Assembly (NCBI GenBank): GCA_005778405.1
Contig: SXOA01000150.1
Span: 1 to 64,000 of the forward strand
DNA length: 64,000 bases
Source: Planctomycetaceae bacterium
GTDB lineage: Bacteria > Planctomycetota > Planctomycetia > Pirellulales > Pirellulaceae
Reading direction: 5' to 3'
Shown here: in pieces, positions 1 through 64,000 of the stretch
How the letters are laid out: each line of letters begins with the position of its first letter
Position numbering within the stretch: the first letter of the stretch is position 1
Translations under genes and position numbers: made by a program
The notes under the pieces: model-generated
Seen by the model: only the letters and a program-made list of their open reading frames with translations
Told to the model about the DNA's origin: nothing
Database searches by the model: none

Positions 1-53
1 AGAGCGTCGGCCTCCGAAGCCGAAGGTTACAGGTTCGAGTCCTGTCGGGCATA
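1..53 (+). tRNA. 3' fragment of a tRNA cut by the window edge; anticodon loop CTCCGAA suggests Arg(CCG)
   Basis: The anticodon stem-loop cggcc-tccgaag-ccg, the T-arm acagGTTCGAGTcctgt and the acceptor 3' strand are all visible. The 5' half lies outside the window. Confidence 0.45.
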
Positions 54-146
54 TTCTTGATAGACACTTCTAATGAGGCTGAGGGCAGTTCGCGAAATAG
101 GCAACCGTGAAGTGTCTGGCCGTTTCTGAACTGCCCAACTGCAAAG

Positions 147-1928
147 TTAATACAGCACAATGGCCCGCCCCGGCCCGCCGTGGCAGTCTCTGATTTTGAG
201 AGGGGCGAAGACAAAGTACCCACCTTCTGGAACCTTGTCGACATTGTGCAGGAACTCGACGCCGACCATTTCTTTGCTGCCAAGCGCCCAGTAGGTCATC
301 AGTGCCTGCTGGGGATCGACGCCTCCCAGATCGGGTGCGTCCGTGGCGATGCAGCGAATTCCTTTCTCCTTCAGGTAGACGACCGTTTCCGCCCCCACGG
401 CGGGCCAGCCTTCGCTTTTTCCCGCCAGCGGCGCGGTCCAAACGCCCCCGTCATTGGGCTGCGGCTGGAAATGATTGTCGAGGTGACCCGTGTGGAAGAG
501 CACGATGTCTCCGGCTCTTAGCGCACCATGCTCCTTTTCAAATGCTTCAACGTGGTTGGGCTTGATAACCGGAGATGCGGGCCAGCTCTTCGCGGGTATG
601 CTGCCGACGAGGGACCGCACGTCAATAACCCGTACCGGGCCGCTGGTCCAAGCCAGCGGAACTTTCTCGGTCGTTATCGAACTCGTGCCGCGGGGACCGA
701 ATTTCTTCTCGTACTCTTCCAGCCAGCCCCGCACCTCGGGAGAGTAGGCAATTTTTGCTCCCTCCGGCGGCAGCGCAAAGGAAGGGGGGACAAGGTGCGT
801 CCCCGCCATGGAATCCATCAGATGCGTATGATGCCAGAGGTCCAAGTATTCGGAATAGAGAAAGTCGATCTTGAGGTAAACCTGGCGATGCTGCCCCGCG
901 CCGATTCCCGGTGAAGTGACGGGCAAGTTCGGAGCCAGGGTCGGCGAGAGATCGACCGCTCGTTTGTTTTTGGCCGATTCGATCAGCCGCTTGGGCACGT
1001 CTCCCCCGACGATTGAGAATGCGCGGCACTCGCTATAGGGTCCCCCTTGGTGTTTGGGACCAAGCATGCAATAGAACGCCCCCGTCGGCGGCAGCGCTCC
1101 CAGATTCGTTGCTCCTTCGGTCCAGATCATGCCATGTTTGAGTCCCGCATAGTGTGTAGGTTCGGCCAGATCCGGCAGCGGCCCCATGCTGGCACTGTCG
1201 GTCCCCAGAGTCATCACGCCGCGCGTGGCAAGGTACTCCATGCACTCTGGATTGGGGTCGGGAAAACCGGGAGCTTTGCGATTCAAGGCATCGGCCACGA
1301 AGCGGCTCCCCTCCGGCAAGGGGAGGTAATACTTGTCCGAAAATCCACTGCGAAACAGCACCACGTCCCCAAATCGCAGCGCACGATGTTGCTCTTCAAA
1401 CCGCTGGACATGCTTGGGGGTGACCAGCGGGCTGACTCCTTTGGGTGCCTGATCGAGCAAGTCGCGGACATCGACGACGCACGCTTCTCCGCCGAACTGC
1501 CACGCCTCAATCTTGTCGGTATAGGCCAAACCCAATGGCCCAGACTTCTCGCGCTTGAGATCGGGGCGCGCGACGGAATGCGGCGGCACATCGAGCTGCG
1601 TTCCGGTGTTGCCGTCAATCAGCAGCACATCAATGTTGTAGGGGGAGTCCGGGCCGATCACCCGCTGACGGGTAATCTGAAAACGGGGAAACGGAAAGGA
1701 AGGCCACGTGCAGGGATATTCTGGAGCGACCAGCAGTGAGTGGTCGACAAACTGAGGCGAGTCACGTTTGGAACCAGGAGCCTGAGCGCCGCTTCGATTC
1801 ACCAACAATACTGCAAAAAGCAATGCGCCATGGAAGGATCGCCAGGGCATCCAATTGCAAGTTCGGTTCGTCATAGGATCGGTTTTCTGGCAAGATTCAC
1901 GGTTGAAAACAAGCGGGAGCACCGGCAA
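147..1928 (-). CDS. secreted protein with two tandem cyclase-family (kynurenine formamidase-like) domains; the likely start is the internal Met near 1850, giving a signal peptide
   Basis: 593-aa ORF. Two repeats carry cyclase-like GTHLD/GTQLDVPPH motifs. A hydrophobic signal-like segment (MPWRSFHGALLFAVLL) follows an internal Met. Confidence 0.55.
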   Translation of the reverse strand: MPVLPLVFNRESCQKTDPMTNRTCNWMPWRSFHGALLFAVLLVNRSGAQAPGSKRDSPQFVDHSLLVAPEYPCTWPSFPFPRFQITRQRVIGPDSPYNIDVLLIDGNTGTQLDVPPHSVARPDLKREKSGPLGLAYTDKIEAWQFGGEACVVDVRDLLDQAPKGVSPLVTPKHVQRFEEQHRALRFGDVVLFRSGFSDKYYLPLPEGSRFVADALNRKAPGFPDPNPECMEYLATRGVMTLGTDSASMGPLPDLAEPTHYAGLKHGMIWTEGATNLGALPPTGAFYCMLGPKHQGGPYSECRAFSIVGGDVPKRLIESAKNKRAVDLSPTLAPNLPVTSPGIGAGQHRQVYLKIDFLYSEYLDLWHHTHLMDSMAGTHLVPPSFALPPEGAKIAYSPEVRGWLEEYEKKFGPRGTSSITTEKVPLAWTSGPVRVIDVRSLVGSIPAKSWPASPVIKPNHVEAFEKEHGALRAGDIVLFHTGHLDNHFQPQPNDGGVWTAPLAGKSEGWPAVGAETVVYLKEKGIRCIATDAPDLGGVDPQQALMTYWALGSKEMVGVEFLHNVDKVPEGGYFVFAPLKIRDCHGGPGRAIVLY

Positions 1929-2000
1929 GTCACTGAGGGACCGCCGTGCAAACTCCCCATGAATAGCATCAAAGAGTTATTGGCCGTAAAGGCTTAGGTG

Positions 2001-3041
2001 CTATTTGACCCGCACCAACTTCATAATGCGCCCCGATACGTTCCAATCCTGCACATACAGATTGCCGTCCTTATCCCAGTAGGATCCGTGAGTGCCGCTG
2101 AAGACCCCCTCAATCCACTGCTCCTGTGGGACGCCAAAGTTCACTCTTTTCGCCGGGTCGGCATTGTGGCCTAGAACGGCGATGATTGTGTTGCTCTTGT
2201 CGAGAATGACGACTCGTCCGTGCAAATCCGGCACCGAGACATAGTCTCCTTGGACCGCGGCGGAGGTTGGCATTCCCAGGCCGGTCACCACCTCCTCAAT
2301 GAAGTTACCCTCGAGGTCATAGTGCAATAGCCGACCCTTGGGCGTGTGGTTGCGGTCGCAAATGAGCAGGCGAGGTGGTTCGTACCGAGTATCGAGTGTC
2401 ATGCCATGGGCGGTGTTGAATTGCTTGAGGTCGTTCCCCTTGGAACCAAAGTGCTTCAAGTATTTGCCGGCCTTATCAAACTTAATAATGTGGTTGCTGG
2501 CATAGCCGTCGGACAGAAAGATGTCGCCATTGGGCGCGATAGTGATCGCCGTGGGGTTGAACTGCTTGAGTTTGAGTCCGGATTCCTCGGGAAAGGGCAA
2601 CTTCAAGACGATCTCGCCACTATGGGCGTTGAATTTGATCCCTTCAGCATTGGCGTTGCGGGCACCGTAAATGAACTCCGCATCACCCTCTGCGCGGATC
2701 TCCATATCATGGATGTTGGAGTACTTGTCTCCCAGATATTCCTTGATCACCTTTCCATCGGGAGAGAAAACGACGACTCCCTTGTTGGCGCTGGTGTAAA
2801 TGTTTCCGGCCTTATCGATCACGACCGCGCCGTGTGTCGGTCCCAGGGCGGAAGTTCCATCCGGGCGCAGTCCCCAGCCGGGCACCGTTTCAAAGGTCAT
2901 GATCCCGCAGCCCATCCTTACCGGCTTGGCATCCTTTTGAGCCAGAGCGGGAAGGGTCAGGCCGAGCGACAACACGAAAGCGAGGCAAGCGGAACTGGTT
3001 TTCACGATCGGGACTCCAGAGTGAATCTTCATATTTGACAA
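2001..3041 (-). CDS. NHL-repeat / six-bladed beta-propeller secreted protein
   Basis: 346-aa ORF with an N-terminal signal peptide. It has repeated motifs of the form 'G..F..P.G.A.D..GN.YV.D', typical of NHL repeats. Confidence 0.5.
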   Translation of the reverse strand: MSNMKIHSGVPIVKTSSACLAFVLSLGLTLPALAQKDAKPVRMGCGIMTFETVPGWGLRPDGTSALGPTHGAVVIDKAGNIYTSANKGVVVFSPDGKVIKEYLGDKYSNIHDMEIRAEGDAEFIYGARNANAEGIKFNAHSGEIVLKLPFPEESGLKLKQFNPTAITIAPNGDIFLSDGYASNHIIKFDKAGKYLKHFGSKGNDLKQFNTAHGMTLDTRYEPPRLLICDRNHTPKGRLLHYDLEGNFIEEVVTGLGMPTSAAVQGDYVSVPDLHGRVVILDKSNTIIAVLGHNADPAKRVNFGVPQEQWIEGVFSGTHGSYWDKDGNLYVQDWNVSGRIMKLVRVK

Positions 3042-3458
3042 AATGCTGGGGTGAGTGGGAATTCGGGGCAGCTTCGAATTCGTTTAAACGGTGGCCCATT
3101 ATCCGGTCGCTAGCGACGAACTACAACCAGGGCAGCGGGTTCACCCTGTCGGCCATCCAGGCCGTCTTGCGAATTGGAAAAATTCCGCAACGGCGCGAAT
3201 AAACAGCGAATTGGGGCATCTTCCAATGGGAACTGGTTTTTTGCGCAACCAGCGAACCTTTCTGGCCCTCAGCCGTCTACATCCTTGAACCTGTCACAAC
3301 AGCACACCCCAATCGCGAAGGACCCGAGAATTCAAATGACCGCCTGGAATTCGAATTACTGCCTGCACAATCGCGAAGGCATCGCCGCCATGGGTACGGC
3401 GAATTGCTCCGCCTATCCGCTGCGCTGGTGACACGGCTCTAATCCTCAAGGGATGCAA

Positions 3459-3488
3459 AGCCCGGTGTCACATACGCCGGGCTTTTTT
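3459..3488 (+). terminator. intrinsic terminator-like hairpin (gcccgg...ccgggc) followed by a T6 run, immediately upstream of the tRNA array
   Basis: GC stem plus a TTTTTT run seen in the sequence. It ends an AT-richer region (3040-3500). Confidence 0.4.
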
Positions 3489-3505
3489 GTGGACTGAAAT
3501 AACGC

Positions 3506-3578
3506 GGCTCGTTCGTTTAGTGGCCTAGGATCCTGCCCTTTCAAGGCGGAGAGATGGGTTCGATTCCCATACGAGCTA
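3506..3578 (+). tRNA. tRNA-Glu (anticodon TTC)
   Basis: Cloverleaf fold by eye: acceptor ggctcgt/acgagct, anticodon loop CTTTCAA, T-arm atggGTTCGATTcccat. Confidence 0.65.
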
Positions 3579-3581
3579 CTT

Positions 3582-3653
3582 GGTAGTCGAGGGCTGGTCG
3601 CCCATCTTCGGCTGATAACCGGGGCGCGCTGAGTTCGATCCTCAGGGCTACCA
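3582..3653 (+). tRNA. tRNA-Ile (anticodon GAT) with an unusually short D-loop
   Basis: Acceptor ggtagtc/ggctacc, anticodon loop CTGATAA, T-arm ctgaGTTCGATCctcag. The D-arm gggc-tggtc-gccc is atypical. Confidence 0.45.
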
Positions 3654-3670
3654 CTTGAAAATTGGAAATC

Positions 3671-3743
3671 GGGATCAAGGTGTTAGCGGCAGCATGCCCG
3701 GCTCTTAACCGGGAAGGTGAGGGTTCGAGCCCCTCGGGTCCCA
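3671..3743 (+). tRNA. tRNA-Lys (anticodon CTT)
   Basis: Anticodon arm cccgg-CTCTTAA-ccggg and T-arm gaggGTTCGAGCccctc. The acceptor has one mismatch at its base. Confidence 0.5.
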
Positions 3744-3777
3744 CTCGCTGTTTGACAATCTGGTTGTGGAATGACGA

Positions 3778-3848
3778 GCGCCCATGATGTAGCGGCAGCC
3801 TGCTGCCTTGCCATGGCGGAAGTGCGGGTTCGACTCCCGCTGGGCGCT
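3778..3848 (+). tRNA. tRNA-Gly (anticodon GCC); D-arm appears truncated
   Basis: Acceptor gcgccca/tgggcgc, anticodon loop TTGCCAT, T-arm gcggGTTCGACTcccgc. Confidence 0.5.
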
Positions 3849-3885
3849 CTGAATTCGTAGCCCGCACACTCCGTGTGTGGGAAAT

Positions 3886-3959
3886 CGGCGTGTGGGAGAA
3901 ATGGGAAGTCCACGTGCTTTGGGAGCACGAAGATGCTGGTTCGAACCCAGCCGCGCCGA
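3886..3959 (+). tRNA. tRNA-Pro (anticodon TGG)
   Basis: Acceptor cggcgtg/cgcgccg, anticodon arm cgtgc-TTTGGGA-gcacg, T-arm gctgGTTCGAACccagc. It resembles the canonical bacterial Pro(UGG) sequence. Confidence 0.7.
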
Positions 3960-3964
3960 CCTTT

Positions 3965-4038
3965 TGTGGTGCCTCCGTGCTGGTACGGTGGAGCGGCTGT
4001 TAACCGCTTCTACGCAGGTTCGATTCCTGCCGCCACAG
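3965..4038 (+). tRNA. tRNA-Asn (anticodon GTT)
   Basis: U1-A72 start as in E. coli tRNA-Asn. Anticodon arm agcgg-CTGTTAA-ccgct, T-arm gcagGTTCGATTcctgc. Confidence 0.6.
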
Positions 4039-4041
4039 CTT

Positions 4042-4127
4042 GGAAGTCAACCGGCTGGATGAGGAGCCTGTCTCGAAAACAGGTGGCGGCACTTCGCCGC
4101 TTGCGAGTTCGAGTCTCGCGGCTTCCG
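4042..4127 (+). tRNA. tRNA-Ser (anticodon CGA) with a long variable arm
   Basis: Anticodon arm cctgt-CTCGAAA-acagg, long variable stem-loop ggcggcacttcgccgc, T-arm gcgaGTTCGAGTctcgc. 86 nt long. Confidence 0.7.
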
Positions 4128-4145
4128 CTTGATCGAAAAACAAAT

Positions 4146-4218
4146 GGTCCCGTGGCCAAGCGGCTAAGGCAGCACTCCTACAAAGTGACGAGCGGTGGTT
4201 CGACTCCATCCGGGACTA
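4146..4218 (+). tRNA. tRNA with anticodon TAC (Val-like), atypical: C at the normally invariant U33 position and a 27-43 mismatch
   Basis: Acceptor ggtcccg/cgggact, D-arm gcc-aagcggctaa-ggc, anticodon loop CCTACAA, T-arm ggtgGTTCGACTccatc. Confidence 0.4.
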
Positions 4219-4257
4219 CTGAACCAATAAACCAAAACCCTATCTATGAAAACAACT

Positions 4258-4332
4258 GTCCTCGTGGAGCAGCCCGGAGTGCTCGCCGCCCTGTCACGGC
4301 GGAGGCCGTCGGTTCAAATCCGATCGGGGACG
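4258..4332 (+). tRNA. tRNA-Asp (anticodon GTC)
   Basis: D-arm gagc...gctc, anticodon arm ccgcc-CTGTCAC-ggcgg, T-arm gtcgGTTCAAATccgat, acceptor gtcctcg/cggggac. Confidence 0.7.
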
Positions 4333-4343
4333 CTGAGACATTT

Positions 4344-4425
4344 GCGTCGGTTGGGCATTGGCAAGCCTCAGTGGCCGTAACCCACCCGCCTTCGGGCTCT
4401 GCAGGTTCAACTCCTGTCCGGCGCA
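4344..4425 (+). tRNA. tRNA-Tyr (anticodon GTA) with a long variable arm; the anticodon loop CCGTAAC has C at the U33 position
   Basis: Acceptor gcgtcgg/ccggcgc, variable stem cccg-cctt-cggg, T-arm gcagGTTCAACTcctgt. Confidence 0.5.
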
Positions 4426-4443
4426 CTTTGATGATTGCGATAA

Positions 4444-4526
4444 GGCCAAGTGATGAAACGGGAGACATGCGACGCTCAGAACGTCGTGCCATTCATGGCG
4501 TGGGAGTTCAACTCTCCCCTTGGCTA
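4444..4526 (+). tRNA. tRNA-Leu (anticodon CAG) with a long variable arm
   Basis: Acceptor ggccaag/cttggct, anticodon arm cgacg-CTCAGAA-cgtcg, variable hairpin ccat-tc-atgg, T-arm gggaGTTCAACTctccc. Confidence 0.7.
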
Positions 4527-4533
4527 CTGAAAT

Positions 4534-4602
4534 TGCGGGTGGGCCAGCGCCCACTCGAGCCTCATAAGCTCGATGAGCCGGGTGCGACCCCCGGACCCGC
4601 TA
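4534..4602 (+). tRNA. tRNA-like with anticodon CAT (Met/fMet/Ile2-like), atypical: T-loop reads TGCGACC (G at the Psi55 position), short D-arm, position 1-72 unpaired
   Basis: Anticodon arm cgagc-CTCATAA-gctcg is clean. The T-arm ccggg-tgcgacc-cccgg and the acceptor pair only over 6 bp. Confidence 0.35.
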
Positions 4603-4606
4603 CTCT

Positions 4607-4677
4607 GGTCTGTAGGTGCTGCGGCCGCACACTGCTTTGGTAGGGCAGGAGCCCGGGTTCGACTCCCGGACGGACCT
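4607..4677 (+). tRNA. tRNA-Thr (anticodon GGT)
   Basis: Acceptor ggtctgt/acggacc, D-arm gtgc-tgcggcc-gcac, anticodon loop TTGGTAG, T-arm ccggGTTCGACTcccgg. Confidence 0.6.
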
Positions 4678-4691
4678 CTCGATATGAATTC

Positions 4692-4763
4692 GGGCCTGCA
4701 TGCCGCTGGAGGCGACTGATCCTTGCAAGATCGGTGTGATGGGTTCAACTCCCATCAGGTCCA
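4692..4763 (+). tRNA. tRNA-Ala (anticodon TGC), with the G3:U70 identity pair
   Basis: Acceptor gggcctg/caggtcc contains the G3-U70 wobble. Anticodon arm tgatc-CTTGCAA-gatcg, T-arm atggGTTCAACTcccat. Confidence 0.7.
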
Positions 4764-4778
4764 CTGAACGACGTACAC

Positions 4779-4850
4779 AGCTCAATGGTGAAACGGAAAT
4801 CATTCCTCGCTTCGAACGAGGAGGTCCGGGTTCGACTCCTGGTTGAGCTG
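4779..4850 (+). tRNA. tRNA-Arg (anticodon TCG)
   Basis: Acceptor agctcaa/ttgagct, anticodon arm cctcg-CTTCGAA-cgagg, T-arm ccggGTTCGACTcctgg. Confidence 0.55.
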
Positions 4851-4861
4851 CTGATTTACAT

Positions 4862-4939
4862 GGTTTCCGTAGTGTAGCGGTCGCTGCACGCCTGGCTGTG
4901 AACCAGGAGGCATGGGTTCGACTCCCATCGGATACCCCA
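4862..4939 (+). tRNA. tRNA-His (anticodon GTG) with encoded G-1, C73 discriminator and an encoded CCA
   Basis: G-1 precedes the acceptor gtttccg. Anticodon arm cctgg-CTGTGAA-ccagg, T-arm atggGTTCGACTcccat, 3' end ...cggatac-C-CCA. Confidence 0.65.
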
Positions 4940-4940
4940 T

Positions 4941-5033
4941 TGGCGAAAGTCGAAATCCGAAATCCAAAATCCGAAACTCGGAATCGAAATGCCCTTTTTC
5001 GGATTTCGTGCTTCGAATTTCGGGTTTCTATTT
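4941..5033. repeat. spacer made of short direct repeats (gaaatcc x3) followed by their inverted complement (ggatttcg... cgaatttcggg); predicted extended hairpin inside the tRNA array
   Basis: Seen directly in the sequence between tRNA-His and tRNA-Trp. There is no convincing cloverleaf. Confidence 0.4.
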
Positions 5034-5103
5034 ACGAATGTGCTCCTGGGAGAGCAGCTAGCCTCCAAAACTGGTCTACGGGGTTCGAATCCTCGCGTTC
5101 GTG
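5034..5103 (+). tRNA. tRNA-Trp (anticodon CCA)
   Basis: A1 start as in E. coli tRNA-Trp. D-arm gctc-ctggga-gagc, anticodon loop CTCCAAA, T-arm cgggGTTCGAATcctcg, acceptor acgaatg/cgttcgt. Confidence 0.5.
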
Positions 5104-5137
5104 CTCAAAGTAGTCCGCTCACTCCGTGGGCGAACAT

Positions 5138-5211
5138 GCCGACGTGGCGCGATTGAGAAAGGCGCCGGCTTCGTAAGCCGGTTCATGCTGGTGCGAATCC
5201 AGTCGTCGGCT
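5138..5211 (+). tRNA. tRNA-Thr (anticodon CGT); T-loop reads TGCGAAT (G at position 55)
   Basis: Acceptor gccgacg/cgtcggc (exact), anticodon arm ccggc-TTCGTAA-gccgg, T-arm gctgg-tgcgaat-ccagt. Confidence 0.5.
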
Positions 5212-5224
5212 CTGTTTGTGGTTT

Positions 5225-5297
5225 GTCCTCGCAGTGTGCCGGATACGCACGCGACCCTGCGAAGGTCGAAGACCAGGTTCAATTCCTGGCGAGGATA
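5225..5297 (+). tRNA. tRNA-Arg with anticodon GCG (uncommon in bacteria, which usually carry ACG)
   Basis: Acceptor gtcctcg/cgaggat, anticodon arm cgacc-CTGCGAA-ggtcg, T-arm ccagGTTCAATTcctgg. Confidence 0.45.
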
Positions 5298-5460
5298 CTG
5301 CGCCAGCAGCACCAGGCTCAAAATCAACAAGCCAAATCCCCCCGCGAGCACCGCTTTCATCCCTACGGCAGCCACCCGGAAGCCAAAAATGAGCACTTTC
5401 ACACTGCTGTTCGCGCCAACGTTGTCAAACGCGACCGGCTGATTTGCGACGATGGGCCGA

Positions 5461-6924
5461 CTAGCCTCCGCAACCGCCGCAGCCCCCTCCACCGCCGCAC
5501 CCTCCGCCGCCTCCACCACAACCTCCTCCGCCCGTCGAACAGCCGCCGCCCCCATTCGCACGCGGCAGCATGGCATAGACCTCGGCCAGCGGGCCGTCTG
5601 CCAATATGCCGGCACCGAACAATCCGATCGTCATCGCCAGCGTAGCGGGAGACATCGCCGCCGTAGCGGACTCCGAGAGTTGTGTCGCGGAAGCATGCTT
5701 TGCCTGCAGCGACTCGAGCGATGCTTGACCGCTGGACGAAAGTCGCGACCGAGCGAGCAGATAGACGAGCGCAGCCACGGCCGTCAAAAGGCAAGCGACT
5801 ATCAGAAACTCAACCGGCCGGCCGCGCGATAGCCCGATCGCAATTTTCGGCAAGCCAAGGAGCAGCGGCGCAGCCATGATGAGGCTTGCCGCCACGCTGC
5901 GAGCCGAAGGAGCGCCCGCTTGCAGAAAGCCTCGCTCGATCAGGCTCTCGTTGATTTCCTGTGCGATTGGCATTCCCGCCTTGGTGAGCGGCTCAATACT
6001 TTCCGCGGGAACGGCCGCGGTCTCGAACAATGCCTGTTCCAGCCGCGGCGAGTTCTTTGGCAACGGTTTGCCTTGCCGAATCGTGCTCGTGCTCCAGGTA
6101 AAGAACCCCCAGCCCTTGTTTTCTGTGACAAGTTGCAGCGTTCCGGCTTGCACCATCGCCGCGAACGCGGCCTGCACGGCCCGCGCTGCACCAGCCGCCA
6201 GACAGGCTACTTCGTAGGGGTCGAGACTCGCGGGTTTCTCGCCAACGGCCCCTTCGTTGGTGGGATTGACCAGCCGAGTTATGAGCGCCAGGACAGCGGC
6301 AATGATGACGAGGAGAATGTACAAACCCAGAAATCGTGGCCCGGTCCAGTCGAGCGGGTTCCACATCCCAGCCCCAAGCGGCAGGCCAACAAGACCCAGC
6401 ACGAGGAGCGGCGAGGAACGGGAAAGCATGAGCGGCCAGCTCGGTCTGGGGATGATCCAATACCGCCGGGTGTTCACACTCACGTGCTGGAGATCCTCGC
6501 CAAATCGTTGACCCGCGGGCGGCCAGATGTCGCCTGGCGGCAGTTGTCCGAAGAGCCGCTCATAACTCGCCAGCGTCTGGTTGTAGAGTTCGATGAATCT
6601 CGTTTGTTCCGCTTCGCCCCCTTTGGTTGGCCCATGATGCAGCGGCTGTTGAAGCACGTTTCGGCAAAGGTTTTCCCAGTACGAGCGGGTGTATGTCAGA
6701 TGCAGATGCCAGGCCTGATCGACTTGCTCGGAGGGAGTGACCACATGGCCCGCGGTGACGGCCAGGAAGAGAAACTTCCGGTACTCGGCAATCACTCGCT
6801 CGGAATAGGCCGCGCTCCAGCCGTTTTCGCGGGCCAGTCGCCGGGTAAACGTCAACTCCGTTGCGGGCTCATCGATTTGGAATGCGATCAACTTTGCCAA
6901 CAGAGTTTGTTGCGTAGCGTTCAT
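5461..6924 (-). CDS. membrane protein with an N-terminal GRDP-like (glycine-rich domain protein, DUF1399-type; ...VDQAWHLHL... motif) domain and a TIGR04222-like TM region, ending in a Gly/Cys-rich tail (GGGGCSTGGGGCGGGGGGCGGGGGCGGCGG)
   Basis: 487-aa ORF with multiple hydrophobic helices. The C-terminal tail is encoded by an imperfect GGC/GCC repeat at 5461-5550. Confidence 0.5.
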   Translation of the reverse strand: MNATQQTLLAKLIAFQIDEPATELTFTRRLARENGWSAAYSERVIAEYRKFLFLAVTAGHVVTPSEQVDQAWHLHLTYTRSYWENLCRNVLQQPLHHGPTKGGEAEQTRFIELYNQTLASYERLFGQLPPGDIWPPAGQRFGEDLQHVSVNTRRYWIIPRPSWPLMLSRSSPLLVLGLVGLPLGAGMWNPLDWTGPRFLGLYILLVIIAAVLALITRLVNPTNEGAVGEKPASLDPYEVACLAAGAARAVQAAFAAMVQAGTLQLVTENKGWGFFTWSTSTIRQGKPLPKNSPRLEQALFETAAVPAESIEPLTKAGMPIAQEINESLIERGFLQAGAPSARSVAASLIMAAPLLLGLPKIAIGLSRGRPVEFLIVACLLTAVAALVYLLARSRLSSSGQASLESLQAKHASATQLSESATAAMSPATLAMTIGLFGAGILADGPLAEVYAMLPRANGGGGCSTGGGGCGGGGGGCGGGGGCGGCGG

Positions 6925-7070
6925 GAGAGGCCTCCGAGGATTTGGCGAAAACCGACTCTCAACTCCACCGATACCAGCGACAACGAAGAATCCGGCGCGC
7001 GCGGAAAATTGTTTCCTGCCCCGGCCGCGGCGGGTACAATGAGGCCCAACATCGCACTTAGATTGGACTT

Positions 7071-7724
7071 ATGACGATTCACGAAAATTTGGCGCGAATC
7101 AAATTGCCTGCGGAGCCGGCGCTGGTCGCGGCGGCAGTGGGGGGTGATCGCGTTGCCCTGGAGCGTCTGCTCCTCGCCCACTACGACCCCTTGGCGCGCC
7201 GGATCGGGGAAAAGCTGCCACCTCGGTTGCGGGCGACGCTGGCCGCCGAAGACATCTTGCAACTCACGTTCCTTCAGGCCTTCCGCGACATCGGGCAATT
7301 CGAGCTGCGGGCGGATGCGACCTTTGGCAATTGGCTGGCGCGGATTGCCGAAAACCGCTTGCACGACGCCATCAAGGCGCACGACTGCACGAAGCACGGC
7401 GGAGATTTGCAAAGAGTCCAGGACGGCGCGGGAAGCGACGGTAGCGTTCTGTCGCTCTGGGACTGGATTGCCGCTGCCGACACTTCACCCGGCAGTATTG
7501 TGGCGCGGGAAGAAGCGCTGCAAGCTTTGCAGGTCGCTTTGGCTTCGCTGCCCAGCGACCAGGGCATGGCGATTCGACTGCAAGTGCTCGAGGGAAAATC
7601 GCTGGCGGAAACTGCCACGGCATTGGGCCGGACTTCCGACGCAATTCGCGGGCTCGTGCATCGCGGCAAAGAGCAACTGCTGGCCGCCATGGGGCGAGCG
7701 TCCAAATGGCTGAAGTCCCAATGA
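7071..7724 (+). CDS. ECF-type RNA polymerase sigma-70 family factor
   Basis: 217 aa with sigma-70 region 2 and region 4 (helix-turn-helix) features. Its stop overlaps the start of the downstream kinase. Confidence 0.7.
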   Translation: MTIHENLARIKLPAEPALVAAAVGGDRVALERLLLAHYDPLARRIGEKLPPRLRATLAAEDILQLTFLQAFRDIGQFELRADATFGNWLARIAENRLHDAIKAHDCTKHGGDLQRVQDGAGSDGSVLSLWDWIAAADTSPGSIVAREEALQALQVALASLPSDQGMAIRLQVLEGKSLAETATALGRTSDAIRGLVHRGKEQLLAAMGRASKWLKSQ

Positions 7725-7731
7725 AACTGCC

Positions 7732-10203
7732 ATGAACGACACACTGCGGAACCTTACCGAAGTCGACCGCGACGCGCAGATATTTCGCGTCGTGGATGAG
7801 GCGCTACAGCGGCGAGCGGGAGGGGAGGAGATTACCGACGACGATCTTTGCCGGGAACATCCCAACCTGCTGCCGGAACTGGCCGCGGAGCTGCGCAAGG
7901 TGCGAGTCATCGCGCGAGCGCGTGAGCAATCCAGACAGCCGGCTGCGGACCGACGCGACCCCGCGAGCGATGAAACGGCTGCTTTCTTACCGATGCGGCC
8001 GCAAGTGCCCCGCCTGTCACGCTCGCTGGATATTCGTTGCCCTCTGTGCCGCGAGCCGCTGGAGATCGCCGCTGATCAGCCGCTGGAGGACATTCCCTGC
8101 CTGTCATGCCACGGCCGGTTCAGCCTGGCCGGTGACGATCCGGGCCTGAAGGATCAACAGCCCGTCACTCGGATCGCCCATTTCGAGTTGCTACAACGGC
8201 TGGGAATGGGGAGCTTCGGCACCGTGTGGAAAGCCCACGATGTGAAACTCGACCGCACGATCGCCCTGAAGATTCCCCGCCGCGGGCATTTGAGCTCCAG
8301 TCAAGTGGAGAAGTTCTTGCATGAAGCCCGCGTCGCCGCGAAGCTGCGGCATCCACACATCGTCAGCGTCCACGAGATTGGCCGCGACGACGACAGCATC
8401 TACATTGTCAGCGACCTCGTGGAAGGGGTCTCGCTGGAAAAATTCAAGGACGCGAAACGGCTGACGCAGCGAGAAGCGGCCCAGTTGCTCGTCACCGTGT
8501 GTGACGCGCTGCACTTCGCCCATCAGGCGGGAATCGTGCATCGTGACCTCAAGCCGGGCAACATCCTGATCGACGCCCAAGGAGTGCCGCACATCACCGA
8601 CTTTGGCCTGGCCAAGCGCGGGAACGAGGAAGTCGAGATCACGATGCAGGGAGAGATCCTGGGGACGCCGGCGTACATGTCGCCGGAACAGGCCCGCGGC
8701 GAGTCGCACCTGGCTGACCGCCGCACCGACGTTTATGCGATGGGAGTCATGTTCTTCGAGCTCCTTACCGATTGTCTTCCCTTCCGCGGCAACGTGCCGG
8801 CCCTCACGCAGCACGCGATCCACACCGAGCCGCCCAGTCCGCGCCGGCTCAATGCGACCATTTCGCGCGATCTGGAAACCATCTGCCTGAAATGCCTGGA
8901 GAAGGATCCCGTGCGCCGTTACGAATCGGCCGATGACCTGGCTGCCGAACTGCGCCGTTTTCTGGCCGGGGACGAAATCCGAGCGCGGCCGATTTCGCGG
9001 AGCGAACGCCTCTGGCGCTGGTGCCGGAAGAACCCACGGATTCCCACGCTCTCCGCGGCGCTGCTCGGCGTCGTGCTGATTGCCTATGCCGGCGCCTGGG
9101 TCTGGTTTGAGGCCCACATCGACCGCACGCGGCAGAGGCTCCAGGAACAGGCCCACGAGAACCTTCAGTTCACAGGTGGGGCGATTACCACAGCCGCCGG
9201 GCACGACTTCGACAAGTATTTTCAGCAGGTTAAGGACGCGGCTCGCGATCCCGTTCTGGCCAAACAACTGCGGGAGATGCAAGTGGTTCAGCAGAAATAT
9301 GCGCCGCTCAACGCGGTCGTCAAAAACGGGCCGCTTCAGGCGGAATTGCTCGACGAAAAGCTCCGGCAGCCGCTCAAGAAGTGGACCGAGAGCTTGCCGC
9401 GGGGGCAGTCAGTGTTCTCCTGGTTTGTCATGCAACCGGACGGGTTGCAGGTCGCGCGATATCCAGAGGTGTCGGGAGGCGAGAATACCATCGGCGAGAA
9501 CTATTCGTGGCGAGCCTATTTTCATGGCGGCCCGGAAGACAAACCGCTCGATTGGCGGGCCATTCCTGGACAGCATCTGACCGGGACCCAATTGTCGCCA
9601 CCCTTCTTTACTCATCACACTTTTGAATGGGTCTTGGTCGTCTCGACCCCAATCCCCGATCCGCAAGCCTCGGACGCCCCGGCACTCGGGGTCCTGGGAC
9701 TCATGCTGAAGCTGGGGTCGTTCGTGGAACTGCCCGGCAACGCGCCTCATGTCTCGCGGACCGAGGATACCGCCGGCGCTGAAAGCCGCTTTGCCGTGCT
9801 GATCGATTCGCGTCCCGCTCACCAGGGGAAAATCCTCCAGCATCCTCGGTACAGCGATCTAGAGAGTGATCAAGCTGCTCGTAGAAAGCTGCTCGACAGC
9901 TCGCTTGAGCCGGCGTTGCGAGTGCAGGGAGACTGGACCTGGCAGGACGACTACCTCGATCCCCTGGAGGAGCAACATTCCGGCGCGGACCCGCAGCAAT
10001 GGCTGGCCAGCCGTTTGCCAGTGAAAATCAGCGGGACCGACAGCGGCCTGGATGTCATCGTTCAGGAAAGCTACGACCAGACGATCAAGCAACCCCTGGC
10101 CGAGCTACGCCGCGGCCTGATTCTCCTGAGCTTGATCACGTTTGGACTCGCCGCGGTCGTGATCGTACCGCTGTGGGGGATCATTCTGCGATTAGTGCGA
10201 TGA
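7732..10203 (+). CDS. serine/threonine protein kinase with a C-terminal TM anchor and a large extracytoplasmic domain (ECF-sigma-associated)
   Basis: Hanks kinase motifs HRDLKPGNILID, DFGLAK and GTPAYMSPE. Hydrophobic segments near residue ~430 and at the C-terminus. Confidence 0.8.
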   Translation: MNDTLRNLTEVDRDAQIFRVVDEALQRRAGGEEITDDDLCREHPNLLPELAAELRKVRVIARAREQSRQPAADRRDPASDETAAFLPMRPQVPRLSRSLDIRCPLCREPLEIAADQPLEDIPCLSCHGRFSLAGDDPGLKDQQPVTRIAHFELLQRLGMGSFGTVWKAHDVKLDRTIALKIPRRGHLSSSQVEKFLHEARVAAKLRHPHIVSVHEIGRDDDSIYIVSDLVEGVSLEKFKDAKRLTQREAAQLLVTVCDALHFAHQAGIVHRDLKPGNILIDAQGVPHITDFGLAKRGNEEVEITMQGEILGTPAYMSPEQARGESHLADRRTDVYAMGVMFFELLTDCLPFRGNVPALTQHAIHTEPPSPRRLNATISRDLETICLKCLEKDPVRRYESADDLAAELRRFLAGDEIRARPISRSERLWRWCRKNPRIPTLSAALLGVVLIAYAGAWVWFEAHIDRTRQRLQEQAHENLQFTGGAITTAAGHDFDKYFQQVKDAARDPVLAKQLREMQVVQQKYAPLNAVVKNGPLQAELLDEKLRQPLKKWTESLPRGQSVFSWFVMQPDGLQVARYPEVSGGENTIGENYSWRAYFHGGPEDKPLDWRAIPGQHLTGTQLSPPFFTHHTFEWVLVVSTPIPDPQASDAPALGVLGLMLKLGSFVELPGNAPHVSRTEDTAGAESRFAVLIDSRPAHQGKILQHPRYSDLESDQAARRKLLDSSLEPALRVQGDWTWQDDYLDPLEEQHSGADPQQWLASRLPVKISGTDSGLDVIVQESYDQTIKQPLAELRRGLILLSLITFGLAAVVIVPLWGIILRLVR

Positions 10204-10453
10204 TGGGCCATGGCTTGAGCGAATGGTTCAGTGAATCGCGCTATCCGACCACGAAAGAATTTCAGCGAACCATTCTTCGCTGTTTGCATCTACCCCTTGC
10301 AGAGCCAAAGATGCTCGCGAAGGAGCCGGCGAGTCCAAGCTCCGCACGCTTGCGCACATGACATGGGGATAGTCCCCGCAAGAGCCTTCTCCAAGGCCCA
10401 GTGTCACGAGTGAAACCGGGATTTTTTTGTGCGCTCAAGACGACAGAGTGTAT

Positions 10454-10525
10454 GACGCTGGAGCCAGACGGCACGGCCGCTGCCTGCAAAGCAGCTCCAA
10501 GTGGGTTCGACTCCCACCGGCGTCT
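10454..10525 (+). tRNA. tRNA-Cys (anticodon GCA)
   Basis: Acceptor gacgctg/cggcgtc, anticodon arm gctgc-CTGCAAA-gcagc, T-arm gtggGTTCGACTcccac. Confidence 0.7.
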
Positions 10526-10630
10526 CTTGCAAGCAAGCGATGTTTGTCGCCAGGCCAGCGGCGCACCGAGCCTCGATTTCGAGTCTGCTCGGCGTGTTCC
10601 GAACATGGGGTCTAACGAAGGCGGCAGACA

Positions 10631-10703
10631 GCGAGGTTAGCTCAGTGGAAAGAGCACCAGGCTACTAACCTGGATGTCGCGGGTTCGACTCCCGTACCAT
10701 CAC
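10631..10703 (+). pseudogene. tRNA-like element / probable pseudo-tRNA: good D, anticodon and T arms, but anticodon ACT and an acceptor stem that cannot close
   Basis: D-arm gctc-agtggaaa-gagc, anticodon arm ccagg-CTACTAA-cctgg, T-arm gcggGTTCGACTcccgt. The 5' acceptor gcgaggt is not complementary to the 3' accatca. Confidence 0.4.
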
Positions 10704-11105
10704 CGCAGGCGTGAAAAACCTGCTCGACCGGGCGCGCAAGCGTCTACCAAGAGGCCCGCGGGAGGCGGGCATTCGCTGGATCAGCTGTCGTCCATTGTGA
10801 CTCGTTCACACGGACGGCAGCAGCACTAGAAACATGCCTTGAAAGGCGCACATCCCGCTTACCACCGCTGCCACTAATTGATTTGTCGGCGCTCACGAGC
10901 GACGCGATTGGTTTCGGCCACTCGCTAACTCGCCAGCCAGGCATTTCAAAGTGACGGCGAAGTCTGCTCAAAGCGCACTTCCGCATTTTTCCGTGTGATT
11001 CGTGAACGTCCCGCCCCCCAACGGCGTCTCTTCGTCTTCAACACAGTTGTTTCATCGCGCGCCAACCGCGAGCCCAGTTGGCAAGATGAAAGGAGCCCAG
11101 CTCCA

Positions 11106-12212
11106 ATGTTCCTGTTCAAGCATTTCAAGATCCGCACCCACGAAATGGGCCTCTACTTCCGCGACGGCGAGTTCAAGGGACTGCTCCGCGCCGGCAAGCA
11201 CTGGCTCTTCGACCCGCTCGGCAAGGTCCGTGTTGAAGTCGTATCGCAGCGCGCGCCGTGGCTCGTGCACGAGCAGCTCGACGAAATCGTCAAGTCGGGC
11301 GCTCTGTCGGGCCGCGCCGTCGTCCTGGACCTCAAGGACTACGAGCGGGGCCTGGTCTGGGTCGACGGCCGCTTCAGCCACATTTTGCCGAAGGGTCTGT
11401 TCGCTTACTGGACTGGCCGCCGCGACGTACAGATCGAGATCATCGATGCGCGAATCGTGCGGTTCGAGCACAAGGACGCCAAGGTGATCATGCGGTCGGC
11501 ACAGGCACAGCTTGCGCTCGACATTTGCAACGTCGCCCGACACTGCGTCGGCGCGCTGTTCGTCGATGGCGAGTTCATCGAAGTTCTCGCTCCAGGCCAG
11601 TACGCGTTCTGGAAGGGACTTGTGGACGCCCGCGTCGTCGAGCTCGACCTGCGAGAAACGACCGCGGACGTGAGCGGCCAGGAGCTGATGACTGCCGACA
11701 AGGTGACGCTGCGGATGAACGCCCTGGCGACTTACCGCATCGTCGATGCCAAGAAGGCGGTCTGCGCGACCGACGACGTTCGCCAGGCGCTCTACCGCGA
11801 AACGCAGATGGCTCTGCGGGCCGTGGTCGGCGCGCACGAGCTCGACGCCTTCCTGGCCAACAAGGATGCGGTGGCCCTGGAGATCGAGCAGGCCGTTCGC
11901 CGCCGGGCCGGCGAACTGGGTCTGGAGATCGTGTCGGTCGGCATCCGTGACGTGATCCTGCCGGGCGAGATGAAGGACCTGATGAACAAGGTCACGGAAG
12001 CCAAGAAGGCAGCCGAGGCCAACCTCATCGTCCGCCGCGAGGAAACGGCTGCCATGCGCAGCCAAGCCAACACGGCCAAGTTGCTGGCCGACAACCCGAC
12101 CCTGATGCGCCTCCGAGAGCTGGAGGTTCTGGAAAAGGTCGTCGCCAACGGCAAGCTGAAGGTAGTCCTCGGCGAAAAGGGCCTGGCCGAACGGGTCGTG
12201 AACCTGCTCTAG
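11106..12212 (+). CDS. SPFH/band-7 (slipin/stomatin-like) domain protein
   Basis: RBS aaaggag upstream of ATG 11106. The SPFH-like core is followed by a coiled-coil C-terminus (..KKAAEANLIVRREETAAMRSQANTAKLLADN..). Confidence 0.65.
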   Translation: MFLFKHFKIRTHEMGLYFRDGEFKGLLRAGKHWLFDPLGKVRVEVVSQRAPWLVHEQLDEIVKSGALSGRAVVLDLKDYERGLVWVDGRFSHILPKGLFAYWTGRRDVQIEIIDARIVRFEHKDAKVIMRSAQAQLALDICNVARHCVGALFVDGEFIEVLAPGQYAFWKGLVDARVVELDLRETTADVSGQELMTADKVTLRMNALATYRIVDAKKAVCATDDVRQALYRETQMALRAVVGAHELDAFLANKDAVALEIEQAVRRRAGELGLEIVSVGIRDVILPGEMKDLMNKVTEAKKAAEANLIVRREETAAMRSQANTAKLLADNPTLMRLRELEVLEKVVANGKLKVVLGEKGLAERVVNLL

Positions 12213-12425
12213 CAGCAGTGCCCTGGGATTGAATAGGAAGGCAGTTGGACTGTCGGTCAGGGAGTCGTCACCCAGGTTCTCGAAAGGAGCAATCCTGCCG
12301 CCCTCATGCCGATTTGGCGTGAGGGCGGTTTTTTGATACAAGATGGATGGGCACTTTGTCTTCAGTGCAACTTCCGACGATTCGTTGGGGATGCCCCTAG
12401 ACTCGTTGGCAACCAGCTTTTCTCC

Positions 12426-13331
12426 ATGGATGCAGAACTCTCCCAAGCTGTTGCTGCCATTCGGACGGAGTGGGCTTCCATTCCCACGGTCGGCGTCATC
12501 CTGGGAACGGGCCTCGGCGGCTTGACCAGCGCGATGCACGTGGAAGCGGAGATTCCCTACCATCGCATCCCGTACTTTCCCCGCTCCACCGCCATGGCCC
12601 ACAAGGGAGCCCTTCACTGCGGCGAAATGGCCGGCGTAAAAGTCCTCACCATGGCTGGCCGCTGCCATCTGTATGAAGGCTATTCGGTCGCCGACTTGCG
12701 GCTTCCCATCCGCGTGATGCACACCCTCGGCGTCCGCACGCTCATCATCACCAACGCCGCCGGCGGCTTGAACGCGCGGTTTGAGCCGGGAGACGTGATG
12801 GTGATCGAGGACCATGTGAACTTGATGGGATTTTCCGCGTGCCCGAGCGGGTTGACGGTGGATTTGGCCGGGGCGGCAGGAGACGGAGAGAAGGAGAGAG
12901 GGAGAGACGGGGAGAAGGACAGATTCACTGAATCTTCTCTCTCTGTCTCTCCTTCTCTCTGTCTCTCCATCTCTCCCCAATCCGCCTACGACTCTGCTCT
13001 CGCGGACGCCGCCCTCTCCGCCGCTCGCCACGGCAACTTCCCCTGTCAGCGCGGCGTGTACGTCGGCGTGAAAGGCCCCAACTACGAAACACGGGCTGAA
13101 TATCGGGCATTCCGCCGCTTCGGGGATGTGGTCGGCATGAGTACGATTCCGGAAGTCCTCGCCGCACGGTCCCTCGGAATGCGCGTCCTCGGCCTTTCCA
13201 CCGTCACCAACGTCGCTCGCCCCGATGCCCCGCAAATCGTCACCTCGGACGAAGTCGTGGAAGTCGCCAGCATCGCTCAGCCCAAGCTGCGACAGATCAT
13301 TCTGGGGGTGCTCGGTTTTTTTTCGTGGTGA
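12426..13331 (+). CDS. punA: purine nucleoside phosphorylase (PNP/PunA family) carrying a ~25-aa low-complexity loop insertion
   Basis: Conserved PNP blocks (GVILGTGLGG, HCGEMAGVKVLTMAGRCHLYEG, LIITNAAGGLN, GVKGPNYETRAEYRAFRRFGDVVGMSTIPEV). The start is inferred at the internal Met. Confidence 0.75.
   Translation: MDAELSQAVAAIRTEWASIPTVGVILGTGLGGLTSAMHVEAEIPYHRIPYFPRSTAMAHKGALHCGEMAGVKVLTMAGRCHLYEGYSVADLRLPIRVMHTLGVRTLIITNAAGGLNARFEPGDVMVIEDHVNLMGFSACPSGLTVDLAGAAGDGEKERGRDGEKDRFTESSLSVSPSLCLSISPQSAYDSALADAALSAARHGNFPCQRGVYVGVKGPNYETRAEYRAFRRFGDVVGMSTIPEVLAARSLGMRVLGLSTVTNVARPDAPQIVTSDEVVEVASIAQPKLRQIILGVLGFFSW
12871..12975. repeat. GA-rich run followed by its CT-rich near-complement (imperfect palindrome), in-frame inside the PNP gene
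   Basis: ggagacggagagaaggagagagggagagacgggg ... ctctctgtctctccttctctctgtctctccatctctcc, with a central gattcactgaatc. Confidence 0.5.
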
Positions 13332-13597
13332 AAAAGTCGTCGGGTTGGTTTCCGTAACTGTGTGGCAGCCTTGCAGTTGCGAATTCTCGTGCCTCGACTT
13401 TTGCACCACCCCCCTCGCCGTTAGGGGGGTGGACGTGCTTCCTAGGTGCAAAGTCGCAAAATAACTTCGCCGCAAGTGACATAGACATCAACCATGTCTG
13501 TGCAACAAATACAACCGAATTGTCAAAGATCACGTTCGTAAATATACGCCTGTCCAGTTGGCACAGGCAAGAGGGGAATCGCCATTTTCTTGAAGAT

Positions 13598-14584
13598 TTA
13601 TTCCCCTCGCCGGGCACTCGGCGTCGGATAGCCCAGGGTCTTATCCACCACGTTCACCAGCTTCTGGCCGGAGAAATAGCGGCGGAGGTTTTCGCAGATG
13701 AGGTTCGTGGTGTCGTTGGCGCGGCGGCGGGATTGAGCGCCGACGTGGGGAGTGATGATGACGTTGGGGACGTCCCAGAGCGGGCTGGTGACGGGGAGTG
13801 GCTCGACTTCGGTGACGTCAAGTCCCGCGCCGGCGAGGTGGCCCGATTGGAGAGCGGCAATGAGGGCAGGCTCTTTCACGACTTCTCCGCGAGCGACGTT
13901 GACGAGAATGGAGCCGGGCTTCATCCGAGCGAATTCCCGCTCGGCAATCATGTGCCGCGATTGGGCGTTCAAGGGGACACAGAGTATGACCATGTCAGAC
14001 TCTGCCAGCAGCCGGTCGAGCTGATCGGCGGGCCAGATGGCATCGACCAGGCCGCAGGTAATGTCGATTTCGTCGGGAAACATGTCGGTGGCGATGATCC
14101 GCGTCTGGAAAGGTCGCAGCACGTTGGCGATGCGGGTGCCGTTGCCGCCGAGGCCTACGATGCCGACCGTGGAGCCGTGCAGGTCGAGGGTTGGGCGGCG
14201 GATGAATTCCTTCTTCTGGGCCGCGCGGAAAAATGTCGGCAGACCACGAAGCAAGCCAAGTAGAAGGGCCAACGTCTGCTCGGCGACCTGATCGGCGAAG
14301 AGGCCTGAGGCGCTGGTTACGACGATGTCCGATGCGATGACTTCGGGAACCAGGCAATGATCGAGACCCGCAGCGGAGGACTGGATCCATTTCAGCCGCC
14401 CGCCGCGGACGACTTCTGGCCAAGGGACGGAAACCTTGGCGTGGCCGCAGAAGATGTCGGCAGTGGGTAGTTCGGCGGCAATCCGTTCCTGTCCGGCATC
14501 GACGACCTCGGTTCCTGACGGGCAAGCGGCTACGATTTGCTCGTAGTGGCGGGGCTCGAGGGGATAGCAGAGGACGACGCGCAT
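13598..14584 (-). CDS. D-isomer-specific 2-hydroxyacid dehydrogenase family protein (NAD-binding)
   Basis: Rossmann motif GIVGLGGNG and the catalytic region ..VARGEVV...AGLDV...EPLP...P.N.IITPH. Confidence 0.75.
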   Translation of the reverse strand: MRVVLCYPLEPRHYEQIVAACPSGTEVVDAGQERIAAELPTADIFCGHAKVSVPWPEVVRGGRLKWIQSSAAGLDHCLVPEVIASDIVVTSASGLFADQVAEQTLALLLGLLRGLPTFFRAAQKKEFIRRPTLDLHGSTVGIVGLGGNGTRIANVLRPFQTRIIATDMFPDEIDITCGLVDAIWPADQLDRLLAESDMVILCVPLNAQSRHMIAEREFARMKPGSILVNVARGEVVKEPALIAALQSGHLAGAGLDVTEVEPLPVTSPLWDVPNVIITPHVGAQSRRRANDTTNLICENLRRYFSGQKLVNVVDKTLGYPTPSARRGE

Positions 14585-14706
14585 CGGACGGTGAGGAAAC
14601 GAAGAGGATTAAGATTAGGATTAAGATTGAGAAGGGAGAATTCGTCCGCGTTGACAGATTCTAACAGCAGGGTTACGGTTGCAGCAGAGGATGATTTGAG
14701 TCACTT

Positions 14707-15474
14707 ATGAATGATATGTCTGATATTCCGGCACCCGATGCTGACTTCGATAAGAACGTACCCGAGCCTCCTGCCCTGGACCTGCTCGCCCGTTGTGAGC
14801 GGAGGCTGGGGTACATTTTCCACGACAAGCAGATTCTCCGTTCGGCCTTGACGCATGCATCCGGGGCCGAACATCGCCTGGCTTCCAACGAGCGGCTGGA
14901 GTTCCTGGGGGACGCGATCCTGGGCTTCATCGTCTGCGAGATGCTCTTCCAGCAGTTTCCGCAGTATCTGGAAGGGGATTTGACCAAGATCAAATCGGTC
15001 GTCGTCAGCCGGCAGACCTGTGCGAAGATCAGCGAGGCCCTCGGCCTGCAAGAGTTCCTGATTCTCGGCAAGGGAATGACGACGCACCCCACTATCCCGC
15101 CGTCGCTGCTGGCGGACGTGTTTGAATCGCTGGTGGCGGCCATGTATCTGGACGGTGGCGACGCGGCGGTTCGGCCGTTCATCGAAGCCTTCATCGGCCC
15201 GGAAGTGGAGCTCGCGGCAGCCGGGGAACTTGGCGGCAACTACAAATCGCTGCTGCAGCAACTGGCGCAGCGCGAGTTTTCGAACACGCCGGTCTATCAC
15301 CTGGTGGATGAGCGGGGCCCCGACCACAGCAAGATCTTCAAAGTCGCCGCCCAGGTTGGCCCTCGGCAATATCAGCCCGCTTGGGGCCGCAACAAGAAGG
15401 AAGCCGAGCAACGGGCGGCGTGCAACGCGCTGTCCGAAATCAAGGGTGAGCCGCCGCCGTATTTGTCGGAGTGA
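14707..15474 (+). CDS. rnc: ribonuclease III
   Basis: RNase III signature ERLEFLGDAILG plus a C-terminal dsRBD. Confidence 0.85.
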   Translation: MNDMSDIPAPDADFDKNVPEPPALDLLARCERRLGYIFHDKQILRSALTHASGAEHRLASNERLEFLGDAILGFIVCEMLFQQFPQYLEGDLTKIKSVVVSRQTCAKISEALGLQEFLILGKGMTTHPTIPPSLLADVFESLVAAMYLDGGDAAVRPFIEAFIGPEVELAAAGELGGNYKSLLQQLAQREFSNTPVYHLVDERGPDHSKIFKVAAQVGPRQYQPAWGRNKKEAEQRAACNALSEIKGEPPPYLSE

Positions 15475-15559
15475 TTCGGCTTAGACGTTAGCTTAGCCGC
15501 CGCGTCCAAGCGGCGAATCCCCGCGCGGACGCGGGGGCTACGCTCACTTCTATGCTAGA

Positions 15560-17374
15560 ATGAGCGACATGGCGTCGGCTCAGAAGTTTCGGTGGCTCGT
15601 TGCGGCAATTGGCGTGCTCCTCGCCGTGGCAGGAGGAGGCTGGCTGCTGCGGCAATCATGGTCGGGCAAGCCTGCTGCTGAAACGAAGCAGCCGAAGGCC
15701 GACCCGCTTTTGCCAACGACCCCTGTCTCTCGCCCCGTCCCTCCTCCCGAGGGCTACGTCGGCAGCGCGGCATGTGCGAGTTGCCATGCGGACCTTTGTA
15801 AAACCTTTGCCCAGCATCCGATGGGGCGTTCCTCTTCCCTCACTCCGGGGCCAGCCGACATCGAGGATTTCTCGCCTGAGAAAGGGATTTTCACGGCTGC
15901 CAACGGAACCCGTTATCAAGCCGAAAAGGTGGGAGACAAGGTCCTACATCATGAGATCGGCACTGACGCTCAAGGTCGTACGCTGTATGACCTGAAGGTT
16001 CCAGTCTCGGTGGCGCTCGGTTCGGGAACCCGTGGCAAGACCTACGCTGTCAATCGCGACGGAATACTTCTGCAATCCTCCATCTCCTGGTACTCCGCCA
16101 AAGGGGGCTATTTCGAGTTGTCCCCAGGTTATGAAAATGTTGCCGACAATCCGCACTTCAGCCGCCGCATGATGGAAGGCTGCCTGGTTTGCCATATCGG
16201 GCGAATGGAGTTCGATCCCGATGTCCCAGAAAAGCTGTTGCCTCCCTATGTCCATGAGGTTTCCATTGGCTGCGAGCGGTGTCACGGCCCGGGGGAACAA
16301 CATGTCCGCTCGCAGGAAGCCGGCAAGACTTTGTCGCCCGACCCTTCGATCGTGAATCCGGCCCGGCTGCCGATGCGCGAGCGGGAAAGCGTTTGTTACC
16401 AATGCCATTTGCACGGCGTTCATCGGGAAGTGAGATATGGCCGGCATCCGCGAGACTTCCGCCCCGGTATGCCGCTCGAAGAAATCTTCTGCGTCCTGGT
16501 CAAGGAAGACGCGGCAGTTGGGGACTCCAAAGCAGTCAGCCAGGTCGAGCAGATGCGGGCGAGCGCCTGTTTCAAGGGGAGTCCGGAAAAGTTGGGTTGC
16601 ATCTCTTGTCACAACCCGCATGAATGGCCCGCTGTGGAAACTCGCGACGATTATTATCGCGAGCGCTGTAACAAGTGCCACAAGGACAAAGGCTGTTCCG
16701 TACCGGTGAATCAACGAGCGGAAAAGGGAGATTCGTGCATTGCCTGCCATATGCCGCGGTCAACTCCCAAAGACGTGGTCCATGCTTCGCAGACCGATCA
16801 CCGTGTGTTGAAATCCCCCTCCTCAGTCACAGAATCGGAACAGTCGCCTACTCCCGGACGTTCTCAGTCGCCGCTCAAGTTTTTTGACGACAGCGACAAG
16901 CGTCTGCCGCACTGGGAAGTGCAGCGAACCAGAGGGATGATGCGGGCGAGTGCCAGGACGGCGGATGATCCCGAGCAAAATTCCCTGGCGCTGCTGTTAC
17001 CGCTAGCCAACATCGCTCCCGACGACGTTCCGTTGTTGAACGCACTAGGGGGCGATTATCTCAATCGCCAGAACCATGTCCAGGCGAGAAAGTGGTTGGA
17101 AAAAGCGGTCGCGCTCCAGCCCAAAAATGAGCAAACCCACGTACTCATGACGCTGACCTGTATTGGAATGAAAGACTTCGCTGCCGCCAAAGAGCATATC
17201 GGCGTGGCGGTAAAAATAAATCCCCACGTCCCCCTAAACTTTGCGATTCAGGCCCAAGTCCTGGCGGAATGCGGCGAATATGCGCAGGCCCTCCGGGCAG
17301 CGGAAAAGGTGGTCGAGCTCGATCCCACTCAAACGAGTATTCGCGATCAACTCCTCAAGTTACAGCGGAATTGA
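15560..17374 (+). CDS. multiheme c-type cytochrome with a C-terminal TPR-repeat region
   Basis: Seven CxxCH motifs (CASCH, CLVCH, CERCH, CYQCH, CISCH, CNKCH, CIACH), an N-terminal TM/signal segment and TPR-like C-terminal helices. Confidence 0.7.
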   Translation: MSDMASAQKFRWLVAAIGVLLAVAGGGWLLRQSWSGKPAAETKQPKADPLLPTTPVSRPVPPPEGYVGSAACASCHADLCKTFAQHPMGRSSSLTPGPADIEDFSPEKGIFTAANGTRYQAEKVGDKVLHHEIGTDAQGRTLYDLKVPVSVALGSGTRGKTYAVNRDGILLQSSISWYSAKGGYFELSPGYENVADNPHFSRRMMEGCLVCHIGRMEFDPDVPEKLLPPYVHEVSIGCERCHGPGEQHVRSQEAGKTLSPDPSIVNPARLPMRERESVCYQCHLHGVHREVRYGRHPRDFRPGMPLEEIFCVLVKEDAAVGDSKAVSQVEQMRASACFKGSPEKLGCISCHNPHEWPAVETRDDYYRERCNKCHKDKGCSVPVNQRAEKGDSCIACHMPRSTPKDVVHASQTDHRVLKSPSSVTESEQSPTPGRSQSPLKFFDDSDKRLPHWEVQRTRGMMRASARTADDPEQNSLALLLPLANIAPDDVPLLNALGGDYLNRQNHVQARKWLEKAVALQPKNEQTHVLMTLTCIGMKDFAAAKEHIGVAVKINPHVPLNFAIQAQVLAECGEYAQALRAAEKVVELDPTQTSIRDQLLKLQRN

Positions 17375-17377
17375 GCC

Positions 17378-18205
17378 TCATTTCTCACCGGCGATTTGTC
17401 CCCGCGTGGTCAAAAATGCAGGCTCAGCCGGTTTGCCTTCGGCCGGAGGCGTCTCGCCCGGTTTGGCTTCGGGGGCCTTTTCGGGCGGCGGTTCCTCTGG
17501 TTTGGCCGGCGTGGCGGGAGTTTCGCCGGATTCCTTGGTGAACTTCGCGTTGGCGGCAACGGAATAGACGATGTCGCGAATCTTACTGACGGCTGCCGAG
17601 ATGCTAGCTGGGGAATCGTCCTTGGCCTCTGAAAATGCCTCAATCGTGTACAGTCGACTATCGCGAACAATCTGCAGCGATTGAACCGCGCAGGGGGAGC
17701 CCCCTTGCGAAACCTGCCGCACGTGCCGCACCCAAACTCTGCCGCCGAGTATCACCGGCTTGGGCTTCTCGCGCACGAATTTGTTCTTATCGCTTTCCAG
17801 CTTCTTGCGAATGTTGGTGGCCAAATCGGCAGCATTCTCTGCGCTTGTTTCGTCGGTTCCATAAGGAGAGTCACTGGCAGCCACGGTGATTCGCGGCAGT
17901 TCGCTGACCTTGACCTTGGCGAAGACCACTAGATACTTGGCCTGGGGATAGTGACCCCAATCAGCGGGAGGGCACAACTCGAGTCGCGAGCCATCGAGGG
18001 GCCGTGACAGCGGCTCATCGACGGGAGGAAGATCGGCGATATCGTAACTCTTGACTTCGTTTTTGGTTCCCTCGGAGTCTCCGCCCCCTTCCATGACGCC
18101 CTTTTCCGGTTTGTCGCCGCCGGTTCCTCCGCAGCCGGACAAAGTTGCGAGGGCAAAACCGGCAACGAGGATCACTTGTAAAAGGAAAGATTTCATGTTT
18201 GGCAA
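17378..18205 (-). CDS. putative lipoprotein with a Pro/Glu/Lys-rich C-terminal tail
   Basis: Signal peptide with lipobox LSGC. No recognisable catalytic motif. Confidence 0.4.
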   Translation of the reverse strand: MPNMKSFLLQVILVAGFALATLSGCGGTGGDKPEKGVMEGGGDSEGTKNEVKSYDIADLPPVDEPLSRPLDGSRLELCPPADWGHYPQAKYLVVFAKVKVSELPRITVAASDSPYGTDETSAENAADLATNIRKKLESDKNKFVREKPKPVILGGRVWVRHVRQVSQGGSPCAVQSLQIVRDSRLYTIEAFSEAKDDSPASISAAVSKIRDIVYSVAANAKFTKESGETPATPAKPEEPPPEKAPEAKPGETPPAEGKPAEPAFLTTRGQIAGEK

Positions 18206-18397
18206 AAGCCCCGATTCAGTAATTGTGGAGTTCGCACTGCATGATAGCCTTTCCGCAGCCAGTTTTCACGCGCACCGCCGGTAAACATTTGGTTGACGCA
18301 AGACAGGGGCAGTCCTATAGTGAGTCGGTGCGGTCGGATTAACCGTGGGCCGCAGCGACTTTTTGGTACTTGAGGATCCCCACGCAGGGACAGCTTC

Positions 18398-18892
18398 ATG
18401 AGTAGCGGCGAAGAAGGAGCTGGCGTTGGCTTTGCCACGATGCGGGGCCGCGATTTCCCCACGATCCGGCAGTTCACGGTGCTCCTGGAAAATCGGGTCG
18501 GCGAGCTTCTGAAGGTAGTGCGCAGGTTCGAGGGGAGCCGCGTCCGGATTGTCGCGCTCTCCATCAACGACGCCACGGAGTGTGCCGTGGTCCGTTTCCT
18601 GCTCTCGCATCCCGAGCAAGGGCGGGAGATTCTGGAACGAGCCGGCTTGGCGATCATCGAAACCGACCTGATCGGCGTCGAGCTCCCCCCCACCACGCAG
18701 CCGCTCGTGCAAGTCTGCACCGCGCTCCTGCAAGCGGAAGTGAACATCGTGCAAGCCATCCCGCTCATCATCCGCCCTCACGGCAACGCAGCCGTGGCGC
18801 TGATGGTGGACAACCTGGAAATGGCCATGGAAACCCTTCACAGCAAGGGCTTCACAATGCTGACGGAAGGGGATCTGGCGGAAGAAGAGTAA
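18398..18892 (+). CDS. tandem ACT-domain protein
   Basis: Two ~70-aa repeats with the beta-alpha-beta-beta-alpha-beta pattern typical of ACT (..FTVLLENRVGELLKVV.. and ..LIGVELPPTTQPLVQVCTALL..). Confidence 0.45.
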   Translation: MSSGEEGAGVGFATMRGRDFPTIRQFTVLLENRVGELLKVVRRFEGSRVRIVALSINDATECAVVRFLLSHPEQGREILERAGLAIIETDLIGVELPPTTQPLVQVCTALLQAEVNIVQAIPLIIRPHGNAAVALMVDNLEMAMETLHSKGFTMLTEGDLAEEE

Positions 18893-18931
18893 AGCCGGGA
18901 AGTGAAACCATCTGGCACGCTTCCTCGAGCA

Positions 18932-20065
18932 TTACGCCAGTGGTGCCATTGGGGCCTTCACATTTCCGCACCGCGAGCATGCAGGCAGCAAGCTGGGGCG
19001 AATGGTGTTGCATTCCTCGCATTTCTCGTAAAGCTGCGTCGTGCAGACCGGACAGACATAGGGCTCTTCGGCTTCAGCCGACAACGGTGCCGGGGGGACC
19101 AGCTTGCGGATGCTGCGGCGCGTCCAGGTGAGATACCGCAAAGGCCCGCGGCGAATGGGATAGGAGCAGACCGGGCAGAGAAAGGCTTCATAGGCCTCCC
19201 GATACTGCCGCAGGAGCCAATCGCGGCTGGGGCGGGCGATCATTCGGAGCAAGAAGATGAGAATCCACAGCACGACCGCGAGGGATGACAGAATCAAGAT
19301 GTACTTGAAGTAGCGGGCGGGAAAATACTCATGCATCACCAGGCCGACACGCAGGAGCACCGCCGCGCCGAGGGCATAGACGAGTGGCACGAATGACGAC
19401 CGGCGAAAACGGATAAAAAGCACCACGGCGACGAGCAGAACGGGTAAGAGGAAACCAAGCTTGAAAGTTCCCAGCCACAGGTTGTGACGATCCAGGAGCC
19501 TGGCATATTCGGTCTGGATTGGCGCTCGCAAAGCATACAGCGTCGCGTTGTATTCTTCCCGCCGCGCGGAGAGCGCCCGGCGCTCGGCGTCCAGCTTGAC
19601 GAGTTCTTCGTTGATTTTTTGATACTGCTGCTGGTTGGCGAGGAAACGGCGTTCGCTCTCGGCCAGCGCGAGTTGCTCGTCGGCGGAGGGCTTGATGCTT
19701 TGCTGCAGGTTCAGACGCTGAAACTCCAGCAACTGCGTCATCGTGCGCTGCGAGTTTTCGGTGCTGTCTCGTAGCAGTAGTTGCTGGGCATTCTGGTCGG
19801 CAATCCGCGCTTCCACCTGTTTCCATTGCCCCTCCAGCGCGACCCCCTCGCGCAGCACCTGCGCGTCGAGGAGCTCCGCCTCGATGGCCTGATATTCCGG
19901 TCCGGGCCACGAGCTGATGTCGCCAAGTGCAAAGCCGAGCAGCCAGTAAGTCAATAATGCCAGAATGACAGTGAAGAACCACAGCAAAACTCGATGTGAC
20001 CAAGGCCCTTGGGGACGAGCTTCCGGTAAAGACATGTTCGTTCCCGCCTGTGAAGTGAGAGCCAA
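18932..20065 (-). CDS. membrane protein: N-terminal TM, long coiled-coil, three TM helices, C-terminal Cys-rich zinc-ribbon-like region
   Basis: Heptad-rich segment ~residues 60-190. C-terminal CPVCSYP...CPVCTTQLYEKCEECN...CSRCGN. Confidence 0.4.
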   Translation of the reverse strand: MALTSQAGTNMSLPEARPQGPWSHRVLLWFFTVILALLTYWLLGFALGDISSWPGPEYQAIEAELLDAQVLREGVALEGQWKQVEARIADQNAQQLLLRDSTENSQRTMTQLLEFQRLNLQQSIKPSADEQLALAESERRFLANQQQYQKINEELVKLDAERRALSARREEYNATLYALRAPIQTEYARLLDRHNLWLGTFKLGFLLPVLLVAVVLFIRFRRSSFVPLVYALGAAVLLRVGLVMHEYFPARYFKYILILSSLAVVLWILIFLLRMIARPSRDWLLRQYREAYEAFLCPVCSYPIRRGPLRYLTWTRRSIRKLVPPAPLSAEAEEPYVCPVCTTQLYEKCEECNTIRPSLLPACSRCGNVKAPMAPLA

Positions 20066-20896
20066 CTATCGAAAGACCTGATCCGACAATTCCGGCAGTT
20101 TGCGGAGGCCGACTTTGCGGACGGTGCTCCAGGGAATGATCGTAACGGAGTAAGTGCCGTCTCCTTCCTTGCTGCCGAAGACGCCGAATTCCTTGATCGA
20201 GAGAACTTCAGAGTAGAGTTCCGGCGACACAATTTCCCCTTCGGCCAGGAAGATTTCCAGCTCGGTATCGTCCCCTTTGCGGTCCCAAAGGCGGCCGACG
20301 ATGTAGCAGAGGGGATGGATGCCGTCCGGCGGTGGGTCAACGATGTCTTCTACCTCGACCGCTTCGTAGACTTCCTCCACGTTCTCGTCCGACTCAAAGC
20401 CGGGAAAAACAAATTGTTCGCTGCTGGCAGGATCCGCGGAGGTTTCGGTGGGAGTTTCTTCGGGAAGCTCCGACTCGTCGTCATCGGAGGGGATGCGGAA
20501 TTTGGCCCCGCAGTGTGGGCATTTGCCCGCTTTGCCCTTCAGGCTGGGGGGCCCATTGAGCTTGTGACCGTTGGGACAGAGGAAAATGAACATCTCGGCC
20601 GGGTCGAGTTTCCCCTTGCCGCTTCCCTGGCCAATCTCCGCCTGTGGAGCCTTATCGTTCGCCGGCGTCTGTTCGACCTTTTCGGCGGCGATCCCCTCGG
20701 CTGGTGCGTCGGCGGAATGTTCCGCCGCGGGCTGTTCCCCTTCCTCTTCCTCCTCCGGCGTGGGGACGACGAAAGGGGTGCTGCACTTTGGGCATTTTCC
20801 CGGCCGGCCGGCCAGATTGTCAGGGGCCGTGAGCTGGTGGCCGTTCGGGCAAAGGAACTTGATGGGCATAAGAGGGGAATGGCGAGTTGTTTCCAT
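20066..20896 (-). CDS. protein with two tandem zinc-ribbon modules (CPNGH...CPKC / CPNGH...CPHC), an acidic linker and a C-terminal domain
   Basis: Duplicated motif FLCPNGH(Q/K)L..P....G..GKCP(K/H)C...F..P seen in the translation. Confidence 0.45.
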   Translation of the reverse strand: METTRHSPLMPIKFLCPNGHQLTAPDNLAGRPGKCPKCSTPFVVPTPEEEEEGEQPAAEHSADAPAEGIAAEKVEQTPANDKAPQAEIGQGSGKGKLDPAEMFIFLCPNGHKLNGPPSLKGKAGKCPHCGAKFRIPSDDDESELPEETPTETSADPASSEQFVFPGFESDENVEEVYEAVEVEDIVDPPPDGIHPLCYIVGRLWDRKGDDTELEIFLAEGEIVSPELYSEVLSIKEFGVFGSKEGDGTYSVTIIPWSTVRKVGLRKLPELSDQVFR

Positions 20897-21127
20897 AACT
20901 GGCGAAGAGGTCAGTCCTGATGGTAGTTGAAGGAGCGCGGAGGTTCAACGCAGCGGTCCCGGCAACTTGACGCGGCCCGCGCTTGTGCGAAACTAGCGAA
21001 AGCACTCGCGGAACAGAGTCAGCAATCACCGACCGGCACGGCAGCGGCAGGCATCTCGCCTGCAATCTCCGCCGGAAAGGGCAATTCTGTTTCGCCTCGA
21101 CGAGCCGCATCTGGGGATCCTTAGTCT

Positions 21128-21973
21128 ATGGCGATTGACGTAATCTGCGCCGCTTGCAAAACCCGCTTTCAGGTGAGCGACAAATTCGCCGGCAAGCAGG
21201 GGCCCTGCCCCAAGTGCAAAGCCATCATCACCGTGCCGTCCAAAAAGGACGAAGTGGTGATTCATGCGCCGGAAGTCTCCGGTCCCAAAGACAGCAAAGG
21301 GATGTTCGTTCTTAAGCCGCTCACCCGCACCGAGGCGCGCCTGTCGCAGTTGAACATCGGGATTATTGTGGGGAGCGTCGTGCTGCTGCTCTTGGTTTCG
21401 CTGGTGCTGCGGATTGCCTATCGCAAAGATTTGCAGATGCCGGCCGCCGCCGCCCAAGGCACGAAGGGAGGGCCCCCGAAAACCAAGGAAGGCACGCCGG
21501 CCGCGACCGACAAGAGTTCCAAAGAGAAAGCTAAGCCAGGCGAGACCGCACCCAAAATGGGCATCACGGTCCCCATTTCTTTGCAAATCATTTTGGCACT
21601 GGGCGCCATCTTGCTCGCCCCGGCAGTTGCCTTTGCCGGTTATACGTTTCTGCGGAACGATGAGCTGGAGCCGTATCGCGGAACGGCCCTTTATATTCGC
21701 CTGCTGATCATCTCCGGGGCCTACCCGATGATGTGGGGCATCTACTGGGCGCTGTTTGGTTATTTCTCGGACAATTTTGAGGGAGGCCCGCCTCTCATGG
21801 CGCTGGCCATGGTCGTGCCCTTGCTGATCCTGGCCGGAGCGTTCGTCGCGCACACGACTTTTGATATCGAGTATGGCACAGCGCTGTTGCACTGTTGCAT
21901 GTATCTGAGCGCCACGGTGTTGCTGCGGCTGATTATCGGATTGCCGCCGCACTGGACGGTTTGGGGCACGTGA
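21128..21973 (+). CDS. membrane protein with an N-terminal MJ0042-type zinc ribbon (CAAC...CPKC) and 4-5 TM helices
   Basis: MAIDVICAACKTRFQV...GPCPKCKAIITVP followed by hydrophobic helices. Confidence 0.45.
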   Translation: MAIDVICAACKTRFQVSDKFAGKQGPCPKCKAIITVPSKKDEVVIHAPEVSGPKDSKGMFVLKPLTRTEARLSQLNIGIIVGSVVLLLLVSLVLRIAYRKDLQMPAAAAQGTKGGPPKTKEGTPAATDKSSKEKAKPGETAPKMGITVPISLQIILALGAILLAPAVAFAGYTFLRNDELEPYRGTALYIRLLIISGAYPMMWGIYWALFGYFSDNFEGGPPLMALAMVVPLLILAGAFVAHTTFDIEYGTALLHCCMYLSATVLLRLIIGLPPHWTVWGT

Positions 21974-23087
21974 CCTGGGTGGCCCATCGTTTTCTGGGCA
22001 CATTGCTCGTCGTCACCCATTCGACAATCCGCCAGTCCAGCCAGCGGCGGTCGGGATCAGCCCCTTTCTTGCTTACAAAGCCCAAATGACCTCCCGTGGG
22101 CACGATAGCCAATCGAGTACTGCTCGAATAATTTGCCGCCTCGAACGGGCGCACGGGGACAATGGGGTCGTCCGCGGCAGCGACCACGATGGTGGGGACG
22201 TCGATTTCCTTGAGGAGCGGCGCGGAACTGGCGCGGCGATAATATTCCTCGGCGGAAGCAAATCCCCCGAGCGGAGCAGTGAACCGCTCGTCAAAGTCGC
22301 GGAGGTGACGGGGCGAAGGATGAAGCGGCGGCGCAATCTCGCGTGACACGCGACCATTGCGGATGACCGCCTCGCGCAAAAGATTGCGCAGGAATTTGCG
22401 GTTGTACCAAATGTTCAAGCCAGTCTCCATGTTTTGGGCGCAGGCAATCAGGTCAATGGGCGGGGCCACGGCCATCGCCCCTGCCAGATTGGCCGGTCGC
22501 TGCCGGCCGAGTTCTCCGAGGAGCTTGAGGACCAGATTGGCCCCCATCGAGAAGCCGACCAGAAACACGGGAGAGTCGGGGCACGATTCGATTACGTGGG
22601 CCAGGGCAACTCCCACGTCTTCGCTGCGCCCCGCATGCACCGGCAACTTTGCCAGCTCCTTGCCCGCGCCGCAGCCGCGCAGGTCCATGCGAAAAACCCG
22701 TACGCCCTTGGCCACCAGCTTCGCCGCTGTCCGCTGCATGTAGGTGGACTGATGGCAGCCGCCGAGGCCGTGGACGAGCAAAGCGACACGGTCGCCGGCT
22801 TGCCAGGCCGAGGGAACAGGAGACAGGGGACAGGGGACAGTCAAACGCTGCCAGTTCGCTGTTTCCTGTCTCTTGTGCCCTGTCTCCTGTTCTCCGTTTC
22901 CTGTCCCCTGTCCCCTGCTTCCTCCTCCCGGCACATCATCGTGCAGCACCAGCCGATCGCCATCCGGCAGCGGCACCAAGTGCTGCTTGCCATTGGCGGC
23001 CCATTTCAAGCCGGGAAGATAGCAGCCCAAAATAGTTTGGGCGTGACCGCCACGAACTAACGGATGCGGGATGAAGGGTGGGAACAT
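21933..23087 (-). CDS. alpha/beta-fold hydrolase (YheT-like) carrying a low-complexity loop insertion
   Basis: HGLGG oxyanion region, GFSMGAN nucleophile elbow, and the later catalytic Asp/His context. Confidence 0.65.
   Translation of the reverse strand: MFPPFIPHPLVRGGHAQTILGCYLPGLKWAANGKQHLVPLPDGDRLVLHDDVPGGGSRGQGTGNGEQETGHKRQETANWQRLTVPCPLSPVPSAWQAGDRVALLVHGLGGCHQSTYMQRTAAKLVAKGVRVFRMDLRGCGAGKELAKLPVHAGRSEDVGVALAHVIESCPDSPVFLVGFSMGANLVLKLLGELGRQRPANLAGAMAVAPPIDLIACAQNMETGLNIWYNRKFLRNLLREAVIRNGRVSREIAPPLHPSPRHLRDFDERFTAPLGGFASAEEYYRRASSAPLLKEIDVPTIVVAAADDPIVPVRPFEAANYSSSTRLAIVPTGGHLGFVSKKGADPDRRWLDWRIVEWVTTSNVPRKRWATQVTCPKPSSAAAIR
22805..22925. repeat. GA-rich / CT-rich inverted-repeat low-complexity element in-frame inside the hydrolase gene
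   Basis: aacaggagacaggggacaggggacag ... gccctgtctcctgtt ... cctgtcccctgtcccctg. The 17-mer caggggacaggggacag recurs as its reverse complement. Confidence 0.5.
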
Positions 23088-23281
23088 CGCTAAACCAGGA
23101 TTGGTTGGATCAAGGTGAATGGCCTCAATGAGCCTGCCTGGGAGAGTTGCATTTTACGTTACGCATTTTTTTCCGCAGGGCAAGAGAGGACGCCTAAAAA
23201 TCTTTACCGGGAAATGAATCCTGGCCAGAAACGCCGAAGTGCTAGCCAACATAGCTTCTCCAAGCCTCCTCAACCCCTAGA

Positions 23282-24235
23282 ATGAGATGCATCCAAGGAG
23301 TGGAGATGTTCAACTGGTTAAGGAACAAGCTGGAGCCGGTCTCCCTTCTGCCGGAGCCTCGCCGATTGCCCATGCCGTTCATCGTGGGCGCTCCCCGCTC
23401 CGGCACTACGCTCCTGCGCTTCATGTTGGATTCGCATTCCGAACTGGCGATTCCGCCGGAAACCGGATTCGTAATCCCCTGTTCTCAACTGACTTCAAGG
23501 GGGACCGACTTGGAGCGGGACTTGGTGGAGACCATCGGTAACTTCCCGCCGGAGGCTCCCGCATGGCAAGACTTTGGAATTCCGATCGACGCCCTACGGG
23601 ACAAAATCCGTCAAACCCGGCCGCTTACGGTCGCTGGCGGAGTACGAGCGTTCTACGAGATCTACGCCGCTCGCTTTGGCAAGCGGCGGTGGGGGGACAA
23701 GACGCCGCTCTACTGCCTCCATTTGGCCGACATTGAGAAGCTCCTCCCGGAAGCGCACTTCGTGCATCTCATCCGAGATGGCCGGGATGCATCCCTTTCG
23801 TTGAGAAACCTCTGGTTTTCCCCGGGCAATGACATCGCAACCTTGGCAAGGTACTGGCGTCGCGCGGTCAGCACTGCCCGGTCTCAAGGGGCCGGCTGCC
23901 ACCATTACTTGGAGGTCCGCTATGAGGATGTCGTGCTGCGGACGGAAGATACGCTCTTGAGAATTTGTCGCTTCCTGGACTTACCCTATGACCCGGCAAT
24001 GCTCCGTTACTTCGAGCGAACCCCACAGCGTTTGCAGGAGCACCGGGAACGAACTCGAACGGATGGCCGGGTGGTCGTCACCAGGAATCAACGTTGGCGG
24101 CAGCAACGGCAGACGACACAGCCCCCTGATGCCTCGCGGATTGGTGGCTGGAAGCAAGCCATGAGCCCAGAGGAGCAATTGCAGTTTGCCAGCATCGCGG
24201 GAGACTTGTTACGACAATTGGGATACGAAGCGTGA
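23282..24235 (+). CDS. sulfotransferase family protein (PAPS-dependent)
   Basis: 5'-PSB motif GAPRSGTTLL and a 3'-PB-like region (..LIRDGRD..). Confidence 0.6.
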   Translation: MRCIQGVEMFNWLRNKLEPVSLLPEPRRLPMPFIVGAPRSGTTLLRFMLDSHSELAIPPETGFVIPCSQLTSRGTDLERDLVETIGNFPPEAPAWQDFGIPIDALRDKIRQTRPLTVAGGVRAFYEIYAARFGKRRWGDKTPLYCLHLADIEKLLPEAHFVHLIRDGRDASLSLRNLWFSPGNDIATLARYWRRAVSTARSQGAGCHHYLEVRYEDVVLRTEDTLLRICRFLDLPYDPAMLRYFERTPQRLQEHRERTRTDGRVVVTRNQRWRQQRQTTQPPDASRIGGWKQAMSPEEQLQFASIAGDLLRQLGYEA

Positions 24236-24353
24236 AGGTCGCGAGACCTGCTAGCATCGCGATCGTAAGACCGCTCTTGTCCACTCACTAGCTCCAGCTA
24301 TACTCCGCCCCTTTCATCTCCGAGAAATCTCTCGGATCGTAAGGGATATCGCC

Positions 24354-25166
24354 TTGGAACAATTCCTTGATATCTTCGCAGGCCGCACGGCGCTGGCCAT
24401 CGCCCATCCTGGGCACGAGCTGCGGGTCTTTGGCTGGATGCAGCGGGCCAAGCCCTTGGTTCTCGTGCTGACCGATGGTTCGGGAGGAAGAAGCTCATCG
24501 CGGCTGGCATCGACCGAACGGATCATGCGACAAACAGGGGGCCGGCAAAGCGGCTTCTTCGGCCGATTTCCTGACCGGCAGATTTATCAGGCAGTATTGC
24601 AGGGAAATACGCAACTCTTTTTGAACGTGGCCACGGAAGTGGCGCACGAACTGGTGCAAAACGATATTGAGATCGTGGTGGGGGATGCCGCGGAGCGGGC
24701 GATTCTGACGCACGACCTGTGGCGTGGCGTCGTCAATCGCGCCATCGGGCTGGCCGAACAGGAAATGGACCGGCCTTTGGCAAGCTTTGAGTTTTCTCTG
24801 GACGAAGCGATCCCTGCGGCAGCGATCCCCGCGGCATTCAAGCTGGAGCTTAGCGACGCCGAGTTGCAGGCGAAGATTTCGGCGGCCCGCTCCTATCGCG
24901 AGCTCGCGCAGGAGGTTGAGGCGGTGATTGCGAGTCATGGAGAGGAAGGCTTGCGAGAGGAGACATTTCTGCATGCGCAGAGCGACGAACTCTTGGCAAG
25001 CGATCACCAGCCGCCCCGCTATGAGTTGCACGGCGAGCGTCAAGTCGCCGCAGGGTTGTACTCGCAGGTGGTGCGTTACCAGCGGCACGTCTTCCCCATT
25101 CTGCGGGCCCTACAATCGGGTCGCGAAAGAGCCCGCAACAAACGGCAACTCCTGGAGGCGGCATGA
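24354..25166 (+). CDS. putative PIG-L/LmbE-like N-acetylglucosaminyl deacetylase (BshB/MshB-like), with a divergent AHPGHE motif
   Basis: N-terminal ..LAIAHPGHE..VLVLTDGSGG.. resembles the LmbE metal-binding block. Its stop overlaps the start of the downstream GT4 gene (ATGA). Confidence 0.4.
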   Translation: MEQFLDIFAGRTALAIAHPGHELRVFGWMQRAKPLVLVLTDGSGGRSSSRLASTERIMRQTGGRQSGFFGRFPDRQIYQAVLQGNTQLFLNVATEVAHELVQNDIEIVVGDAAERAILTHDLWRGVVNRAIGLAEQEMDRPLASFEFSLDEAIPAAAIPAAFKLELSDAELQAKISAARSYRELAQEVEAVIASHGEEGLREETFLHAQSDELLASDHQPPRYELHGERQVAAGLYSQVVRYQRHVFPILRALQSGRERARNKRQLLEAA

Positions 25167-26377
25167 CTCGGCCGCTCCGGGTGCTGATCACCAACCACAT
25201 GTTGGCCGGGCGCAGCGGCACGGAAATGTATGTCCACGATTTGGCGAAGGAACTGCTCGCGCGGGGACATGCTCCGGTTGTCTATTCCCCGAAGCTCGGT
25301 CCTTTGGCCCAGGAACTGACTCAAGCAACTGTGACGGTCGTGGATGACTTGAGTCAGGTCGCCATGCCGCCCGACATCATTCATGGCCACCACACGCTAG
25401 AGTCCGCGATCGCCTTGTTGCACTTTCCCCGCGCACCGGCAATTTACGTGTGCCATGACTGGTCCTGGGAAAACGACATTCCACCGCGGATGGACCGCAT
25501 CCGGAGATATGTCGCCGTGGACCACACCGTTCGCGACCGTCTGATTCTTCTTGAAGGTATCCCGGAAGCCGCCGTAAGCGTCGTCAACAACGGCGTGGAT
25601 CTGAAAAAATTCCGGCCGCGAGGCGAACTTCCCAGGGCGCCGCGGCGGGCGATTGTGTTCAGCAATTATGTGACGAGGGAGCAGTTCGCGGTCATTCAAG
25701 CCGGGTGCGCTCGTCACGCCATCGAAGTGGACGGTGTGGGGGCCAATATTGGCTTTGTTTCCTCCAAGCCGGAAAATCTCATCGGCCAGTACGATTTGGT
25801 CTTCGCCAAAGGACGCTGCGCCTGGGAGTCGTTAGCTTGCGGTGTGGCCGTCATCGTCTGTGATACTTGGGGCATCGGTCCCCTGGTGACGACGCAGAAC
25901 CTTGAGTTTGCCCGCCAGCGGAATTTTGGCCGTCGGCTGTTGCAAACGGAGCTGAACGAGGAAGCCATTCGCGTCCGTCTTGAGCAATATGATGCGGCGG
26001 ACGCGAAACAGGTGTCGCGGCAGATTCGCGAAAGTTGCGGCCTCGATAAGATGGTTGACCGGCTGATTGAGGTTTATGAGCAGGCAATCGCTGCGCATCA
26101 GGCCGCAGCACAGCAGCCGGCCGATGAAGAACTGCGCTTGTTAGCGAGGCTCCTTCAATCCTGGTCCCGCTGCAAACAACCGCCGCAAATCGAAGCCACG
26201 GACCTGCGAAGCATAGTGCACGAGGAATTGCAATTGCAGCAACTTCCGATACTGCAAAAGCTCGATGCTCTCACCACGCGCCGCCGAGGTCTGAGAAAGT
26301 TCCTGCACTCGGTAAAGAAGCGGCTGCCTGGCTGGATGTCCGGGCGATCTGAGCCGACGATACGCAAAGCCGCGTGA
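25163..26377 (+). CDS. GT4-family glycosyltransferase (BshA/MshA-like retaining GT-B)
   Basis: N-terminal ..RSGTEMYVHDLAKELLARGH.. and a C-terminal GT1 domain with an E..E-type motif region. Confidence 0.65.
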   Translation: MTRPLRVLITNHMLAGRSGTEMYVHDLAKELLARGHAPVVYSPKLGPLAQELTQATVTVVDDLSQVAMPPDIIHGHHTLESAIALLHFPRAPAIYVCHDWSWENDIPPRMDRIRRYVAVDHTVRDRLILLEGIPEAAVSVVNNGVDLKKFRPRGELPRAPRRAIVFSNYVTREQFAVIQAGCARHAIEVDGVGANIGFVSSKPENLIGQYDLVFAKGRCAWESLACGVAVIVCDTWGIGPLVTTQNLEFARQRNFGRRLLQTELNEEAIRVRLEQYDAADAKQVSRQIRESCGLDKMVDRLIEVYEQAIAAHQAAAQQPADEELRLLARLLQSWSRCKQPPQIEATDLRSIVHEELQLQQLPILQKLDALTTRRRGLRKFLHSVKKRLPGWMSGRSEPTIRKAA

Positions 26378-26390
26378 AAAAAAAGTGCCG

Positions 26391-27818
26391 CTACACATGC
26401 ACTTCGGCGATTAGATTCTCTCCGGCACAGCGAGCCAGAATCGGTGCGACTACCTCAGCCAGAAACTCATCAACTTGCTCCGGCGCGCGGCCGATAAAAT
26501 GGCTGCTATCGAGAGCGCTCGCGAGGTTGACGCCGGCAAAGGCCTTGTCATTCGCCAACCGCTGCAGCATGTCGTTGGGCTTCCCTTGCCGTTTAACGAC
26601 CTGGGCTGCTTCCTGGCTGTGGACGCGGATACGTTCATGCAGCTCCTGTCGATCACCGCCGGCTTGGACAGCCGCCATCAGCAGGTTCTCCGTCGCCATG
26701 AAGGGAAGTTCTTCGGCCAGGTTTTTGGCGATGATTTGTGGATAAACAACCAATCCCGTGCTGACGTTCTGCAACAGAATCAGAATTGCATCGATCGCCA
26801 GAAATGCCTGCGGCAGCACGAGCCGGCGGTTGGCGCTATCGTCGAGAGTTCGTTCCAGCCATTGCGTGGCGGCGGTATTCGCCGTGCTGGATTGCAGGCT
26901 GATCACGAACCGGGCCAGCGAACAAATCCGCTCGCTGCGCATGGGGTTTCGTTTATACGCCATCGCCGAAGAGCCAATCTGGTCCGCTTCAAACGGCTCT
27001 TCCATTTCTTTGCGGCCCGCGAGGATGCGCAAGTCCGTTCCCAATTTGTGAGCGGACTGAGCAACTCCGCTCAGTACGTCCAGAATCTGGCTATCAATCT
27101 TGCGGGAGTAGGTCTGTCCGGTGACTGCATAGCACTCGTCAAAACCGAGTTTTTTGGCCACCAGGTTCTCTAGCTCTCGCACCTTGGCGTGGTTGCCGTC
27201 AAACAGAGCCAGAAAGCTGGCCTGTGTTCCGGTCGTTCCTTTGACGCTACGGGCTTTGAGCCCTGAAATGCGGTGCTCCACTTCCACCAGATCCAGGACC
27301 AGGTCATAGGCCCACAGGCAAGCTCGCTTCCCGACGGTCGTCGGTTGGGCAGGCTGCATATGGGTGAAGCCGAGGCAAGCGAGGCTGCGATGGTCCCGGG
27401 CGAATGCGGCCAGCGACTGGATGACTCCCGCCAGGCGACGGGCAACCATTTGCAAGCCTTCTCGCAGCAGAATCAGATCGGTATTGTCGGTGACGTAGCA
27501 ACTTGTCGCTCCGAGGTGAATGATGGCCCGCGCGGAGGGACAGACATCCCCATACGCATGGACATGGGCCATCACGTCGTGCCGCAGCTTCTTTTCATAG
27601 GCCCGGGCCTCCGCAAAATCGATATCGTCGGTATGGGCTCGCAGTTCGGCAATCTGCTGCGAAGTAATCGGCAGCCCGAGCTCCGCCTCGGCTTCCGCCA
27701 GGGCCACCCACAGCTTTCGCCAGGTGCCATGTTTCCGCTGCTCCCCCCACAGCCGGCTCATCTCAGCAGAAGCATAACGGGAAGTGAGCGGGTTTTCGTA
27801 GCGTTCGTGCTGGGACAT
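26391..27818 (-). CDS. purB: adenylosuccinate lyase
   Basis: Conserved PurB N-terminus ([13 protein letters not shown]...) and fumarate-lyase signature region. Confidence 0.85.
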
Positions 27819-27932
27819 AAGCGCCGGTCAAGGTGAGAGGAGAATACCTCATGATACCGCTACCAAGGAGTCTTCTAAAGTGCCGTGGCTTGCTCCATCC
27901 GTTATGATGAACACCAGGAGGAGGGGCAGGCC

Positions 27933-28940
27933 ATGACCAGAAACACCCTATTCGTTCTGATGGCCGCAATGGCGGGCTGGGGCGAGGTCACGGCTCACGA
28001 GGGGAAGGTGGCGACCGCTGAGCGAATCGAGCGGCTCATCACGGATTTGGACTCGGAAAGCTATGCGGTGCGGGAGGCCGCTACGCAGGAATTGGTAAAA
28101 CTGGAAGATGCGGCAGTTCCAATCGTGGAACAGGCCCAGAAGCACGAATCGGCGGAGGTGCGATATCGAGCCGCGGTCATTCTGGAAAGGCTCAAGGTCG
28201 GCCCGGTCTTCAAGATTCGCAAACAGTTGGCGGAGTTTGCCGGTAGCGGCAAAGCGGACCTGGATGTCGAAGAAGGAATGTATCTGCTGTCGCTGATTCT
28301 GGATGACAAGGTGAAGAGGGCCGATCTCAGCCGGCAACTTGATGAAATTGCCGCCAAGGTGCGGGAGCGGTTGGGAAAGGAAGTGATGCCGTCCAAGTCC
28401 GAGCCGACAAAAGCAGTGGAGGCTTTGCGGCAGGTGCTATTCACCGATTTGGGATTTGGTCCGAACGAAGAGGATTACACGAACGCGAACAACTGCTCGC
28501 TGGCCAAGATTTTGGAGACCAAGAAGGGGCGGCCCATTTTTATGTGCCACTTGATGATTGCGGTCGCCAGGCGGCTGGAGATTCCGATTGTGGGGCTGCC
28601 GGTTAGCGGAATGTATATCGTGAAGTACGACGGCTCCCGGGCACCTGCTGGGTATCCCAAAGACGACATCTATATCCATGCCTACGAAAAGGGACGCATT
28701 CTGAGCCGGGACGATCGGAAGCGGGAATACCGCAGCTACGATCCCGACGTGATGGTCCCGCCCGGCTCAAGCCGCGAGACGATGGAACGGATGCTCAACA
28801 ACATCGAAACCACACTTGCTAGCCGAGACCTGCCAGGCGACTCCCTGCGGCGGGATCTGGTGAACGAATTGGGTAGCCTGCTCGAGCAATCAAATCCTGC
28901 GAATCGCGGACGCGGCGGCATTCGTTTGGAGGATTATTAG
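27933..28940 (+). CDS. secreted HEAT-like/transglutaminase-like (SirB1/YchA-type) domain protein
   Basis: Signal peptide, HEAT-like repeat (..AVREAATQELVKL..AEVRYRAAVIL..), and ..CHLMIAVARRLEIPIVGLPVSGMYIVKY.. resembling the transglutaminase-like core. Confidence 0.4.
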   Translation: MTRNTLFVLMAAMAGWGEVTAHEGKVATAERIERLITDLDSESYAVREAATQELVKLEDAAVPIVEQAQKHESAEVRYRAAVILERLKVGPVFKIRKQLAEFAGSGKADLDVEEGMYLLSLILDDKVKRADLSRQLDEIAAKVRERLGKEVMPSKSEPTKAVEALRQVLFTDLGFGPNEEDYTNANNCSLAKILETKKGRPIFMCHLMIAVARRLEIPIVGLPVSGMYIVKYDGSRAPAGYPKDDIYIHAYEKGRILSRDDRKREYRSYDPDVMVPPGSSRETMERMLNNIETTLASRDLPGDSLRRDLVNELGSLLEQSNPANRGRGGIRLEDY

Positions 28941-28946
28941 AAAAGG

Positions 28947-30506
28947 TCAAATCTTCAGCCCGAAATGAGTCCTCAATCGAATGACGCAAACATCGACCGT
29001 AGAATCGATGTTGCCTTCCGCGAGTTTGCCTTCCTCTTGAAGCATCCTTGCCAGCCCTTCCAGCATCAGCCGGTCAAGTTGCGGGTCATAGAGCAGCAAC
29101 AAGCGCCGTTCGACAAGATCGCCGAGCGTCGTAACCCATTCTTCGCGAATGATCCGGCGAACCGCCTCTCCCCATCTTGCCGCCTCTCCGCCTCCCTGTC
29201 TCTCCTTCTCCAGCACGCCCCCCGGAATGACCCGCGCCCGCGAGTTACGCACATCCGCGGCACTCTCGCCAAGTCGCACCAGCACGGCCGTCGCAGTCTC
29301 CTCCGCCAGCGAACGACAGGTCGTCAGCTTGCCGCCGACGAGCGAGACGAGGGGAATCGGGGACGCTTCGTTCCACACAAGCTGATGCCGCCGCGTGATG
29401 GCGGCTGTGGATTTGGCATCGACGTGCGGCAGCGGACGGACGCCGCTGTAGTGCCAGGCGATGTCGGCGCGGGTGACGCCAGCCGCGGGGAAAATGTCGC
29501 CGACCTCGTCCAGGAGATAATCCAGCTCTTCGGCGGTTGCCACTGCCGTTGCCGGATCGCCGCTGAAGGACAAATCGGTGGTGCCGACAAGCGTCCCTTC
29601 GGCCAGCGGCAACAAAAACACCGGCCGCCCATCCGCCGCTTCGGTGTAGATGCCGCTAGCACTGAGCATTTCTCTGAGTTGCGGATGCCAGGTGAAGAAG
29701 TGGCTCCCTTTGGTTCCGCCCATCAGGCGGCGCGAAGAGACAGGGAGCTTTTGCAGCGTCTCATCCACCCAGGCCCCGGTGGCATTGATGATGGCGGAGG
29801 GCTGAAAGGAGAGGACCGGCTGCCCGTTCTCGCTTGTTGGCCCAACGTGAACGATGTCATTTTCCAGCCTCGCCCGGTGATAGGTCAGCACTCGCAATGT
29901 GCAGCCGTTCTCGTCGGCGGCTTTCTGCGCATCTCGGAGCAAGGCGACGACGAACCGTTCGGGAAAAGGAATCTGCGCATCGGAATAGGCGGCCAGCCAG
30001 GCGGCAGCACCCGCATCGACAGGGGGAACGCCGTCTTCACCAAGCTTGTGAGTGCTGCGGAGCGGCAGCGTCTTGTCCTGGGCGTAGGTGTCGTACATCC
30101 ACAGACCCGTCCGAACTAAGGCCAGTCCTCTTGATTCCGGCTTACCACCTCCGCCTATCCCGAGAAACTTCGTTGCCGACTGCCACAGCCCGCCAAGCTG
30201 ATTCTTCACTGGGATAAACAGTCGCAGCGGGCGAACGAAGTCCGGCGCGAGCTGCAACAAGCGAGTGCGCTCGGCCAATGATTCCTTGACCAGGCTGAAC
30301 TCGCCATACTCCAGATACCGCAGCCCGCCATGAATGAGCCGCGAGGAATAGGCAGTCGCCCCACTCGCCAAATCCGCCTGGTCCACCAGCAGCACGCTGT
30401 AGCCGTTAAGAGTCAATTCCCTCGCCGCCGCCGCCCCGTTGATGCCGCCGCCGAGGATGAGAATGGGGCGGTCGAGAGAGAAGGGGGCGTCTGGCATGAA
30501 AACCAT
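28947..30506 (-). CDS. glpD: FAD-dependent glycerol-3-phosphate dehydrogenase
   Basis: FAD-binding GGGINGAAAARELTLNGYSVLLVD plus GlpD-family blocks. Confidence 0.8.
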   Translation of the reverse strand: MVFMPDAPFSLDRPILILGGGINGAAAARELTLNGYSVLLVDQADLASGATAYSSRLIHGGLRYLEYGEFSLVKESLAERTRLLQLAPDFVRPLRLFIPVKNQLGGLWQSATKFLGIGGGGKPESRGLALVRTGLWMYDTYAQDKTLPLRSTHKLGEDGVPPVDAGAAAWLAAYSDAQIPFPERFVVALLRDAQKAADENGCTLRVLTYHRARLENDIVHVGPTSENGQPVLSFQPSAIINATGAWVDETLQKLPVSSRRLMGGTKGSHFFTWHPQLREMLSASGIYTEAADGRPVFLLPLAEGTLVGTTDLSFSGDPATAVATAEELDYLLDEVGDIFPAAGVTRADIAWHYSGVRPLPHVDAKSTAAITRRHQLVWNEASPIPLVSLVGGKLTTCRSLAEETATAVLVRLGESAADVRNSRARVIPGGVLEKERQGGGEAARWGEAVRRIIREEWVTTLGDLVERRLLLLYDPQLDRLMLEGLARMLQEEGKLAEGNIDSTVDVCVIRLRTHFGLKI

Positions 30507-30548
30507 TCTAGCGATTTCATCCCCTTCGTTCCGAGAAAGCAGCTGTTC

Positions 30549-31118
30549 CTACTTTCGCCAGATCGATTCCATCAGTTCGTGGTGAGCCAGCCTCGTCACA
30601 CCCTGTGCGATGGAAGCCATGATTGCCCACCAGTTCCTGTTCTTCAATGCTTCCATAGGAATCCATAGGCCGGGGAGCGCCGTGCTCCGGAGCATGCCGG
30701 GATCGTCTGACTCGATGAGCTGGAACTTCCCATCGACCAGGCGGTTCCACTGGCAGATTGGCTCGTCGGCATCCTGAAGTGCGACATACTCAATCACCCC
30801 GGCACGTTCATAGCATTCCCGCCGATGCTCATAGTCCAGCAAGTCATCGCCCGGAAAGACATCCAAGACGAAATTCGGCGGCCCGATGAAACAGCGCCCA
30901 TCGGGATCGACGGAGCATTGCTTGCGCTTTCCATGGTTCACCATCAACATCACTCCGGGCCATAGCCGCGTCTGTTCGTTAATCTGCACTGGCACCAGCA
31001 TGCAGCAATACAAGCCGGGCGAGGAGAGCCGGTAGTAGTTGACGCACATCGCAATGTCGGTAAGCAGGGCCGATTGGCCGACGTCGAGTTCGCGGGTCAT
31101 TGCGTATCTCCCTGGCAA
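30549..31118 (-). CDS. Uma2-family (DUF820) putative endonuclease
   Basis: PD-(D/E)xK-like arrangement ..PPNFVLDV..D...YE.....Y...GV.EY..L. Confidence 0.35.
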   Translation of the reverse strand: MPGRYAMTRELDVGQSALLTDIAMCVNYYRLSSPGLYCCMLVPVQINEQTRLWPGVMLMVNHGKRKQCSVDPDGRCFIGPPNFVLDVFPGDDLLDYEHRRECYERAGVIEYVALQDADEPICQWNRLVDGKFQLIESDDPGMLRSTALPGLWIPMEALKNRNWWAIMASIAQGVTRLAHHELMESIWRK

Positions 31119-31142
31119 AACAAACCGTTCTGAATCCTGAAT

Positions 31143-32498
31143 TCAGGGCCGCGCGGCCGGCAGTGATTCGTCTATTGGCGACCTTCCCCAAAAGAGCAGG
31201 GCCACGCAGCCGACCAGCGGGACCATGCCGGCGAAGAACAGGGCTGAGCCATAGCTGCCGGTCGCTTTGACGGTGTTCCCAACCCATTCCTGCATATAGG
31301 ACGACGCAATCCAGGTGATGCAGCCGAGTGCGCCGGTTACCAGGCCCTGATGTTTTTTGGAAATCTCCTGCGTGAGGGAATAGAACGGAGGAAAGAGCCC
31401 CAGCGACCCGAATCCAATCACGAGAAAGCTGCCGAGGAGCAGCCAGCCCTTCGGCAGTGAGCCGGCAAACATGCTCGCCATCGTCAGTAAGGCGCAAACC
31501 ACGAACGCCAGGCTTCGAGCAGCGTGTGGCGACCAGCCGCGCTTTTGCGCCAGGTGTTTGGAAAGCATGCCAGCGGCAATGCAGCCGACGTCGGCCACCA
31601 GGAAGTACCCCGCCCGAAACCAAGGAATGAAATCTTCCTCATAGCCCCGTCGATCGAGAATGAGCGGCATCCAGGCACGGAAGAATTGCCAGGTCAGGTT
31701 AATCGGGATAACAATGGCCAGCAGCGCCAGGAAGCGGCGAATCGTCGCCATGCCGACCGCGGAATTCCAGTGGATGCGGGAAATCTGATCTGCGGTGCTC
31801 GTCTCCAGCCGCGAAGGCTGTTCCGGCTCGCGCTGCAAGTCTTTGTCGCGGATGAGCAGGAGCCACGGAATGATCCAAAGCATCCCGATGAACCCAATGG
31901 CCTGAAAGGCGAACCGCCAACTGCCGGTTTGCGACGATACGACAAAGTAGATGACAATGGGCGTGAGTACGGCGCCGACGGAAGCGCCACTTTGCAGCAG
32001 GCCATTGCCAAAAGTCCTGTCGCGGGCCGAGAGAATCCGCTGGGTGGTGATCAGGGCGCAGGGCCAGTGCCCCGCTTCGAAGAAGCCGAGCACGATACGG
32101 CAGGTGTAGAGCCCCAGGAAAGCCGTGCGCGAGTTGACGTATTTCGCCTGCGTGGCCAGCTCCGGATCGAGCAGCCAAGGGAAGTACCTGACCAGACTCT
32201 CGCCGAGGGAGTCTCCATAGGCAGTCGCAATGCCAGCGGACGACCATCCGATGAGCACCGCTGGATATAGCCAGCGAATGCTAACGCGGTCGGCTACCAT
32301 CCCAAGGACGATCGCTCCGAGGGCGAAGGCGAGGCCGAACCCCTTTTCCATCTGGCCGTAGTGCGTCTCGTCCAGGTCCAATTCGGTCAGAATGGGTTTA
32401 ATGGATTCGGCCAGCGTCTGCCGGTCCATGTACATCATCATCGTGGCCAGGAAGAGGAGGCCACAGATGGTCCATTTCCAGGCGGGGGGACGGTTCAT
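31143..32498 (-). CDS. MFS transporter
   Basis: 12 predicted TM helices and an MFS signature near the TM2-3 loop. The ORF's upstream extension is created by the REP sequence, so the start is taken at the internal Met. Confidence 0.7.
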   Translation of the reverse strand: MNRPPAWKWTICGLLFLATMMMYMDRQTLAESIKPILTELDLDETHYGQMEKGFGLAFALGAIVLGMVADRVSIRWLYPAVLIGWSSAGIATAYGDSLGESLVRYFPWLLDPELATQAKYVNSRTAFLGLYTCRIVLGFFEAGHWPCALITTQRILSARDRTFGNGLLQSGASVGAVLTPIVIYFVVSSQTGSWRFAFQAIGFIGMLWIIPWLLLIRDKDLQREPEQPSRLETSTADQISRIHWNSAVGMATIRRFLALLAIVIPINLTWQFFRAWMPLILDRRGYEEDFIPWFRAGYFLVADVGCIAAGMLSKHLAQKRGWSPHAARSLAFVVCALLTMASMFAGSLPKGWLLLGSFLVIGFGSLGLFPPFYSLTQEISKKHQGLVTGALGCITWIASSYMQEWVGNTVKATGSYGSALFFAGMVPLVGCVALLFWGRSPIDESLPAARP

Positions 32499-32500
32499 TG

Positions 32501-32546
32501 TCGTCTTTCGCTCCGCGAAAGACATGCCTTTCGCGAAGCGAAAGGC
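32501..32546. repeat. REP-like double hairpin (copy A: ctttcgc-tcc-gcgaaag ... ctttcgc-gaa-gcgaaag)
   Basis: Two adjacent 7-bp-stem palindromes. The same unit recurs at 33241 and 33812. Confidence 0.6.
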
Positions 32547-32576
32547 AACAATGGAGGGCGACAGGCAACCATCACT

Positions 32577-33269
32577 TTATTTTTCCAATCTTCGGTAATA
32601 GAACTCGCCGGTCTTCAGGCCAGCCTTCTGAGGGTTATCCGCAATATAGCTGCGCAAGTAGTCGTATTGTTCCGGGCTGCGAACGAGATGGTCGAACGGT
32701 TCCTGCTGCCAGAACTTTCCCTTCTCGGAAGTCAGTTGATTGATGCGAAATGCCGTGTAGTGGAGCCAAGAGTCGCATTGTTCCTTCATTGCTTCCGCGG
32801 TAGGAAAAGCGGCGAGAAGGTGAACATGATTGGGCATCACGACAAAATCACCCATGCGGTATCGCTGACCGTCGAAGTGCAAGAGGGAATCGGCCACAAT
32901 TCTCGCTAGAATCGCCCGCCTTAACAAACAGCGGCCGTGGCACGTGTCCAAAAACTCTTCACGGCAACGGCGGAAGACCTTCTGAAATTCCGTTCGGTCC
33001 TTCTCGGAGATCTCCTCGATCACGACTGACCAAGGGTTGTCGGAATGGTAGCCACGATGCTGCAGCCATTCCTTCTTCTGGCGGTCCCACCGCGCAATCA
33101 CCTCCCGAGGAATGGAATCCTCGGTTCGAAAGGTAATGAAAACTACTGAGCCTGCTTGTGACCAGTGAGGACGACAGTGCTCGTAGATGAGCAGCTCGCT
33201 TTTTGGATCGAAGAGTTCGCCGAGCATGAGTAGCCCATAGTCGTCTTTCGCTCCGCGAAAGACATGCAT
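32577..33269 (-). mobile_element. REP-associated tyrosine transposase (RAYT; IS200/IS605 TnpA-like HUH Y1 transposase)
   Basis: HUH motif VMPNHVHLL plus a downstream Tyr region (..YIADNP..). The gene is flanked on both sides by REP copies. Confidence 0.7.
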
Positions 33270-33285
33270 TTGGCGGTGCGAAGGG
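33241..33285. repeat. REP-like copy B (first hairpin intact, second degenerate)
   Basis: tcgtctttcgctccgcgaaagacatgc matches copy A exactly over 27 nt. Confidence 0.55.
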
Positions 33286-33295
33286 CACTTACCCG

Positions 33296-33754
33296 TCAGG
33301 CAATGAAAGTACCCGTTCTCACCACCTCTTGGAGCACGATTCCGTAAATATTCCAGTCCAGGTCCGTATAAGCACCAGCGTATTTCACGATGTCTTTCTC
33401 CAGATGAGGTTGCAGCAGGTCCAACGATAAAGCAGGAGCATAGAGTCGAATCGAAGTTGGAACAAACGTAACTTGGGCCTCATACTCGGCTTGTTCCCCG
33501 GTGAGTGTTCGGTCCTTGACCTTGTCGGCAAACACTTCCTTTCCTTTGGACACAACGGCTTCGCCAACGATCTTGCTTCCATACCGGAACAAGACGATTG
33601 AGCCCGGCGGCACATCCTTCACGGAATTCGCATTCCGCAAAAAATAAACTCCTCCTCGACCTCGCAGCGCAGTCAATAGCCAAGTGAGCAAACTGTCTTC
33701 GGATGGGAACTCTTCACGGCTGTGCGGAAAGACTCGGACTTGTAATGATGCCAT
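33296..33754 (-). CDS. hypothetical protein, possibly PUA-like (EVE/ASCH-type) fold
   Basis: 152-aa ORF with plausible codon usage and no clear motif. It sits between REP copies B and C. Confidence 0.35.
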   Translation of the reverse strand: MASLQVRVFPHSREEFPSEDSLLTWLLTALRGRGGVYFLRNANSVKDVPPGSIVLFRYGSKIVGEAVVSKGKEVFADKVKDRTLTGEQAEYEAQVTFVPTSIRLYAPALSLDLLQPHLEKDIVKYAGAYTDLDWNIYGIVLQEVVRTGTFIA

Positions 33755-33811
33755 TTCTCTTCTCCTTTAACTCGCTCATTGTATCTCTGGTTCAATCTAA
33801 ATTGAAGAACT

Positions 33812-33855
33812 TCTTTCGCTTCGCGAAAGAACGGCCTTTCGCGGAGCGAAAGGCG
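33812..33855. repeat. REP-like copy C (ctttcgc-ttc-gcgaaag ... ctttcgc-gga-gcgaaag)
   Basis: Same double-hairpin architecture as copy A. Confidence 0.55.
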
Positions 33856-33861
33856 ACACTG

Positions 33862-34617
33862 CTACTTCCACGACTTCCCGTCCCAAGCGAGGACTTTTTC
33901 CAGCAAGTTGATGACGTCGGCAGAGAGCGTGCGGAAGATGACTTCTCCCTTTTCGGCAGTGGCGTGCCGCGGGTCGCCGATGTGGCCTGGCTCGGTCCGG
34001 TCCTTGGTGATCCAGCCGCGGTGAGCGGGTTCAAACGCGCCGCCGAACTCGACCGGCTGGACTTTGCTGAGATCGCCGACCAGGTGCGGATTGATGCGGA
34101 GCATCATCGAGGTTTCCCATTCGCAGGCGTGCCCCATCTGCTGCTGTTTGATGCTTTTGTCCTGCTCGTGCGGCTTGCCGCCGAGGGTCCAGTAGGTGGT
34201 GGCGATGAGACAGAGGTCGCTCCGCTCGCGGTACTTCTGCCGGAGTTCGAAGACGGCTTGCTGCGACGGGACGATGTTGCCGCCGTGCCCATTCACCAGC
34301 ACAATCCGCGTGAAGTTGTGGAACAGGAAGTTCTCCACCATGTCCCGCAGCAGGTCGAGATAGACCCGCGGAGCGGCCGACATGGTGCCGGCGAAATCGA
34401 GATGATGCTCGGAATTCCCCAGCCACATCATGGGGGTGAAGAGAACCCGGTCTCCCACCTTCTCGCTGACCCGGCGGATGATTTCGCCGCAAAGCATGCT
34501 ATCGGTAAAGAGCGGCATGTGCCTTCCATGCTGTTCCAGGGCAGCGATGGGAATCACAATCGGCGTGCTCCTCGGCAGAGCGGCCACGTCGGTCCATTTG
34601 AGGTCGGTGAGTTTCAT
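33862..34617 (-). CDS. creatininase (creatinine amidohydrolase) family protein
   Basis: Conserved ..LEQHG.H.P..TD...VNGHGGN.. blocks. Confidence 0.75.
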   Translation of the reverse strand: MKLTDLKWTDVAALPRSTPIVIPIAALEQHGRHMPLFTDSMLCGEIIRRVSEKVGDRVLFTPMMWLGNSEHHLDFAGTMSAAPRVYLDLLRDMVENFLFHNFTRIVLVNGHGGNIVPSQQAVFELRQKYRERSDLCLIATTYWTLGGKPHEQDKSIKQQQMGHACEWETSMMLRINPHLVGDLSKVQPVEFGGAFEPAHRGWITKDRTEPGHIGDPRHATAEKGEVIFRTLSADVINLLEKVLAWDGKSWK

Positions 34618-34803
34618 GGCAAGTGAGCAGAGGATTAAAGGGGTGGGGCCAGGGAGAATGGTATCGGGCGAGTTGCCACCAGCTTACGCGAAGGACCGCG
34701 GAGAGAAAACCAACCCAGTGTGTTTACGTGTATCAGTCGTCATTTTGCTAAGATTGTTGTATGCTGACGGATGATGTAATTTGCCTTACAAGGAGGTCTG
34801 CTC

Positions 34804-35172
34804 ATGGTTGTCCTATCTCGCAAGAAAAACGAGTCGATTATCATCCACGACAACATCATTGTCACGGTGATCGAGATTCGTGGAGACAAAGTGCGGTTGG
34901 GGATTGAGCTTCCTCGGGAGGTGCCGATTCACCGCAAGGAAGTCTACGACGCCATTCGGAGAATCGAGGAGTCTCCGGCCGCACAAGCGCCGACGCAACC
35001 CCCAACCATCCAACCACACTTCCCAGTGCGGCAGCCGGACAAGCTCGATCGCTTAGCGTCGGCATTGCAATCCAGGCTGGCAGTTTCGGTTAATCGTGAA
35101 CTGGTGGTGCAGGCGATGACGGAGGCGGGGATCGAGCTGCCGAACTTGCCAGCGGCTTCACCGCTCCGCTAG
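34804..35172 (+). CDS. csrA: CsrA/RsmA-family carbon storage regulator homologue with a ~60-aa C-terminal extension
   Basis: [48 protein letters not shown] closely matches the CsrA fold consensus. 122 aa total. Confidence 0.7.
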
Positions 35173-35210
35173 CGGGCCGATAATTGCGAAATGTTCATTC
35201 GCAAATACCA

Positions 35211-36059
35211 TTATTTCTGCTTTTCATCCGCATAGCTCAGGCGGATGTAGAGAGGCGCAAGGGTCCACAGATCATCGCGACGACCGGCCTGGAACTCGCG
35301 GAGGGCAAGCTGACCAATGGTTACCGCATTGGGAGCGTGAAGCTCGTCGGGAACTACAACCACATCTTGTGGCAACATGTCCTGCCAACGTGCCAGCCCA
35401 CTGCCGGTCACGGTGTCGCCGGCTTGCAGCGATGTTAACCAAGAATCTGCGGGTAGAATTGTTTGTCCGTCATCGAGCCGCTGAATCGGCCCCTCATCGT
35501 TTCGGCCCACCCGAAACCGGCCGACGAACAGTTCTTTCCGCTGGGCATCCAGCACCGCGTGAATGATGCCCGACTCGCCACAAAGTCCGGATTCATAAAC
35601 TTGGGCGGCCATGACATCCAACGTGTTGAGCCCGATCAAATCGCATTTCAGGGCATAGGCCAGCGTTTTGGCCAGCGTGACTCCCACCCGCAACCCGGTG
35701 AAAGATCCCGGCCCTACGGTCGTGGCCACCAGTTTCACCTCGCTTGGCTGCCTTCTGGCCTGCAGCAGGGCCCTCGCAATGGCTGGTGCCAAAGTGTTTG
35801 CCGAACGTTTCGCGGGGTCCAACCTTTCCCAGGCCAGCACATGCGAGCCCTCCAAGAGGGTTACAGAACCCGCTGGCGATGAGCAATCAAAGGCCAGAAT
35901 CAACACTCCTGCTCTCCCTTTTGGAACTGACCAATTCGCTCGAATTGTGCCCTTGAAATGTGTGTTCGGCTTGACCAAACTACAGGCCAATTCTAGATTT
36001 GAATGTTTGGCAGGTACTTTTCCTTGTTGGCGATTCGAACTCTTGCAAATCGCACGCAT
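35211..36059 (-). CDS. tsaB: tRNA threonylcarbamoyladenosine biosynthesis protein TsaB (YeaZ); the real start is probably internal
   Basis: ..VLILAFDCSS..GSVTLLEG..GPGSFTGLRVGVTLAKTLAYAL.. Confidence 0.65.
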   Translation of the reverse strand: MRAICKSSNRQQGKVPAKHSNLELACSLVKPNTHFKGTIRANWSVPKGRAGVLILAFDCSSPAGSVTLLEGSHVLAWERLDPAKRSANTLAPAIARALLQARRQPSEVKLVATTVGPGSFTGLRVGVTLAKTLAYALKCDLIGLNTLDVMAAQVYESGLCGESGIIHAVLDAQRKELFVGRFRVGRNDEGPIQRLDDGQTILPADSWLTSLQAGDTVTGSGLARWQDMLPQDVVVVPDELHAPNAVTIGQLALREFQAGRRDDLWTLAPLYIRLSYADEKQK

Positions 36060-36092
36060 GTCATCTTATCGTAGCCCAGAAGGCGTCCTGGC

Positions 36093-36845
36093 GTGAAGCG
36101 TGCCCTGATTAGCGATATCCACGCCAATCTCGAGGCGCTCCGAGTCGTGTTGGCGGACTTGCAGAAGCAGGGGCTAAAGGAAATCTTCTGCCTCGGCGAC
36201 ATTATCGGCTACGGCCCCAATCCTTGCGAATGCCTCGACGAGGTGATGAACAAGTGCAAGGTGACCATTCAGGGGAACCACGATCAGGCCGCCATCATTG
36301 ATCCCGATGGCTTCAATCCAGTCGCCCTGCAGGCGGTTTATTGGACCCGCGACCAATTGGACCGTGGTCCCGGCGGGCCAGCCAAACGAAATGGACGTTG
36401 GGACTTCGTCGGGGCACTTCCTCGGACGTTCAATGAGGGGGACTATCTCTTCGTCCATGGCTCACCGCGTGAGCCGACGAATGAATACGTCTTTCCCGAG
36501 GATATCTACAATCAGCGCAAGATGGATGCCCTCTTCAGCCGTATTCAAAAATATTGTTTTCAAGGGCACACGCACCTGCCCGGGATTTTTACAGAAGATT
36601 ACCGCTTCATCACGCCAGAAGAGTGCGGATACAAGTATCCCCTGGGCGAGCAAAAGGTAATGATTAACGTCGGCTCGGTCGGCCAGCCGCGGGACGGCGA
36701 TCCCCGAGCTTGCTTTGCCTGGATTGACGAGGGGGTGGTCTATTTCAAGCGGCTTGAGTATCCGGTTGAAGAAACTCGTCAGAAAATACACGCCACGCCG
36801 GAACTGGCGGACATGCTCGGGGACCGGCTGCTGTCGGGAAGGTAG
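36093..36845 (+). CDS. metallophosphoesterase (calcineurin-like, YfcE-type), copy 1 (GTG start)
   Basis: ISDIHAN...CLGDIIGYGP...GNHD...FVHGSP...GHTH motifs. Confidence 0.7.
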   Translation: MKRALISDIHANLEALRVVLADLQKQGLKEIFCLGDIIGYGPNPCECLDEVMNKCKVTIQGNHDQAAIIDPDGFNPVALQAVYWTRDQLDRGPGGPAKRNGRWDFVGALPRTFNEGDYLFVHGSPREPTNEYVFPEDIYNQRKMDALFSRIQKYCFQGHTHLPGIFTEDYRFITPEECGYKYPLGEQKVMINVGSVGQPRDGDPRACFAWIDEGVVYFKRLEYPVEETRQKIHATPELADMLGDRLLSGR

Positions 36846-36869
36846 CGGTTCCGCTTTCGATGGAATTTC

Positions 36870-37619
36870 GTGAAACGCGCCATCCTCAGTGATATCCACG
36901 GCAATTTAGAAGCGCTCGAAGCAGTGCTGGAGGATGTCCGTGCGCTGGGGGTGGACGAAATCTTTTGCTTGGGGGACATCGTCGGTTACGGCCCCAATCC
37001 TCGCGAATGCGTCGACCGGGTGATGCAATTCAACCGTTGCGTGCTCGGCAATCACGATCAAGGAGCACTCTACGACCCAGAAGGATTCAGCAGCGGGGCC
37101 GAAAAGGCGATCTTTTGGACCCGCGACCAGCTCGAAATGCCCAATGGCGATGCGGAAAAAACCCGTAAGCGATGGGAGTTTCTCAGCGAGCTTCCGCGCA
37201 CCTTTAATGTTGGGCCTTTTACTTTCGTGCATGGCTCCGTCCGCAATCCCCTCAACGAATATGTCTTTCCCGAAGACGTTTACAACGCTCGCAAGCTGGA
37301 ACGCATATTTGCCTTGATCGAGCGCTACTGTTTTCAGGGACACACCCATGTTCCCGGTGTTTTCACCGAGGAAGGGAAGTTCTTGAGTCCCGATGAAATC
37401 AACGGGAAATATGTCCTGCCACTGGGAAAGGCCATGATTAACGTCGGTTCCGTGGGCCAGCCCAGAGACATGGACCCCCGCTCGTGCTATGTCGTGCTGA
37501 CGGAACAGTTTGTGGAATTCCGCCGCGTCCCCTATCCGCTAGAGCGGACAATGGAGAAAATCCTATCTATCCCTGAACTTGACCCCTTCCTGGCGGAACG
37601 GCTCAAGGAGGGACGCTAA
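36870..37619 (+). CDS. metallophosphoesterase, copy 2 (tandem paralogue, GTG start)
   Basis: Same motif set. It aligns along its full length with copy 1 at roughly 55-60% identity. Confidence 0.7.
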
Positions 37620-37720
37620 GGGACGAATAACTTCCCTAGCGAACGAAGGATTCTGATTCTCCGTCATGTCACCGTGAACGGCCGTCCTACCCAGCCGGCT
37701 TCGCAGAAAGCGCCCCACCC

Positions 37721-40129
37721 TTGGATCGTCGTTACATCTATTTCATGTTCGCCGTCGTGCTCATCCTGGGTACGCACATGGGGCTTCGCATGCTTTTCTT
37801 GCCGCCGCAGCCCCCGGCAAAGAAAGTGGATGAAAGGGCCGTCGCCCAAAAAGACGCGGTCAAAGACAAGAAGGAAAAGGCTGCCAAAGCCACGGCCGAC
37901 GGCCCCGTCAAGAGCGAACAGAAATCTGGCGAAGGGGAAAAGCCCGCGGTCGTCGGTGAGCAGCCAGCCGCGGCCAAACCCGTCACTGGACCGCCAAACC
38001 AACGGGTGTTCCTCGGCTCCGTGGACGAAACCAGCGGTTACGCGCTCGGGGTTACTTTGAATACCTTGGGGGCGGCGGTCGAACGGGCCGAACTCGCCAG
38101 CGAGGCCTATCGCGATATCGAAGACGCCAGTGGCTATTTGGCCCATTTGGGATTGGTCGATAGTAAGGATGGCATTCGCATCACCGTGGTGGGCCCCGGA
38201 ACGCCGGCAGCTCTTGCCAAGGATTCTTCCGGCAAAGTTGGCCTGGTCGCCGCCGACATCATCACGTCCATCGCTGGCAACCCCGTGGCGGATGCCAATG
38301 CGGTTGAAACCTACCTCGCAAAAAAGACCAAGCCGGGCGACAGTTTGGAAATCAAGGTTACCCGGTTGATAGGCGGCAAGAACACGCCGCTGACCTTCAC
38401 CGCGGTGCTCACGCAGCGCCCTGTTCAAATCATTCGTCCTGAGTCGCGCGAACACCTGGATAAACTTGGGGTCGAGTACGATCCGCTCTCCTTCCTCCTC
38501 ACGCTCGAATCTTTCGAGAACAAGATGGTTGCCAGTGGAGATACCGAGATCCGCGGCCTGCCGTCGCTGGTCAATCGCAACTGGATCCTCGACAAGCAAT
38601 CCGCGAGCAGTGCGGAATTCAGCCTGACGCTGAGCGATGCCGACCTGAAGCCAATTGGCAAATCGGGCACGATCAAGGTCATCAAGCGCTACACGCTGGC
38701 AAGTTTCGCAAGCTCACCCGGAAAGAATTATCACCTCGACCTGGAAATCGAGATTCAGAACCTGGGCAAGGATAACAAGGAACTGTCCTATCGTTTCAAC
38801 GGCCCCACGGGCCTGCCTCTGGAAGGGTGGTGGTATTCCAACAAGTTGCATCCAGAGTTCTCGTTTACCAAGGGTGCCGGCGCTCGCGACATTGCTTGGA
38901 AAGTCCACGATAGCCGGCATCAGTTGCTAGGATGTCCGAATATTTACAGCGACGCCAAAGCCGCGCTCGATAAGGAAGAACCAACGGAGCAGTCGCTCTT
39001 GGGCGGTGACCTCCAATCGCTCGACTACGTCGGCGGTGACACTCAGTTCTTTGCCGTGATGATCCTGCCGCAGCCTGCAGCAGAATCGTCCCCCAAGTTT
39101 AGCAGGGCCTTTGCCCAGCCCGCTCAGGACATCACTCGTGCCGACCCGAAGCATATCAAAAAAACGCTGAACAATACGTGCGTTCTGGTGTCACCGGCGA
39201 AAGTGCTTGAACCGGGAAAGACGCTGAGCACGAAATTCCAGATTTTCATGGGGCCAAAAAAACAGGAAATTCTCGATGATTACGGCCTGGGCCGATTGAT
39301 CGAGCGCGGCTGGTCCTACGCCGCTCTTCCCGCCTCCTTGTTGCAGATGCTGTTGCGTGGCCTGTACTGGCTAACAGGTAACTACGGCGTATCCATCATC
39401 CTACTGACCGTCCTCGTTCGCTCCTGCATGCTTCCGCTGAGCCTGAAACAGGCCAAGAGCGCAGCCAAGATGCAGGAGCTTGCGCCGGAGATGACGAAGC
39501 TCAAGGAAAAGTACAAGGACGACATGGAGAAGCAGAGCACCGCCCTTCGCGAGCTTTACGCCAAGCACAAATTCAATCCCTTCGGCGGCTGTTTGCCCGT
39601 GTTCTTGCAACTCCCCATTTTCGTGGGTCTGTACCGCTGCCTTTCCGTGGACATCGCCCTGCGAGATGCTGACCTCTTCCCTGGTTTTTTCTGGGCCAGC
39701 AACCTGGCCGGTCCGGACAAGCTGTTTTCCTGGGAGGACTGGATGATTCCGTTCCTGGCCGACGAAACGGCCTGGCTTGGTCCGTACTTCAACGTCCTGC
39801 CGGTGGTCACTTGCGCCTTGTTCCTGGTCCAGCAGAAGCTATTCACGCCTCCGGCGACCGACGAACAAACGGCCATGCAGCAAAAAATGATGAAGTACAT
39901 GACCGTCTTCATGGGGGTCATGTTCTTCAAGGTTCCTGCCGGCCTCTGCCTCTACTTCATCTGTTCCAGCGTGTGGAGCATTGTGGAGCGGAAGTGGATC
40001 ATCAAGCAAAAGCCAGTCGTCGTCGCTGCTGGTGGTAGCAAGCCGGACGGCGACAAGGACTCGCGTCCAGCCAAACCGAGCACCAATGGATCGGGTGGCA
40101 ATGGGACGGCGAAGAAGGCCAAGAAATAG
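37721..40129 (+). CDS. yidC: membrane protein insertase YidC with a large periplasmic domain
   Basis: C-terminal conserved YidC/Oxa1 core (..NYGVSIILLTVLVR..LP.....K....MQ.L.P....L..KYKDD...). Confidence 0.75.
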   Translation: MDRRYIYFMFAVVLILGTHMGLRMLFLPPQPPAKKVDERAVAQKDAVKDKKEKAAKATADGPVKSEQKSGEGEKPAVVGEQPAAAKPVTGPPNQRVFLGSVDETSGYALGVTLNTLGAAVERAELASEAYRDIEDASGYLAHLGLVDSKDGIRITVVGPGTPAALAKDSSGKVGLVAADIITSIAGNPVADANAVETYLAKKTKPGDSLEIKVTRLIGGKNTPLTFTAVLTQRPVQIIRPESREHLDKLGVEYDPLSFLLTLESFENKMVASGDTEIRGLPSLVNRNWILDKQSASSAEFSLTLSDADLKPIGKSGTIKVIKRYTLASFASSPGKNYHLDLEIEIQNLGKDNKELSYRFNGPTGLPLEGWWYSNKLHPEFSFTKGAGARDIAWKVHDSRHQLLGCPNIYSDAKAALDKEEPTEQSLLGGDLQSLDYVGGDTQFFAVMILPQPAAESSPKFSRAFAQPAQDITRADPKHIKKTLNNTCVLVSPAKVLEPGKTLSTKFQIFMGPKKQEILDDYGLGRLIERGWSYAALPASLLQMLLRGLYWLTGNYGVSIILLTVLVRSCMLPLSLKQAKSAAKMQELAPEMTKLKEKYKDDMEKQSTALRELYAKHKFNPFGGCLPVFLQLPIFVGLYRCLSVDIALRDADLFPGFFWASNLAGPDKLFSWEDWMIPFLADETAWLGPYFNVLPVVTCALFLVQQKLFTPPATDEQTAMQQKMMKYMTVFMGVMFFKVPAGLCLYFICSSVWSIVERKWIIKQKPVVVAAGGSKPDGDKDSRPAKPSTNGSGGNGTAKKAKK

Positions 40130-40232
40130 CCCTCGGCTAGCGGAATTCGGCCAATCCGCTTGCTCCCGCCAAGGCATCCATCGATACTGATGGTTTAGTG
40201 ATTTCTGGCGAAAATGCCCGGGAGCATTCTCC

Positions 40233-42773
40233 ATGGCGGTTGGAAACTGGTTTCGTGTCATTCTGGCGGTTCTTTGCGCATCCGCGGCTGGAGTGGCCTG
40301 CGCGGAGGACGTGGATTACCTCCGGGACATCAAGCCGCTTTTGGCCGAGCAGTGCGGCAAGTGCCATGGGCCGAAGAAGCAGGAAATCGGCCTGCGGCTG
40401 GATACTACGGCGAGCGCCCTTCGCGGCGGCGATGGGGGGGCGGCGATTGTGCCGGGCAAGGCAGCTGGGAGCCTGCTGATCACGGCCGTGATCGGCAAGA
40501 GCGAGACGGTTTCCAAGATGCCGCCAGAAGGGGCGGGGCTGACCGAAGCTCAAATCGCCCTGCTTTCCAAGTGGATCGACGCAGGGGCAAAAGCTCCCGC
40601 GGATGAACAGCCGCTGGCCGCCCCGGAGAACAAGCACTGGGCCTTCCAGCCGCCGGTACGTGCGCCCTTGCCGAGCGTGCGCGACGCCGCCTGGCCGCGC
40701 GGGGCCATCGATACTTTCCTGTTAGCCCGATTGGAGAAGGAGGGAGTCGCCCCTTCGACTGCCACGGAAAAGTCCACGCTCCTGCGGCGGGCCTATCTGG
40801 ACCTCGTCGGCCTGTTGCCGACGCCGGCTGAGGTGGCCGCGTTTGAAGCCGACCCTGCGCCGGATGCCTATGAAAAAATCGTCGACCGCCTGCTGGCTTC
40901 CCCCCATTACGGCGAGCGCTGGGGCCGTCACTGGCTGGACATGGCCCGCTATGCCGACAGCAACGGCTACACGCGGGACTTTGGCCGGCAGATTTGGAAG
41001 TACCGGGAATGGGTCATCGATTCCATCAACCACGGCCAGCCCTTTGACCAATTCACCGTCGAGCAAATCGCGGGGGACATGCTCGACAAGCCAACCCCGG
41101 AGCAACTGACGGCGACCGGCTTTCACCGCAATACCCTGATCAACGAAGAGGGAGGAACGGACCAGGAGCAGTTTCGCGTGGAGGCCGTCGCCGACCGCGT
41201 GGCTACCACCGGCTCCGTCTTCCTCGGCCTGACGCTCGGCTGTGCCCGCTGCCACAGCCACAAATACGACCCGATCTCGCAGATCGAGTACTACGAATTC
41301 TTCGCCCTGCTCAACAACTGCGACGAGCCGACGATCGAAGTCCCGTCGAACCTGCAAATCGCCCGCGGCGAACTGGAGAAGCGGACGCAGATGCGGGCCA
41401 AGGTCAAGGAACTGGAAGCGGAACTCGAAAAGCAGCGGATGCAGTTGGACGAGGCCCAGAAAGCCTGGGAAAAGACCGTCACGCCGCAACAGCGGGCGCG
41501 GCTCCCCGGCCCAGTGCAAGTGGCCTATGACATGCTGTTCGAGAAGCGGGACGCCGCCAACAAAAAGCTGATCGAAGACTATTTCCGGGAGACGGATGAA
41601 GCCCGCAAAGCCTTTCCCGTCCTCGAGGATATCTTCAAGCTCAAGCAAGGCGAGCCCAATATTCCCACGACGATGATCCTCCGCGAGCGGGACAAGCCGC
41701 GCGAGACGTTTGTCCACAAGCGGGGGGATTTTCTCGATCACGGGGCCAAGGTCCATGGCGGAGTCCCCGCGGTGCTGCCGGCAATGCAGGTCAAACGTGA
41801 GGCCACAAGCGGAGAGTCGAAAGACAAAGCTCGCGGCAATCGTCTCGACTTTGCCAGGTGGCTCGTGGCCGGCGAGAATCCGCTCACGCCGCGGGTGGTG
41901 ATGAACCGGGACTGGCAGAAGTTTTTTGGCCGCGGACTGGTCGAGACGGAAGATGACTTTGGCACGCAGGGTTCACTGCCGACTCATCCCGAACTTCTCG
42001 ATTATCTGGCCCGGGAATTCGTGGAGGTGGGCTGGGACGTGAAGCGGATGCACCGCTGCGTCCTGACGAGCGCCGCCTATCGGCAGTCGTCGCATTGGCG
42101 CACGGACCTGGCCGAGCGCGATCCGCAAAACAAGCTTCTCGCCCGCCAGAGCCGCCTCCGGCTGGACAGCGAAATCGTGCGGGATGTGGCTCTTTCCGCG
42201 GCTGGACTTTTGACCAATGTCCTTGGCGGTCCCAGCGTCTTCCCGCCCCAGCCAGAAGGCGTGTATGATTTCACGCAAGACCCGAAAAACTGGAAGGCGG
42301 CCACCGGCGCGGACCGCTATCGCCGCGGGATGTACACGCACTTCTGGCGGAGCGCCCCGTATCCGGCCTTGACCGTCTTCGACGCCCCCAATGGCAACGT
42401 CACTTGCACCCGCCGGATCCGCAGCAATACGCCTTTGCAAGCGCTGACGCTGGCGAACGATGAAGCCTTTGTGGAATGCGTGCAAGCGATGGCGCAGCGA
42501 ATCATCACCGAAGCTCCCGCCGATCAGGTCGCTCGCGCCGAGTACACCTTCCGCCTCTGCCTCAGCCGGGCTCCGACTGCTGGCGAACGGGAGCAACTGG
42601 CGCAACTTGCCCGACAAGAGACCGAAACCTTCACCAAAGATCTGGCTGCCGCCAAGGAACTGCTGCCCAAGGGGTTGGAATCGCTGACCAGCACTCAGGC
42701 GTCCGAACTCGCAGCCGCTATCAGCCTCTGCCGAGTGATTTTGAATTTGGATGAGATGATTACGAGGGAGTAG
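40233..42773 (+). CDS. PSCyt (planctomycete cytochrome c) + DUF1549 + DUF1553 protein
   Basis: Signal peptide, heme motif CGKCH, and the characteristic DUF1549/DUF1553 length. It is followed by a DUF1501 gene. Confidence 0.8.
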   Translation: MAVGNWFRVILAVLCASAAGVACAEDVDYLRDIKPLLAEQCGKCHGPKKQEIGLRLDTTASALRGGDGGAAIVPGKAAGSLLITAVIGKSETVSKMPPEGAGLTEAQIALLSKWIDAGAKAPADEQPLAAPENKHWAFQPPVRAPLPSVRDAAWPRGAIDTFLLARLEKEGVAPSTATEKSTLLRRAYLDLVGLLPTPAEVAAFEADPAPDAYEKIVDRLLASPHYGERWGRHWLDMARYADSNGYTRDFGRQIWKYREWVIDSINHGQPFDQFTVEQIAGDMLDKPTPEQLTATGFHRNTLINEEGGTDQEQFRVEAVADRVATTGSVFLGLTLGCARCHSHKYDPISQIEYYEFFALLNNCDEPTIEVPSNLQIARGELEKRTQMRAKVKELEAELEKQRMQLDEAQKAWEKTVTPQQRARLPGPVQVAYDMLFEKRDAANKKLIEDYFRETDEARKAFPVLEDIFKLKQGEPNIPTTMILRERDKPRETFVHKRGDFLDHGAKVHGGVPAVLPAMQVKREATSGESKDKARGNRLDFARWLVAGENPLTPRVVMNRDWQKFFGRGLVETEDDFGTQGSLPTHPELLDYLAREFVEVGWDVKRMHRCVLTSAAYRQSSHWRTDLAERDPQNKLLARQSRLRLDSEIVRDVALSAAGLLTNVLGGPSVFPPQPEGVYDFTQDPKNWKAATGADRYRRGMYTHFWRSAPYPALTVFDAPNGNVTCTRRIRSNTPLQALTLANDEAFVECVQAMAQRIITEAPADQVARAEYTFRLCLSRAPTAGEREQLAQLARQETETFTKDLAAAKELLPKGLESLTSTQASELAAAISLCRVILNLDEMITRE

Positions 42774-42783
42774 GATAAACGAC

Positions 42784-44220
42784 ATGTCTCCGTCACTGGA
42801 TATCACCCGCCGCCACTTCCTGCAGGACTGCCGCATCGGCCTCGGCGGCATGGCTCTGGCTTCCCTTTTGGCCGAAGGAAACGGGCAGGTCTCCGCTGCC
42901 GGGAGTTCTGCGGCCAGTGACCCGCTTGCCGTTCGTCCCACGCATTTTCCCGCCAAGGCCAAAAACGTCATCTTCCTGTTCATGGCCGGCGGTCCCAGCC
43001 AATTCGAGCTGTTCGAACCCAAGGAGAAGCTGCAGGAGCTCGGCGGCCAGCAGATTCCGCAGTCGTTCGTGGCCAACAAACGGTTCGCCTTCATCAAGCA
43101 GGACGCCAAGCTGCTCGGCTGCGTGCGGAAGTTTGCCAAACATGGCGAGAGCGGTCAGGTGATTTCCGAATGTCTTCCGCACCTGCAAACGGTGGCGGAC
43201 GACATCTGCACCCTCCGGGCGATGAAGACGGACGTTTTCAACCACGGCCCGGCAAAATTCTTCATGAACACCGGCTCGCCGCTGTTCGGCCGTCCGAGCA
43301 TGGGAGCCTGGATCACCTACGGCATCGGCAGCGAGTCCAAAAACCTGCCGGGGTTCGTCGTCCTCCAGTCCGGTCCCCGCGGCCCGCGCGGCGGTGCGCC
43401 GAATTGGGGAAGCGGCTTTTTGCCGACGAGCTACCAAGGAGTCCCCTTTCGCTCGACCGGCGCGCCGATTCTCAATCTCGACAATCCCAAGGGAATCGCC
43501 CGCGAAGAGCAGGAGCGTTTCATCGGCGCGGTCAATTCGCTCAACAAGCTGCGTCTCACCGAAACAGGCGACGGCGAAATCGCCACGCGGATCGCCTCCT
43601 ACGAAATGGCCTTCCGGATGCAAGCCAGCGCCCCGGAACTGATGGACCTGGCCGGCGAAAGCCAGGAAACCATGCAGCTTTACGGCGTCGAGAAGGGCAA
43701 ACCCTCATTCGCCATGAATTGCTTGCTCGCCCGCCGGCTCATCGAGCGGGGCACCCGGTTTGTGCAGCTCTACCACACCGACTGGGATCATCACGGCAAC
43801 AAAGGGACCGAGCTCGGCGAATCGCTCGACAAAATCTGCAAGGAAACCGACCAGGGAGCAGCCGCCCTGGTGAAGGACCTCAAACGCCGCGGCCTGCTCA
43901 AGGACACCATCGTCGTTTGGGGTGGCGAATTCGGCCGGACGCCGCAGGGGGAAGTTCGCGACCTCCCTGGCCGCGACCACCACATCGAATCCTTCACCAT
44001 GTGGCTGGCGGGGGGCGGCGTGAAGCCCGGCCTCTCGCTCGGCAAAACCGACGAGATCGGCTACTACGGCGTCGAAGACCAGGTCCACGTCCATGACCTG
44101 CATGCCACCATCCTGCACCTGATGGGGCTCGATCACCTCAAGCTCACCTTCCGCCTCCAGGGCCGCGACTTCCGCTTGACGGATGTGCATGGGAAGGTGG
44201 TGGAGAAGATGCTGGCGTAG
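42784..44220 (+). CDS. DUF1501 (sulfatase-like) protein with a Tat signal
   Basis: RRHFLQDCRIGLGGMALA twin-arginine motif and conserved DUF1501 blocks. Confidence 0.8.
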   Translation: MSPSLDITRRHFLQDCRIGLGGMALASLLAEGNGQVSAAGSSAASDPLAVRPTHFPAKAKNVIFLFMAGGPSQFELFEPKEKLQELGGQQIPQSFVANKRFAFIKQDAKLLGCVRKFAKHGESGQVISECLPHLQTVADDICTLRAMKTDVFNHGPAKFFMNTGSPLFGRPSMGAWITYGIGSESKNLPGFVVLQSGPRGPRGGAPNWGSGFLPTSYQGVPFRSTGAPILNLDNPKGIAREEQERFIGAVNSLNKLRLTETGDGEIATRIASYEMAFRMQASAPELMDLAGESQETMQLYGVEKGKPSFAMNCLLARRLIERGTRFVQLYHTDWDHHGNKGTELGESLDKICKETDQGAAALVKDLKRRGLLKDTIVVWGGEFGRTPQGEVRDLPGRDHHIESFTMWLAGGGVKPGLSLGKTDEIGYYGVEDQVHVHDLHATILHLMGLDHLKLTFRLQGRDFRLTDVHGKVVEKMLA

Positions 44221-44234
44221 ACAGCGAATACGGT

Positions 44235-44876
44235 ATGGCCATCGAGAAAGTTAAGTGCACCGAATGCGGCAACCTGATTCTGCCGCAAACGGCAGCAGAG
44301 AACGATGGACTATGCGCACCGTGTGCAAAGATTCCAGAATCTCTACGGAAAGAAATGCGAGAGTTTGAAGCGCGAATCGCCACTGGTGTCATCTTCACGC
44401 CTTCATCGAGTGAAATTCATTCTGCTAGGCCCTTTCTCGAACTTGCTAACCCCAAAATAGGGTGGAATCTGGAGCCGAACTTCTATGCGGCATCAGGATT
44501 GGGGTTGGTTGCGGATGTGATTGCAAAAGCCAAGTCTGAACGAGAAGGGGACGTCTTTCTCGTTTCCAACTCGAATTCGCGTCTCAACTTGTCGTTCAAC
44601 CAGGTGTATGGTGTTTGTGAGCATCAAGATTCAGAAGGCCATAGTCTTCACGCATATTCTCCGCTAAATCTGAGACAGCAGGTTTCTGGCGAACTTCATA
44701 TCGGACAGCCGTGTCCGTGTTGCGGAGTGGGAATCGGGTGGTATCCTAGCTGCCTACACATGCCTCGCACCTTGGCATTCAATGTCTTCGAGTCCTTTTT
44801 ATCGCATTCCATTTTGGAAGAAGTTGTTTGGATTGACACCGGTGACCCTTCTCACACGGTTCGCGGGCATGGTTAG
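44235..44876 (+). CDS. hypothetical protein with an N-terminal zinc ribbon (CTEC...CAPC), in a locally lower-GC segment
   Basis: 213-aa ORF. GC is visibly lower (~50%) than the flanking genes. Confidence 0.4.
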   Translation: MAIEKVKCTECGNLILPQTAAENDGLCAPCAKIPESLRKEMREFEARIATGVIFTPSSSEIHSARPFLELANPKIGWNLEPNFYAASGLGLVADVIAKAKSEREGDVFLVSNSNSRLNLSFNQVYGVCEHQDSEGHSLHAYSPLNLRQQVSGELHIGQPCPCCGVGIGWYPSCLHMPRTLAFNVFESFLSHSILEEVVWIDTGDPSHTVRGHG

Positions 44877-44897
44877 AAACACGGATAACTCTCAACT

Positions 44898-46853
44898 TCA
44901 ATTCTCGTAGAGCAGCAGATCATCAATCTTCAGCGTGCTTCCGCCGCGAATCCCGAACCGAATCTCGTCCACGGCTGTTCCCATCTCGGCTGAGGGGAAG
45001 CTGTAATTCAGCGTCGTCTCTGTCCAGGTGCCGGTTTGGAGCTTGCTCACTCGCTGCATGCCACCCGCCAAGGGCTTGCCTGCGCGATAGAGAACGACGT
45101 CGATGGGGCCTTTTCCTTCCAGGTGATAGAGAAACTTGAGCTCGCACTCTTTGCCAAGGAGCCGCTCACCGCGGAGGCCGAGGCGAATCCAGTGCTTGTA
45201 GCCGCTTTCCGCATCGGCAGGCACTGATTTGGCATATTTCCAAGTCCGCGGCTTGTCATGAGAGGCGATTTCGAATGTGCCGGGCCATTCCTGACCCTGT
45301 TTGCCAGTATCGAACCAGCCGGTGAAGAGGATGCGATTTGGGAAAGGTCGCTTCTCATCTTTTTCAGCAGCATTGTACAGAACCACGTCGTCGATCAGCA
45401 GCTCGGCGCGAGGATCGATGTAAAACTGGATATCGTCAATCCGCTCGTCAGCCGTGAGCGGTCCACCGCTTCCGTCGGGGCGGCGCAGTTGGGTCATGTC
45501 AACCGTTGCCTGTTCCCACTTGTCCCGCGGCAAGTCCTTCACCGACAGATAACGGTGATACCCGTTGGTGAGGCTGTAAAGCTGGACCCGCAGTGTGCTG
45601 GTGCCGTGCAATTTGTACTTGAACGAGAGGCGCGTGTTTGGCCCCATCGGCGGGCCAGGGACGGGGTTGAAGATGACCGCCCGGTACATCGTCTTCACGT
45701 CACCTTGCAGGTCGTCAAAATCCTGCGTCAGGACCGCGCGGCATCCTCTCTTGCTTCCCTGGGGCAAGTCCTGCTTCTCTTCCTTCCCGCTCATCCACCA
45801 GCGGCGCTCGATATCGGTATCGTAGTCTTCGGCAACGTGGACTTTGCATGGAGAGCCGCCTTGCAATACGAGTTTACTGGCGTTCTTCGGCTCAGCGGGC
45901 AAACGCGGCTCGCCGGCGGAAACAAGCCTCTCCACGATCCAGCCGACGAGCTGTTCTTGTCTCGCGGATACAGCCACGCGGGCGTTCGGCTTTCCCTTGC
46001 CGACCGCCATCAGCCCTTGATCGTTCATCGTGAGCTGCAACTCCTCGAACTCGAATTCGCCGGGCCGCAGCAGTGAGGCGACGGCGACCGGGTCGAACAG
46101 CGTCGGCACCGGCTGGTTCCAGAGCTCCAGCAGGTTCGCCACTTGCCAGGCCAGCAGGCGGCCCGCAGCGAAGAGCTTCTGCTGCTCCTCCGGCGGCACC
46201 TTGGCGAGGGCAGTCGCGTCGAGGGGAACAATCGTGAGGGGGACGCCCGATTCCAGCACCTTCCTCGCCGCCGTCACGTCGAGTTTGATGTTCCACTCTG
46301 GCTCCGGCGGGGCCTTGCCGCTGTATCCGGCGAAGACCGAGCCCCCCATGATGACGAGCCCCTTCATCAGCTTCGCCGCCTCCGGATGGTCGGTGAGCAG
46401 CCGGGCGATGTTGGTGAGAGGGCCAATCGCCACCACCGTAATCTCGCCGGGCTGCTTCTTCAGTTCAGAAAAAAGCACTTCCGCGGCCGGCTCCTTCACC
46501 GGCTTCAGCGTCCGATTGAAAATCGCAGCCGGATGGCGGCGGTACTGAATCTGGTCGTTCACTTCCGACTTCGCCTGCGGCTCAGCACCGGCGGCCACGG
46601 GAATGCCCGACTTGCCGCACTGCGTAACAAAACGGCAGGCGAGCCAAGCCCGGTCCTCGGTTTGGCCGCCGCTGGTCGTCACCGCGCGGAGCTCGAGCTC
46701 CGGACTGGCGAGGATGAGCCCCAGCGCAAAGGCATCATCGACGTCCGTGCCGATGTCGGTGTCGAGAATGATGGGGATCGGCTTAGCGTCGGCAGCCAAG
46801 GCGGACGCGGCCAGTAGCACTGCGAGCAGGCCGCAACACAATGTCGTCTGCAT
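44898..46853 (-). CDS. inosine-uridine-preferring nucleoside hydrolase domain protein with a ~300-aa C-terminal extension
   Basis: Signal peptide. IUNH motif IILDTDIGTDVDDAFAL near the N-terminus. Confidence 0.65.
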   Translation of the reverse strand: MQTTLCCGLLAVLLAASALAADAKPIPIILDTDIGTDVDDAFALGLILASPELELRAVTTSGGQTEDRAWLACRFVTQCGKSGIPVAAGAEPQAKSEVNDQIQYRRHPAAIFNRTLKPVKEPAAEVLFSELKKQPGEITVVAIGPLTNIARLLTDHPEAAKLMKGLVIMGGSVFAGYSGKAPPEPEWNIKLDVTAARKVLESGVPLTIVPLDATALAKVPPEEQQKLFAAGRLLAWQVANLLELWNQPVPTLFDPVAVASLLRPGEFEFEELQLTMNDQGLMAVGKGKPNARVAVSARQEQLVGWIVERLVSAGEPRLPAEPKNASKLVLQGGSPCKVHVAEDYDTDIERRWWMSGKEEKQDLPQGSKRGCRAVLTQDFDDLQGDVKTMYRAVIFNPVPGPPMGPNTRLSFKYKLHGTSTLRVQLYSLTNGYHRYLSVKDLPRDKWEQATVDMTQLRRPDGSGGPLTADERIDDIQFYIDPRAELLIDDVVLYNAAEKDEKRPFPNRILFTGWFDTGKQGQEWPGTFEIASHDKPRTWKYAKSVPADAESGYKHWIRLGLRGERLLGKECELKFLYHLEGKGPIDVVLYRAGKPLAGGMQRVSKLQTGTWTETTLNYSFPSAEMGTAVDEIRFGIRGGSTLKIDDLLLYEN

Positions 46854-49800
46854 TATTTCCCTTCCTTCGCTACGGAGAACGACCGCACAATCCGGCTAGT
46901 GTTTCCCTGCTTGTCCTTGACGGAGACATCGAGCTTCGCCGACGCCAACTCGTCAATCGGCCTGGCGAGCTTCCATTCCCAGACTCCCTGCGAGACGGTC
47001 TTGAATCTGCCCGCCAGATTCTCGCCGGCGCTGGCTCCGTCAAGCGGAATGTTCGAAGTCACGCTCAGGCTCTCGGTATCGAGACCCGTGTAGGCATCGT
47101 GCATGCCGATCACGATCTTTGTGACTGTGCCGTTCTTGCCCGGCTGCGGCGAAGTAAGCGTCAGCGTCGGCCGCTGGTCGTCAAGCATCCAGCCCCGGCC
47201 CCTTTCTTCAGGCTTTTTCGGGTCATAGTCCCGGTCGAGGGGGCAGCCGAGGTCGATCCAGCGAACGAGCGTGCGGCGGTCCTCGTCAGAGAGGGGCGCA
47301 ACCTTCCCCGCGGCGACCGCATCCGGCGGCGGCATGACGCTGCCAACGAAATCAACGTCAACGCGATGTCCATTTCCCTTTGGTTCCATCTTCTTGCCAT
47401 GATCGACCAGGTCTCCTGCTCCCGGCTTGGATTCCGACGGATGGTCCTCGTTCGAGAACCCGTCCAGGCGCTTGCCGAAAACCTTCCACGTCAGCAGGCT
47501 CCGCCGTGCTTGCAGCTTGCGGATGTAGCGGGAAGCCTGCGGATAACCCCACGAGTCGTAGCCGACCGGCTTGTGGCCGTATTTGGCCCGTTCATCGACG
47601 GCGAGGCGATAATACGTCCCAGGGAATTCACCGTGGTGCTCGAAAGAGATGGGGGATTCGTCGTCCAGCACCAGATTTCCCGCCGGCTGGCCGTTCTTAG
47701 CTGTGTGGCAAGCGGCGCAGCTCCGAGTGAGTATCGGCCGGATGTCGCGGTGATACTCAACGCTCAGCGGACCCGATTGATGGCGCAAGCCAGTGTCGCC
47801 GCGGGCATCCCATCTCTGCTTCGAATCATCGGCCTCCTTAGCCGAGACGAGCGAGGTCTTCTCCGTCAGGTCAAATACCTTGTACTCGGGTTTGGCCGCC
47901 AAGGTGAGCGAGAACTCCGTCGGCTTCTGGCTATGGGCATGGCAGCCGCCGCAGTCGTGGCGGATTTCTCCCGGTCGGAGTTGATGCCACGACTGAGCCA
48001 TGTTGAGAGCCAGGCCGTGCTTGTCGAGCGTCTGAAACGTGAAGACCAGATCGGCTGGAATTTTAGCCAGGAAGCTGGTGTCTGGGTTACCATCGGGATC
48101 GAGCGGCTCCGCGCCATCCTTACCGGTGAATTTCCGCAGCGGCAACTCGCCGAGGATCCGCAGCCGCTCCATGGCGTGGCTGTAGAACTGACGGCCCGAC
48201 TTTTGGCCGCTCTTGCGGTCGGTGGTCGGCTCCATCGCCAGGATACGGACGGCATGAATGTCAGAGTTCTCGTACAGGCCGACGTCCCCTCCCTGGTTGT
48301 GCCAGGCGGTTGGCATGCCGTTGCCGTGACTGGTGAAGGCGTCGAGTCCCTTCCACGGATCGTTTCCGCCCGGATAAGTTGCCGTCACCTTCCCTTCCGG
48401 CACGCTTCCGTTGGGATAGCTTTCCCGCTTGTAGAAGCTCGACGTCCCGACAAGTCCAAACGGCGTTCCCGCTGGCAGGTGCGGCGAGCGCGAGCCGTCA
48501 TTGGCCAGCGGCTTCAGCTTCGCTGGCTCATCGATGCCATAAATCCGCTTGTACGGCACGACGGCCCGCGGCCAGCTTTCGTTGTAGTTCGGGTCGTTCT
48601 TGATCAGCCGCATCTCTCCCGGCTCCTCGAGCACTTTGCCGTCCTTGATGAGATAGATGCCACCGTCGAGCTGCGGCAAAAAGGTGTACTGGTGATTGAC
48701 CGGCCCCGGCGACCAGATGGTCAGCAGATGATTGTCGGGCGCGCCGGAAGGATGCGTAAACTTGCCGACTTTCGGCGAATTCTTGTCGTCGAAAATCGAC
48801 TCGTCCGCCGGCCCTTCCTGATTCAGTGCGAACGGCGTGAAAGAAACCGCTCCGGTCGGCATGAACGGCAGGTAGTAATATTTTCCTTTGCCGTTATAGA
48901 AGCGACCGAAACGGAGCGGCGGGTTCCGCGGATCCCGCATATTTGCGGGGCCAAAGCCGGCATAACCCTTGGGCGGCGACGGCGGCATTTTTAGATAGGC
49001 GCCAAAGCCGGAATTATTCTGATTGTAGTACTCCTCAATGATCAGTGACCCATCCGAAAGCTGCGTTTGAAAGTGAAACCCGTTCGAGGCTCCGCCAGGA
49101 TCAAATGCGCTTACCAGCGGTCCCCAGTTGGTTCCGTCGGGATGAATCGTCCAAATTCCCCAGGAGATCTCGCTGCGGATTCCCTGCGATTCCAGACTGC
49201 TAAACATGATTCGACCGTCGGCCAACACGACGGGATGAAGGGCACCCGCGATGTTGAGGTGGCCAATCTTCTCGATGTTGGCGGGATACTCTTCCGCGGC
49301 ATCGACGCTTTCGTCCCGGTCGTCCATCACAAACAGTTGCAGGGCGATGGCCGGATACCCCTTGCTCGGTCGATAACCCTCTCGGTTGCTGGTGAAGACA
49401 ATTTTTCCGCCCGGCAACGGATGCGGCCCCATGTTGAAGACGCCATAGTCATAGGCCGTCTTGCCATCGTCACCTTTGCGATAGTCAGCCCCCCAATTGG
49501 CCGCGCCAGTGTTCGGCACAAACTGCTGATTCGTCAGCCGGACGATACGGCGGCTCTTCAAGTGGATTTTGAAAATGTCAGCCCCTTCCTTCGGCGGCGA
49601 CCACTGGTTGGCGTTTTGAAGATTGTAGAGATGAACGTAGTAGGCCCACTCGCCGTCGAAGGAAATGACCGGATCGGTAATCGAGCCTTTCCCTCCCTCG
49701 ACGAGCAGTTCCTCGCTGCCGTCGGGATGCAGCAGCATCAAATCGGCCCCCGCCTCCATCGTCACCGGCTGGGAGAAATCGGTGTAGAACCGCTTGTGGA

Positions 49801-49990
49801 TTTTGTCCCCCGCCCGTTTGGCCCGGACGTAGACAATGTCGTAGTCGTACTTGAGCGACGGATCGTCTTTGATCGGCGGCGGATTGACGTTGAGCTTCTG
49901 GGTGAACAGCGGCTCTTCCTCGCCCGAAACCGACAGCGCCATCAATAGAGGAAAGAGCAGGACAGAGAAGAAAGTGAAAAAGCGTCGCAT
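46853..49990 (-). CDS. large secreted protein with beta-propeller-like repeats and two c-type heme motifs (CGGCH, CAACH)
   Basis: 1073-aa ORF. The probable start is the Met before the hydrophobic signal (MRRFFTFFSVLLFPLLMALS). Confidence 0.5.
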   Translation of the reverse strand: MRRFFTFFSVLLFPLLMALSVSGEEEPLFTQKLNVNPPPIKDDPSLKYDYDIVYVRAKRAGDKIHKRFYTDFSQPVTMEAGADLMLLHPDGSEELLVEGGKGSITDPVISFDGEWAYYVHLYNLQNANQWSPPKEGADIFKIHLKSRRIVRLTNQQFVPNTGAANWGADYRKGDDGKTAYDYGVFNMGPHPLPGGKIVFTSNREGYRPSKGYPAIALQLFVMDDRDESVDAAEEYPANIEKIGHLNIAGALHPVVLADGRIMFSSLESQGIRSEISWGIWTIHPDGTNWGPLVSAFDPGGASNGFHFQTQLSDGSLIIEEYYNQNNSGFGAYLKMPPSPPKGYAGFGPANMRDPRNPPLRFGRFYNGKGKYYYLPFMPTGAVSFTPFALNQEGPADESIFDDKNSPKVGKFTHPSGAPDNHLLTIWSPGPVNHQYTFLPQLDGGIYLIKDGKVLEEPGEMRLIKNDPNYNESWPRAVVPYKRIYGIDEPAKLKPLANDGSRSPHLPAGTPFGLVGTSSFYKRESYPNGSVPEGKVTATYPGGNDPWKGLDAFTSHGNGMPTAWHNQGGDVGLYENSDIHAVRILAMEPTTDRKSGQKSGRQFYSHAMERLRILGELPLRKFTGKDGAEPLDPDGNPDTSFLAKIPADLVFTFQTLDKHGLALNMAQSWHQLRPGEIRHDCGGCHAHSQKPTEFSLTLAAKPEYKVFDLTEKTSLVSAKEADDSKQRWDARGDTGLRHQSGPLSVEYHRDIRPILTRSCAACHTAKNGQPAGNLVLDDESPISFEHHGEFPGTYYRLAVDERAKYGHKPVGYDSWGYPQASRYIRKLQARRSLLTWKVFGKRLDGFSNEDHPSESKPGAGDLVDHGKKMEPKGNGHRVDVDFVGSVMPPPDAVAAGKVAPLSDEDRRTLVRWIDLGCPLDRDYDPKKPEERGRGWMLDDQRPTLTLTSPQPGKNGTVTKIVIGMHDAYTGLDTESLSVTSNIPLDGASAGENLAGRFKTVSQGVWEWKLARPIDELASAKLDVSVKDKQGNTSRIVRSFSVAKEGK

Positions 49991-50116
49991 CGTCAAACCT
50001 CTACAAGGCGGGGAAGGGCTTCTGGATTCGATCATTGTGGAACACTGCCAGCCTCCTTCGCAACCTGTCACCATTTTTTTCTGTAAGATGCCACCAGGGT
50101 CGTCACTGAATCACCA

Positions 50117-50857
50117 TTGCTTTCGGAGGCCATTATGAACTTCGCCTGGAAACTTACAACACTCTTCTGCTTCCTCATGCTTTTGGGCAACGCCCGCGCC
50201 GACGAAAAGGACTCTCCACTCCCCAAAGTTACCATCGATGGCAACGGCCCCGGCTGGGTGGAGCTAGGCGACAAAGATTTCACCAACAATAATTGCGACG
50301 ATGATACTTGGACTTGGAAGGATGGTTCGTTGCATTGCACCGGCAAGCCAGTCGGTGTCATCCGTTCCAACAAGCAGTACAAGAATTTTGAGATCGTCGT
50401 GCAGTGGAAGCATCTCAAGTCCGCGGGGAACTCCGGCGTTTTCGTCTGGACCACGGAAGAATCGCTCAAGGCAGTGAAGAAGGGACAGCTTCCCAAGGGC
50501 ATCGAAGTCCAGGTTCTCGACCACGGCTACGCCGAGCAGTATCAAAAGCAGACCGGCAAGAAAGGGGACTGGTTCACCACGAATGGCGACGTCTTCGCCG
50601 TCGGCGTGAAAATGAATCCCTTTCCGCCGCTCTCTCCCGATAAGAGCCGCAGCTTTCCGCGGAAAGACCTGGCGAAAGGGCACGGCGAATGGAACCACTA
50701 CTACATTCGGGCCATCAACGGCGAGGTTCGCCTCTGGGTGAACGGTGAAGAAGTCTCCGGCGGCAGCGGCTGTGAACCCGCCAGCGGCTTCCTGTGCCTG
50801 GAGTCCGAAGGCTCGCCTATTGAGTTTAAGAACATCCGGATTCGGGAGTTGCCCTAG
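50117..50857 (+). CDS. DUF1080 (3-keto-disaccharide hydrolase-like) secreted protein
   Basis: Signal peptide and conserved DUF1080 blocks (..GW..G...F.....DG.L...G....NSG.F...). Confidence 0.65.
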   Translation: MLSEAIMNFAWKLTTLFCFLMLLGNARADEKDSPLPKVTIDGNGPGWVELGDKDFTNNNCDDDTWTWKDGSLHCTGKPVGVIRSNKQYKNFEIVVQWKHLKSAGNSGVFVWTTEESLKAVKKGQLPKGIEVQVLDHGYAEQYQKQTGKKGDWFTTNGDVFAVGVKMNPFPPLSPDKSRSFPRKDLAKGHGEWNHYYIRAINGEVRLWVNGEEVSGGSGCEPASGFLCLESEGSPIEFKNIRIRELP

Positions 50858-50877
50858 GTCGAAATCCAAACTGCCTG

Positions 50878-51324
50878 TTAGCGCCGCGGTCGCTGCTTGG
50901 CCGAGATGGACTTGATGATCAGGTTTCCGCGAGTGGACTCATCCATGGGACGCTTGGCGAGCACGAGAGCTTGGGTGATGAGTGCCCGCACTTCCGGTTT
51001 GTCCAAATCTCCTGCGTCCGCGAGGCGAATGTTGCGGACGACTTTGCCTGCGCCGCGCAGGAGCTTGCCTGGGTCCTTGAGTTTCGGTCCCTTCTGCAAA
51101 AAACAGAGAATGAGGCCTCCGGCGAATGCGGCTAGGGAGAAGATGGCCTCGGATGGTTTTTCGGTGGGCCCAAAACCGACAACCAGGAAATTGTAGTTGT
51201 CGTACACCAATTGAACCGCGTTTGGGAACAGGGCTCTCATTTTCTTGAGCGAGCCCTTGATCAGCGCGGCATTTTCGGGACTGAACTTGCGAATGAACGC
51301 GGCAAGTTGTTTGGCGGGAGTCAC
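50878..51324 (-). CDS. DUF1801 (YdhG-like) domain protein
   Basis: 148 aa; only a weak length and composition resemblance to the DUF1801 family. Confidence 0.5.
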   Translation of the reverse strand: MTPAKQLAAFIRKFSPENAALIKGSLKKMRALFPNAVQLVYDNYNFLVVGFGPTEKPSEAIFSLAAFAGGLILCFLQKGPKLKDPGKLLRGAGKVVRNIRLADAGDLDKPEVRALITQALVLAKRPMDESTRGNLIIKSISAKQRPRR

Positions 51325-51328
51325 GTGC

Positions 51329-53461
51329 CTACACCTTTACATCCTCGTTCCGCACCTTGCCGGTGAAGGAGAGCTCGACCGAGGCGAGGCGGATGCCAGC
51401 GGCTTTTCCGGCAGGAAGGGCCAGCGGACCGTCGCTGGTTTTCTCGATGAGAATAGCGATGCCGAGGCCGAGGCCGAAAGAGAAGTTGGAACCGGGGGTG
51501 GGGTTCACAAACTCTTTGGCAAGCTCGAAACGGTCCATCCGCGACATCCCTTCCGGTGTGAATTGCGGGATGATGGGAATACTGATGTGCTCCTTCCGGG
51601 CCGTGGCTTTTTTGGCAGCCTCTGTGTATTGGAAGAAGAGGAGCTTGCAGGAGAAGTGTTTGAGGAAGTTGGCGTCGTAGAATTCCTTGTCCGGCGCGAA
51701 GCCGCAAGCGGTGATGGCAACTTTGTAGGTTCCGGCGAAGGGGCTGCGGACTTCTTGGGCGAGCAGCGCGGTGGTCCCTTTGGCAATGATGACGGGAAGA
51801 GCTCCTTCCAACCCAAAACCGATTTGCAATCTGCCAGGGAGCCTCTGCACGGCGAGCGAACCGCTCGTGTCCGCCGAGGCGATGGGACTGGCCTTCCAAC
51901 CCCGTGGACGGGCGGCCCCTTCTGCGGGGGAGAGTTTCGCAGCGCCGGTGAAGTCGCTGTCCAGCAACATCTGGTTTTCGTCGAAAGCCGGAACCCGCGT
52001 GACATCCCCGGTACAGGTACAGCGCTCATTCGTCGCGGGGACGATGCCGAGCAGCTTGTGGAGAGGAGTGCCGATGGTCAGCTTGTGCTCGCGCCCTTCG
52101 CGATCGTGAAAAGTGCTGGTGGGGTTGATGCCGACGAGATGGAACAGCGTGGCGACGTAGTCGTGCGGTTCGACTTTGTCGGTGGCGGGATAGCCCCCCT
52201 GCTTGTCGCTGCTACCGTAGACCTGGCCGCCGGAGATGCCGCCGCCGGCCAGCGCGCAGGAGAAGACCGGGCCCCAGTGGTCCCGCCCGCCGTTGGGGTT
52301 GACCTTGGGAGTGCGGCCGAACTCGCCGACAGCGACGACCAGCGTTGTTTCGAGCAGGCCCCGTTCGGCGAGGTCTTCCAAAAGGGCCGAAAAGCCGACG
52401 TCGAACGTCGGGCAAAGCACGTCTTCCACCCGCTCCGCGTTCTGGGCGTGCGTATCCCACAAAGGGTTGTCCACCGAGCTGTCTCCCGGCTCGCGCGGCC
52501 ACTGAACGTGAACGAGGCGGACGCCGGCTTCCACGAGGCGGCGGGCAAGGAGGGCGCACTGGCCGAAGCGGGTGCGGCCGTAGCGGTCGCGGATTTTGCC
52601 CGGTTCTCTTTCGATGGCGAATGCCTCGCGGGCTTTGCCGGATGTGAGCAAGTCAAACGCTTGCCGCTGAAAGCTGCCGTAGAGGTTGACCGCGGGGCCG
52701 CGTTCCTGCAACTCGAAGTGTTTTTCGACCTGCTTGAGCAGTTGCTCTCGCCGTTTGAGGCGGAGCGGAGGCAGTTCGGAGAGGCGCAACCCTTCCACCT
52801 GATAATCTGGGCGGGCCGGATCGCCGACGAAGCGGTCCACATCCCATTCGCTTCCCATGATGCCCGCGGTCTGGCCCGCCGGCGTGACGCTGTCGTTCAG
52901 CCGGGCGATATCCGGTAGCCAGACTGTCGAAAGCGGTGGCAGCGTGTCGCTCGGCTTGAATTTCTTGACCAGGCTTCCCCAGTACGGCCAGTCCGTCGGC
53001 TGGATGGTGCGGCTGTTCGGCCCCGTGTATTTGTAGCCGGTCCAGAGCCAGTAGCCGCTGGAGTCGTGCGTGTTGTCGTTCGTGGAAAGCGAGCGGATGA
53101 TCGCCAGCTTATCCGCATGAGCCGCCGTCCGGGGCAAAAGCTCGCAGAACTGAATCCCCGGCACGTTGGTGTTGATCGGTTTGAACGGCCCGCGGACTTC
53201 TAGCGGCGCATCGGGCTTGGGATCGAACGTCTCATGCTGCGGCGGCCCGCCGGCCAGCCACAGAAAGATCACGCTCTTGGCCTTCCCAAACGACTTATCC
53301 GTCGGCAGAATCCCCGGCGCAACTGTCGGACTTCCCCACACATTCCCGGCCATTACCTGCGGCAGCGACAGCCCGAGCGCCGATAGCCCGCCAATGCGCA
53401 GCAACTCCCGCCGCGAGAAGCCGCTGCAAAGTCGGGCGGGGGAAGTGAGGAGGGAGAGCAT
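51329..53461 (-). CDS. DUF1501 domain protein with a Tat signal and a ~250-aa C-terminal extension
   Basis: SRRELLRIGGLSALGLSL Tat motif; conserved DUF1501 blocks. Confidence 0.7.
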   Translation of the reverse strand: MLSLLTSPARLCSGFSRRELLRIGGLSALGLSLPQVMAGNVWGSPTVAPGILPTDKSFGKAKSVIFLWLAGGPPQHETFDPKPDAPLEVRGPFKPINTNVPGIQFCELLPRTAAHADKLAIIRSLSTNDNTHDSSGYWLWTGYKYTGPNSRTIQPTDWPYWGSLVKKFKPSDTLPPLSTVWLPDIARLNDSVTPAGQTAGIMGSEWDVDRFVGDPARPDYQVEGLRLSELPPLRLKRREQLLKQVEKHFELQERGPAVNLYGSFQRQAFDLLTSGKAREAFAIEREPGKIRDRYGRTRFGQCALLARRLVEAGVRLVHVQWPREPGDSSVDNPLWDTHAQNAERVEDVLCPTFDVGFSALLEDLAERGLLETTLVVAVGEFGRTPKVNPNGGRDHWGPVFSCALAGGGISGGQVYGSSDKQGGYPATDKVEPHDYVATLFHLVGINPTSTFHDREGREHKLTIGTPLHKLLGIVPATNERCTCTGDVTRVPAFDENQMLLDSDFTGAAKLSPAEGAARPRGWKASPIASADTSGSLAVQRLPGRLQIGFGLEGALPVIIAKGTTALLAQEVRSPFAGTYKVAITACGFAPDKEFYDANFLKHFSCKLLFFQYTEAAKKATARKEHISIPIIPQFTPEGMSRMDRFELAKEFVNPTPGSNFSFGLGLGIAILIEKTSDGPLALPAGKAAGIRLASVELSFTGKVRNEDVKV

Positions 53462-53513
53462 TGGTGGGAGTGGCCTGAGGCTTCTATTACGTTAACGCAG
53501 GCCGCTGGCAGGG

Positions 53514-55115
53514 TCAACTTTGAATCCCCGCCAGATTCTTCAGCAGCGGCACGAGCATCTCTTCCGGGAACAGACAGAACGAATATTCGCGCGAGCCGAG
53601 GATGCGGGCGCGGTGCAGGTCGGCGACGAGCTTCTCACGATGCTGGCGAAGCTGTTCTCTAAATGGTTCGAGCAGCGACGACATCCTCTCATTGGCGCTG
53701 CTGACCTGATCGTGCCAGGTTTTTTTCTGCTTCTCCCGCCACCGATGAGCAATGAGTTCTTGCTTCTGTTTCACAATAGCGGCGAATTCGGCCCGATGAT
53801 GGCCGGAATAGTCGTCAAGAAGCCTCTCGGGATGATGGATGGAGTCGCGATATTGCCGGTCGAGGGCAGTCAAATCATCCGGCGTTACCTGCGGTAGTTC
53901 CAGTGGCAAACGAACAGTGGCGGTGGCCGTGACAAACGCCGGGGGCTCGATGTTGAAGAAGCGGCGGATGATGGCGTCGGTGACTTCGTCGTACTTCGCC
54001 CCGCCGATGCCGTGGATGAACAGGTCGGAGAGGACCAGCCGGGCGTACATGGTAGTGATGAGAGCGCGGGGTCGGATACGGATGTCCGGCAATTGGATGG
54101 CATTTTCCCAAACTTGATCTTTCGTTAAGCGAAGTCCCACTCGGTCGGTCACTTCCCAGGAATCACCCCGGCTTCGTGCAAATAGTCGCCGACGTTGTGG
54201 TCTTGGGGCGTCCCAGATCCAGAAGGGCATTTCCAGCCAGTCGTCTTCCTGGATGAGGTCCGGCATCGGATGCAATCGATTCCGGATGTGGTTGACCGTG
54301 CGGAATTCGGCGAGGGCGGCGTTGTAGATCGCATGAAACAAGACCGACCGCTCGAAGAGAATCGAGAGGAACTGATACCAGCCTGCCGAGCGACAAATGA
54401 GACTGATGTCAAAGTCAGAGGTTTTCAGCCCGTGAGCCTCTTCCATTGCAGCGCGAGCGTAACCCAGGACATCGCCTAGTCCCATTTGGCTGCCGTCGGC
54501 CAGGCGGCGAGCATGTCGCCAAAGGTGCTCGATGATTAGCGGCTGCGAGGGGGAGTGTGAAGCGGCTCTTAGGGGAGCATAGGCGGCCAGGACGCGCGAT
54601 GCGAAGCTGTCGAATACTGGTCGCGCGATGATGCGACGCTCTTCCCAGGGCATTTCCTCCGCGGGAGCATCGAACGGAATGTCTTCTAATCGTGGAGCAT
54701 CAATGGCCGCCGTGGGGATGCGAATGTTGGGGCTCCGGATCACATCGTTATCAACCGTTAGGTTGATTGCCTCGCCGCCGACTTGCCGCGCTATCTCGCT
54801 CAGCAGAAAGTTCTTCAGCCAGACTCCCGAGTGATAGAGCGTGGGCTGATGACCGGTCGCGATGAAGGGCTTTCCAATGTCAGAATGGGTGACATCCAGC
54901 CACCGTTTTAGGTCGTCCCTGGCGGAAGTGCCGATCGCCGAAAAGTGAACGCCGGAATGCCGGTCCCAATCCTTGGCCAGCGTCTGGTTGCGTGCTACCA
55001 GCGCCGGAATCTCCGCTATCGGCGGCTCGATGAGGGCCGTTTGGTCCGCGACCGGAGCACGGAAACGGCGGTAACGAAGAGGTTCGCCAGCCGCCGTCAT
55101 GATGGTGCTCTCCAC
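53514..55115 (-). CDS. putative bacillithiol biosynthesis cysteine-adding enzyme BshC-like protein
   Basis: 533 aa, matching BshC length. ..ATGHQPTLYHSGVWLK.. resembles the BshC GGQQxGLxxGPLYT block. Confidence 0.4.
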   Translation of the reverse strand: MESTIMTAAGEPLRYRRFRAPVADQTALIEPPIAEIPALVARNQTLAKDWDRHSGVHFSAIGTSARDDLKRWLDVTHSDIGKPFIATGHQPTLYHSGVWLKNFLLSEIARQVGGEAINLTVDNDVIRSPNIRIPTAAIDAPRLEDIPFDAPAEEMPWEERRIIARPVFDSFASRVLAAYAPLRAASHSPSQPLIIEHLWRHARRLADGSQMGLGDVLGYARAAMEEAHGLKTSDFDISLICRSAGWYQFLSILFERSVLFHAIYNAALAEFRTVNHIRNRLHPMPDLIQEDDWLEMPFWIWDAPRPQRRRLFARSRGDSWEVTDRVGLRLTKDQVWENAIQLPDIRIRPRALITTMYARLVLSDLFIHGIGGAKYDEVTDAIIRRFFNIEPPAFVTATATVRLPLELPQVTPDDLTALDRQYRDSIHHPERLLDDYSGHHRAEFAAIVKQKQELIAHRWREKQKKTWHDQVSSANERMSSLLEPFREQLRQHREKLVADLHRARILGSREYSFCLFPEEMLVPLLKNLAGIQS

Positions 55116-55370
55116 TCCTCAATACGCCCAATTCATGAATTCTACCATGCGCTCCGTCTCATTCCTGCCAAATACAGTATTCAGACTGATGACACTTCTA
55201 GCGGCAACCTACCACCAGAAAACTCGGCCGCATTCGTTGCAACCTCTTATTCTGTTGTCGTTTGCGCATGTCGGCAAGGGTCATTCGGCACAGGCGCTGC
55301 GTAGTCTATTTCCGTGCCGGTCCAAGAGAGACTGGCGAATTCTTACCCCGGTTTGGCAAAGGAGATTGGC

Positions 55371-55688
55371 ATGAAACGGTTCCTCTTCGCAGTGGCGGCG
55401 GTTGTGGCGCTGACGGTTGGCACTTCGGTCACCAACTCGGTAATGGCTCAAGGATATGGTCACGGGCATAGCCACGGGCATCATCATCACCACCACCATC
55501 ACGGCAGCAGCCATGGACCTCGTTATGGCGGTGGATACGGTGGCGGGCAGATCATCCTTCGCCCGAGGTATGGTTACGGTGGCTATGGCTCGGGATACGG
55601 CAACGGATGCCACACGGATTATCGATATGGCAACCACGGCGTCATCCAGATCTACGGCCCCCGCGGCGGGTTCACGTTCGGCTATTAA
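55371..55688 (+). CDS. small secreted His-rich / Gly-Tyr-rich protein (HGHSHGH-H8 and GYG repeats)
   Basis: RBS ggagattgg upstream of the ATG, a signal peptide, then QGYGHGHSHGHHHHHHHHGSSHGPRYGGGYGGG... Confidence 0.55.
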   Translation: MKRFLFAVAAVVALTVGTSVTNSVMAQGYGHGHSHGHHHHHHHHGSSHGPRYGGGYGGGQIILRPRYGYGGYGSGYGNGCHTDYRYGNHGVIQIYGPRGGFTFGY

Positions 55689-55811
55689 CCTGCCGATCGT
55701 GCCAGCGACTAAAAAGATCGTAGGGAGCGTCCGCAAACATGGCGGCAACGCAGTTGCTTTAGCGGCGCTTCCTGCTCTCGGACTAGAAGAGGCTCAAGCT
55801 CGTTCCGCGAA

Positions 55812-56210
55812 CTAATCCTCGTTGATCACCACGGTCGCGGCGCGTCCCCCCGTGCGGTGTCCGTGACCGCGGCGGCGGCGGATGGGGCCTTCCCCTTCCT
55901 GAAAGTAGTAGCCGCCGAGGAGTTTATAAAAGAAGAGGATGATGAAGGCTCCGCCGGTGGCCACGCAAAACCCGGCGGGGCTAATCGGCGTGATCAGGGT
56001 TTTTCCCGCGGAGAAGAAAGACAGAACGCCGCAGCCGATGATGGTCCCGCCGATCCCCATCGCCATCGTGGCGACGGCTCCACCGGGATCTTTCCCAGGC
56101 ATGATTGCCTTTGCTAGCAGTCCCGTCAGGGTTCCAAAACCGACCCATTCAAGGATGATCTTGGCCCAGTCGGTAATCTGCTGCATCAGTTCGGGTGAGT
56201 CCGCTGGCAT
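55812..56210 (-). CDS. GlsB/YeaQ/YmgE-family stress-response membrane protein
   Basis: ..GLLAKAIMPGKDPGG...GIGGTIIG.. matches the family consensus. The start is taken at the internal Met. Confidence 0.65.
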   Translation of the reverse strand: MPADSPELMQQITDWAKIILEWVGFGTLTGLLAKAIMPGKDPGGAVATMAMGIGGTIIGCGVLSFFSAGKTLITPISPAGFCVATGGAFIILFFYKLLGGYYFQEGEGPIRRRRGHGHRTGGRAATVVINED

Positions 56211-56416
56211 AGAATGCTCCGTCGTCTCCGGTCCACCAATCACGGGCGCAAGGCTGCGCGGCCAAGGAATCCGCGCCCTCGTATATCGGCAGATTTCCGT
56301 CTGAGACTTCGCTTGATTCTGAGGGTTAGGCAAAATGATAGAAGGCAAACTGATGAGAATTCCCTGAATCTGGTTTTCTCACTCTGGCTGCCATCAATCT
56401 GACTTCGCCACTCGCC

Positions 56417-57982
56417 CTACATTCGCCGCTTGATCACGAGCACGGTCATGTCCTCGGATTGGCTCGCCTGACCGCGGTCGAGAAGGCGACGGACCTTGGC
56501 CAGGATGCCGTCGGCGGTATCGCGGAGATTATTGCTGACCAGGGAAGCCAGGGCGAGCTCGCTAATTCGCAAGCCTCCTTCATCAACCGCGCTCTGGGCA
56601 CCTTCACTGAGGACAATCAGAAACTCTCCCGGATGCATTCGGCGCGAAAGAGTTTCAAAACGAGTCTCGGGATCGGTTCCCAGGGCCAGCGTCGTCGATT
56701 TCAACACCTCGCGGTCGCTTCGCCTTACATGAATCGCCGCGGCGGCTCCGGATAGTGATAGTTCGAGATGACCGTCAGCAGGGTTCAGCAGGCCATAGGC
56801 CAGGGAGGAGAACTGGTCGCCGGCGGAGGTTGTCCAGAGGGTTTCGTTTACCCGCGAGAGCAGTTGGGAAGGAGTGTGCTCGTAGGCGGCGTGAGACTTG
56901 ACGGCAGCTTGAACGGCGGCGGCTCCCAGGCCGGCTTCAATCAGCTTTCCCTGGGCATCCCCCAGCGAAATCGAGAGCCGTCCGTCCGCGAGGACGGACC
57001 AGTCATAGAAGTCTCCACCAATGTCGTCGGCTTGCAGCGTCCAACCCGCGACTTCGAAATCGTCCAGCAGCGGCGTGACATTCGGCAGGCGCGAGGCTTG
57101 CCAGCGAGCTGCGGATTCCAGGTGTTTTTCGCGGCTCTTCGATCGGGCTCCTTCGGTCAAGAGCATCTCGCGCTCCAGATCGGCGGCAATTCGCCCGGCG
57201 ATGATTTCCACCAGGTTGGTCTGTTCGCTGGTGAAGTCCCGGCTCGTTTCGGCGAACAGCCACAGCGTTCCCAGTGGCGTACTGCTGCCGCTGATGGGGA
57301 CACAGATTGCCGCGGGAAAATTCTCTGGACACTTCCAATGCGGAAGGATCGCGGTGTCTTCCAGCACGACCGCCTGGCCAACGAGGGCTTCCAGGTCAGC
57401 CATCGCTCCCCGGAGCGACCGGGCTGGTGCGAGCATTCGCTCGAGCGGCAGATTGTGCGCGGCCCTCAGTTTAAGAGTGGAAGTGGTTTCATCGAGCAAA
57501 TACAAACCGGCTGCCTGGCAACCGACGGCATCCGCCCCCCCCTTCAGAATCGCGGCCAATCGCACCGCCAGATGCTCGGCGTCGTCGGGCCGAACAGCAA
57601 CGGGTACTCCCGCGGCAAGCTCCGCTTCTCGCTCGAGGACGGCCCGCTGCAAGCGGGCTTTTTCGGATAGCAGATTGGCGATGGCGAGCGCCAGTGGACG
57701 TACCTGTTCCAGCGGCAGGCGAGAAGTTGCCGGCTCATCCGTCGGCAGCAGGGAAAGTACGGATTGCGGTTGGCCATCGGCGTTGTCAACGGGCGCGGAC
57801 CAGACTCTGCCCGCTTCCATTGCGGAGCGGCCAATCGTCAGTTCCCAACCGCTGACGAGGGAAAACGAGGCGGCCAGTTGCTCAAAGGTGCCTGCGAGCG
57901 CTGGAGATTTAGGAGCAGACTCGGTGGGGGCCGGAAGACTATCGTTGAGCAGACTCAAGGAACTGACGGATTTTTTGGTCAC
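56417..57982 (-). CDS. PP2C-type (SpoIIE/RsbU-like) serine phosphatase with an N-terminal GAF domain
   Basis: C-terminal PP2C-like block (..GDFYD...G...GDA.G.....) preceded by a GAF-like region. Confidence 0.65.
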   Translation of the reverse strand: MTKKSVSSLSLLNDSLPAPTESAPKSPALAGTFEQLAASFSLVSGWELTIGRSAMEAGRVWSAPVDNADGQPQSVLSLLPTDEPATSRLPLEQVRPLALAIANLLSEKARLQRAVLEREAELAAGVPVAVRPDDAEHLAVRLAAILKGGADAVGCQAAGLYLLDETTSTLKLRAAHNLPLERMLAPARSLRGAMADLEALVGQAVVLEDTAILPHWKCPENFPAAICVPISGSSTPLGTLWLFAETSRDFTSEQTNLVEIIAGRIAADLEREMLLTEGARSKSREKHLESAARWQASRLPNVTPLLDDFEVAGWTLQADDIGGDFYDWSVLADGRLSISLGDAQGKLIEAGLGAAAVQAAVKSHAAYEHTPSQLLSRVNETLWTTSAGDQFSSLAYGLLNPADGHLELSLSGAAAAIHVRRSDREVLKSTTLALGTDPETRFETLSRRMHPGEFLIVLSEGAQSAVDEGGLRISELALASLVSNNLRDTADGILAKVRRLLDRGQASQSEDMTVLVIKRRM

Positions 57983-58363
57983 GGCTTTAGTGCGGCTGGA
58001 GGAGACAGTCTTTCCTCCATGAGCATTGCAGCAGCGCCAAAGTCATCCCCAGGAAAACTCTTTTCGCTGTAGTACCATCTTCCGTGACCGGCATAGCTTC
58101 TCATCGGCAGTCCGGCAAACTGCCACGGAGCCGGAATACGAACTTTTGCGGCCTGGGCAAGAGAGTTAGGCAGCATTACCGGCAAATCAGGTTCAGACGT
58201 TCGGAAATTGCCTGCTCTTGCGGAACTGAAGCAGCCGTCGACTTTCACGGGAAAACCGGCAATCCCTTGAATTCCCCCTAGCAGTGGCTAAAATCGCAAG
58301 GGTCTCTTCTGGCTCATCGCCCAAGGGCATTTTTCTCTTTTTTTGAATTTGCTGAGGTGATCC

Positions 58364-59896
58364 GTGAACGGTCTGCGTTGCAAATTTGTTTTGGTGGCCA
58401 TATTTGGCCTGGCTACTTGCCCATTTGCTGTCCGAGCACAATTTGACGACCTCATCAAAAAGGTGCCGTCGTCCACGAACGCCATCGCGATTGTGAATAT
58501 GGAAAAGCTGATGGCCAGCCCCATCGCGATCAAGGAGAAGTGGGCGCAAAAGAGGGACAGTGCGTTTGCTTCCGGCGTTTCGTTCCTGCCCTCCGACACC
58601 AAGTTCGCTCTCCTTCCCATGCAACTGGAGCACGAAACATGGGTGCCGATGTGGGAGGCAGCCATCATGGAAATCGACCACGAGCCATCCCAGGCCAAGG
58701 CGGTCGCTTTGACAGGCGGAAAGGCCGACACCATTATCGGCCGCGAGGCAGTCGCCCTTCCCGGAAACGCTTATCTGGTCCGACTCGCCTCGAAAACCGT
58801 CGCGTTCATGGCCCCATCCAATCGCCAAGCGATGGCCCGCTGGATGAAGGAAATCGACAGCCGCACCGAAATGGGCCTTTCGCCCTATTTGACCCAAGCA
58901 TTTGGCTACGCCAACGACGTGGGGACGCCGATCATTTTGGCGATGGACTTGGAAGACGTCATTACGCCGGAGCATCTCACGGCCAGAATGGAAGAGGAGA
59001 AGGAGTTTCTCGCCAAGCACAAATTGAATCCTGCCGAGACGGCCGGGCTGTTGTCCACGATCCGCGGGATTACCTTGGGACTCGTCTTTTCAGACAAGAC
59101 CTCCGGAAAACTCCGGGTGGACTTCGGCACCGACGTCACGCTGGAGGCGGAAACGGCGAAGGCTGCACTGCTGCATGTGCTCGCCAAACGGGGCGTGATG
59201 ATTGATGAATTCGAAGAATGGAAGCCGGTTGTGAAGGGGAAGACGTTTTATTTGGAAGGTGCTATTGGCACAAGCGGGATGCAGCGTATCTCCAGCTTGT
59301 TCAACCGGCCCCCTTCGTTGAAGGTTCCGGAAATCACCCAAGAACAGAAAGTCATGACCAAAGAGGAGCAGATCGTCGCCTCCTCTCAAAACTATTTCAA
59401 GCAAATCAATAAGCTCTATAGCGACCTGCGGGCCCAAAAGGCGGGAAATTCCTCCTACACCATGCCGCAACTCGGCGTCTGGATGAGCAAGTATGCCGCC
59501 AAGATTGATCAGCTGTCTGTGCTCAATGTCGATCCGGAACTCATCGATTATGGTGCCAACGCCGCCGACTTGTTGCGCGGCGGGTACAACGCGATTCGCA
59601 CGAGCGCTGCCGACAATCGAGTCCGCCAGGTGAATACTCCCATGCAGTACAACTACTATTCGTACGGAAACACCTATGGCTACGCCTATAATGGCTACGG
59701 GGGGGGTGGGCCTGTTGGAAACTATGGCACCGTTGCGGTGGCGGATACTGCTGCCTATCGGCAAGCGAGAATTGCGATTCACGCGGAAGAACGGATCAAA
59801 GGGGGGACCCAGGCCCGCAGCAGTATTCAGGAGCTTGAGAAGGCTACCGCGGACATCCGCAAGAAGATGACCATCAAGTATCAAGTCGATTTCTAA
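58364..59896 (+). CDS. hypothetical secreted protein with a Tyr/Gly-rich segment near the C-terminus
   Basis: Signal peptide and plausible coding statistics. Confidence 0.4.
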   Translation: MNGLRCKFVLVAIFGLATCPFAVRAQFDDLIKKVPSSTNAIAIVNMEKLMASPIAIKEKWAQKRDSAFASGVSFLPSDTKFALLPMQLEHETWVPMWEAAIMEIDHEPSQAKAVALTGGKADTIIGREAVALPGNAYLVRLASKTVAFMAPSNRQAMARWMKEIDSRTEMGLSPYLTQAFGYANDVGTPIILAMDLEDVITPEHLTARMEEEKEFLAKHKLNPAETAGLLSTIRGITLGLVFSDKTSGKLRVDFGTDVTLEAETAKAALLHVLAKRGVMIDEFEEWKPVVKGKTFYLEGAIGTSGMQRISSLFNRPPSLKVPEITQEQKVMTKEEQIVASSQNYFKQINKLYSDLRAQKAGNSSYTMPQLGVWMSKYAAKIDQLSVLNVDPELIDYGANAADLLRGGYNAIRTSAADNRVRQVNTPMQYNYYSYGNTYGYAYNGYGGGGPVGNYGTVAVADTAAYRQARIAIHAEERIKGGTQARSSIQELEKATADIRKKMTIKYQVDF

Positions 59897-60271
59897 TTGT
59901 CGGGAAGCAATTATCGTTTGGCCCTGGCCCGCCTCCCCGACTTATCATGGGAGCGCGGGCCTTTCTGTTGCATGGCCAAACTCTTGCTCTCCCCTCTTTC
60001 GTGAATTGGACAACGCGTGAGAAAATCACTGAAGCGGCTGAAGGCCCTGGTTAAAAATCCCGCGACGCATTTGGTATCGGGTCTGGTGCTGGTTGTTTCC
60101 GGTATGGCAAAGGCGATTTACGATCTGCTGAGCGCAGAACAGTCCTTTCGCCTGGGTGTTCATCATGGCGTGGCGCTCTTCGGCCTGGTCCAGGTGCTGG
60201 GGAGTCAGCCCGAACGGATTAATGGGCTGGATTAGACCATGGAAGCAATCGAACAACGCCAGGAGTAAAGC

Positions 60272-61075
60272 ATGGTTTTTCCTTTAGGAGACGACAACCG
60301 CGACCGGACATCCTTTCCGGTGGTCAATGTGATTCTGATCGTTGCCAACGTGGCGGTCTTCCTGCTGTTACAAGGTTTTGGAACCAACGATTCGTTCACG
60401 CTCGCCTTTTCCGCGGTTCCGGCGGAAATCCTGTCCGGCCGCGATGTTGTGACGGAAGATCGGCAGGTTCAGGTTCAAGGCGTCAACGGGCCTGAGGTTT
60501 ACGTGATCCCTGGGCTCAAGCCGACCCCCATTCCAGTGTTCCTCACCCTGCTGACATCGATCTTCATGCACGGTGGATTGGCCCACATTGCTGGAAACAT
60601 GTGGTTCCTTTGGATTTTCGGCGACAACATCGAACAGGATCTGGGACGAGGTCGCTATCTCGTTTTCTATCTCATTTGCGGAATTCTAGCTTCGCTCGCG
60701 CATGTCTTTCTCAGCGCGTCGGGACCCTCGGCACAAATTCCCAGCCTGGGTGCATCCGGGGCCATTTCAAGCGTTATGGGAGCCTATTTGCTGTTGCATC
60801 CCAAACGCCGCGTGACGGTACTTGTCGTGCGGATGGTGATGGACGTGCCCGGCTACGTTGCGGTGGGCCTCTGGTTTCTGTTTCAAATCATCAGCGGCCT
60901 GGGAGTGCTGGGGGGCATGCAATCGGGAGTGGCCTACGGAGCGCACATCGGCGACTTTCTGGCGGGGTTGGCACTTGCCAAGCCCTTCATGCTGGGGAGA
61001 CCCCCAGGCATCGGCAGTCGCGAGAGTTATGGCAAGGTTCGCTGGGGGCGAGACGGGACGAACCGCGAAGAGTGA
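60272..61075 (+). CDS. rhomboid-family intramembrane serine protease
   Basis: GASGAISS catalytic Ser motif, a downstream His (AHIGDFLAGL), and 6-7 TM helices. Confidence 0.8.
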   Translation: MVFPLGDDNRDRTSFPVVNVILIVANVAVFLLLQGFGTNDSFTLAFSAVPAEILSGRDVVTEDRQVQVQGVNGPEVYVIPGLKPTPIPVFLTLLTSIFMHGGLAHIAGNMWFLWIFGDNIEQDLGRGRYLVFYLICGILASLAHVFLSASGPSAQIPSLGASGAISSVMGAYLLLHPKRRVTVLVVRMVMDVPGYVAVGLWFLFQIISGLGVLGGMQSGVAYGAHIGDFLAGLALAKPFMLGRPPGIGSRESYGKVRWGRDGTNREE

Positions 61076-61106
61076 CCTGGAATTGCCCATTCCATTATTG
61101 GAAGTA

Positions 61107-62366
61107 CTACCCACCTTTTCGCCAACGGATCGGATCCTCGCTACGAGTGTCAAAGTGGTGTGAGGGGATAATCGTTCGCGGCGCGAGGTGCTTCAGCAGA
61201 TAGTCGGCCGTACGCTGGCTGGCACCTCCCCCCGCGAAACGGCTGCGGAGGTCCTCGAGGCGGTGGATGACGGCCTGCCGGGAAGGTTCGTCGGTGAGCC
61301 ATCCGATGGCATGGCTCGCGATGGCAGCGGATTTGTCTCCGCACGTGGGATACTCCGGAAACACCACCTTTTCATTGCCGGGCAAGGCAGGATCGTACAG
61401 CCGGCGATCGGCGGGAAAGATCTCGTCCGCGGCCAGGAGATTTACGAGGGTCATGTACTTCACCCGGATGAACGGCAAAACGGCATAGTAGAGGAGTGGC
61501 GAAGTGCGATAGACCATCACCGCCGGCTTGGCATGATACAGAAGTTCGAGTGAAACGGAGCCGCTGCAGGCCAGGCAAACGTGGGCCGCGGAAATGAGCT
61601 CCGGGGTGCGGCCGACGTGAACTTCAAATGGAAGTTTGAGACGGGCAACTTGCCGGCGGGCAACATCGGCCTGTTTTTCGTTGTACGACGCGATCGCAAA
61701 TCGCACGTCCGGAACTTCTCGCATGATAAGCTGCGCGGCTTTCAACAGTGTTGGCAAGTTATACGCTATTTCCTGATTCCTCGACCCGGGCAGCAGCGTC
61801 ACCAGACGGCGATGGTCCTGTCCGCCGGAAAACTGTTGCACGAATCTCGCGTCCAGCTTTTGCGACCGCAATTCGTCGTAGTAAGGATGGCCCACATAAG
61901 TCGCGTGACAGCCCCGCTCACGGAGCCAGGCTTCTTCAAACGGCAACTTGCACAGCGCGTGGTCCACGGTTCGTTTGACTTTACTGACTCGCCACGGCAT
62001 CCACGCCCAAAGCTGCGGCAGTCCATAGTAGAAAACGGGAATGCCCTGAGCCTTGGCCCGCGCCGCGATATGCCAGTTAAAGCCAGGAAAGTCGATGAGA
62101 ACCACGGCATCGGGGCGCTGTTCGCGAAAATAGCGGTCGGCCCGAGCCTTGAGCGACAGGAACTTCGGCAGCCGGGCGAGCACCGGGCCAATCCCCATTA
62201 CCGCCAGCTCGGTCATATCTTGCAGCAGATCGCACCCAGCCGCCTGCATGCGAGGCCCGCCAAACCCTGCGAAGCCGAGCCCCGGTTTGCGGCGGCTCAA
62301 CTCGGTGATCAGGTTGGCCCCGTGCAAATCGCCGCTTGGCTCGCCGACGGAGAAAAACAGTTTCAT
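61107..62366 (-). CDS. lpxB: lipid-A-disaccharide synthase
   Basis: The N-terminal FFSVGEPSGDLHGANL block is diagnostic of LpxB. Confidence 0.85.
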   Translation of the reverse strand: MKLFFSVGEPSGDLHGANLITELSRRKPGLGFAGFGGPRMQAAGCDLLQDMTELAVMGIGPVLARLPKFLSLKARADRYFREQRPDAVVLIDFPGFNWHIAARAKAQGIPVFYYGLPQLWAWMPWRVSKVKRTVDHALCKLPFEEAWLRERGCHATYVGHPYYDELRSQKLDARFVQQFSGGQDHRRLVTLLPGSRNQEIAYNLPTLLKAAQLIMREVPDVRFAIASYNEKQADVARRQVARLKLPFEVHVGRTPELISAAHVCLACSGSVSLELLYHAKPAVMVYRTSPLLYYAVLPFIRVKYMTLVNLLAADEIFPADRRLYDPALPGNEKVVFPEYPTCGDKSAAIASHAIGWLTDEPSRQAVIHRLEDLRSRFAGGGASQRTADYLLKHLAPRTIIPSHHFDTRSEDPIRWRKGG

Positions 62367-62740
62367 GCAGACTTCATCCGTGAAGTGTAGGAGTCCATGC
62401 TGGCCGGAAAGACCGGCAAAAATCGAGGTTCGCCATTGTCGCAAATCTGGGACTTGCGACCTAGTTCGAATCGGGCCAGGTAGGGGCCGGCTCCTGCCAA
62501 AAAACCCAGTGATTGCCGCAAAATCTCCCTAAAGACGCGCAGGGATTCGAGCTTTTGGCTCAAAAAACCGCGAAATTCTCAAAAATCTGCGGCTTTTTGC
62601 CGATTTTTGCGTGTTTTTCCCGGCGGGGCCGTTGCATTTTATCGTGGAGAGATTCTAATCGCCAACCATCCGCATGGCGGAAAACAGCGTATTTTCACGT
62701 TTCATTCTCACCAAGGAACCTCACTAGGAGGGTGGCCACC

Positions 62741-63070
62741 ATGGCAAAGAAAGCTGCGAGTGCGAAGGCCCCGAGCAAATCGGAAGTGTACGCGAGCATC
62801 TCGGAGGCAACGGGCGTCTCCAAAAAGGATGTCGGCGCGGTTCTGGACGCAATGTCGGCCGAAATCGGCAAGGCACTGAGCAAAAAGGGCTCGGGCGCGT
62901 TTCAGATTCCCGGTCTGTGTAAGATTATCCGCGTCAACAAGCCTGCCCAGGCTGCCAAGAAGGGCGTTCCCAACCCCTTCAAGCCAGGCGAATTGATGGA
63001 CGTTGCCGCCAAGCCCGCCAAAAACGTCGTCAAGGTTCGGGCGCTGAAGAACCTGAAGTCGATGGTCTAA
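62741..63070 (+). CDS. HU/IHF-family DNA-binding protein with a Lys/Ala-rich N-terminal tail
   Basis: RBS aggagg upstream of the ATG. The core (..ASISEATGVSKKDVGAVLDAMSAEIGKAL..) and the arm region match the HU fold. Confidence 0.75.
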   Translation: MAKKAASAKAPSKSEVYASISEATGVSKKDVGAVLDAMSAEIGKALSKKGSGAFQIPGLCKIIRVNKPAQAAKKGVPNPFKPGELMDVAAKPAKNVVKVRALKNLKSMV

Positions 63071-63104
63071 GACAGCACTTGTGCTGCTTGAAACCTCAAT
63101 TCAT

Positions 63105-63143
63105 GGGCCTCCCGTCCTCGCGACGCGGAGGCCCTTATTTTTT
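63105..63143 (+). terminator. intrinsic terminator (gggcctcc...ggaggccc + TTATTTTTT) downstream of the HU gene
   Basis: GC-rich hairpin followed by a T-run. Confidence 0.55.
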
Positions 63144-63232
63144 GAAATGTCGAAATTCGAATGACGTATGGCGAATGAGGTCGACCTTCTTACCCTAGAA
63201 TTCGTCATTTAGAATTCGAATTTCGACATTTT
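63144..63232. repeat. ~23-bp inverted repeat (gaaatgtcgaaattcgaatgacg / cgtcatttagaattcgaatttcgacattt) with a ~37-nt spacer, immediately upstream of the next gene's start
   Basis: Near-perfect inverted repeat seen in the sequence. It also contains internal ttcgaa palindromes. Confidence 0.5.
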
Positions 63233-63241
63233 CCTCGCCCT

Positions 63242-63871
63242 ATGGCTGATCGCCCGACGGAAATCTTTCGCGCCGCCAATAGCCAGCACGCTCAGATGCT
63301 GCGCCAATTGCTCGAAGAGCGGGGAATCAGGTCGTACGTCGTCAACGAAATCCAGACAGCCGGAGGTGAGTTGCCGCTCGGCTGGGTGGCGGCTCCGAGA
63401 ATTCTGGTCGCAGAGGAAGATGCGGTGAAGGGCCGGCTCATCGCCGAGCAGTTTGACGCTGTGTTGCGTGACGGGCGTGACATCGCCACAGAAGATTTTG
63501 AATTTGCGGATGCCAACTGGACCGACTGGCCGAACTGTCCAGGTTGCCAACAGCGCCGCGAGGTGCGCTGCAACGTCTGCGGCAGCCGGGGGAGCAAATT
63601 TTCGCTGGCGGACCTGATTGAAGAGGGGGGCCGCACCCAGGTCTTGCTCTTCTGCGACACCTGCGACGACCATTTTCGCCCGCAGTTCTTTCGCACTTGC
63701 CATCACTGCGGCCACGATTTCGGCAGCGGCATCACCCCCGAGCCGGTGCAGCAACCGATCGAGCTGCCGGAAAACACTCGCCGCACCTGGCTGGTCGCCG
63801 CGGGACTGATCGCATTTGCTGCCGCCGTCTGCGGCTATTTTTACTGGCTGGTAACCACGCGACCGAATTGA
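63242..63871 (+). CDS. DUF2007-like N-terminal domain + Cys-rich zinc-ribbon region + C-terminal TM anchor protein
   Basis: CPGCQQRREVRCNVCGS...CDTCDDHF...CHHCGHDFG, and a C-terminal hydrophobic helix. Confidence 0.4.
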   Translation: MADRPTEIFRAANSQHAQMLRQLLEERGIRSYVVNEIQTAGGELPLGWVAAPRILVAEEDAVKGRLIAEQFDAVLRDGRDIATEDFEFADANWTDWPNCPGCQQRREVRCNVCGSRGSKFSLADLIEEGGRTQVLLFCDTCDDHFRPQFFRTCHHCGHDFGSGITPEPVQQPIELPENTRRTWLVAAGLIAFAAAVCGYFYWLVTTRPN

Positions 63872-64000
63872 AAGATCAGGGAGAGTATGTCCCGCGAGGG
63901 CTGCTCGATTACAATTAAGGAATGGATCGCTCGCTCTCTCCCAAATTCTGCCGCAAGGACGCTTATGCGTATTTTGTGCAGCAGTTGCCGATTCTAGCGA

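Follow-up and report, generated by a model that had tools for sequence, protein, structure and literature searches.

The tRNA array and its surroundings

The window (the whole 64-kb stretch of DNA that was analysed) carries, between positions 3506 and 5298, 19 tRNA genes lying head to tail on the + strand in two blocks (Table 1), with an anticodon set confirmed by ARAGORN, Rfam and the sequence itself. ARAGORN at default settings reports 17 of them. The remaining two, tRNA-His(GTG) and tRNA-Ser(CGA), are judged real on other evidence: the former (4862/3-4936) is the top Rfam tRNA match of the window at 58.6 bits and encodes both G-1 and CCA, while the latter is picked up by ARAGORN once the threshold is relaxed. 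Number, strand, order and anticodons are exactly those listed in the initial annotation, which was also right that 17 amino acids are covered, that Phe, Gln and Cys are absent from the 19-gene stretch and that tRNA-Cys(GCA) sits apart at 10454. Its coordinates for the array, 3459-5297, do contain the tRNAs, but the first of these begins at 3506, since 3459-3505 is terminator plus a short spacer. Similarly, spacers had been put at 3-35 nt; the array is indeed compact, but the actual range is 2-38 nt, with one exception, the gap of about 95 nt that separates His from Trp (4937-5033). This gap, in the family the usual place of an HNH endonuclease gene, is filled by an imperfect inverted repeat (fold energy -28.2 kcal/mol, z=-1.96), and comparable hairpins made of lineage-specific tandem repeats lie directly 5' of Trp in many related arrays.

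Eight of the 19 tRNAs (Ile, Ala, Arg-GCG, Trp, Asn, Tyr, Met and Ser) do not reach the Rfam gathering score for tRNA or go unreported, so that a strict tRNA caller would count fewer. Encoded CCA is missing from most. There is no initiator-like tRNA and most amino acids are served by a single isoacceptor (Lys-TTT, Gly-TCC and Leu other than CAG are examples of those absent), which, together with the lack of Phe and Gln, means that the array cannot be the cell's whole tRNA set.

Three more tRNA-related elements are found in the window: tRNA-Cys, a tRNA-like element (10633-10704) and, truncated by the window edge, a tRNA-Arg(CCG) that is intact on the source contig (L001 2895-2968) and also precedes the array in the close relative L108 (53 nt, 100% identical). 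The source contig is a metagenomic one from the Pirellulaceae (Planctomycetota). The neighbouring genes are ordinary chromosomal or housekeeping ones by Pfam annotation, including RNase III and purB, and the GC content of the array resembles that of its surroundings. Within 12 kb, a search of the flanks turned up neither an integrase, a transposase or a phage structural gene nor any flanking direct repeat; 'mobile', as it had been suggested the array could be, therefore applies at most to its past and not to its present state.

Table 1. Features of the array locus, in window coordinates
Feature	Position	Strand	Basis or remark
tRNA-Arg(CCG), 3' part, stand-alone	1-53	+	Rfam, 41.7 bits, model positions 20-71
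ECF-sigma-type promoter-like motif, GCGAACC-N15-CGTCTAC	3254-3280	+	about 55 nt 5' of leader ATG
Leader ORF, 31 codons, MTAWNSNYCLHNREGIAAMGTANCSAYPLRW*	3336-3431	+	gene call on source contig
Stop-codon region GGTGACACGGC, TGA 3429-3431	3427-3437	+	putative antiterminator strand
Intrinsic terminator, 12-bp hairpin 3457-3485 + T6	3457-3488	+	RNAfold
tRNA-Glu(TTC)	3506-3579	+	first block of 16
tRNA-Ile(GAT)	3582-3654	+	first block
tRNA-Lys(CTT)	3671-3744	+	first block
tRNA-Gly(GCC)	3778-3849	+	first block
tRNA-Pro(TGG)	3886-3961	+	first block
tRNA-Asn(GTT)	3965-4039	+	first block
tRNA-Ser(CGA)	4042-4129	+	first block
tRNA-Val(TAC)	4146-4219	+	first block
tRNA-Asp(GTC)	4258-4333	+	first block
tRNA-Tyr(GTA)	4344-4426	+	first block
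tRNA-Leu(CAG)	4444-4527	+	first block
tRNA-Met(CAT)	4534-4603	+	first block
tRNA-Thr(GGT)	4607-4678	+	first block
tRNA-Ala(TGC)	4692-4764	+	first block
tRNA-Arg(TCG)	4779-4851	+	first block
tRNA-His(GTG)	about 4862-4939	+	last of first block (3506-4939)
Imperfect 32-nt inverted repeat, GAAATCC-like units	4945-5028	+	repeat search
tRNA-Trp(CCA)	5034-5104	+	second block (5034-5298), ARAGORN
tRNA-Thr(CGT)	5138-5212	+	second block, ARAGORN
tRNA-Arg(GCG)	5225-5298	+	second block, ARAGORN
Interrupting three-gene block, 5.1 kb	5302-10199		Pfam, comparison with L108 and L060
TIGR04222-family membrane protein gene	5461-6924	-	in interrupting block
ECF sigma factor gene	7071-7724	+	in interrupting block
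Ser/Thr kinase gene	7732-10203	+	in interrupting block
Degenerate second leader copy	10200-10432	+	leader HMM, alignment to 3300-3510
tRNA-Cys(GCA)	10454-10526	+	ARAGORN; usual last tRNA of array family
Conserved ~150-nt element, tRNA-like core 10633-10704	10594-10741	+	Rfam, profile HMM
SPFH/Band_7 gene	11106-12212	+	Pfam PF01145; conserved 3' neighbour, same strand

Leader, terminator and severed tail

The array is preceded by a promoter-like motif, a small leader ORF and, as initially annotated, an intrinsic terminator, which ends 17 nt 5' of tRNA-Glu. The pattern GAACC-N13-18-CGTCT has a single match in the window, the motif of Table 1, which is unremarkable alone (0.74 matches are expected by chance) and draws its weight solely from recurrence at the same position elsewhere: the exact motif is found at most 260 nt 5' of 14 of 31 leaders (19 other matches in 1.79 Mb), and variants are visible upstream of most other leaders. 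We infer that it may function as an ECF-sigma-type promoter. The leader belongs to a family of ORFs of ~31-39 codons located ahead of arrays, which align as M[MF]xLR[PS]S[FL]I...PLRL* with a variable middle, have no NCBIfam match and are represented in L108 by a copy with an in-frame 3-nt indel.

The conserved LRL* at the C-terminus may stem from constraints on base pairing in the RNA and not on the peptide. The stop-codon region is predicted to pair with the 5' arm of the terminator (RNAduplex, -15.3 kcal/mol, p=0.003 versus shuffles), this complementarity is significant in 18/22 leaders (median z -3.4), and terminator hairpins are present in 22/22 leaders examined. The leader/terminator element, detected in the window by an HMM at 3412-3488 (48 bits, E=8e-13), stands at the array 5' end in 37 loci, irrespective of the first tRNA, and its layout would be that of a ribosome-sensing attenuator. 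The combination of promoter motif, leader ORF and terminator ahead of tRNA arrays is apparently undescribed so far.

Beyond the second block lie three genes that are probably there by insertion. In L108, 12 nt separate Arg(GCG) from Cys, in L060 about 60 nt separate Thr(CGT) from Cys, and Cys follows Arg(GCG) in most related loci; moreover, the TIGR04222/ECF sigma/kinase module is also found elsewhere with no array attached. The window tRNA-Cys is 85-90% identical to the terminal Cys of the arrays L011 and L012. These comparisons show tRNA-Cys and the tRNA-like element to be the normal tail of the array, severed by the three-gene block. Ahead of the severed Cys, the degenerate second leader (HMM match at 10349-10427, 26 bits, E=5e-6) comprises an ORF of 53 codons (10200-10361, MMGHGL...SSARLRT*) and, just 5' of the tRNA, a weakened terminator-like hairpin followed by T7 (about 10395-10428).

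The ~150-nt element, located after Cys and before the SPFH gene, consists of a 5' motif (GTGTTCCGnACATGG), the tRNA-like core and two hairpins 3' of it. Its profile HMM scores 124 bits in the window and 57-122 bits at 30 other genome loci. The core matches the Rfam tRNA model with 50.4 bits over positions 5-66 only; its D, anticodon-stem and T arms are near-invariant, its 'anticodon' loop is hypervariable and it has three acceptor pairs only. For this element alone, the bacterial Y RNAs YrlA and Yrn1 (Chen et al., 2014, PMC4201824) are a relevant parallel: like them it contains a tRNA-like module whose D and T arms are conserved and which plays no part in decoding, a Ro60/TROVE gene adjoins the array tail in 13-14 related loci, and the 5' motif has an ACGAAGG that recalls the Ro60-binding motif GNCGAA. 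The order of its arms is that of a tRNA (as in Yrn1) and not of YrlA. It differs, however, in being only a partial tRNA match in Rfam, covariation (alignment and fold) does not support a long Ro60-binding stem, and no Ro60 gene is present in the window, unlike in those 13-14 loci.

A tRNA array family across Planctomycetota

Related arrays were found via a protein search with spurious ORFs, and the family was searched with a tRNA-Trp body motif of 26 specified bases. This motif matches at least 119 genome stretches; almost all of them belong to Planctomycetota, where every major order is represented, and a few come from non-planctomycete MAGs. ARAGORN on the matched stretches gives one conserved order, Phe-Glu-Pro-Ile-Lys...His-Trp-Thr-Arg-Arg-Arg-Cys, in arrays of typically 30-39 and overall 3-39 genes, and some genomes have two arrays (L055 + L107; L018 + L021). 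In at least 46 loci the interval between His and Trp houses an HNH endonuclease gene, and in relatives the planctomycete arrays are adjoined by RNA-repair genes, RtcB among them. In at least 17 loci the next gene after Cys or after the tRNA-like element is the SPFH gene (72% identical in the window to the one after the L012 array). The window copy has none of the HNH, Ro60 and RtcB genes, so links with RNA repair rest on relatives.

Sequence comparison with these loci shows the window array to be a reduced member of this family of 30-39-gene arrays, from which about half of the tRNAs and the HNH gene are gone. Its first-block tRNAs are 75-97% identical to positional homologues in L011 and L012, and those of the second block 87-91% identical to Trp, Thr(TGT) and Arg(GCG) of L011. 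The window, L108 and L060 have about 20 genes each with differing losses: nucleotide identity of the latter two to the window is 82-97%, yet gene content differs, Arg(GCG) for instance being absent from L060.

For every window tRNA, homologues preserve the cloverleaf through compensatory changes. In alignments of all 20 tRNA families, canonical pairs occupy 95-99.8% of cells (38-55% in shifted controls, 72% for Ala), 5-17 pairs per family show double compensatory changes, and the window copies retain 424/430 consensus base pairs. Identity elements (Ala G3:U70, His G-1:C73, Pro C1:G72 with A73, Trp A1:U72 with G73, Gly U73, Asp G73) and the long variable arms of Ser, Leu and Tyr are likewise present. 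Since the cloverleafs are maintained by compensatory substitutions, these alignments show that the array RNAs are under selection and are not decaying pseudogenes. A horizontally acquired tRNA cluster, silent and eroding (a 'degenerate cluster of partially degraded tRNAs', the reading adopted in PMC4807772), would account for the low covariance-model scores of many members, the shrinkage from about 39 to about 21 elements with loss of HNH, the split by the 5.1-kb block and the placement behind a terminator. It is nevertheless unlikely, because only 6/430 consensus pairs are non-canonical, so many double substitutions are unexpected under neutral decay, identity elements are intact, and leader, terminator and promoter motif persist even in strongly reduced arrays, the second leader being retained ahead of the severed Cys.

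Such conservation of structures and identity elements would also suit a housekeeping operon, that is, a main and constitutive source of these tRNAs like the large tRNA operons of Firmicutes, as would the RNase III and purB context, the possibility that these genomes have just one tRNA-Cys gene (PMC4807772 Table S3) and the recurrence of the same order and SPFH gene across major planctomycete orders, which resembles old vertical inheritance. This is very unlikely in view of a content that varies from 3 to 39 genes and differs among close relatives, the incomplete set in the window, the eight sub-threshold tRNAs, the strong terminator just ahead of the first gene and the genomes with two arrays. 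Published data point in the same direction: supernumerary clusters are known in Planctomycetes, with canonical tRNAs elsewhere (PMC4807772 S2 Text; PMC4758250; PMC8421152), Trp beside tuf included (PMC4807772), the clusters consist of additional copies whose Cove scores are low (PMC4807772, supplementary file 15), and congeneric Lacipirellulaceae of two genera have 46 to 77 tRNA genes, a difference of about 30 (PMC13315336). Least likely of all is a currently mobile element or prophage carrying its own tRNAs to express foreign genes. In its favour, the HNH endonuclease has homologues in jumbo phages and plasmid-borne arrays, the same unusual tRNA-Trp body occurs in tRNA arrays of two IMG/VR viral contigs (169 and 69 kb) and in a few non-planctomycete MAGs, and 3.4 kb upstream there is a canonical tRNA-Arg(CCG), a kind of gene into which elements typically integrate. 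The flanks and GC content speak against it, phage and plasmid collections give no nucleotide match beyond single tRNAs, synteny with relatives extends over the locus and its right-hand neighbour, and the viral arrays differ in gene order and have no leader.

Known arrays and a proposed role

The accessory nature of the array, proposed in the initial annotation, is supported by family membership, varying content between relatives, divergent tRNAs and an incomplete set, and the likeness to phage and bacterial arrays noted there by the HNH homology, the viral Trp bodies and published planctomycete clusters. Accessory tRNA arrays in Planctomycetota are already known; what is new is a conserved architecture that includes a predicted regulatory leader. 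Almost certainly, the window array belongs with the 'degenerate tRNA gene clusters' that Kim et al. (2016; PLoS One, PMC4807772, S2 Text) reported, which come from the same phylum and order (Pirellulales) and likewise have up to 28 same-strand tRNAs, low covariance scores, variable size and presumed dispensability. Those clusters were, however, described as partially degraded, fast-evolving and disrupted in synteny, whereas the family here is collinear phylum-wide with maintained structures; a leader ORF, terminator or promoter motif is not mentioned in that paper, nor is an embedded HNH gene, a tRNA-like element at the end or the SPFH neighbour, and its hallmark tRNA-Ile(UAU), found in many family members, is absent from the window. 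The tRNA array units of Tran et al. (2016; PMC4758250), among which ICE-borne arrays of Acidithiobacillus and plasmid or phage arrays of Mycobacterium (PMC5966550) are counted, resemble it in packing tRNA genes densely, covering nearly all amino acids, presumably duplicating core isoacceptors, being patchily distributed and having HNH genes nearby, and Planctomycetes are among the listed phyla. Such units are often on ICEs, plasmids or phages, whereas the window array is chromosomal, with flanks devoid of mobility genes, and represents a lineage specific to the phylum, in which gene order and leader are distinct.

A functional parallel may be the L-array (trn operon) on plasmid delta of Anabaena sp. 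PCC 7120 (Puerto-Galan & Vioque, 2012; Santamaria-Gomez et al., 2021, PMC8421152), also a long, non-periodic, single-strand array of supernumerary tRNAs, which experiments found silent until translation is impaired, and which is induced by translation inhibitors and promotes survival (PMC8421152). The RNA-repair neighbours, such as RtcB, of planctomycete arrays in relatives add to the likeness. The HNH endonuclease beside the Anabaena array is homologous to that of the planctomycete family (38-40% identity), but is encoded upstream of the array instead of between His and Trp, gene order is not collinear, and regulation relies on promoter direct repeats and the repressor TrcR (PMC10272220), the planctomycete leader/terminator being absent there.

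Our preferred reading, to which we assign a probability of about 70%, is that of a reserve (supernumerary) tRNA operon with a translation-sensing leader, supplying tRNAs when translation is impaired. Ribosome-mediated attenuators are familiar from the leaders of the trp and his operons and from the antibiotic-sensing leaders of erm, cat and ABC-F resistance genes. The predicted likeness here lies in (i) a short translated leader ORF, (ii) an intrinsic terminator placed immediately ahead of the genes under control and (iii) alternative pairing with the terminator 5' arm, masked or exposed by ribosome position. The differences are that tRNAs would be controlled and not enzymes or resistance proteins, that no single amino acid is over-represented in the leader and that the putative antiterminator strand overlaps the leader stop codon.

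Judged from its sequence, the conserved arrangement of promoter-like motif, small leader gene and terminator suggests that the array is turned on when translation falters. Transcription would initiate at the ECF-type promoter. Upon prompt translation of the leader, a ribosome on the stop codon would mask the antiterminator strand, the terminator would form and the array would stay silent, whereas slow or stalled translation would let the stop-codon region pair with the terminator 5' arm and polymerase read through into the tRNAs. Because read-through is also predicted without any leader ribosome, the OFF state would require tight transcription-translation coupling. Individual tRNAs would then be freed by RNase P and 3' processing, with CCA added afterwards to most, since most do not encode it.

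A family so widespread and collinear, with a conserved SPFH neighbour, could in part be old, vertically inherited and partly essential, and tRNA-Cys is a candidate for the essential part of the locus because Cys genes number one per planctomycete genome in published counts (PMC4807772 Table S3). By analogy with the Anabaena L-array, the array as a whole may provide extra or replacement tRNAs under, for example, antibiotics, tRNA-cleaving toxins or phage attack.

The tRNA array and its family

The 19 tRNA genes counted in the initial annotation were all accepted as real when ARAGORN and Rfam were run on the array: 17 are reported by ARAGORN at default settings (which also finds the tRNA-Cys downstream), tRNA-Ser(CGA) appears at a relaxed threshold and tRNA-His(GTG) is recovered by Rfam, its sequence reading a G-1 opposite C73 and an encoded CCA. 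Gene order and anticodons matched that annotation exactly, coverage is indeed 17 amino acids with Phe, Gln and Cys absent from the block, and the terminator proposed ahead of the array is there, as a 12-bp hairpin (3457-3485) followed by T6. Close packing had also been correctly noted, but the spacers measure 2-38 nt instead of 3-35 nt, and the His-Trp gap reaches ~95 nt. All genes lie on the + strand, and repeats within the array amount to generic T-arm similarity, the best identity between any two members being at most 71%.

Counted with Cys, there are 20 tRNA genes in 7.0 kb (a tRNA array unit has at least 20 per 10-kb seed); the contiguous block alone, with 19, is one below the threshold of 20 (Tran et al., 2016). 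Density is 10.6 tRNA genes per kb over 3506-5298 and 2.85 per kb over 3506-10526, where at least 2 per kb is required. As in the L-array (the tRNA array of Anabaena sp. PCC 7120), the genes form a long, one-orientation, non-periodic run with a spacing fit for co-transcription. The window copy could not decode many codons and is without an initiator-like tRNA.

Coordinates of the array and associated features (window positions)
Feature	Position	Strand	Remarks
Promoter-like motif (candidate)	3254-3280	+	GCGAACC-N15-CGTCTAC, sole match in the 64-kb window
Leader ORF	3336-3431	+	31 codons, reads MTAWNSNYCLHNREGIAAMGTANCSAYPLRW
Intrinsic terminator	3457-3488	+	12-bp GC-rich hairpin plus T6, 17 nt ahead of tRNA-Glu
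tRNA array	3506-5298	+	19 tRNA genes
False ORF	3873-4643	+	lies over the tRNA array; used as protein-database query
tRNA-Ser(CGA)	4042-4129	+	ARAGORN at relaxed threshold; missed at default
tRNA-His(GTG)	4862/3-4936	+	top Rfam tRNA match of the window, 58.6 bits; missed by default ARAGORN
Pre-Trp hairpin	4945-5028		inverted repeat of GAAATCC-like units
False ORF	5076-5615	-	lies over the tRNA array
Interrupting block	5302-10199		TIGR04222 membrane protein, ECF sigma factor, Ser/Thr kinase
Second leader copy	10200-10432		degenerate; ORF 10200-10361; profile match 10349-10427, E=5e-6
tRNA-Cys(GCA)	10454-10526		directly 3' of the second leader copy
tRNA-like element	10594-10741 (core 10633-10704)		~150 nt, after tRNA-Cys; 5' motif GTGTTCCGnACATGG
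SPFH gene	11106-12212		72% identical to the gene after the L012 array

Because gene callers put spurious ORFs over tRNA arrays, one such false ORF (3873-4643) was used as a protein-database query, and it matched false ORFs on related arrays. On the source contig of the window (L001; the 145-kb metagenome contig k141_1495704 of ENA ERZ27257034), gene callers have the corresponding genes at 6848-7558 and 7991-8422, with false products of 236 and 143 aa; false proteins from tRNA arrays are present in public protein databases and provide a useful handle to related arrays. Every window tRNA has a positional homologue in two long contigs collinear with the window, L011 (39 tRNA-type elements) and L012 (30), with identities of 97% and 90% for Gly, 92% and 89% for Lys, 90% and 85% for Cys, 89% and 86% for Arg(GCG), 88% for Glu and Asp, and 87% for Leu and Trp. 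Two anticodons have switched, since Arg(TCG) and Thr(CGT) of the window are homologues of Arg(TCT) and Thr(TGT), respectively.

How far the family extends is seen with an unusual tRNA-Trp motif (26 specified bases, searched in one genome per GTDB species), which occurs in at least 119 genome stretches. Among the matches listed, nearly all are from Planctomycetota, in the orders Pirellulales, Planctomycetales, Gemmatales, Isosphaerales and Brocadiales (Kuenenia), with a few from other phyla, and the cultured carriers include Adhaeretor mobilis (HG15A2), Lacipirellula limnantheis (I41) and Aeoliella straminimaris. In the loci listed, ARAGORN gives a recurring order, which begins Phe-Glu-Pro-Ile-Lys-Ile(TAT)-Lys-Thr-Gly-Pro-Asn-Ser-Gly-Gln-Gln-Ser-Val-Leu-Leu-Asp and continues Leu-Tyr-Glu-Leu-Met-Leu-Val-Thr-Ala-Ala-Ser-Arg-Ser-His-Trp-Thr-Arg-Arg-Arg-Cys, single arrays showing many deletions and some duplications. 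From this collinearity with deletions, the window array, which has kept roughly half of the genes, is a reduced family member, and local synteny with relatives argues for vertical descent at short range.

Several genomes have two arrays, namely a Bythopirellula sp. (L055 and L107 of OZ245849.1, 150 kb apart) and those with the pairs L018 and L021, L019 and L045, and L080 and L083; at a further locus (L125), array tails (Thr-Trp ... Cys) point towards one another with a Ro60 gene in between. The array-type Trp motif is also found in arrays binned to other phyla, i.e. two Terriglobia MAGs (L022 and L036), an Actinomycetota MAG (L073) and an Alcaligenaceae MAG (L131); the Terriglobia arrays have a different order, and the Actinomycetota array has planctomycete gene order, which could reflect mis-binning or transfer.

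Many array tRNAs are atypical. Even with permissive filters, only 11 of the 19 genes pass the Rfam gathering threshold (29 bits), and these score 42-59 bits; Ile, Ala and Arg(GCG) go unreported, and Trp, Asn, Tyr, Met and Ser are sub-threshold or match sister models. Planctomycete clusters have been described as 'partially degraded' (Kim et al., 2016; PMC4807772), and the 'degenerate tRNA gene cluster' of that study resembles the present case in that clustered tRNAs of a planctomycete genome score below canonical. It differs in that neither degradation nor disrupted synteny is seen here, the order being collinear, the pairs 95-99.8% canonical and the changes compensatory. When 15-98 distinct family homologues were aligned and folded for each of 20 window tRNAs, a cloverleaf came out of all 20 alignments, with standard pairs in 95-99.8% of cells versus 38-55% when the 3' partner was shifted (72% for Ala) and double compensatory substitutions at 5-17 pairs per tRNA. 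In the window copies, 424 of 430 pairs are intact and six are non-standard. Identity elements are in place (Ala G3:U70; His G-1:C73; Pro C1:G72 with A73; Trp A1:U72 with G73; Gly U73; Asp G73), and the tRNAs for Ser, Leu and Tyr have long variable arms. Judged from these alignments, the array tRNAs are under purifying selection for tRNA shape and are not eroding pseudogenes.

The putative control region upstream of the array

A profile of the leader and terminator detects this module at 37 loci, always at the array 5' end (5-50 nt ahead of the first tRNA), where it stays whichever tRNA leads in reduced arrays. The leader ORFs have 30-39 codons, a conserved N-terminus (M[MF]xLR[PS]S[FL]I) and a conserved C-terminus (PLRL-stop), and the window copy differs from that of its close relative L108 by a 3-nt indel that preserves the frame. 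Most loci have a Shine-Dalgarno-like GGAG, GAGG or AAGGA 6-12 nt 5' of the ATG, which is weak in the window (GAGAA). A short ORF conserved in frame, with ribosome-binding site and start codon, is what an attenuator has, and so is a terminator between leader and genes, found in all 22 leaders examined, 25-40 nt past the stop codon. No curated NCBIfam family matched the leader peptide.

There is complementarity between the stop-codon region (consensus TTGTGACACCTTGGCC) and the 5' arm of the terminator (GCCCGGTGTCAC), with predicted duplexes of -13 to -23 kcal/mol that are significant against shuffles in 18 of the 22 leaders (-15.3 kcal/mol in the window, p=0.003). By eye and uncounted, changes in the stop region appear to be matched by changes in the terminator arm at two or more loci, e.g. 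L067 and L068.

Promoters recognised by ECF sigma factors have a -35 element with GAAC ('AAC') and a -10 element with CGT(C), spaced by ~16 nt. In the family, a motif of the form G[CT]GAACC-N15/16-CGTCTA is found ~55-80 nt upstream of the leader ATG (3254-3278 in the window); exact matches precede 14 of 31 leaders, versus 19 other matches in 1.79 Mb, and near-variants precede most of the others. Going by these established elements, the motif has the form of an ECF-sigma promoter and is a candidate for that role. A sigma-70 promoter scan of 3000-5600 gave no site.

Taken together, these elements would work as follows. Transcription would begin at the ECF-type promoter, and a ribosome arriving at the stop codon of the leader would cover the antiterminator strand, so that the terminator forms and the array is off. 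Were the ribosome delayed earlier in the leader, the free strand would pair with the terminator 5' arm, allowing read-through into the tRNA genes, and the transcript would then be processed into tRNAs, most of which have no encoded CCA. Array expression would thus respond to impaired translation. We give the attenuator even odds of working in this way, a prediction drawn from conserved sequence and complementarity.

The array tail

The 3' part of the arrays has a characteristic layout in the family, His - [HNH] - strong hairpin - Trp - (Thr) - Arg genes - Arg(GCG) - Cys - tRNA-like element - SPFH/Band_7, with ~110-150 nt from Cys to the tRNA-like element and 270-580 nt from there to the SPFH/Band_7 gene. 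The Arg(GCG)-Cys gap is 12 nt in L108 (Pirellulaceae MAG TH_ant_mag_59, 82-97% identical to the window at the nucleotide level) and the Thr(CGT)-Cys gap ~60 nt in a further relative (L060), which indicates that the 5.1-kb block at 5302-10199 interrupts the window array. This block is most simply read as an insertion, and by its position in the conserved layout the Cys is, together with the tRNA-like element, the array's own tail; the Cys that the initial annotation set apart at 10454 is there, but it belongs to the array, from which the block has parted it. No target-site duplication was seen at the block junctions. The same TIGR04222/ECF/kinase module is present in other Pirellulaceae with no array nearby. 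A synteny test via the TIGR04222 gene, which returned five relatives with no adjoining array, was uninformative because the block itself interrupts the array.

Directly 5' of the split-off Cys is a second, degenerate copy of the leader, with an ORF ending in ...ARLRT* and a weakened terminator-like hairpin. The array's promoter motif was looked for upstream of the block's ECF sigma gene, with autoregulation in mind, and is not there; the presence of an ECF sigma gene inside an operon with an ECF-type promoter motif may be coincidence.

At least 46 loci have an HNH endonuclease gene, on the array strand, between His and Trp, and a Ro60/TROVE-vWA gene adjoins the array tail in 13-14 loci. By tblastn, no homologue of HNH or Ro60 is present anywhere in the window, and the family's linkage to HNH and RNA-processing genes (with Ro60 and RtcB in some loci), which the window does not show, is a frequent association and not a strict criterion. 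The recurrence suggests a link of family arrays with RNA quality-control or repair genes, although neither Ro60 nor RtcB is in the window. A Ro60/TROVE-vWA gene is found at 13662-15317 of L012, and L011 has instead (13489-15073) an RtcB ligase gene in fragments, along with an RbfA-like ORF.

In the window, the 95-nt His-Trp spacer has kept the hairpin alone. In many lineages this pre-Trp hairpin, a candidate HNH terminator, processing site or internal promoter region, is built from a 6-8-nt tandem repeat that is peculiar to the lineage and stands in inverted runs (GAAATCC in the window; GAGTCGA, GGATGAA or GATTTTC elsewhere), the structure being retained while the repeat unit changes, with predicted stabilities down to -78 kcal/mol; repeat hairpins of this sort are also found in L016, L057, L061, L111, L097, L124, L109, L092, L078, L128, L063 and L088.

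The body of the tRNA-like element resembles tRNA-Val, and its D, anticodon-stem and T arms hardly vary; the element has three acceptor pairs only, two hairpins after it and a hypervariable 'anticodon' loop that ARAGORN reads as Ser-ACT, His-ATG, Asp-ATC or Pro-AGG by locus. It lies between array tail and SPFH gene in at least 31 genome loci, to which metagenomes add six. The metagenome scan, made to see if Cys, element and SPFH gene also occur together where there is no array, used a core pattern whose matches are mostly ordinary tRNA-Val(GAC) genes; it gave six full-length elements, of which four are clearly behind an array tail and one (L253) has no Cys upstream, while for the sixth (L223) the sequence on that side is too short to judge. 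The element's tRNA-like arms could recall a Y RNA, but Rfam returns a partial tRNA match and not Y RNA or YrlA, and RNAalifold supports the tRNA-like arms and a 4-bp hairpin only, with no Ro60-binding stem.

Probable accessory status, known arrays and possible role

Extra tRNA arrays are found in many bacteria and phages and, to our knowledge, that of Anabaena is the only one with an assigned function. The window array, as a member of its family, is very probably accessory, the status that the initial annotation suggested, a reading supported indirectly by its incomplete set and by published tRNA counts. It is also favoured by array content that varies even among close relatives and by genomes with two arrays. 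[quoted passage not shown] The same published counts give one tRNA-Cys per genome (PMC4807772), so the array's terminal Cys could be the cell's sole copy.

The genes around the array are of ordinary chromosomal kinds (for a cyclase-family protein, an ECF sigma factor and its accompanying Ser/Thr kinase, SPFH/Band_7, a nucleoside phosphorylase, a 2-hydroxyacid dehydrogenase, RNase III and adenylosuccinate lyase), and the proteins of the flanks are best matched by those of Pirellulaceae MAGs. The initial annotation had allowed that the array could be mobile and had suggested a search for an integrase or recombinase in the flanks and a comparison of GC content with the chromosome; no integrase, transposase or flanking repeat is present around the array, and its GC content (~57%), compared with the neighbourhood, is near that of its surroundings. 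Many tRNAs and a GC content of 59% could point to the genome of an actinophage, but there were no megablast matches in 50,697 phage records and the flanks are chromosomal. Phage and plasmid collections held nothing beyond single generic tRNAs, including in a distant BLAST of the array. Two IMG/VR viral contigs have arrays with the same Trp body and His-gap-Trp adjacency, in an otherwise different order, and the planctomycete leader is absent from both. The idea of an att site, with the element at 10633 as a duplicated 3' end of tRNA-Arg(CCG), fails since the sequences are unrelated and there are no flanking direct repeats.

The segment from tRNA-Arg(CCG) to the leader differs between close relatives (2945-5290 in L108 versus 147-3041 in the window), holding cydAB (cytochrome bd oxidase) in L108 and opposite-strand cyclase-family and hypothetical genes in the window, so the upstream stretch is also a variable spot.

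Since arrays in Planctomycetes were noted in three earlier papers (Tran et al., 2016, PMC4758250; Kim et al., 2016, PMC4807772; Santamaria-Gomez et al., 2021, PMC8421152), their kind is already known, and the bare array is an ordinary addition to it; the control region and architecture are conserved and apparently new. In the part of the literature searched, no tRNA array was found to be described with a leader peptide, an attenuator or an ECF-type promoter, and there was no mention of phylum-wide array collinearity or a terminal tRNA-like element. The Anabaena L-array is induced by impaired translation and controlled by promoter repeats and the repressor TrcR (PMC8421152; PMC10272220). The family HNH shares 38-40% identity with its counterpart next to the Anabaena trn operon and also resembles HNH genes of jumbo phages and actinobacterial plasmids; although these genes are homologous, the trn operon has a different gene order and is not collinear with the family.

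With a probability of about 0.4, we propose that Planctomycetota have a phylum-wide, stress-inducible reserve tRNA operon under an undescribed control (an ECF-sigma-type promoter, a conserved leader peptide and a stop codon within the antiterminator), which would be transcribed into tRNAs only if ribosomes slow on the leader and which ends in a conserved tRNA-like RNA with no decoding role, ahead of an SPFH-family gene. The window would then hold a reduced but intact copy, with its leader duplicated ahead of the split-off tail. As for physiology, a role as tRNA reserve when translation is under stress, when tRNase toxins act or when phages attack is a prediction that we put forward rather tentatively.

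Standard tRNA callers miss up to 40% of family genes, which biases tRNA counts of planctomycete genomes and MAGs and the codon-usage inferences made from them. If the leader has no such role, the array is simply a further accessory one, such as have been described from the phylum before. If the leader and terminator form a ribosome-sensing attenuator, a case that the cultured carriers make directly testable, it would be a second way, mechanistically different from that of Anabaena, in which cells keep surplus tRNA genes silent until needed. This would be a rare case of translation-coupled attenuation governing tRNA genes, in which tRNA supply is wired directly to a sensor of translational capacity.

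Follow-up and report, generated by a model that had tools for sequence, protein, structure and literature searches.

The bases U33, Psi55 and G18 and the U8-A14 pair rank among the most conserved in biology, and a dense run of tRNA genes on a Pirellulaceae chromosome departs from each of them in one gene or another. Is such a run a decaying remnant, the ordinary tRNA set of its lineage, cargo left behind by a phage, or an accessory set whose unusual bases have been kept by selection? Analyses of the run, and of the 64,000-nt stretch in which it lies (hereafter the window), led us to favor the last of these with a probability of roughly 0.6; that is, the genes appear to form an accessory, horizontally acquired array of the L-array or tRNA array unit type, whose specialised tRNAs are probably functional. 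This reading carries the assumption that the array is supernumerary to a housekeeping set.

ARAGORN together with Rfam RF00005 identified 19 tRNA genes at 3506-5298, uniformly on the + strand, separated by spacers of 1-97 nt and covering 17 amino acids. The array opens with tRNA-Glu(TTC) (3506-3579; 49 bits in Rfam), and its members include tRNA-Gly(GCC) (3778-3849; 52.6 bits), tRNA-Pro(TGG) (3886-3961; 52.5 bits), tRNA-Asp(GTC) (4258-4333; 53.8 bits), tRNA-Leu(CAG) (4444-4527; 46.5 bits) and tRNA-Arg(TCG) (4779-4851; 56.2 bits). Both tRNA-Ser(CGA), at 4041-4128, and tRNA-His(GTG), at 4862-4939, were missed by the default ARAGORN run. Every gene except His encoded only C74 at its 3' end, the His gene encoding the full CCA. 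The best pairwise identity among members was 67%, indicating that the array is not periodic and contains no recent copies. A recent duplication was also rejected as the source of tRNA-Arg(GCG), whose 5' acceptor strand is that of Asp but whose overall identity to the Asp gene is no more than 64%.

A tRNA-Cys(GCA) at 10454-10526 (+ strand) was recognized as the twentieth member of the ancestral array, displaced from the compact block, as 71/72 of its positions matched the Cys gene placed immediately after Thr(CGT) in a homologous array. The compact block thus holds 19 genes in 1.79 kb (10.6 per kb), and the count reaches 20 only when the displaced Cys is included (20 genes in 7.0 kb; 2.85 per kb over 7.02 kb).

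All 20 tRNAs folded as four-arm cloverleaves. The positions read by eye in the earlier note were reproduced both by the ARAGORN folds and by the Rfam/Infernal alignments, which ruled out a register that is off by one. U33 was present in 18 of the 20 tRNAs, the exceptions being those for which the note had reported C33 and a 27-43 mismatch: tRNA-Val(TAC) (4146-4219; loop CCTACAA with C32-C33, G27·A43) and tRNA-Tyr(GTA) (4344-4426; long variable arm, loop CCGTAAC, A27·C43). An amber suppressor or shifted anticodon was considered for CCUACAA and rejected, the loop being 7 nt long; the Tyr loop likewise yields no stop-codon reading. Automated folding also upheld G55, in a T-loop reading TGCGA, in the 70-nt tRNA-Met(CAT) at 4534-4603 (TGCGACC) and in tRNA-Thr(CGT) at 5138-5212 (TGCGAAT). 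Both of these tRNAs have AG in place of the D-loop GG, while the other 18 keep the T-loop motif as well as G18-G19.

Position 8 was not U in nine tRNAs: Ile(GAT) (3582-3654; G8-U14, short D loop), Lys(CTT) (3671-3744; A8-U14, 42.9 bits), Asn(GTT) (3965-4039; C8-U14), Ser(CGA) (C8-G14, long variable arm), Met(CAT), Thr(GGT) (4607-4678; A8-U14, 42.7 bits), Ala(TGC) (4692-4764; C8-G14), Arg(GCG) (5225-5298; C8-G14) and Cys (G8). The last of the genes flagged in the note, Arg(GCG), does exist and has an intact cloverleaf with the loop CTGCGAA.

Do these departures indicate decay? The note had raised the possibility that some members are degenerate pseudo-tRNAs, and had proposed covariance-model scoring as a check. 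Against the RF00005 gathering threshold of 29 bits (array maximum 58.6 bits, for His), eight of the 19 genes scored below it or had no match, namely Ile, Asn, Ser, Tyr, Met, Ala, Trp and Arg(GCG); Ile, Ala and Arg(GCG) were without a match, and tRNA-Trp(CCA) (5034-5104), with a one-nt 8/9 linker, scored 25.9 bits. The flagged Val (53.1 bits) and Thr(CGT) (43.9 bits) were above the threshold. Further observations consistent with a silent, functionless remnant of a transfer are the stem mismatches in Val, Tyr, Trp (C31·A39), Lys (A7·G66) and His, a terminator-like hairpin directly upstream of the array, and the absence of Arg(GCG), the weakest member, from the homologous array. In addition, there is a true pseudo-tRNA at 10633-10704 on the + strand, which has canonical D and T arms, a broken acceptor stem and the loop CUACUAA, and which matches Rfam with 50.4 bits over model positions 5-66 only; we take it to resemble Arg(ACG). 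In the Anabaena array discussed below, 3/26 genes are pseudogenes (PMC8421152).

The question of decay can also be put to the one homologous array found, L011, in the Pirellulaceae MAG ant_bin.39 (GenBank JBKJNY01). Its gene order is that of the window, Pro-Asn-Ser-Val-Asp-Tyr-Leu-Met-Thr-Ala-Arg-His-Trp-Thr-Cys, and its tRNA bodies are 95.2% identical to those of the window (1072/1126), whereas the alignable spacers are 55% identical (147/269) and those of L011 hold extra insertions of 70-100 nt. The sequences of Val and Arg(TCG) do not differ between the arrays, and the identities of other members were 74/75 for Pro, 70/74 for Asn, 83/87 for Ser, 61/69 for Met and 71/74 for Thr(CGT). The deviant bases are themselves conserved: C33, G55 and a U1·U72 mismatch in Met are all kept in L011. 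The lone flagged feature not kept is the 27-43 mismatch of Tyr, in place of which the L011 gene, while retaining C33, has a G-C pair. Between the two arrays, substitutions were found at 2.3% of the positions in stems, as against 6.4% of those left unpaired, and 8 of the 10 changed pairs retain or gain pairing. A single double compensatory change was seen (A5-U68 in Trp, G-C in L011), and covariation within the family is thin because there is only one homologous array and it is 95% identical.

Covariation at tertiary contacts pointed in the same direction. G55 was confined to tRNAs in which AG replaces the D-loop GG (2/2 versus 0/18 in the window, p = 0.005), and this association was also seen among independent phage tRNAs (2/3 versus 7/129, p = 0.012). 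A base other than U at position 8 was always accompanied by a base other than A at position 14 (p = 2e-4). Identity elements were present as well, including G3·U70 in Ala and G-1/C73 in His, and the Arg identity bases A20, C35 and A73 are intact even in Arg(GCG). The discriminator bases of the array tRNAs fit the identity sets of their isotypes. Conserved deviant bases beside diverged spacers, coupled changes at 18-55 and 8-14, full cloverleaves with the expected identity bases in 20/20 tRNAs and the lack of recent copies together make it quite improbable that the flagged members, or the array as a whole, are decaying pseudo-tRNAs. For the four flagged genes in particular, the degenerate reading does not fit stems that vary less than loops and mostly in a pair-preserving manner, identity elements that remain in place, a G55 that co-varies with its D-loop partner, or a C33 Val arm that recurs in phage arrays. 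The accessory-type setting suggested in the note, and the departures at the positions it listed, are supported by these data.

A different question is whether the array is simply the housekeeping tRNA set of this lineage, or a large part of it, with the odd bases being quirks shared across the Pirellulaceae. Several features would suit that explanation. Among the 15 multi-codon families that the array covers, its anticodons match the most-used codon, as counted in the window's genes, in 12, with Glu about tied; second copies of array isoacceptors were not seen within the 64-kb window; and mobile-element genes are missing nearby. In addition, a stand-alone tRNA-Ser(GGA) of a relative has A8, a low Rfam score and the same N73-C-T 3' trailer as the array genes, so the oddities at position 8 may not be specific to the array.

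Against this stands the distribution of the array among relatives. It was absent beside orthologous flank genes at 11 relatives' loci (L004-L007, L022-L024 and L025-L028), although the flanking proteins there are 65-93% identical, and almost no tRNAs were present in the ~190 kb examined. At the loci of downstream TIGR04222 protein homologues (L004-L007) the trio of TIGR04222, ECF-sigma and kinase genes is kept and the array is missing. Homologues of the upstream beta-propeller, including those in two complete Anatilimnocola genomes, had neither the array nor tRNAs beside them, and homologues of the inositol oxygenase that adjoins the L011 array were also without it. The gene context of L011 itself differs from that of the window. 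A scan with the paired Val/Tyr C33 signature against representatives of 185,579 species gave five genome matches, of which four were not tRNAs, leaving one genome; in metagenomes the Val-Tyr double pattern matched 8 times, in no case with tRNAs. The array also has no gene for Phe or Gln, contains no initiator-type tRNA and is missing most isoacceptors, which means that other tRNA genes must exist elsewhere, and long arrays of this kind are viewed as supernumerary in the literature (PMC8421152). A housekeeping origin is in our estimation unlikely. The distribution is patchy, which would imply horizontal spread as judged from these gene neighborhoods.

If the array was acquired horizontally, could it be phage cargo left in the chromosome, serving phage infection and of no gain to the cell? 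The exact C33 anticodon arm of Val(UAC) was found in 8 phage tRNA arrays, a number that is no measure of its frequency in phages because the loci were chosen by a pattern requiring the C33 arm. The tRNA bodies that carry this arm differ among the phage arrays, with compensatory changes in 15 of 20 pairs, and at one phage locus (L008) the C33 Val(UAC) adjoins a canonical U33 Val(UAC). T-loops with G55 and bases other than U at position 8 also occur in phage arrays, two of the phage G55 tRNAs carrying AG. Together with a gene order shared by the two genomes despite their unlike flanks, these findings would fit a phage source.

However, no phage, integrase or transposase genes were present in the 64-kb window, and a prophage or ICE context was rejected on that basis; nor did the 3.7 kb adjoining the array of L011 contain any phage genes. 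Scans of IMG/VR viral sequences with the arm patterns of Met, Thr(CGT), Tyr and Arg(TCG), four patterns specific to the array, returned 0 matches. When isolate phages and plasmids were compared with the array by BLAST, the similarity was limited to single tRNAs and was generic. With a C33 Val tRNA of a phage as the query, the isolate phages yielded only an unrelated tRNA-Ile(TAT), found in Arthrobacter phages that have a canonical Val of their own. The G+C content of the array, like its codon fit, is that of the host. We therefore regard cargo retained solely in the service of phages as a poor candidate, with little probability.

An accessory array thus remains our favored reading, and known systems offer close parallels. 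A 26-gene trn operon in Anabaena sp. PCC 7120 was reportedly described by Puerto-Galan and Vioque in 2012. That operon is silent until translation is stressed, and 23/26 of its tRNAs are charged in vivo (Santamaria-Gomez et al. 2021, PMC8421152); the same paper describes L-arrays as spreading by horizontal transfer and names the Planctomycetes among the phyla having them. The Pirellulaceae array resembles the L-arrays outlined there in being a long, non-periodic, same-strand run with close spacing that covers most amino acids and is patchy among relatives, and it resembles the Anabaena array in having directly upstream a signal compatible with default silence. Unlike L-arrays as presented in that paper, it has no homing endonuclease or rtcB gene nearby. 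Regulation in Anabaena is attributed there to direct repeats in the promoter, whereas the Pirellulaceae array has a terminator-like hairpin with a putative role. The searched passages of PMC8421152 contain no mention of conserved C33, of G55 with A18, or of 8-14 swaps.

Tran et al. (2016, PMC4758250) defined tRNA array units as regions holding 20 or more tRNA genes with a density of at least 2 per kb. The Pirellulaceae array is similar in its high density (10.6 per kb), in its enrichment for common isoacceptors, and in having little structural likeness to arrays from other phyla, which is read in PMC4758250 as a sign of independent acquisition. Its compact block of 19 genes is one short of that definition, with 20 being reached through the displaced Cys, and it carries Arg(GCG) in place of the bacterial core Arg(ACG).

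The rule-breaking bases have parallels of their own. In some phage tRNAs, altered bases in the anticodon loop prevent cleavage by anticodon nucleases (van den Berg et al. 2023, PMC10264068), and phage tRNAs escaping nucleases through such changes were also reported by Azam et al. (2024, PMC11555353). Likewise, the Pirellulaceae tRNAs have altered loop bases beside an unaltered anticodon, and their C33 Val(UAC) arm is shared with phage arrays. They differ in being chromosomal and without phage context, and in changes that extend to the elbow of the T-loop and D-loop and to the 8-14 pair. U33 is otherwise conserved in elongator tRNAs (Grosjean & Westhof 2016, PMC5041475), the textbook exceptions being the eukaryotic initiator tRNA-Met (C33) and the Candida tRNA-Ser(CAG) (G33). 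These too are natural tRNAs without U33; however, they come from eukaryotes, where they serve as initiators or as a single special decoder, whereas those of the array are bacterial-type Val and Tyr elongators.

The upstream signal is a hairpin at 3457-3490 (+ strand), 16 nt 5' of the first tRNA, with a 12-bp stem followed by a six-U run (dG -24.1 kcal/mol, z -3.4); none of 200 shuffles folded equally well. It resembles an intrinsic terminator and may gate expression of the array. A second, long imperfect hairpin with a T-run occupies the spacer between His, whose loop is CUGUGAA, and Trp (4959-5028, + strand; dG -28.2, z -1.96), and is a putative internal terminator or processing site. The L011 hairpin at the same spacer is stronger (dG -45.2, z -3.3).

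Based on this layout, we envisage that transcription of the array would yield one or two polycistronic precursors. RNA polymerase would have to read through the terminator-like hairpin, making the array probably silent or conditional by default, as is that of Anabaena. The tRNAs would be freed by RNase P and a 3' nuclease, with CCA presumably completed post-transcriptionally, because only C74 is encoded except in His. The codon match was found directly, and the Ala, Pro and Val boxes would be covered by U34 tRNAs reading by wobble. C33, G55 with A18, and the swapped 8-14 pairs are probably selected variants and not products of decay, given that a second genome preserves them, that they change in concert with the bases they contact in the tertiary fold, and that the C33 arm and the G55/AG combination recur in phages. 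The likeliest benefit would be a spare pool of tRNAs that are poor substrates for enzymes reading the canonical anticodon loop or T-loop. Candidate attackers are tRNA-cleaving toxins or defence nucleases, and the spare pool might sustain translation under such attack or stress. Cleavage by the K. lactis gamma-toxin, a well-studied anticodon nuclease, is unaffected by a U33-to-C change (PMC2275089), indicating that C33 gives no general protection against nucleases.

We speculate further, with the odds clearly against us, that bacterial and phage elongator tRNAs with compensated rule-breaking bases make up a widespread class carried in mobile arrays as nuclease-proof or modification-independent spares, and that in the Pirellulaceae the array was domesticated into a reserve translation set, placed behind a terminator-type leader and inducible by stress. 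Such an undescribed class would feature the fixed C32-C33 Val(UAC) arm, A18·G55 elbows and swapped 8-14 pairs. If these are indeed selected, tertiary-covarying elongators, they would show how far the tRNA core may vary and still work, and would provide concrete candidates for testing accessory and phage arrays as a means of survival against tRNA-targeting toxins. A regulatory role for the terminator-type leader would represent a second, distinct wiring of an L-array into a stress response. If the array were merely silent cargo, it would be an ordinary case of a known genomic oddity.

The CAT tRNA invites one further comparison. In the earlier note it was said to echo initiator tRNAs, having an unpaired 1-72 position and lacking the three G-C pairs of the anticodon stem. 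As in bacterial tRNA-fMet, 1-72 is unpaired in both arrays, and this mismatch, which is U·U and not C·A, is the sole basis for the echo. Of the initiator G-C pairs at 29-41, 30-40 and 31-39 a single one is present (the bottom pairs are A-U, G-C and C-G). It also differs from tRNA-fMet in its G55 and in a reduced D arm without the standard 11-24 pair. This arm is a 4-bp hairpin with the 4-nt loop CAGC, the anticodon stem has 6 bp, and the minimum-free-energy fold of the whole molecule is a clean cloverleaf.

Gene calling with ARAGORN identified 17 tRNA genes on the forward strand at 3506-5298 under default settings and 19 with a slightly relaxed threshold. The two extra genes, a tRNA-His(GTG) at 4863-4936 (+), whose 58.6 bits was the top score in the array, and a Ser-type long-arm tRNA at 4042-4126 (+), were also found independently by Rfam. 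The gene order is Glu, Ile, Lys, Gly, Pro, Asn, Ser, Val, Asp, Tyr, Leu, Met, Thr(GGT), Ala, Arg(TCG), His, Trp, Thr(CGT), Arg(GCG). The 1.79 kb of compact array thus represents 17 amino acids, with Phe, Gln and Cys not among them; a tRNA-Cys lies outside the compact block at 10454-10526 (+). Eight of the 19 array genes were under the Rfam tRNA threshold (29 bits) or had no tRNA match, and nine genes, Cys included, have a base other than U at position 8. Pairwise identity between array members was 67% at most, indicating that there are no recent copies among them.

The window is a section of a 145-kb metagenome contig, whose near-identical sister contig differs solely within a repeat, where there is an indel of 15 nt. 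The indel falls in a Gly/Cys-rich repeat (GGGGCGGGG...) at the C-terminus of a TIGR04222 protein (5461-5560, -), giving 487 versus 492 aa. Flanking proteins place the contig in the Pirellulaceae, near Anatilimnocola. G+C content is uniform, and the remaining window is ordinary planctomycete chromosome (PSCyt/PSD1/DUF1501 pairs, YidC, PurB, RNase III, LpxB, CsrA); searches across the 64 kb turned up no phage, integrase or transposase families.

An earlier note had flagged five of the tRNAs by eye as non-canonical, and automated folding reproduced its register and every base that it named. Val(TAC) has C33 (loop CCTACAA) and a G27·A43 mismatch, and Tyr(GTA) has C33 (loop CCGTAAC) and A27·C43. 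G55 is present in the T-loops of Met(CAT) (TGCGACC) and Thr(CGT) (TGCGAAT). Met(CAT) also has U1·U72, and its anticodon stem is indeed not of the initiator type, the bottom pairs being A-U, G-C and C-G with no run of three G-C. Arg(GCG) has an intact cloverleaf and a normal loop. In addition, the D arm of Met(CAT) is shrunk to a 4-bp stem and a 4-nt loop and the 8/9 linker is absent; free energy alone gives a clean cloverleaf for this tRNA. Identity features that are readable from sequence were in place, including G3·U70 (Ala), G-1 with C73 (His) and the long variable arms of Ser, Leu and Tyr, and the discriminator bases fit their isotypes, given the identity sets that we take to apply.

The same note had suggested that some of the flagged genes could be pseudo-tRNAs. 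A scan of 185,579 species (one genome each) for the Val-C33 and Tyr-C33 arms at the correct spacing gave one true relative, an array in the Pirellulaceae MAG ant_bin.39 (L011). The two-arm pattern (CTCCTACAAAG, gap, GGCCGTAACC) also matched 12 tRNA-less contigs (L009, L010, L012-L021). Eight of these share one 199-nt span; they come from metagenomes and from MAGs with the labels Flavobacteriales, Chitinophagaceae and Spirochaetia, and are probably one conserved gene containing both words by accident.

The L011 array, truncated before Pro where the contig ends, reads Pro-Asn-Ser-Val-Asp-Tyr-Leu-Met-Thr-Ala-Arg-His-Trp-Thr(CGT), with Cys immediately next. The Cys genes are identical at 71/72 positions, so the window array has been split, by ~5 kb containing Arg(GCG) and three protein genes. 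In this single, close homologous array, the 15 common tRNAs were 95.2% identical to those of the window (1072/1126; Val and Arg(TCG) without any change), and the alignable spacers were 55% identical (147/269). Change within the tRNAs amounted to 2.3% in stems and 6.4% at unpaired positions. Among ten changed pairs, one was a double compensatory change (Trp 5-68, A-U to G-C), four were still paired via G-U, three went from mismatch to pair and two were broken. C33 (Val, Tyr), G55 (Met, Thr(CGT)), U1·U72 and the miniature D arm of Met were all kept in L011. The pseudo-tRNA reading of the flagged genes was not supported. The only flagged mismatch lost was Tyr 27-43, which is G-C in L011; one oddity, the Trp T-loop TCCGAAT, was found in L011 alone. 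Five L011 spacers have palindromic insertions of 70-100 nt, and a hairpin family ((A)GTAG[C/T]C + CGC.CAC-TCC-GTG.GCG; z -4.2 and -2.4) is repeated between tRNAs of both arrays (window 3861-3881 and 5113-5135; L011 1-21, about 1805-1855 and 1945-2000). Such elements might act in processing, as signals, or be miniature mobile repeats.

In elongator tRNAs U33 has been called invariant, the exceptions being eukaryotic initiators and Candida tRNA-Ser (PMC5041475). The first match to the Val C33 arm in IMG/VR was a low-G+C phage contig (L008, IMGVR_UViG_3300042261_002391), whose array (7721-13180) contains isoacceptor pairs, a canonical Val(UAC) (TTTACAA, 72.6 bits) adjoining the C33 copy (CCTACAA). 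Val, Glu, Asp, Ala and Gln are each in two copies there; both Asp copies have U37 (loops CTGTCTC and CTGTCTA), and one Glu and one Gln have a long extra arm. A looser pattern gave 12 loci. In eight, a tRNA-Val(TAC) with loop CCTACAA lay in a phage tRNA array of 4-25 genes on contigs of up to 434 kb, one held a Val-like tRNA not called by ARAGORN, and three look like chance matches, in keeping with the expected background. The nine aligned Val tRNAs differ in their acceptor, D and T stems, with compensatory changes at 15 of 20 pairs, and have in common the arm CCACU-CCUACAA-AGUGG; the pattern dictated 13 of its bases, but not the two outer stem pairs. Within this C33-selected sample, C33 was also present in Pro, Glu and Gly of one array (L039) and G33 in Tyr of another (L036); together with the Val arms, these indicated that the flagged features recur in phage tRNA arrays. 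This recurrence fits the published idea that loop changes let phage tRNAs escape anticodon nucleases (PMC10264068), but C33 made no difference to cleavage by the K. lactis gamma-toxin (PMC2275089).

The two G55 tRNAs of the window, Met and Thr(CGT), are exactly the 2 of 20 that lack the D-loop GG (p = 0.005). In the canonical tRNA elbow G18 contacts Psi55 and G19 pairs with C56; in these two tRNAs AG replaces GG (CAGC in Met; GAGAAA in Thr(CGT), AAGAAA in its L011 counterpart). G55 was found in three of the 132 phage-array tRNAs, an independent sample, and two of the three (L032 Cys and Leu) have AG where relatives show GG (p = 0.012), e.g., AAAC-AG-AAGA versus AAAC-GG-GAGA in the window Leu. 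Several phage tRNAs from four loci (L030, L031, L033, L039) have D loops without GG, instead GC or GA, together with T-loops TTGGAGT or TTTGAGT/TTTGAAT, which looks like a swapped 19-56 pair, C19-G56 or A19-U56. Similarly, non-U8 was invariably accompanied by non-A14 in the window tRNAs (p = 2e-4), as C8-G14 (Ser, Ala, Arg(GCG)), A8-U14 (Lys, Thr(GGT)), G8-U14 (Ile), C8-U14 (Asn) and G8-G14 (Cys), and 9 of 10 regular U8 tRNAs have A14. From these correlations we propose that the odd bases are structurally coherent through 18-55 and 8-14 contacts. In its conserved and compensated departures from universal tRNA positions, which phage arrays share, the array is an unusually clear case.

The only stand-alone Pirellulaceae tRNA obtained for comparison, a tRNA-Ser(GGA) in a MAG (L005, 13883-13965, -), has A8 and a weak D stem of 2-3 bp; its only Rfam match, a low-scoring one of 32 bits, is to the tRNA-Sec model. 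Deviations at position 8 may therefore extend more widely through the family, and its dispersed tRNAs may be unusual as well.

Among relatives, the TIGR04222/ECF-sigma/kinase trio downstream of the array is kept and other genes hold the array position. The upstream beta-propeller gene is highly conserved, and none of the loci around it had an array, two complete Anatilimnocola genomes among them. The genes downstream of the L011 array differ (inositol oxygenase, cNMP-binding protein, RlmN), and there was no array beside inositol oxygenase in relatives. This patchy distribution in differing gene contexts upheld the suggestion that the flagged genes belong to an accessory array, and is the same as the patchy, context-free distribution of long tRNA arrays in both published surveys, which name Planctomycetes among array-bearing phyla (PMC8421152; PMC4758250). 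The array is of this known kind, termed L-array or tRNA array unit.

A hairpin with a 12-bp stem and a tail of six U (3457-3490; dG -24 kcal/mol, z -3.4) ends 16 nt upstream of the first tRNA. No sigma-70-like promoter was predicted in 2900-5600, so transcripts entering the array must cross this terminator-like hairpin, which suggests that the array would be silent by default or subject to conditional read-through. A 31-codon ORF (MTAWNSNYCLHNREGIAAMGTANCSAYPLRW; 3338-3433, +), a gene call in the sister contig, ends 24 nt before the hairpin, an arrangement resembling that of a leader peptide and its attenuator. As a large hairpin with a T-run separates His and Trp in both arrays, there are possibly two transcription units. 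All 20 genes have C straight after the discriminator base, mostly followed by T (N73-C-T). A full CCA is encoded in His alone, so the other 3' ends would be completed post-transcriptionally. The N73-C-T trailer is also on the stand-alone tRNA-Ser, and C74 is in many phage-array genes.

The anticodons match the most-used codon of window genes in 12 of 15 covered multi-codon families (CUG, GGC, CGC, ACC/ACG, AAG, GAC, AAC, CAC, AUC, UAC, UGC; GAA is about equal to GAG for Glu). Exceptions are the U34 tRNAs of Ala, Pro and Val, which are cognate to the least-used codon of their respective boxes, and Ser(CGA), as UCG ranks second behind AGC. Assuming that the array is supernumerary to the other tRNAs of the genome, it might be held in reserve. 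A comparable system is the Anabaena array, for which silence until ribosome stress and then charging of 23 of 26 tRNAs have been described (PMC8421152).

The region preceding the displaced Cys gene (10340-10453) gave a weak, collinear alignment to the leader (3400-3505), with GCCC[G/A]GTGTCAC ... CCGGG.TTTTTTGTG in common; it folds poorly (z -0.2) and may be a duplicated leader. A pseudo-tRNA at about 10633-10704 (+), without a counterpart in L011, scored 50 bits in Rfam over model positions 5-66. Its D and T arms are fully canonical (U8, A14, GG, TTCGA) and its acceptor stem is broken. The loop of this remnant, CUACUAA, differs by one base from what we take to be the Arg(ACG) loop, CUACGAA.

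Follow-up and report, generated by a model that had tools for sequence, protein, structure and literature searches.

A repeat hairpin inside a purine nucleoside phosphorylase gene

The window, that is, the whole stretch of 64,000 nucleotides that we analysed, comes from a planctomycete of the Pirellulaceae and carries on its plus strand a purine nucleoside phosphorylase (PNP) gene at 12426-13331. The gene encodes 301 aa and matches PF01048 (E=3.7e-44) as well as the NCBIfam model NF006054 (286.7 bits), the latter match being broken into two parts by an insert. We place its start at MDAELSQ (12426) and not at the ATG at 12306: homologues begin at MDAELS, and a terminator-like hairpin (12297-12329) overlaps the upstream ATG. 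The catalytic motifs are kept (alignment A1). This PNP is of a non-canonical type, which in the relatives examined is a tandem duplicate of the canonical PNP, the canonical paralogue lying directly upstream.

The insert (12880-12976) consists of about 5.5 purine octamers (GAGAnGGA), a short spacer and about five complementary pyrimidine octamers. The left arm (12880-12923, repeat family D1) is a purine array of period 8 with 5.5 copies of the unit GAGAAGGA, detected by TRF and by the repeat finder, and it is translated into GEKERGRDGEKD. The spacer (12924-12932) holds the centre of the palindrome at 12928 (AGATTCA-C-TGAATCT, 12921-12935), as seen in both the sequence and the fold. The right arm (12933-12976, inverted repeats I1-I6) is made of about five tandem pyrimidine units of 8/16 nt (TCTCTCTGTCTCTCCT) and is translated into SSLSVSPSLCLSISP; the same two programs found the array at 12933/12938-12976 with a period of 8/16, and TRF gave 95% matches at period 16. 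When the outer GGCGG/CCGCC closing pairs of the folds are included, the full cassette spans 12872-12986. This is the segment that differs in kind among orthologues, whose DNA homology ends after ..GTGGAT.. and resumes at ..TACGAC. The two arms are the only 40-nt segments with at least 37 purines or pyrimidines across the whole 64 kb.

A previous sequence-only reading had described an extra in-frame loop encoded by a homopurine run and its homopyrimidine complement, which our measurements bear out: the left arm has 41/44 purines, the right arm 41/44 pyrimidines, and they are 79-89% complementary across 28-39 nt. Folded as single-stranded DNA, the element reaches -35.7 kcal/mol, against -21.1 +/- 2.65 kcal/mol for dinucleotide shuffles (z = -5.5, none of 200 being as good), and with RNA parameters z is -6.5. 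Furthermore, each arm contains mirror repeats of 11-13 nt per half, which would be compatible with H-DNA. The cruciform potential that had been proposed is predicted to be strong in silico. The hairpin was ruled out as an intrinsic terminator because no T-run follows it. No G-quadruplex motif (G3+N1-7)x4 was found in this element, in the hydrolase element described below or in the rest of the window.

The left arm is essentially without T and the right arm essentially without A, and therefore a stop codon is impossible in any frame of either arm. Stop codons are confined to the spacer, where the two stop-bearing frames have all of theirs, and the coding constraint falls only on a few spacer bases and on the total length (a multiple of 3). 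The frame analysis also showed the open opposite strand with its mirror-image low-complexity ORF, as noticed before.

The element is in frame, the ORF is continuous and a loop of about 33 aa is encoded. With it, the loop of this PNP has 52 aa vs 22 aa in the best solved PNP (4m1e), and the insert lies between conserved blocks that align to 4m1e. The AF2 model is confident in the core and has pLDDT <50 at residues 156-181, so the loop is predicted to be disordered, in line with the earlier suggestion of a tolerated surface loop. Its peptide is first acidic, basic and glycine-containing, then rich in Ser, Leu and Pro, and takes the place of a loop that had already been lost in this clade; the canonical PNPs retain that loop (GDNPLIGxNDxxLGPRFPDMS), without a hairpin. 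On the basis of the AF2 pLDDT, the length relative to 4m1e and the canonical paralogue in relatives, we conclude that the loop is dispensable.

Hairpins at the same site in the orthologues

The PNP clade, made up of Pirellulaceae orthologues at 65-84% amino-acid identity, comprises 24 proteins, with DNA for 10 orthologues. Precisely here, each of these 10 orthologues carries a strong hairpin (z = -3.8 to -10), and the matching two-arm peptide signature is present in 24/24 clade proteins. Outside the clade, PNP loops gave z of about 0 (n=5); a comparable hairpin is absent from PNPs outside the clade, two outgroup clades having weak structure only (z -2 to -2.7). Homologous hairpins occur at the site in more than 10 independent metagenomes and MAGs, and a metagenome scan for further orthologues yielded few close relatives only.

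At least four arm families occupy this one site. T1 arms are GA/CT octamers (window, L001, L091, L095, L098); T2 arms are GGAGTCAGG heptamers (L002, L090, L072, L076), in which a TGA would fall in frame in one unit, where L002 has TGT; T3 arms are GGGGACAGG heptamers (L094); an intermediate form is found in L093; and T4 arms are a non-tandem, perfect inverted repeat of 26 bp, GGTGGGGTAGGCTTCCAGCCTGCCCA (L003, L092, L097, L078). The loop, for which lineage specificity had been considered, is not recent: the whole clade has the hairpin, in at least four families. It had also been argued that a loop encoded by unrelated DNA in orthologues would speak against an inserted element. Different DNA is indeed found at the same place, but it always forms a hairpin, and this retention makes the site more interesting than a single insertion event would be.

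Regarding the gene tree, we obtained the groupings (L001_T1,(L003_T4,L092_T4)) with bootstrap 100 and (L091_T1,(L094_T3,L002_T2)) with bootstrap 93. The arm families are therefore incongruent with the tree of the gene, and simple vertical drift, in which arm types follow phylogeny, was rejected for at least the T1/T4 and the T1/T2/T3 splits at those bootstrap values. In addition, P0013 (T2) and P0024 (T4) are adjacent in an unbootstrapped NJ tree and have the YC flank in common.

Arms are 82-96% identical vs 62-67% at four-fold sites, and spacers have diverged. Between the window and L001, 38% of the four-fold sites differ, whereas identity reaches 82% and 93% in the two arms and 67% in the spacer. 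The inner 27 nt of the right arm, nine four-fold sites included, are invariant in 4/5 T1 orthologues (window, L001, L091, L098). For the T4 arms of L003 vs L097, 51/53 positions are identical, while 37% of the four-fold sites in the flanks differ and the hairpin loops are unalignable. These comparisons show the arms to be constrained or homogenised, unlike the spacers. Conservation of the sequence of one arm, rather than covariation of the two, could also mean that the arm is a binding site recognised by its sequence, or that the peptide is under selection.

The repeat population and the hydrolase element

Heptamer arrays are numerous in Pirellulales loci and several of them are inverted pairs. 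The arrays that we checked against gene calls are intergenic, and in L090 and L091 the gene tables and array lists show every array to be intergenic except the one in the PNP gene. Immediately ahead of the start codon of the canonical PNP paralogue, L091 and L002 carry different arrays at one orthologous position, (CCCTGAC)x8.7 in the former and (CCCCTGT)x6 in the latter. Units of T1, T2 and T3 type are mixed within single arrays elsewhere (L100, L105). Copies or half-sites related to T4 are also found elsewhere (L090 at 160-185; L014 and L074), and in these genomes the T4 inverted repeat GGTAGGCTTCCAGCCTGCCC has the behaviour of a REP-type family, as has GGGGTCGGGAGGGGTTTTCGCG.

A second GA/CT copy was not found: the search for further gagaga/tctctc pairs gave none beyond the PNP gene in the 64-kb window, about 1.4 Mb of related loci and IMG/VR. 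The scan of viral contigs in IMG/VR had no matches to the GA/CT arm or the T4 arm, and with (GGGGACA)3 it returned 11 arrays, mostly single-arm. A search of an index of 5.8 billion proteins with the GA/CT peptide gave no scorable candidate, this search being blind to low-complexity inserts; the search with the heptamer peptide gave one match, a spurious 90-aa ORF built of two hairpin copies.

The second element of the window lies in a gene for an alpha/beta-fold hydrolase of YheT type (21933-23087, minus strand; PF00561, PF12146, PF12697; NCBIfam PRK10985). Compared with an orthologue whose site is empty, it adds about 108 nt, at about 22806-22912 (to 22925). Read on the plus strand, it consists of a G-rich array at 22811-22840 (AGGGGAC x4.3), a spacer of 24 nt and a C-rich array at 22865-22917 (CCTGTCC x7.6), both of TRF period 7. 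It is in frame in the minus-strand gene, with the peptide GGGSRGQGTGNGEQETGHKRQETANWQRLTVPCPLSPVPS, and is stop-free in 5/6 frames. The sequence-only reading had taken it for a sequence-related instance of the PNP element. The architecture and the class of repeat are indeed the same, but the sequence relation does not hold: the unit is the heptamer GGGGACA/TGTCCCC and not the GA/CT octamer, and the spacers are unrelated. Spacers are unrelated even between this element and the PNP element of L094, which have the GGGGACA unit in common.

The hydrolase element is absent in P0251, a protein of the same 90% cluster, and in all orthologues at 68-81% identity (alignment A4); the absence from a protein of its own cluster means that it was gained recently. 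Alignment of the filled site with the empty site of L096 showed no target-site duplication at the junctions, and the whole body of the element is the inverted repeat, with no separate terminal inverted repeats. Its units are already degenerate, which argues for an old element that was imported and not for one grown in situ. The proposal of a mobile insertion is therefore better supported for the hydrolase, where the element is missing from close orthologues, than for PNP, where it is unproven because neither a second GA/CT copy nor a terminal-repeat or target-duplication signature was found.

Possible origins of the element

Both elements belong to a lineage-wide Pirellulales population of G-rich heptamer and octamer repeat hairpins and REP-like palindromes, and those of the window are intragenic exceptions in a mostly intergenic class. 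We coin the name SSR hairpin for an inverted pair of short tandem-repeat arrays. The explanation that we lean towards, with moderate confidence, is that SSR hairpins are self-maintaining repeat DNA tolerated in dispensable loops. Replication slippage would expand, contract and homogenise the units inside an arm; intrastrand template switching would recopy one arm from the other, thus preserving the palindrome; and occasionally the whole cassette would be swapped for a hairpin of another family by ectopic conversion, insertion or allelic recombination. These three processes, as we propose them, would explain why there is a hairpin at the site in all orthologues examined, why the families are incongruent with the tree and why the spacers drift. 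We infer this mode of persistence from the pattern and from the literature, in which template switching has been found able to create and maintain hairpins (PMC8794818, PMC5941160).

The loop site is a long-lived home of hairpin-forming repeat DNA that has been repeatedly remodelled, and the hydrolase gene has recently acquired a member of the SSR hairpin class. We regard the PNP element as primarily self-maintaining structural or 'selfish' DNA, any benefit to the cell being hypothetical. Deletion is the usual fate of long palindromes. The whole clade (24/24 proteins) has kept a palindrome of about 100 nt, whereas five of its members (P0018, P0019, P0022, P0024, P0025) lack the 14-aa segment next to it (FAACPxGLTVDxxG), and this counts against pure neutrality.

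A bolder reading, which we consider rather doubtful, is that of a 'hairpin niche', in which a stem-loop has been kept at one codon position through the radiation of the Pirellulaceae clade while its sequence was swapped among unrelated repeat families. If true, it would be new in one of two ways: as a selected RNA or DNA structure within an ORF, for instance for RNase III control or for a pause between the PNP half-domains, or as hairpin-targeted homing, in which palindromic repeats preferentially replace existing palindromes. We know of no description of the latter mode of repeat propagation in bacteria.

The former possibility can be stated as a rival in its own right: the PNP hairpin would be a selected cis-acting structure in the ORF, at the RNA or DNA level, whose shape is kept while its sequence changes. 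As RNA, it might for instance be an RNase III target that sets the half-life of the PNP mRNA, or make the ribosome pause between the two halves of the protein. A strong hairpin in every clade orthologue examined despite the change of family, its never being lost where the adjoining segment is, and arms that outdo four-fold sites in conservation all agree with such selection. An RNase III gene is also conserved two genes downstream of PNP, although it lies outside the PNP operon, with a minus-strand gene between. The mismatches of the T1 arms on the sense strand are G.U in 27 cases vs A.C in 7, against 10 vs 10 in the antisense fold, and the T1 consensus energy is lower on the sense strand; the G.U excess hints at selection at the RNA level. 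Nevertheless, sense and antisense folding energies are mixed among the orthologues, with L094 strongly opposite, and strand asymmetry was rejected as a test of RNA selection because its outcome is inconsistent between arm families. Moreover, compensatory pairs are few (2-3 of 33-40), and the Rfam scan assigned the element to no family, giving only matches below the gathering threshold to eukaryotic miRNA precursor models, on both strands. Like hairpins are intergenic, and a very recent one sits in an unrelated hydrolase, which looks like a population of repeats rather than a regulator of one particular gene. On balance we find a selected structure unlikely.

According to the next alternative, these are non-autonomous mobile elements of MITE, RPE-like or REP-like kind, mobilised by an enzyme encoded elsewhere and preferring existing hairpins, so that the PNP site was re-invaded time and again. 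The hydrolase element, which distinguishes close relatives by a clean indel of about 108 nt and whose degenerate units suggest an imported old copy, fits this view. The T4 inverted repeat also fits, being near-identical where its flanks have diverged and having relatives or half-sites elsewhere, and so do the contigs that break or turn chimeric at such elements (the end of L089; L078) and the in-frame palindromic insertions known in Rickettsia (PMC10969869). However, the hydrolase junctions bear no visible target-site duplication, no second GA/CT copy appeared in the sequence sets searched, and the spacers of the window hydrolase element and the L094 PNP element are unrelated despite their common unit. 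The mixing of unit variants in single arrays is expected of simple repeats and not of copies of a master element. Taking both sides, we hold mobility of this kind to be quite improbable.

A contingency locus, where the gain or loss of a unit would shift the reading frame and so turn PNP or the hydrolase on or off, deserves very little credence. It is true that neither unit length, 7 or 8 nt, is divisible by three, and such simple repeats drive phase variation in other bacteria (background in PMC4692102). But all 24 PNP orthologues and the members of their 90% clusters are in frame, hairpins are identical within clusters with no variants in unit number, and length varies only through one 12-nt duplication, which lies outside the arrays. 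In addition, imperfect units (65-90% identity) suppress slippage, and the gene encodes an enzyme of housekeeping type in planctomycetes that live free in soil or sediment.

Finally, hairpins and repeats are classic sites of misassembly, and the two related contigs just mentioned end or turn chimeric at such elements, but an artefact of assembly or amplification, for instance an inverted chimera, is practically refuted by recurrence, namely by the homologous hairpins in more than 10 independent metagenomes and MAGs, as well as by the identical PNP-element sequence in an independent Logan assembly (L089), the reading frame and the conserved flanks.

Simple-repeat hairpins are usually dismissed as clutter between genes, yet they can settle in enzyme genes and give rise to new surface loops that are disordered; the arms are tolerated there because one has no T and the other no A, and hence they bring no stops. 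The persistence of the hairpin together with the turnover of families at one codon position offers a natural test between self-maintenance by template switching and selection for nucleic-acid structure in ORFs. These elements are also worth taking into account in practice, given that they break or chimerise metagenome assemblies, yield spurious mirror-image ORFs and low-complexity 'hypothetical proteins', and split profile-HMM matches when planctomycete genomes are annotated.

Comparison with known repeats

Rickettsia palindromic elements (RPEs; Ogata et al. 2000, reviewed in PMC10969869) are in-frame palindromic elements, comparable to other intragenic insertions of MITE/ERIC type. Like the PNP element, they are hairpin repeats of about 100-150 nt, in frame in the gene of a housekeeping enzyme, with the peptide at a position compatible with the fold; and, as with the hydrolase element, orthologues can be filled or empty. 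However, the replacement of unrelated arm families by one another among orthologues, as seen at the PNP site, is not described for RPEs in PMC10969869. RPEs form dispersed families in which both the consensus and the encoded peptide are conserved, whereas here we have tandem arms of 7-8 nt, unrelated spacers and no second GA/CT copy among the sequences searched. Nor do we know of arm-family replacement at one site being described for RPEs elsewhere.

Regarding MITEs, the hydrolase junctions showed neither target-site duplication nor distinct terminal inverted repeats, and a dispersed family with a full-element consensus was not found in the window, the 1.4 Mb of related loci or IMG/VR. REPs are extragenic by definition and linked to RAYT transposases. 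REP/BIME sequences resemble the T4 repeat, being imperfect palindromes in many copies, but differ from the elements of the window, both of which lie inside ORFs.

Heptanucleotide simple repeats are another known kind. Cyanobacterial STRR heptamers (CCCCAGT and others) were reportedly described by Mazel et al. in 1990. GGGGA(C/T)T in Nostoc and GGGAATC in Xanthomonas are heptamer repeats that include inverted pairs (PMC4692102), and TAACTGA repeats are found in Beggiatoaceae (PMC4679880). As here, they are variable tandem arrays, of G-rich 7-nt units, plentiful in large GC-rich genomes of free-living bacteria, sometimes in inverted pairs capable of forming a stem-loop. They often lie just upstream of start codons, which is also the case in L091 and L002 at the PNP paralogue. 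On the other hand, they have been reported from between genes, with under-representation in coding sequence, whereas here an inverted pair is in frame and kept clade-wide; the PNP element of the window further differs from them in its 8/16-nt period and in having no G-quadruplex motif.

The inverted repeats that arise and are maintained through template switching, or quasipalindrome correction (PMC8794818, PMC5941160, PMC8604942), share with our case arms that are complementary and more conserved than neutral sites, a spacer that drifts and, in coding DNA, changes of the protein by the arms. Those cases have short stems of about 5-20 bp, while here there is a stem of about 45 bp made of tandem units and turnover of whole families at one site. 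The PNP and hydrolase elements are related to known kinds, namely Rickettsia palindromic elements and the heptamer repeats of cyanobacteria and Xanthomonas.

The hairpin inside the purine nucleoside phosphorylase gene

The element at 12880-12976 consists of two repeat arms and a short spacer. The left arm (12880-12923) has about 5.5 tandem 8-nt purine units (GAGAnGGA), the right arm (12933-12976) about 5 complementary pyrimidine units with a period of 8/16, and the palindrome between them is centred at 12928 (AGATTCA-C-TGAATCT). Each arm is purine or pyrimidine at 41 of its 44 positions, and these are the only 40-nt windows so biased in the whole 64 kb. Arm complementarity is 79-89%. The DNA fold of the segment was -35.7 kcal/mol versus -21.1 +/- 2.65 for dinucleotide shuffles (z = -5.5, 0/200) and the fold with RNA parameters gave z = -6.5. 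A motif scan of the element found no G4 motif. The sequence-only reading, which described an in-frame purine run followed by its complementary pyrimidine run, was therefore right. Furthermore, an independent Logan assembly (L089) has the identical sequence, thus the element is not an assembly artefact.

The host gene is unambiguously a purine nucleoside phosphorylase (PNP; PF01048; NCBIfam NF006054, 286.7 bits), the NF006054 match being divided into two pieces by the insert. Comparison with homologues places the true start at MDAELSQ (12426), with a terminator-like hairpin upstream (12297-12329). The element encodes residues ~152-184 and keeps the reading frame. In the AlphaFold2 model (mean pLDDT 80, pTM 0.82) the core is confident and residues 156-181 are predicted to be disordered (pLDDT <50); the alignment with 4m1e, the best solved PNP, covers residues 3-135 and 188-296 and leaves a loop of 52 aa versus 22 in between. 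The enzyme is clearly under purifying selection, because the catalytic motifs are invariant in the homologue alignment and the window and the related locus L001 differ at 15% of amino acids versus 38% of four-fold sites.

An RNase III gene (~14707-15474, plus strand) lies two genes downstream, past a minus-strand 2-hydroxyacid dehydrogenase (13598-14584), and this arrangement is kept in L089, L090, L091 and L093. Past the RNase III stop codon comes an imperfect inverted repeat of 26 nt (15482-15552).

Recurrence at the same site with different arms

The extra loop is present at the same position in all of the nearest PNP homologues, which share 65-84% identity and come from Pirellulaceae MAGs and metagenomes; its peptides sort into distinct types. 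We retrieved the DNA of 13 orthologous loci and a long hairpin encodes the loop in 13/13, with z from -3.8 to -10 versus dinucleotide shuffles in the 10 orthologues tested, the window among them. Five PNP loops outside this clade gave z ~0, and canonical planctomycete PNPs retain GDNPLIGxNDxxLGPRFPDMS without structure.

Regarding the arms, T1 has GA/CT octamers (window, L001, L091, L095, L098), T2 GGAGTCAGG / CCTGACTCC heptamers (L002, L090, L072, L076), T3 GGGGACAGG / CCTGTCCCC heptamers, whose unit is that of the window hydrolase element (L094), T4 a non-tandem, perfect 26-bp inverted repeat GGTGGGGTAGGCTTCCAGCCTGCCCA (L003, L092, L097, L078), and T5 intermediate arms (L093). In an NJ tree of flanking coding DNA, L001 (T1) grouped with L003/L092 (T4) with 100% bootstrap, and L091 (T1) with L094 (T3) and L002 (T2) with 93%; proteins P0013 (T2) and P0024 (T4), which have a YC flank in common, are adjacent in an unbootstrapped NJ tree. 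Because of these groupings the arm family is incongruent with the gene tree, which means that the cassette was repeatedly exchanged or remodelled. To our knowledge, a hairpin kept clade-wide at one codon position while unrelated arm families replace each other has not been described.

Another non-canonical PNP clade, of marine Planctomycetaceae MAGs, has a weaker hairpin in the same loop (L023 10391-10468, L021 3672-3749; core GGCCCGATG...CATCGGGCC, z = -2.0 to -2.5). The PNP loop may be a wider attractor of inverted repeats. Two members of one 90% cluster, P0004 and P0243, are distinguished by a tandem duplication of 12 nt (VDTA to VDTAVDTA) directly upstream of the hairpin, where five orthologues have also lost the FAACPxGLTVDxxG segment. 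The hairpin's left flank seems to be a hotspot for indels.

Constraint on the arms

When the window is compared with L001, identity is 82% in the left arm and 93% in the right arm, versus 67% in the 11-nt spacer, and the flanking PNP codons are 38% diverged at four-fold degenerate sites. The inner 27 nt of the right arm (TCTTCTCTCTCTGTCTCTCCTTCTCTC), nine four-fold sites included, are invariant in the window, L001, L091 and L098. In T4, the arms of L003 and L097 are identical at 51/53 positions while their flanks are 37% diverged at four-fold sites and their hairpin loops are unalignable. Therefore, constraint or continual homogenisation acts on the nucleotides of the arms but not on those of the spacers. 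Only 2-3 of 33-40 pairs are truly compensatory.

The element in the hydrolase gene

The sequence-only reading had also pointed to a second, related instance in a hydrolase gene. This YheT-type alpha/beta hydrolase, on the minus strand, has an element of the same architecture (22806-22925), whose two sides are built of the heptamers GGGGACA (x4.3) and CCTGTCC (x7.6). The insert is missing from orthologues aligned at 68-81% identity. A filled versus empty DNA alignment with locus L096 sized it at ~108 nt (22806-22912) and revealed no target-site duplication. P0251 lacks the insert (..VPKVGGSPAASSTAWQAG..) despite belonging to the same 90% cluster, therefore the gain is recent. In the same loop, farther orthologues (P0137, P0140, P0143) have either RGQGTG tracts encoded by (GGGGACA)n or an insert with two arms. 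The hydrolase data are best explained by the recent acquisition of an element in the same class as that of the PNP gene, and the suggestion of a small mobile insertion, made for the PNP element, fits the hydrolase element better.

Such repeats seem to interrupt short-read assemblies or to make them chimeric: contig L089, from the same organism, stops exactly within the heptamer array (L089 10831-10859, window ~22811-22839), and in contig L078 (528-590) the N-terminal half of the PNP and a T4 hairpin are joined to non-PNP sequence.

Repeats in related genomes

Related loci abound in hairpins of 7-8-nt tandem units and REP-like inverted repeats, and those compared with gene calls are intergenic; examples are AGTGCAAAGTGTAG arrays between divergent genes, GGAAAGC arrays and GGGGTCGGGAGGGGTTTTCGCG inverted repeats. 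At the orthologous position directly before the start codon of the canonical PNP paralogue, L091 has (CCCTGAC)x8.7 and L002 (CCCCTGT)x6. T4-like inverted repeats (GTAGGTyAGGCTTTCCAGCCTGAC) are also found in the Pirellulales loci L014 and L074, with a half-site in L090. Arrays of (GGGGACA)3 occur in 11 IMG/VR contigs, mostly single-arm, L107 forming a hairpin; in L100 and L105 GGGGACA is mixed with GGGGTCA, GGGGATA or GGAGAGA within one array, therefore the T1, T2 and T3 units are a continuum able to interconvert inside an array.

Among 68 hairpins with a score of at least 18 in ~1.4 Mb of loci (L001-L098) and the window, orthologous duplicates counted, the 5' arm was G-rich in 34 and C-rich in 6. 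Long hairpins in these Planctomycetota loci have a marked polarity and, as palindromes, show it equally on either strand.

Arrays of pure heptamers stop a few bases short of the canonical paralogue's start codon (L091 9035-9095, L002 9070-9112, L090 8940-8980, L095 1251-1280). A AGTGCAAAGTGTAG-type hairpin lies between divergent isochorismatase and FGGY-kinase genes (L001 4913-4987, L003/L092 4817-4889, L090 4795-4904, L002 3672-3759, L076 575-649), near-identical in L001 and L003 although their PNP hairpin families differ. The window itself has five copies in 1.4 kb of a 17-nt palindrome, CTTTCGC-NNN-GCGAAAG (32505-32544, 33245-33261, 33813-33852; 0.03 expected by chance), two pairs of which make larger hairpins at 32496-32553 and 33813-33852. 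The copies form a REP-like family local to this region, and a similar arm (GTCGTCTTTCGCTCCGCGAAAG) occurs in L029 (19913-19962). At 63145-63231, in a region without a long ORF, a perfect inverted repeat of 18 bp (AAATGTCGAAATTCGAAT) flanks a 51-nt spacer.

Tolerance of the reading frame

Since one arm is almost without T and the other almost without A, neither can hold a stop codon in any frame; 4/6 frames are open in the PNP element and 5/6 in the hydrolase element, every stop being within the spacers. Whatever the frame, a 7-nt unit is translated into one and the same 7-aa repeat (GDRGQGT / CPLSPVP), and this also holds for 8-nt units. The T2 pyrimidine unit contains TGA, and L002 has TGT where TGA would fall in frame, which shows that the repeat is edited by coding selection. 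As a site the loop is permissive, the canonical loop being already lost in this PNP clade. The hairpin-bearing gene directly follows a canonical PNP paralogue in those relatives that were examined; none was found in the window, where an SPFH-type ORF (10995-12212) occupies that place.

Origin of the element and comparison with known systems

On balance we lean towards repeat DNA that maintains itself in a loop which is dispensable. It would stay palindromic through slippage and intrastrand template switching, and ectopic conversion, insertion or allelic recombination would swap the cassette now and then; we infer this mechanism of maintenance and exchange, as well as the absence of a cellular function. 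Perfect stems can arise by template switching, which can also preserve the sequence of inverted repeats (PMC8794818, PMC5941160) and alter proteins (PMC8604942).

Selection for an RNA or DNA structure seems unlikely to us. In T1 the consensus fold of the sense strand (-51.7 kcal/mol) contains 27 G.U and 7 A.C cells, that of the antisense strand (-46.6 kcal/mol) 10 of each, which hints at selection on RNA. However, single-sequence energies are mixed among orthologues, L094 being strongly opposite. Somewhat less likely still is a MITE/REP-like element mobilised by an enzyme and preferring hairpin targets: a dispersed full-length consensus and a target duplication are two defining features of the RPE/MITE families; the first was not found for the window element in the window, the ~1.4 Mb of loci or IMG/VR, and the second was not seen at the hydrolase junctions. 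Phase variation is very improbable, and an artefact, given L089, is hardly credible.

Regarding known systems, Rickettsia palindromic elements (RPEs; PMC10969869) are characterised by the insertion of palindromes in frame. G-rich heptamer repeats occur in Nostoc (GGGGA(C/T)T) and Xanthomonas (GGGAATC), inverted pairs included; they are found immediately before ORFs and are under-represented within coding sequence (PMC4692102). Beggiatoaceae and cyanobacteria have TAACTGA repeats (PMC4679880), and Rhodopirellula baltica is listed as one of the bacteria richer in satellites (PMC6749651). REPs are extragenic, whereas the PNP element lies inside an ORF. The PNP element unites features of these known systems, being an inverted pair of simple repeats that lies in frame in an enzyme of housekeeping type.
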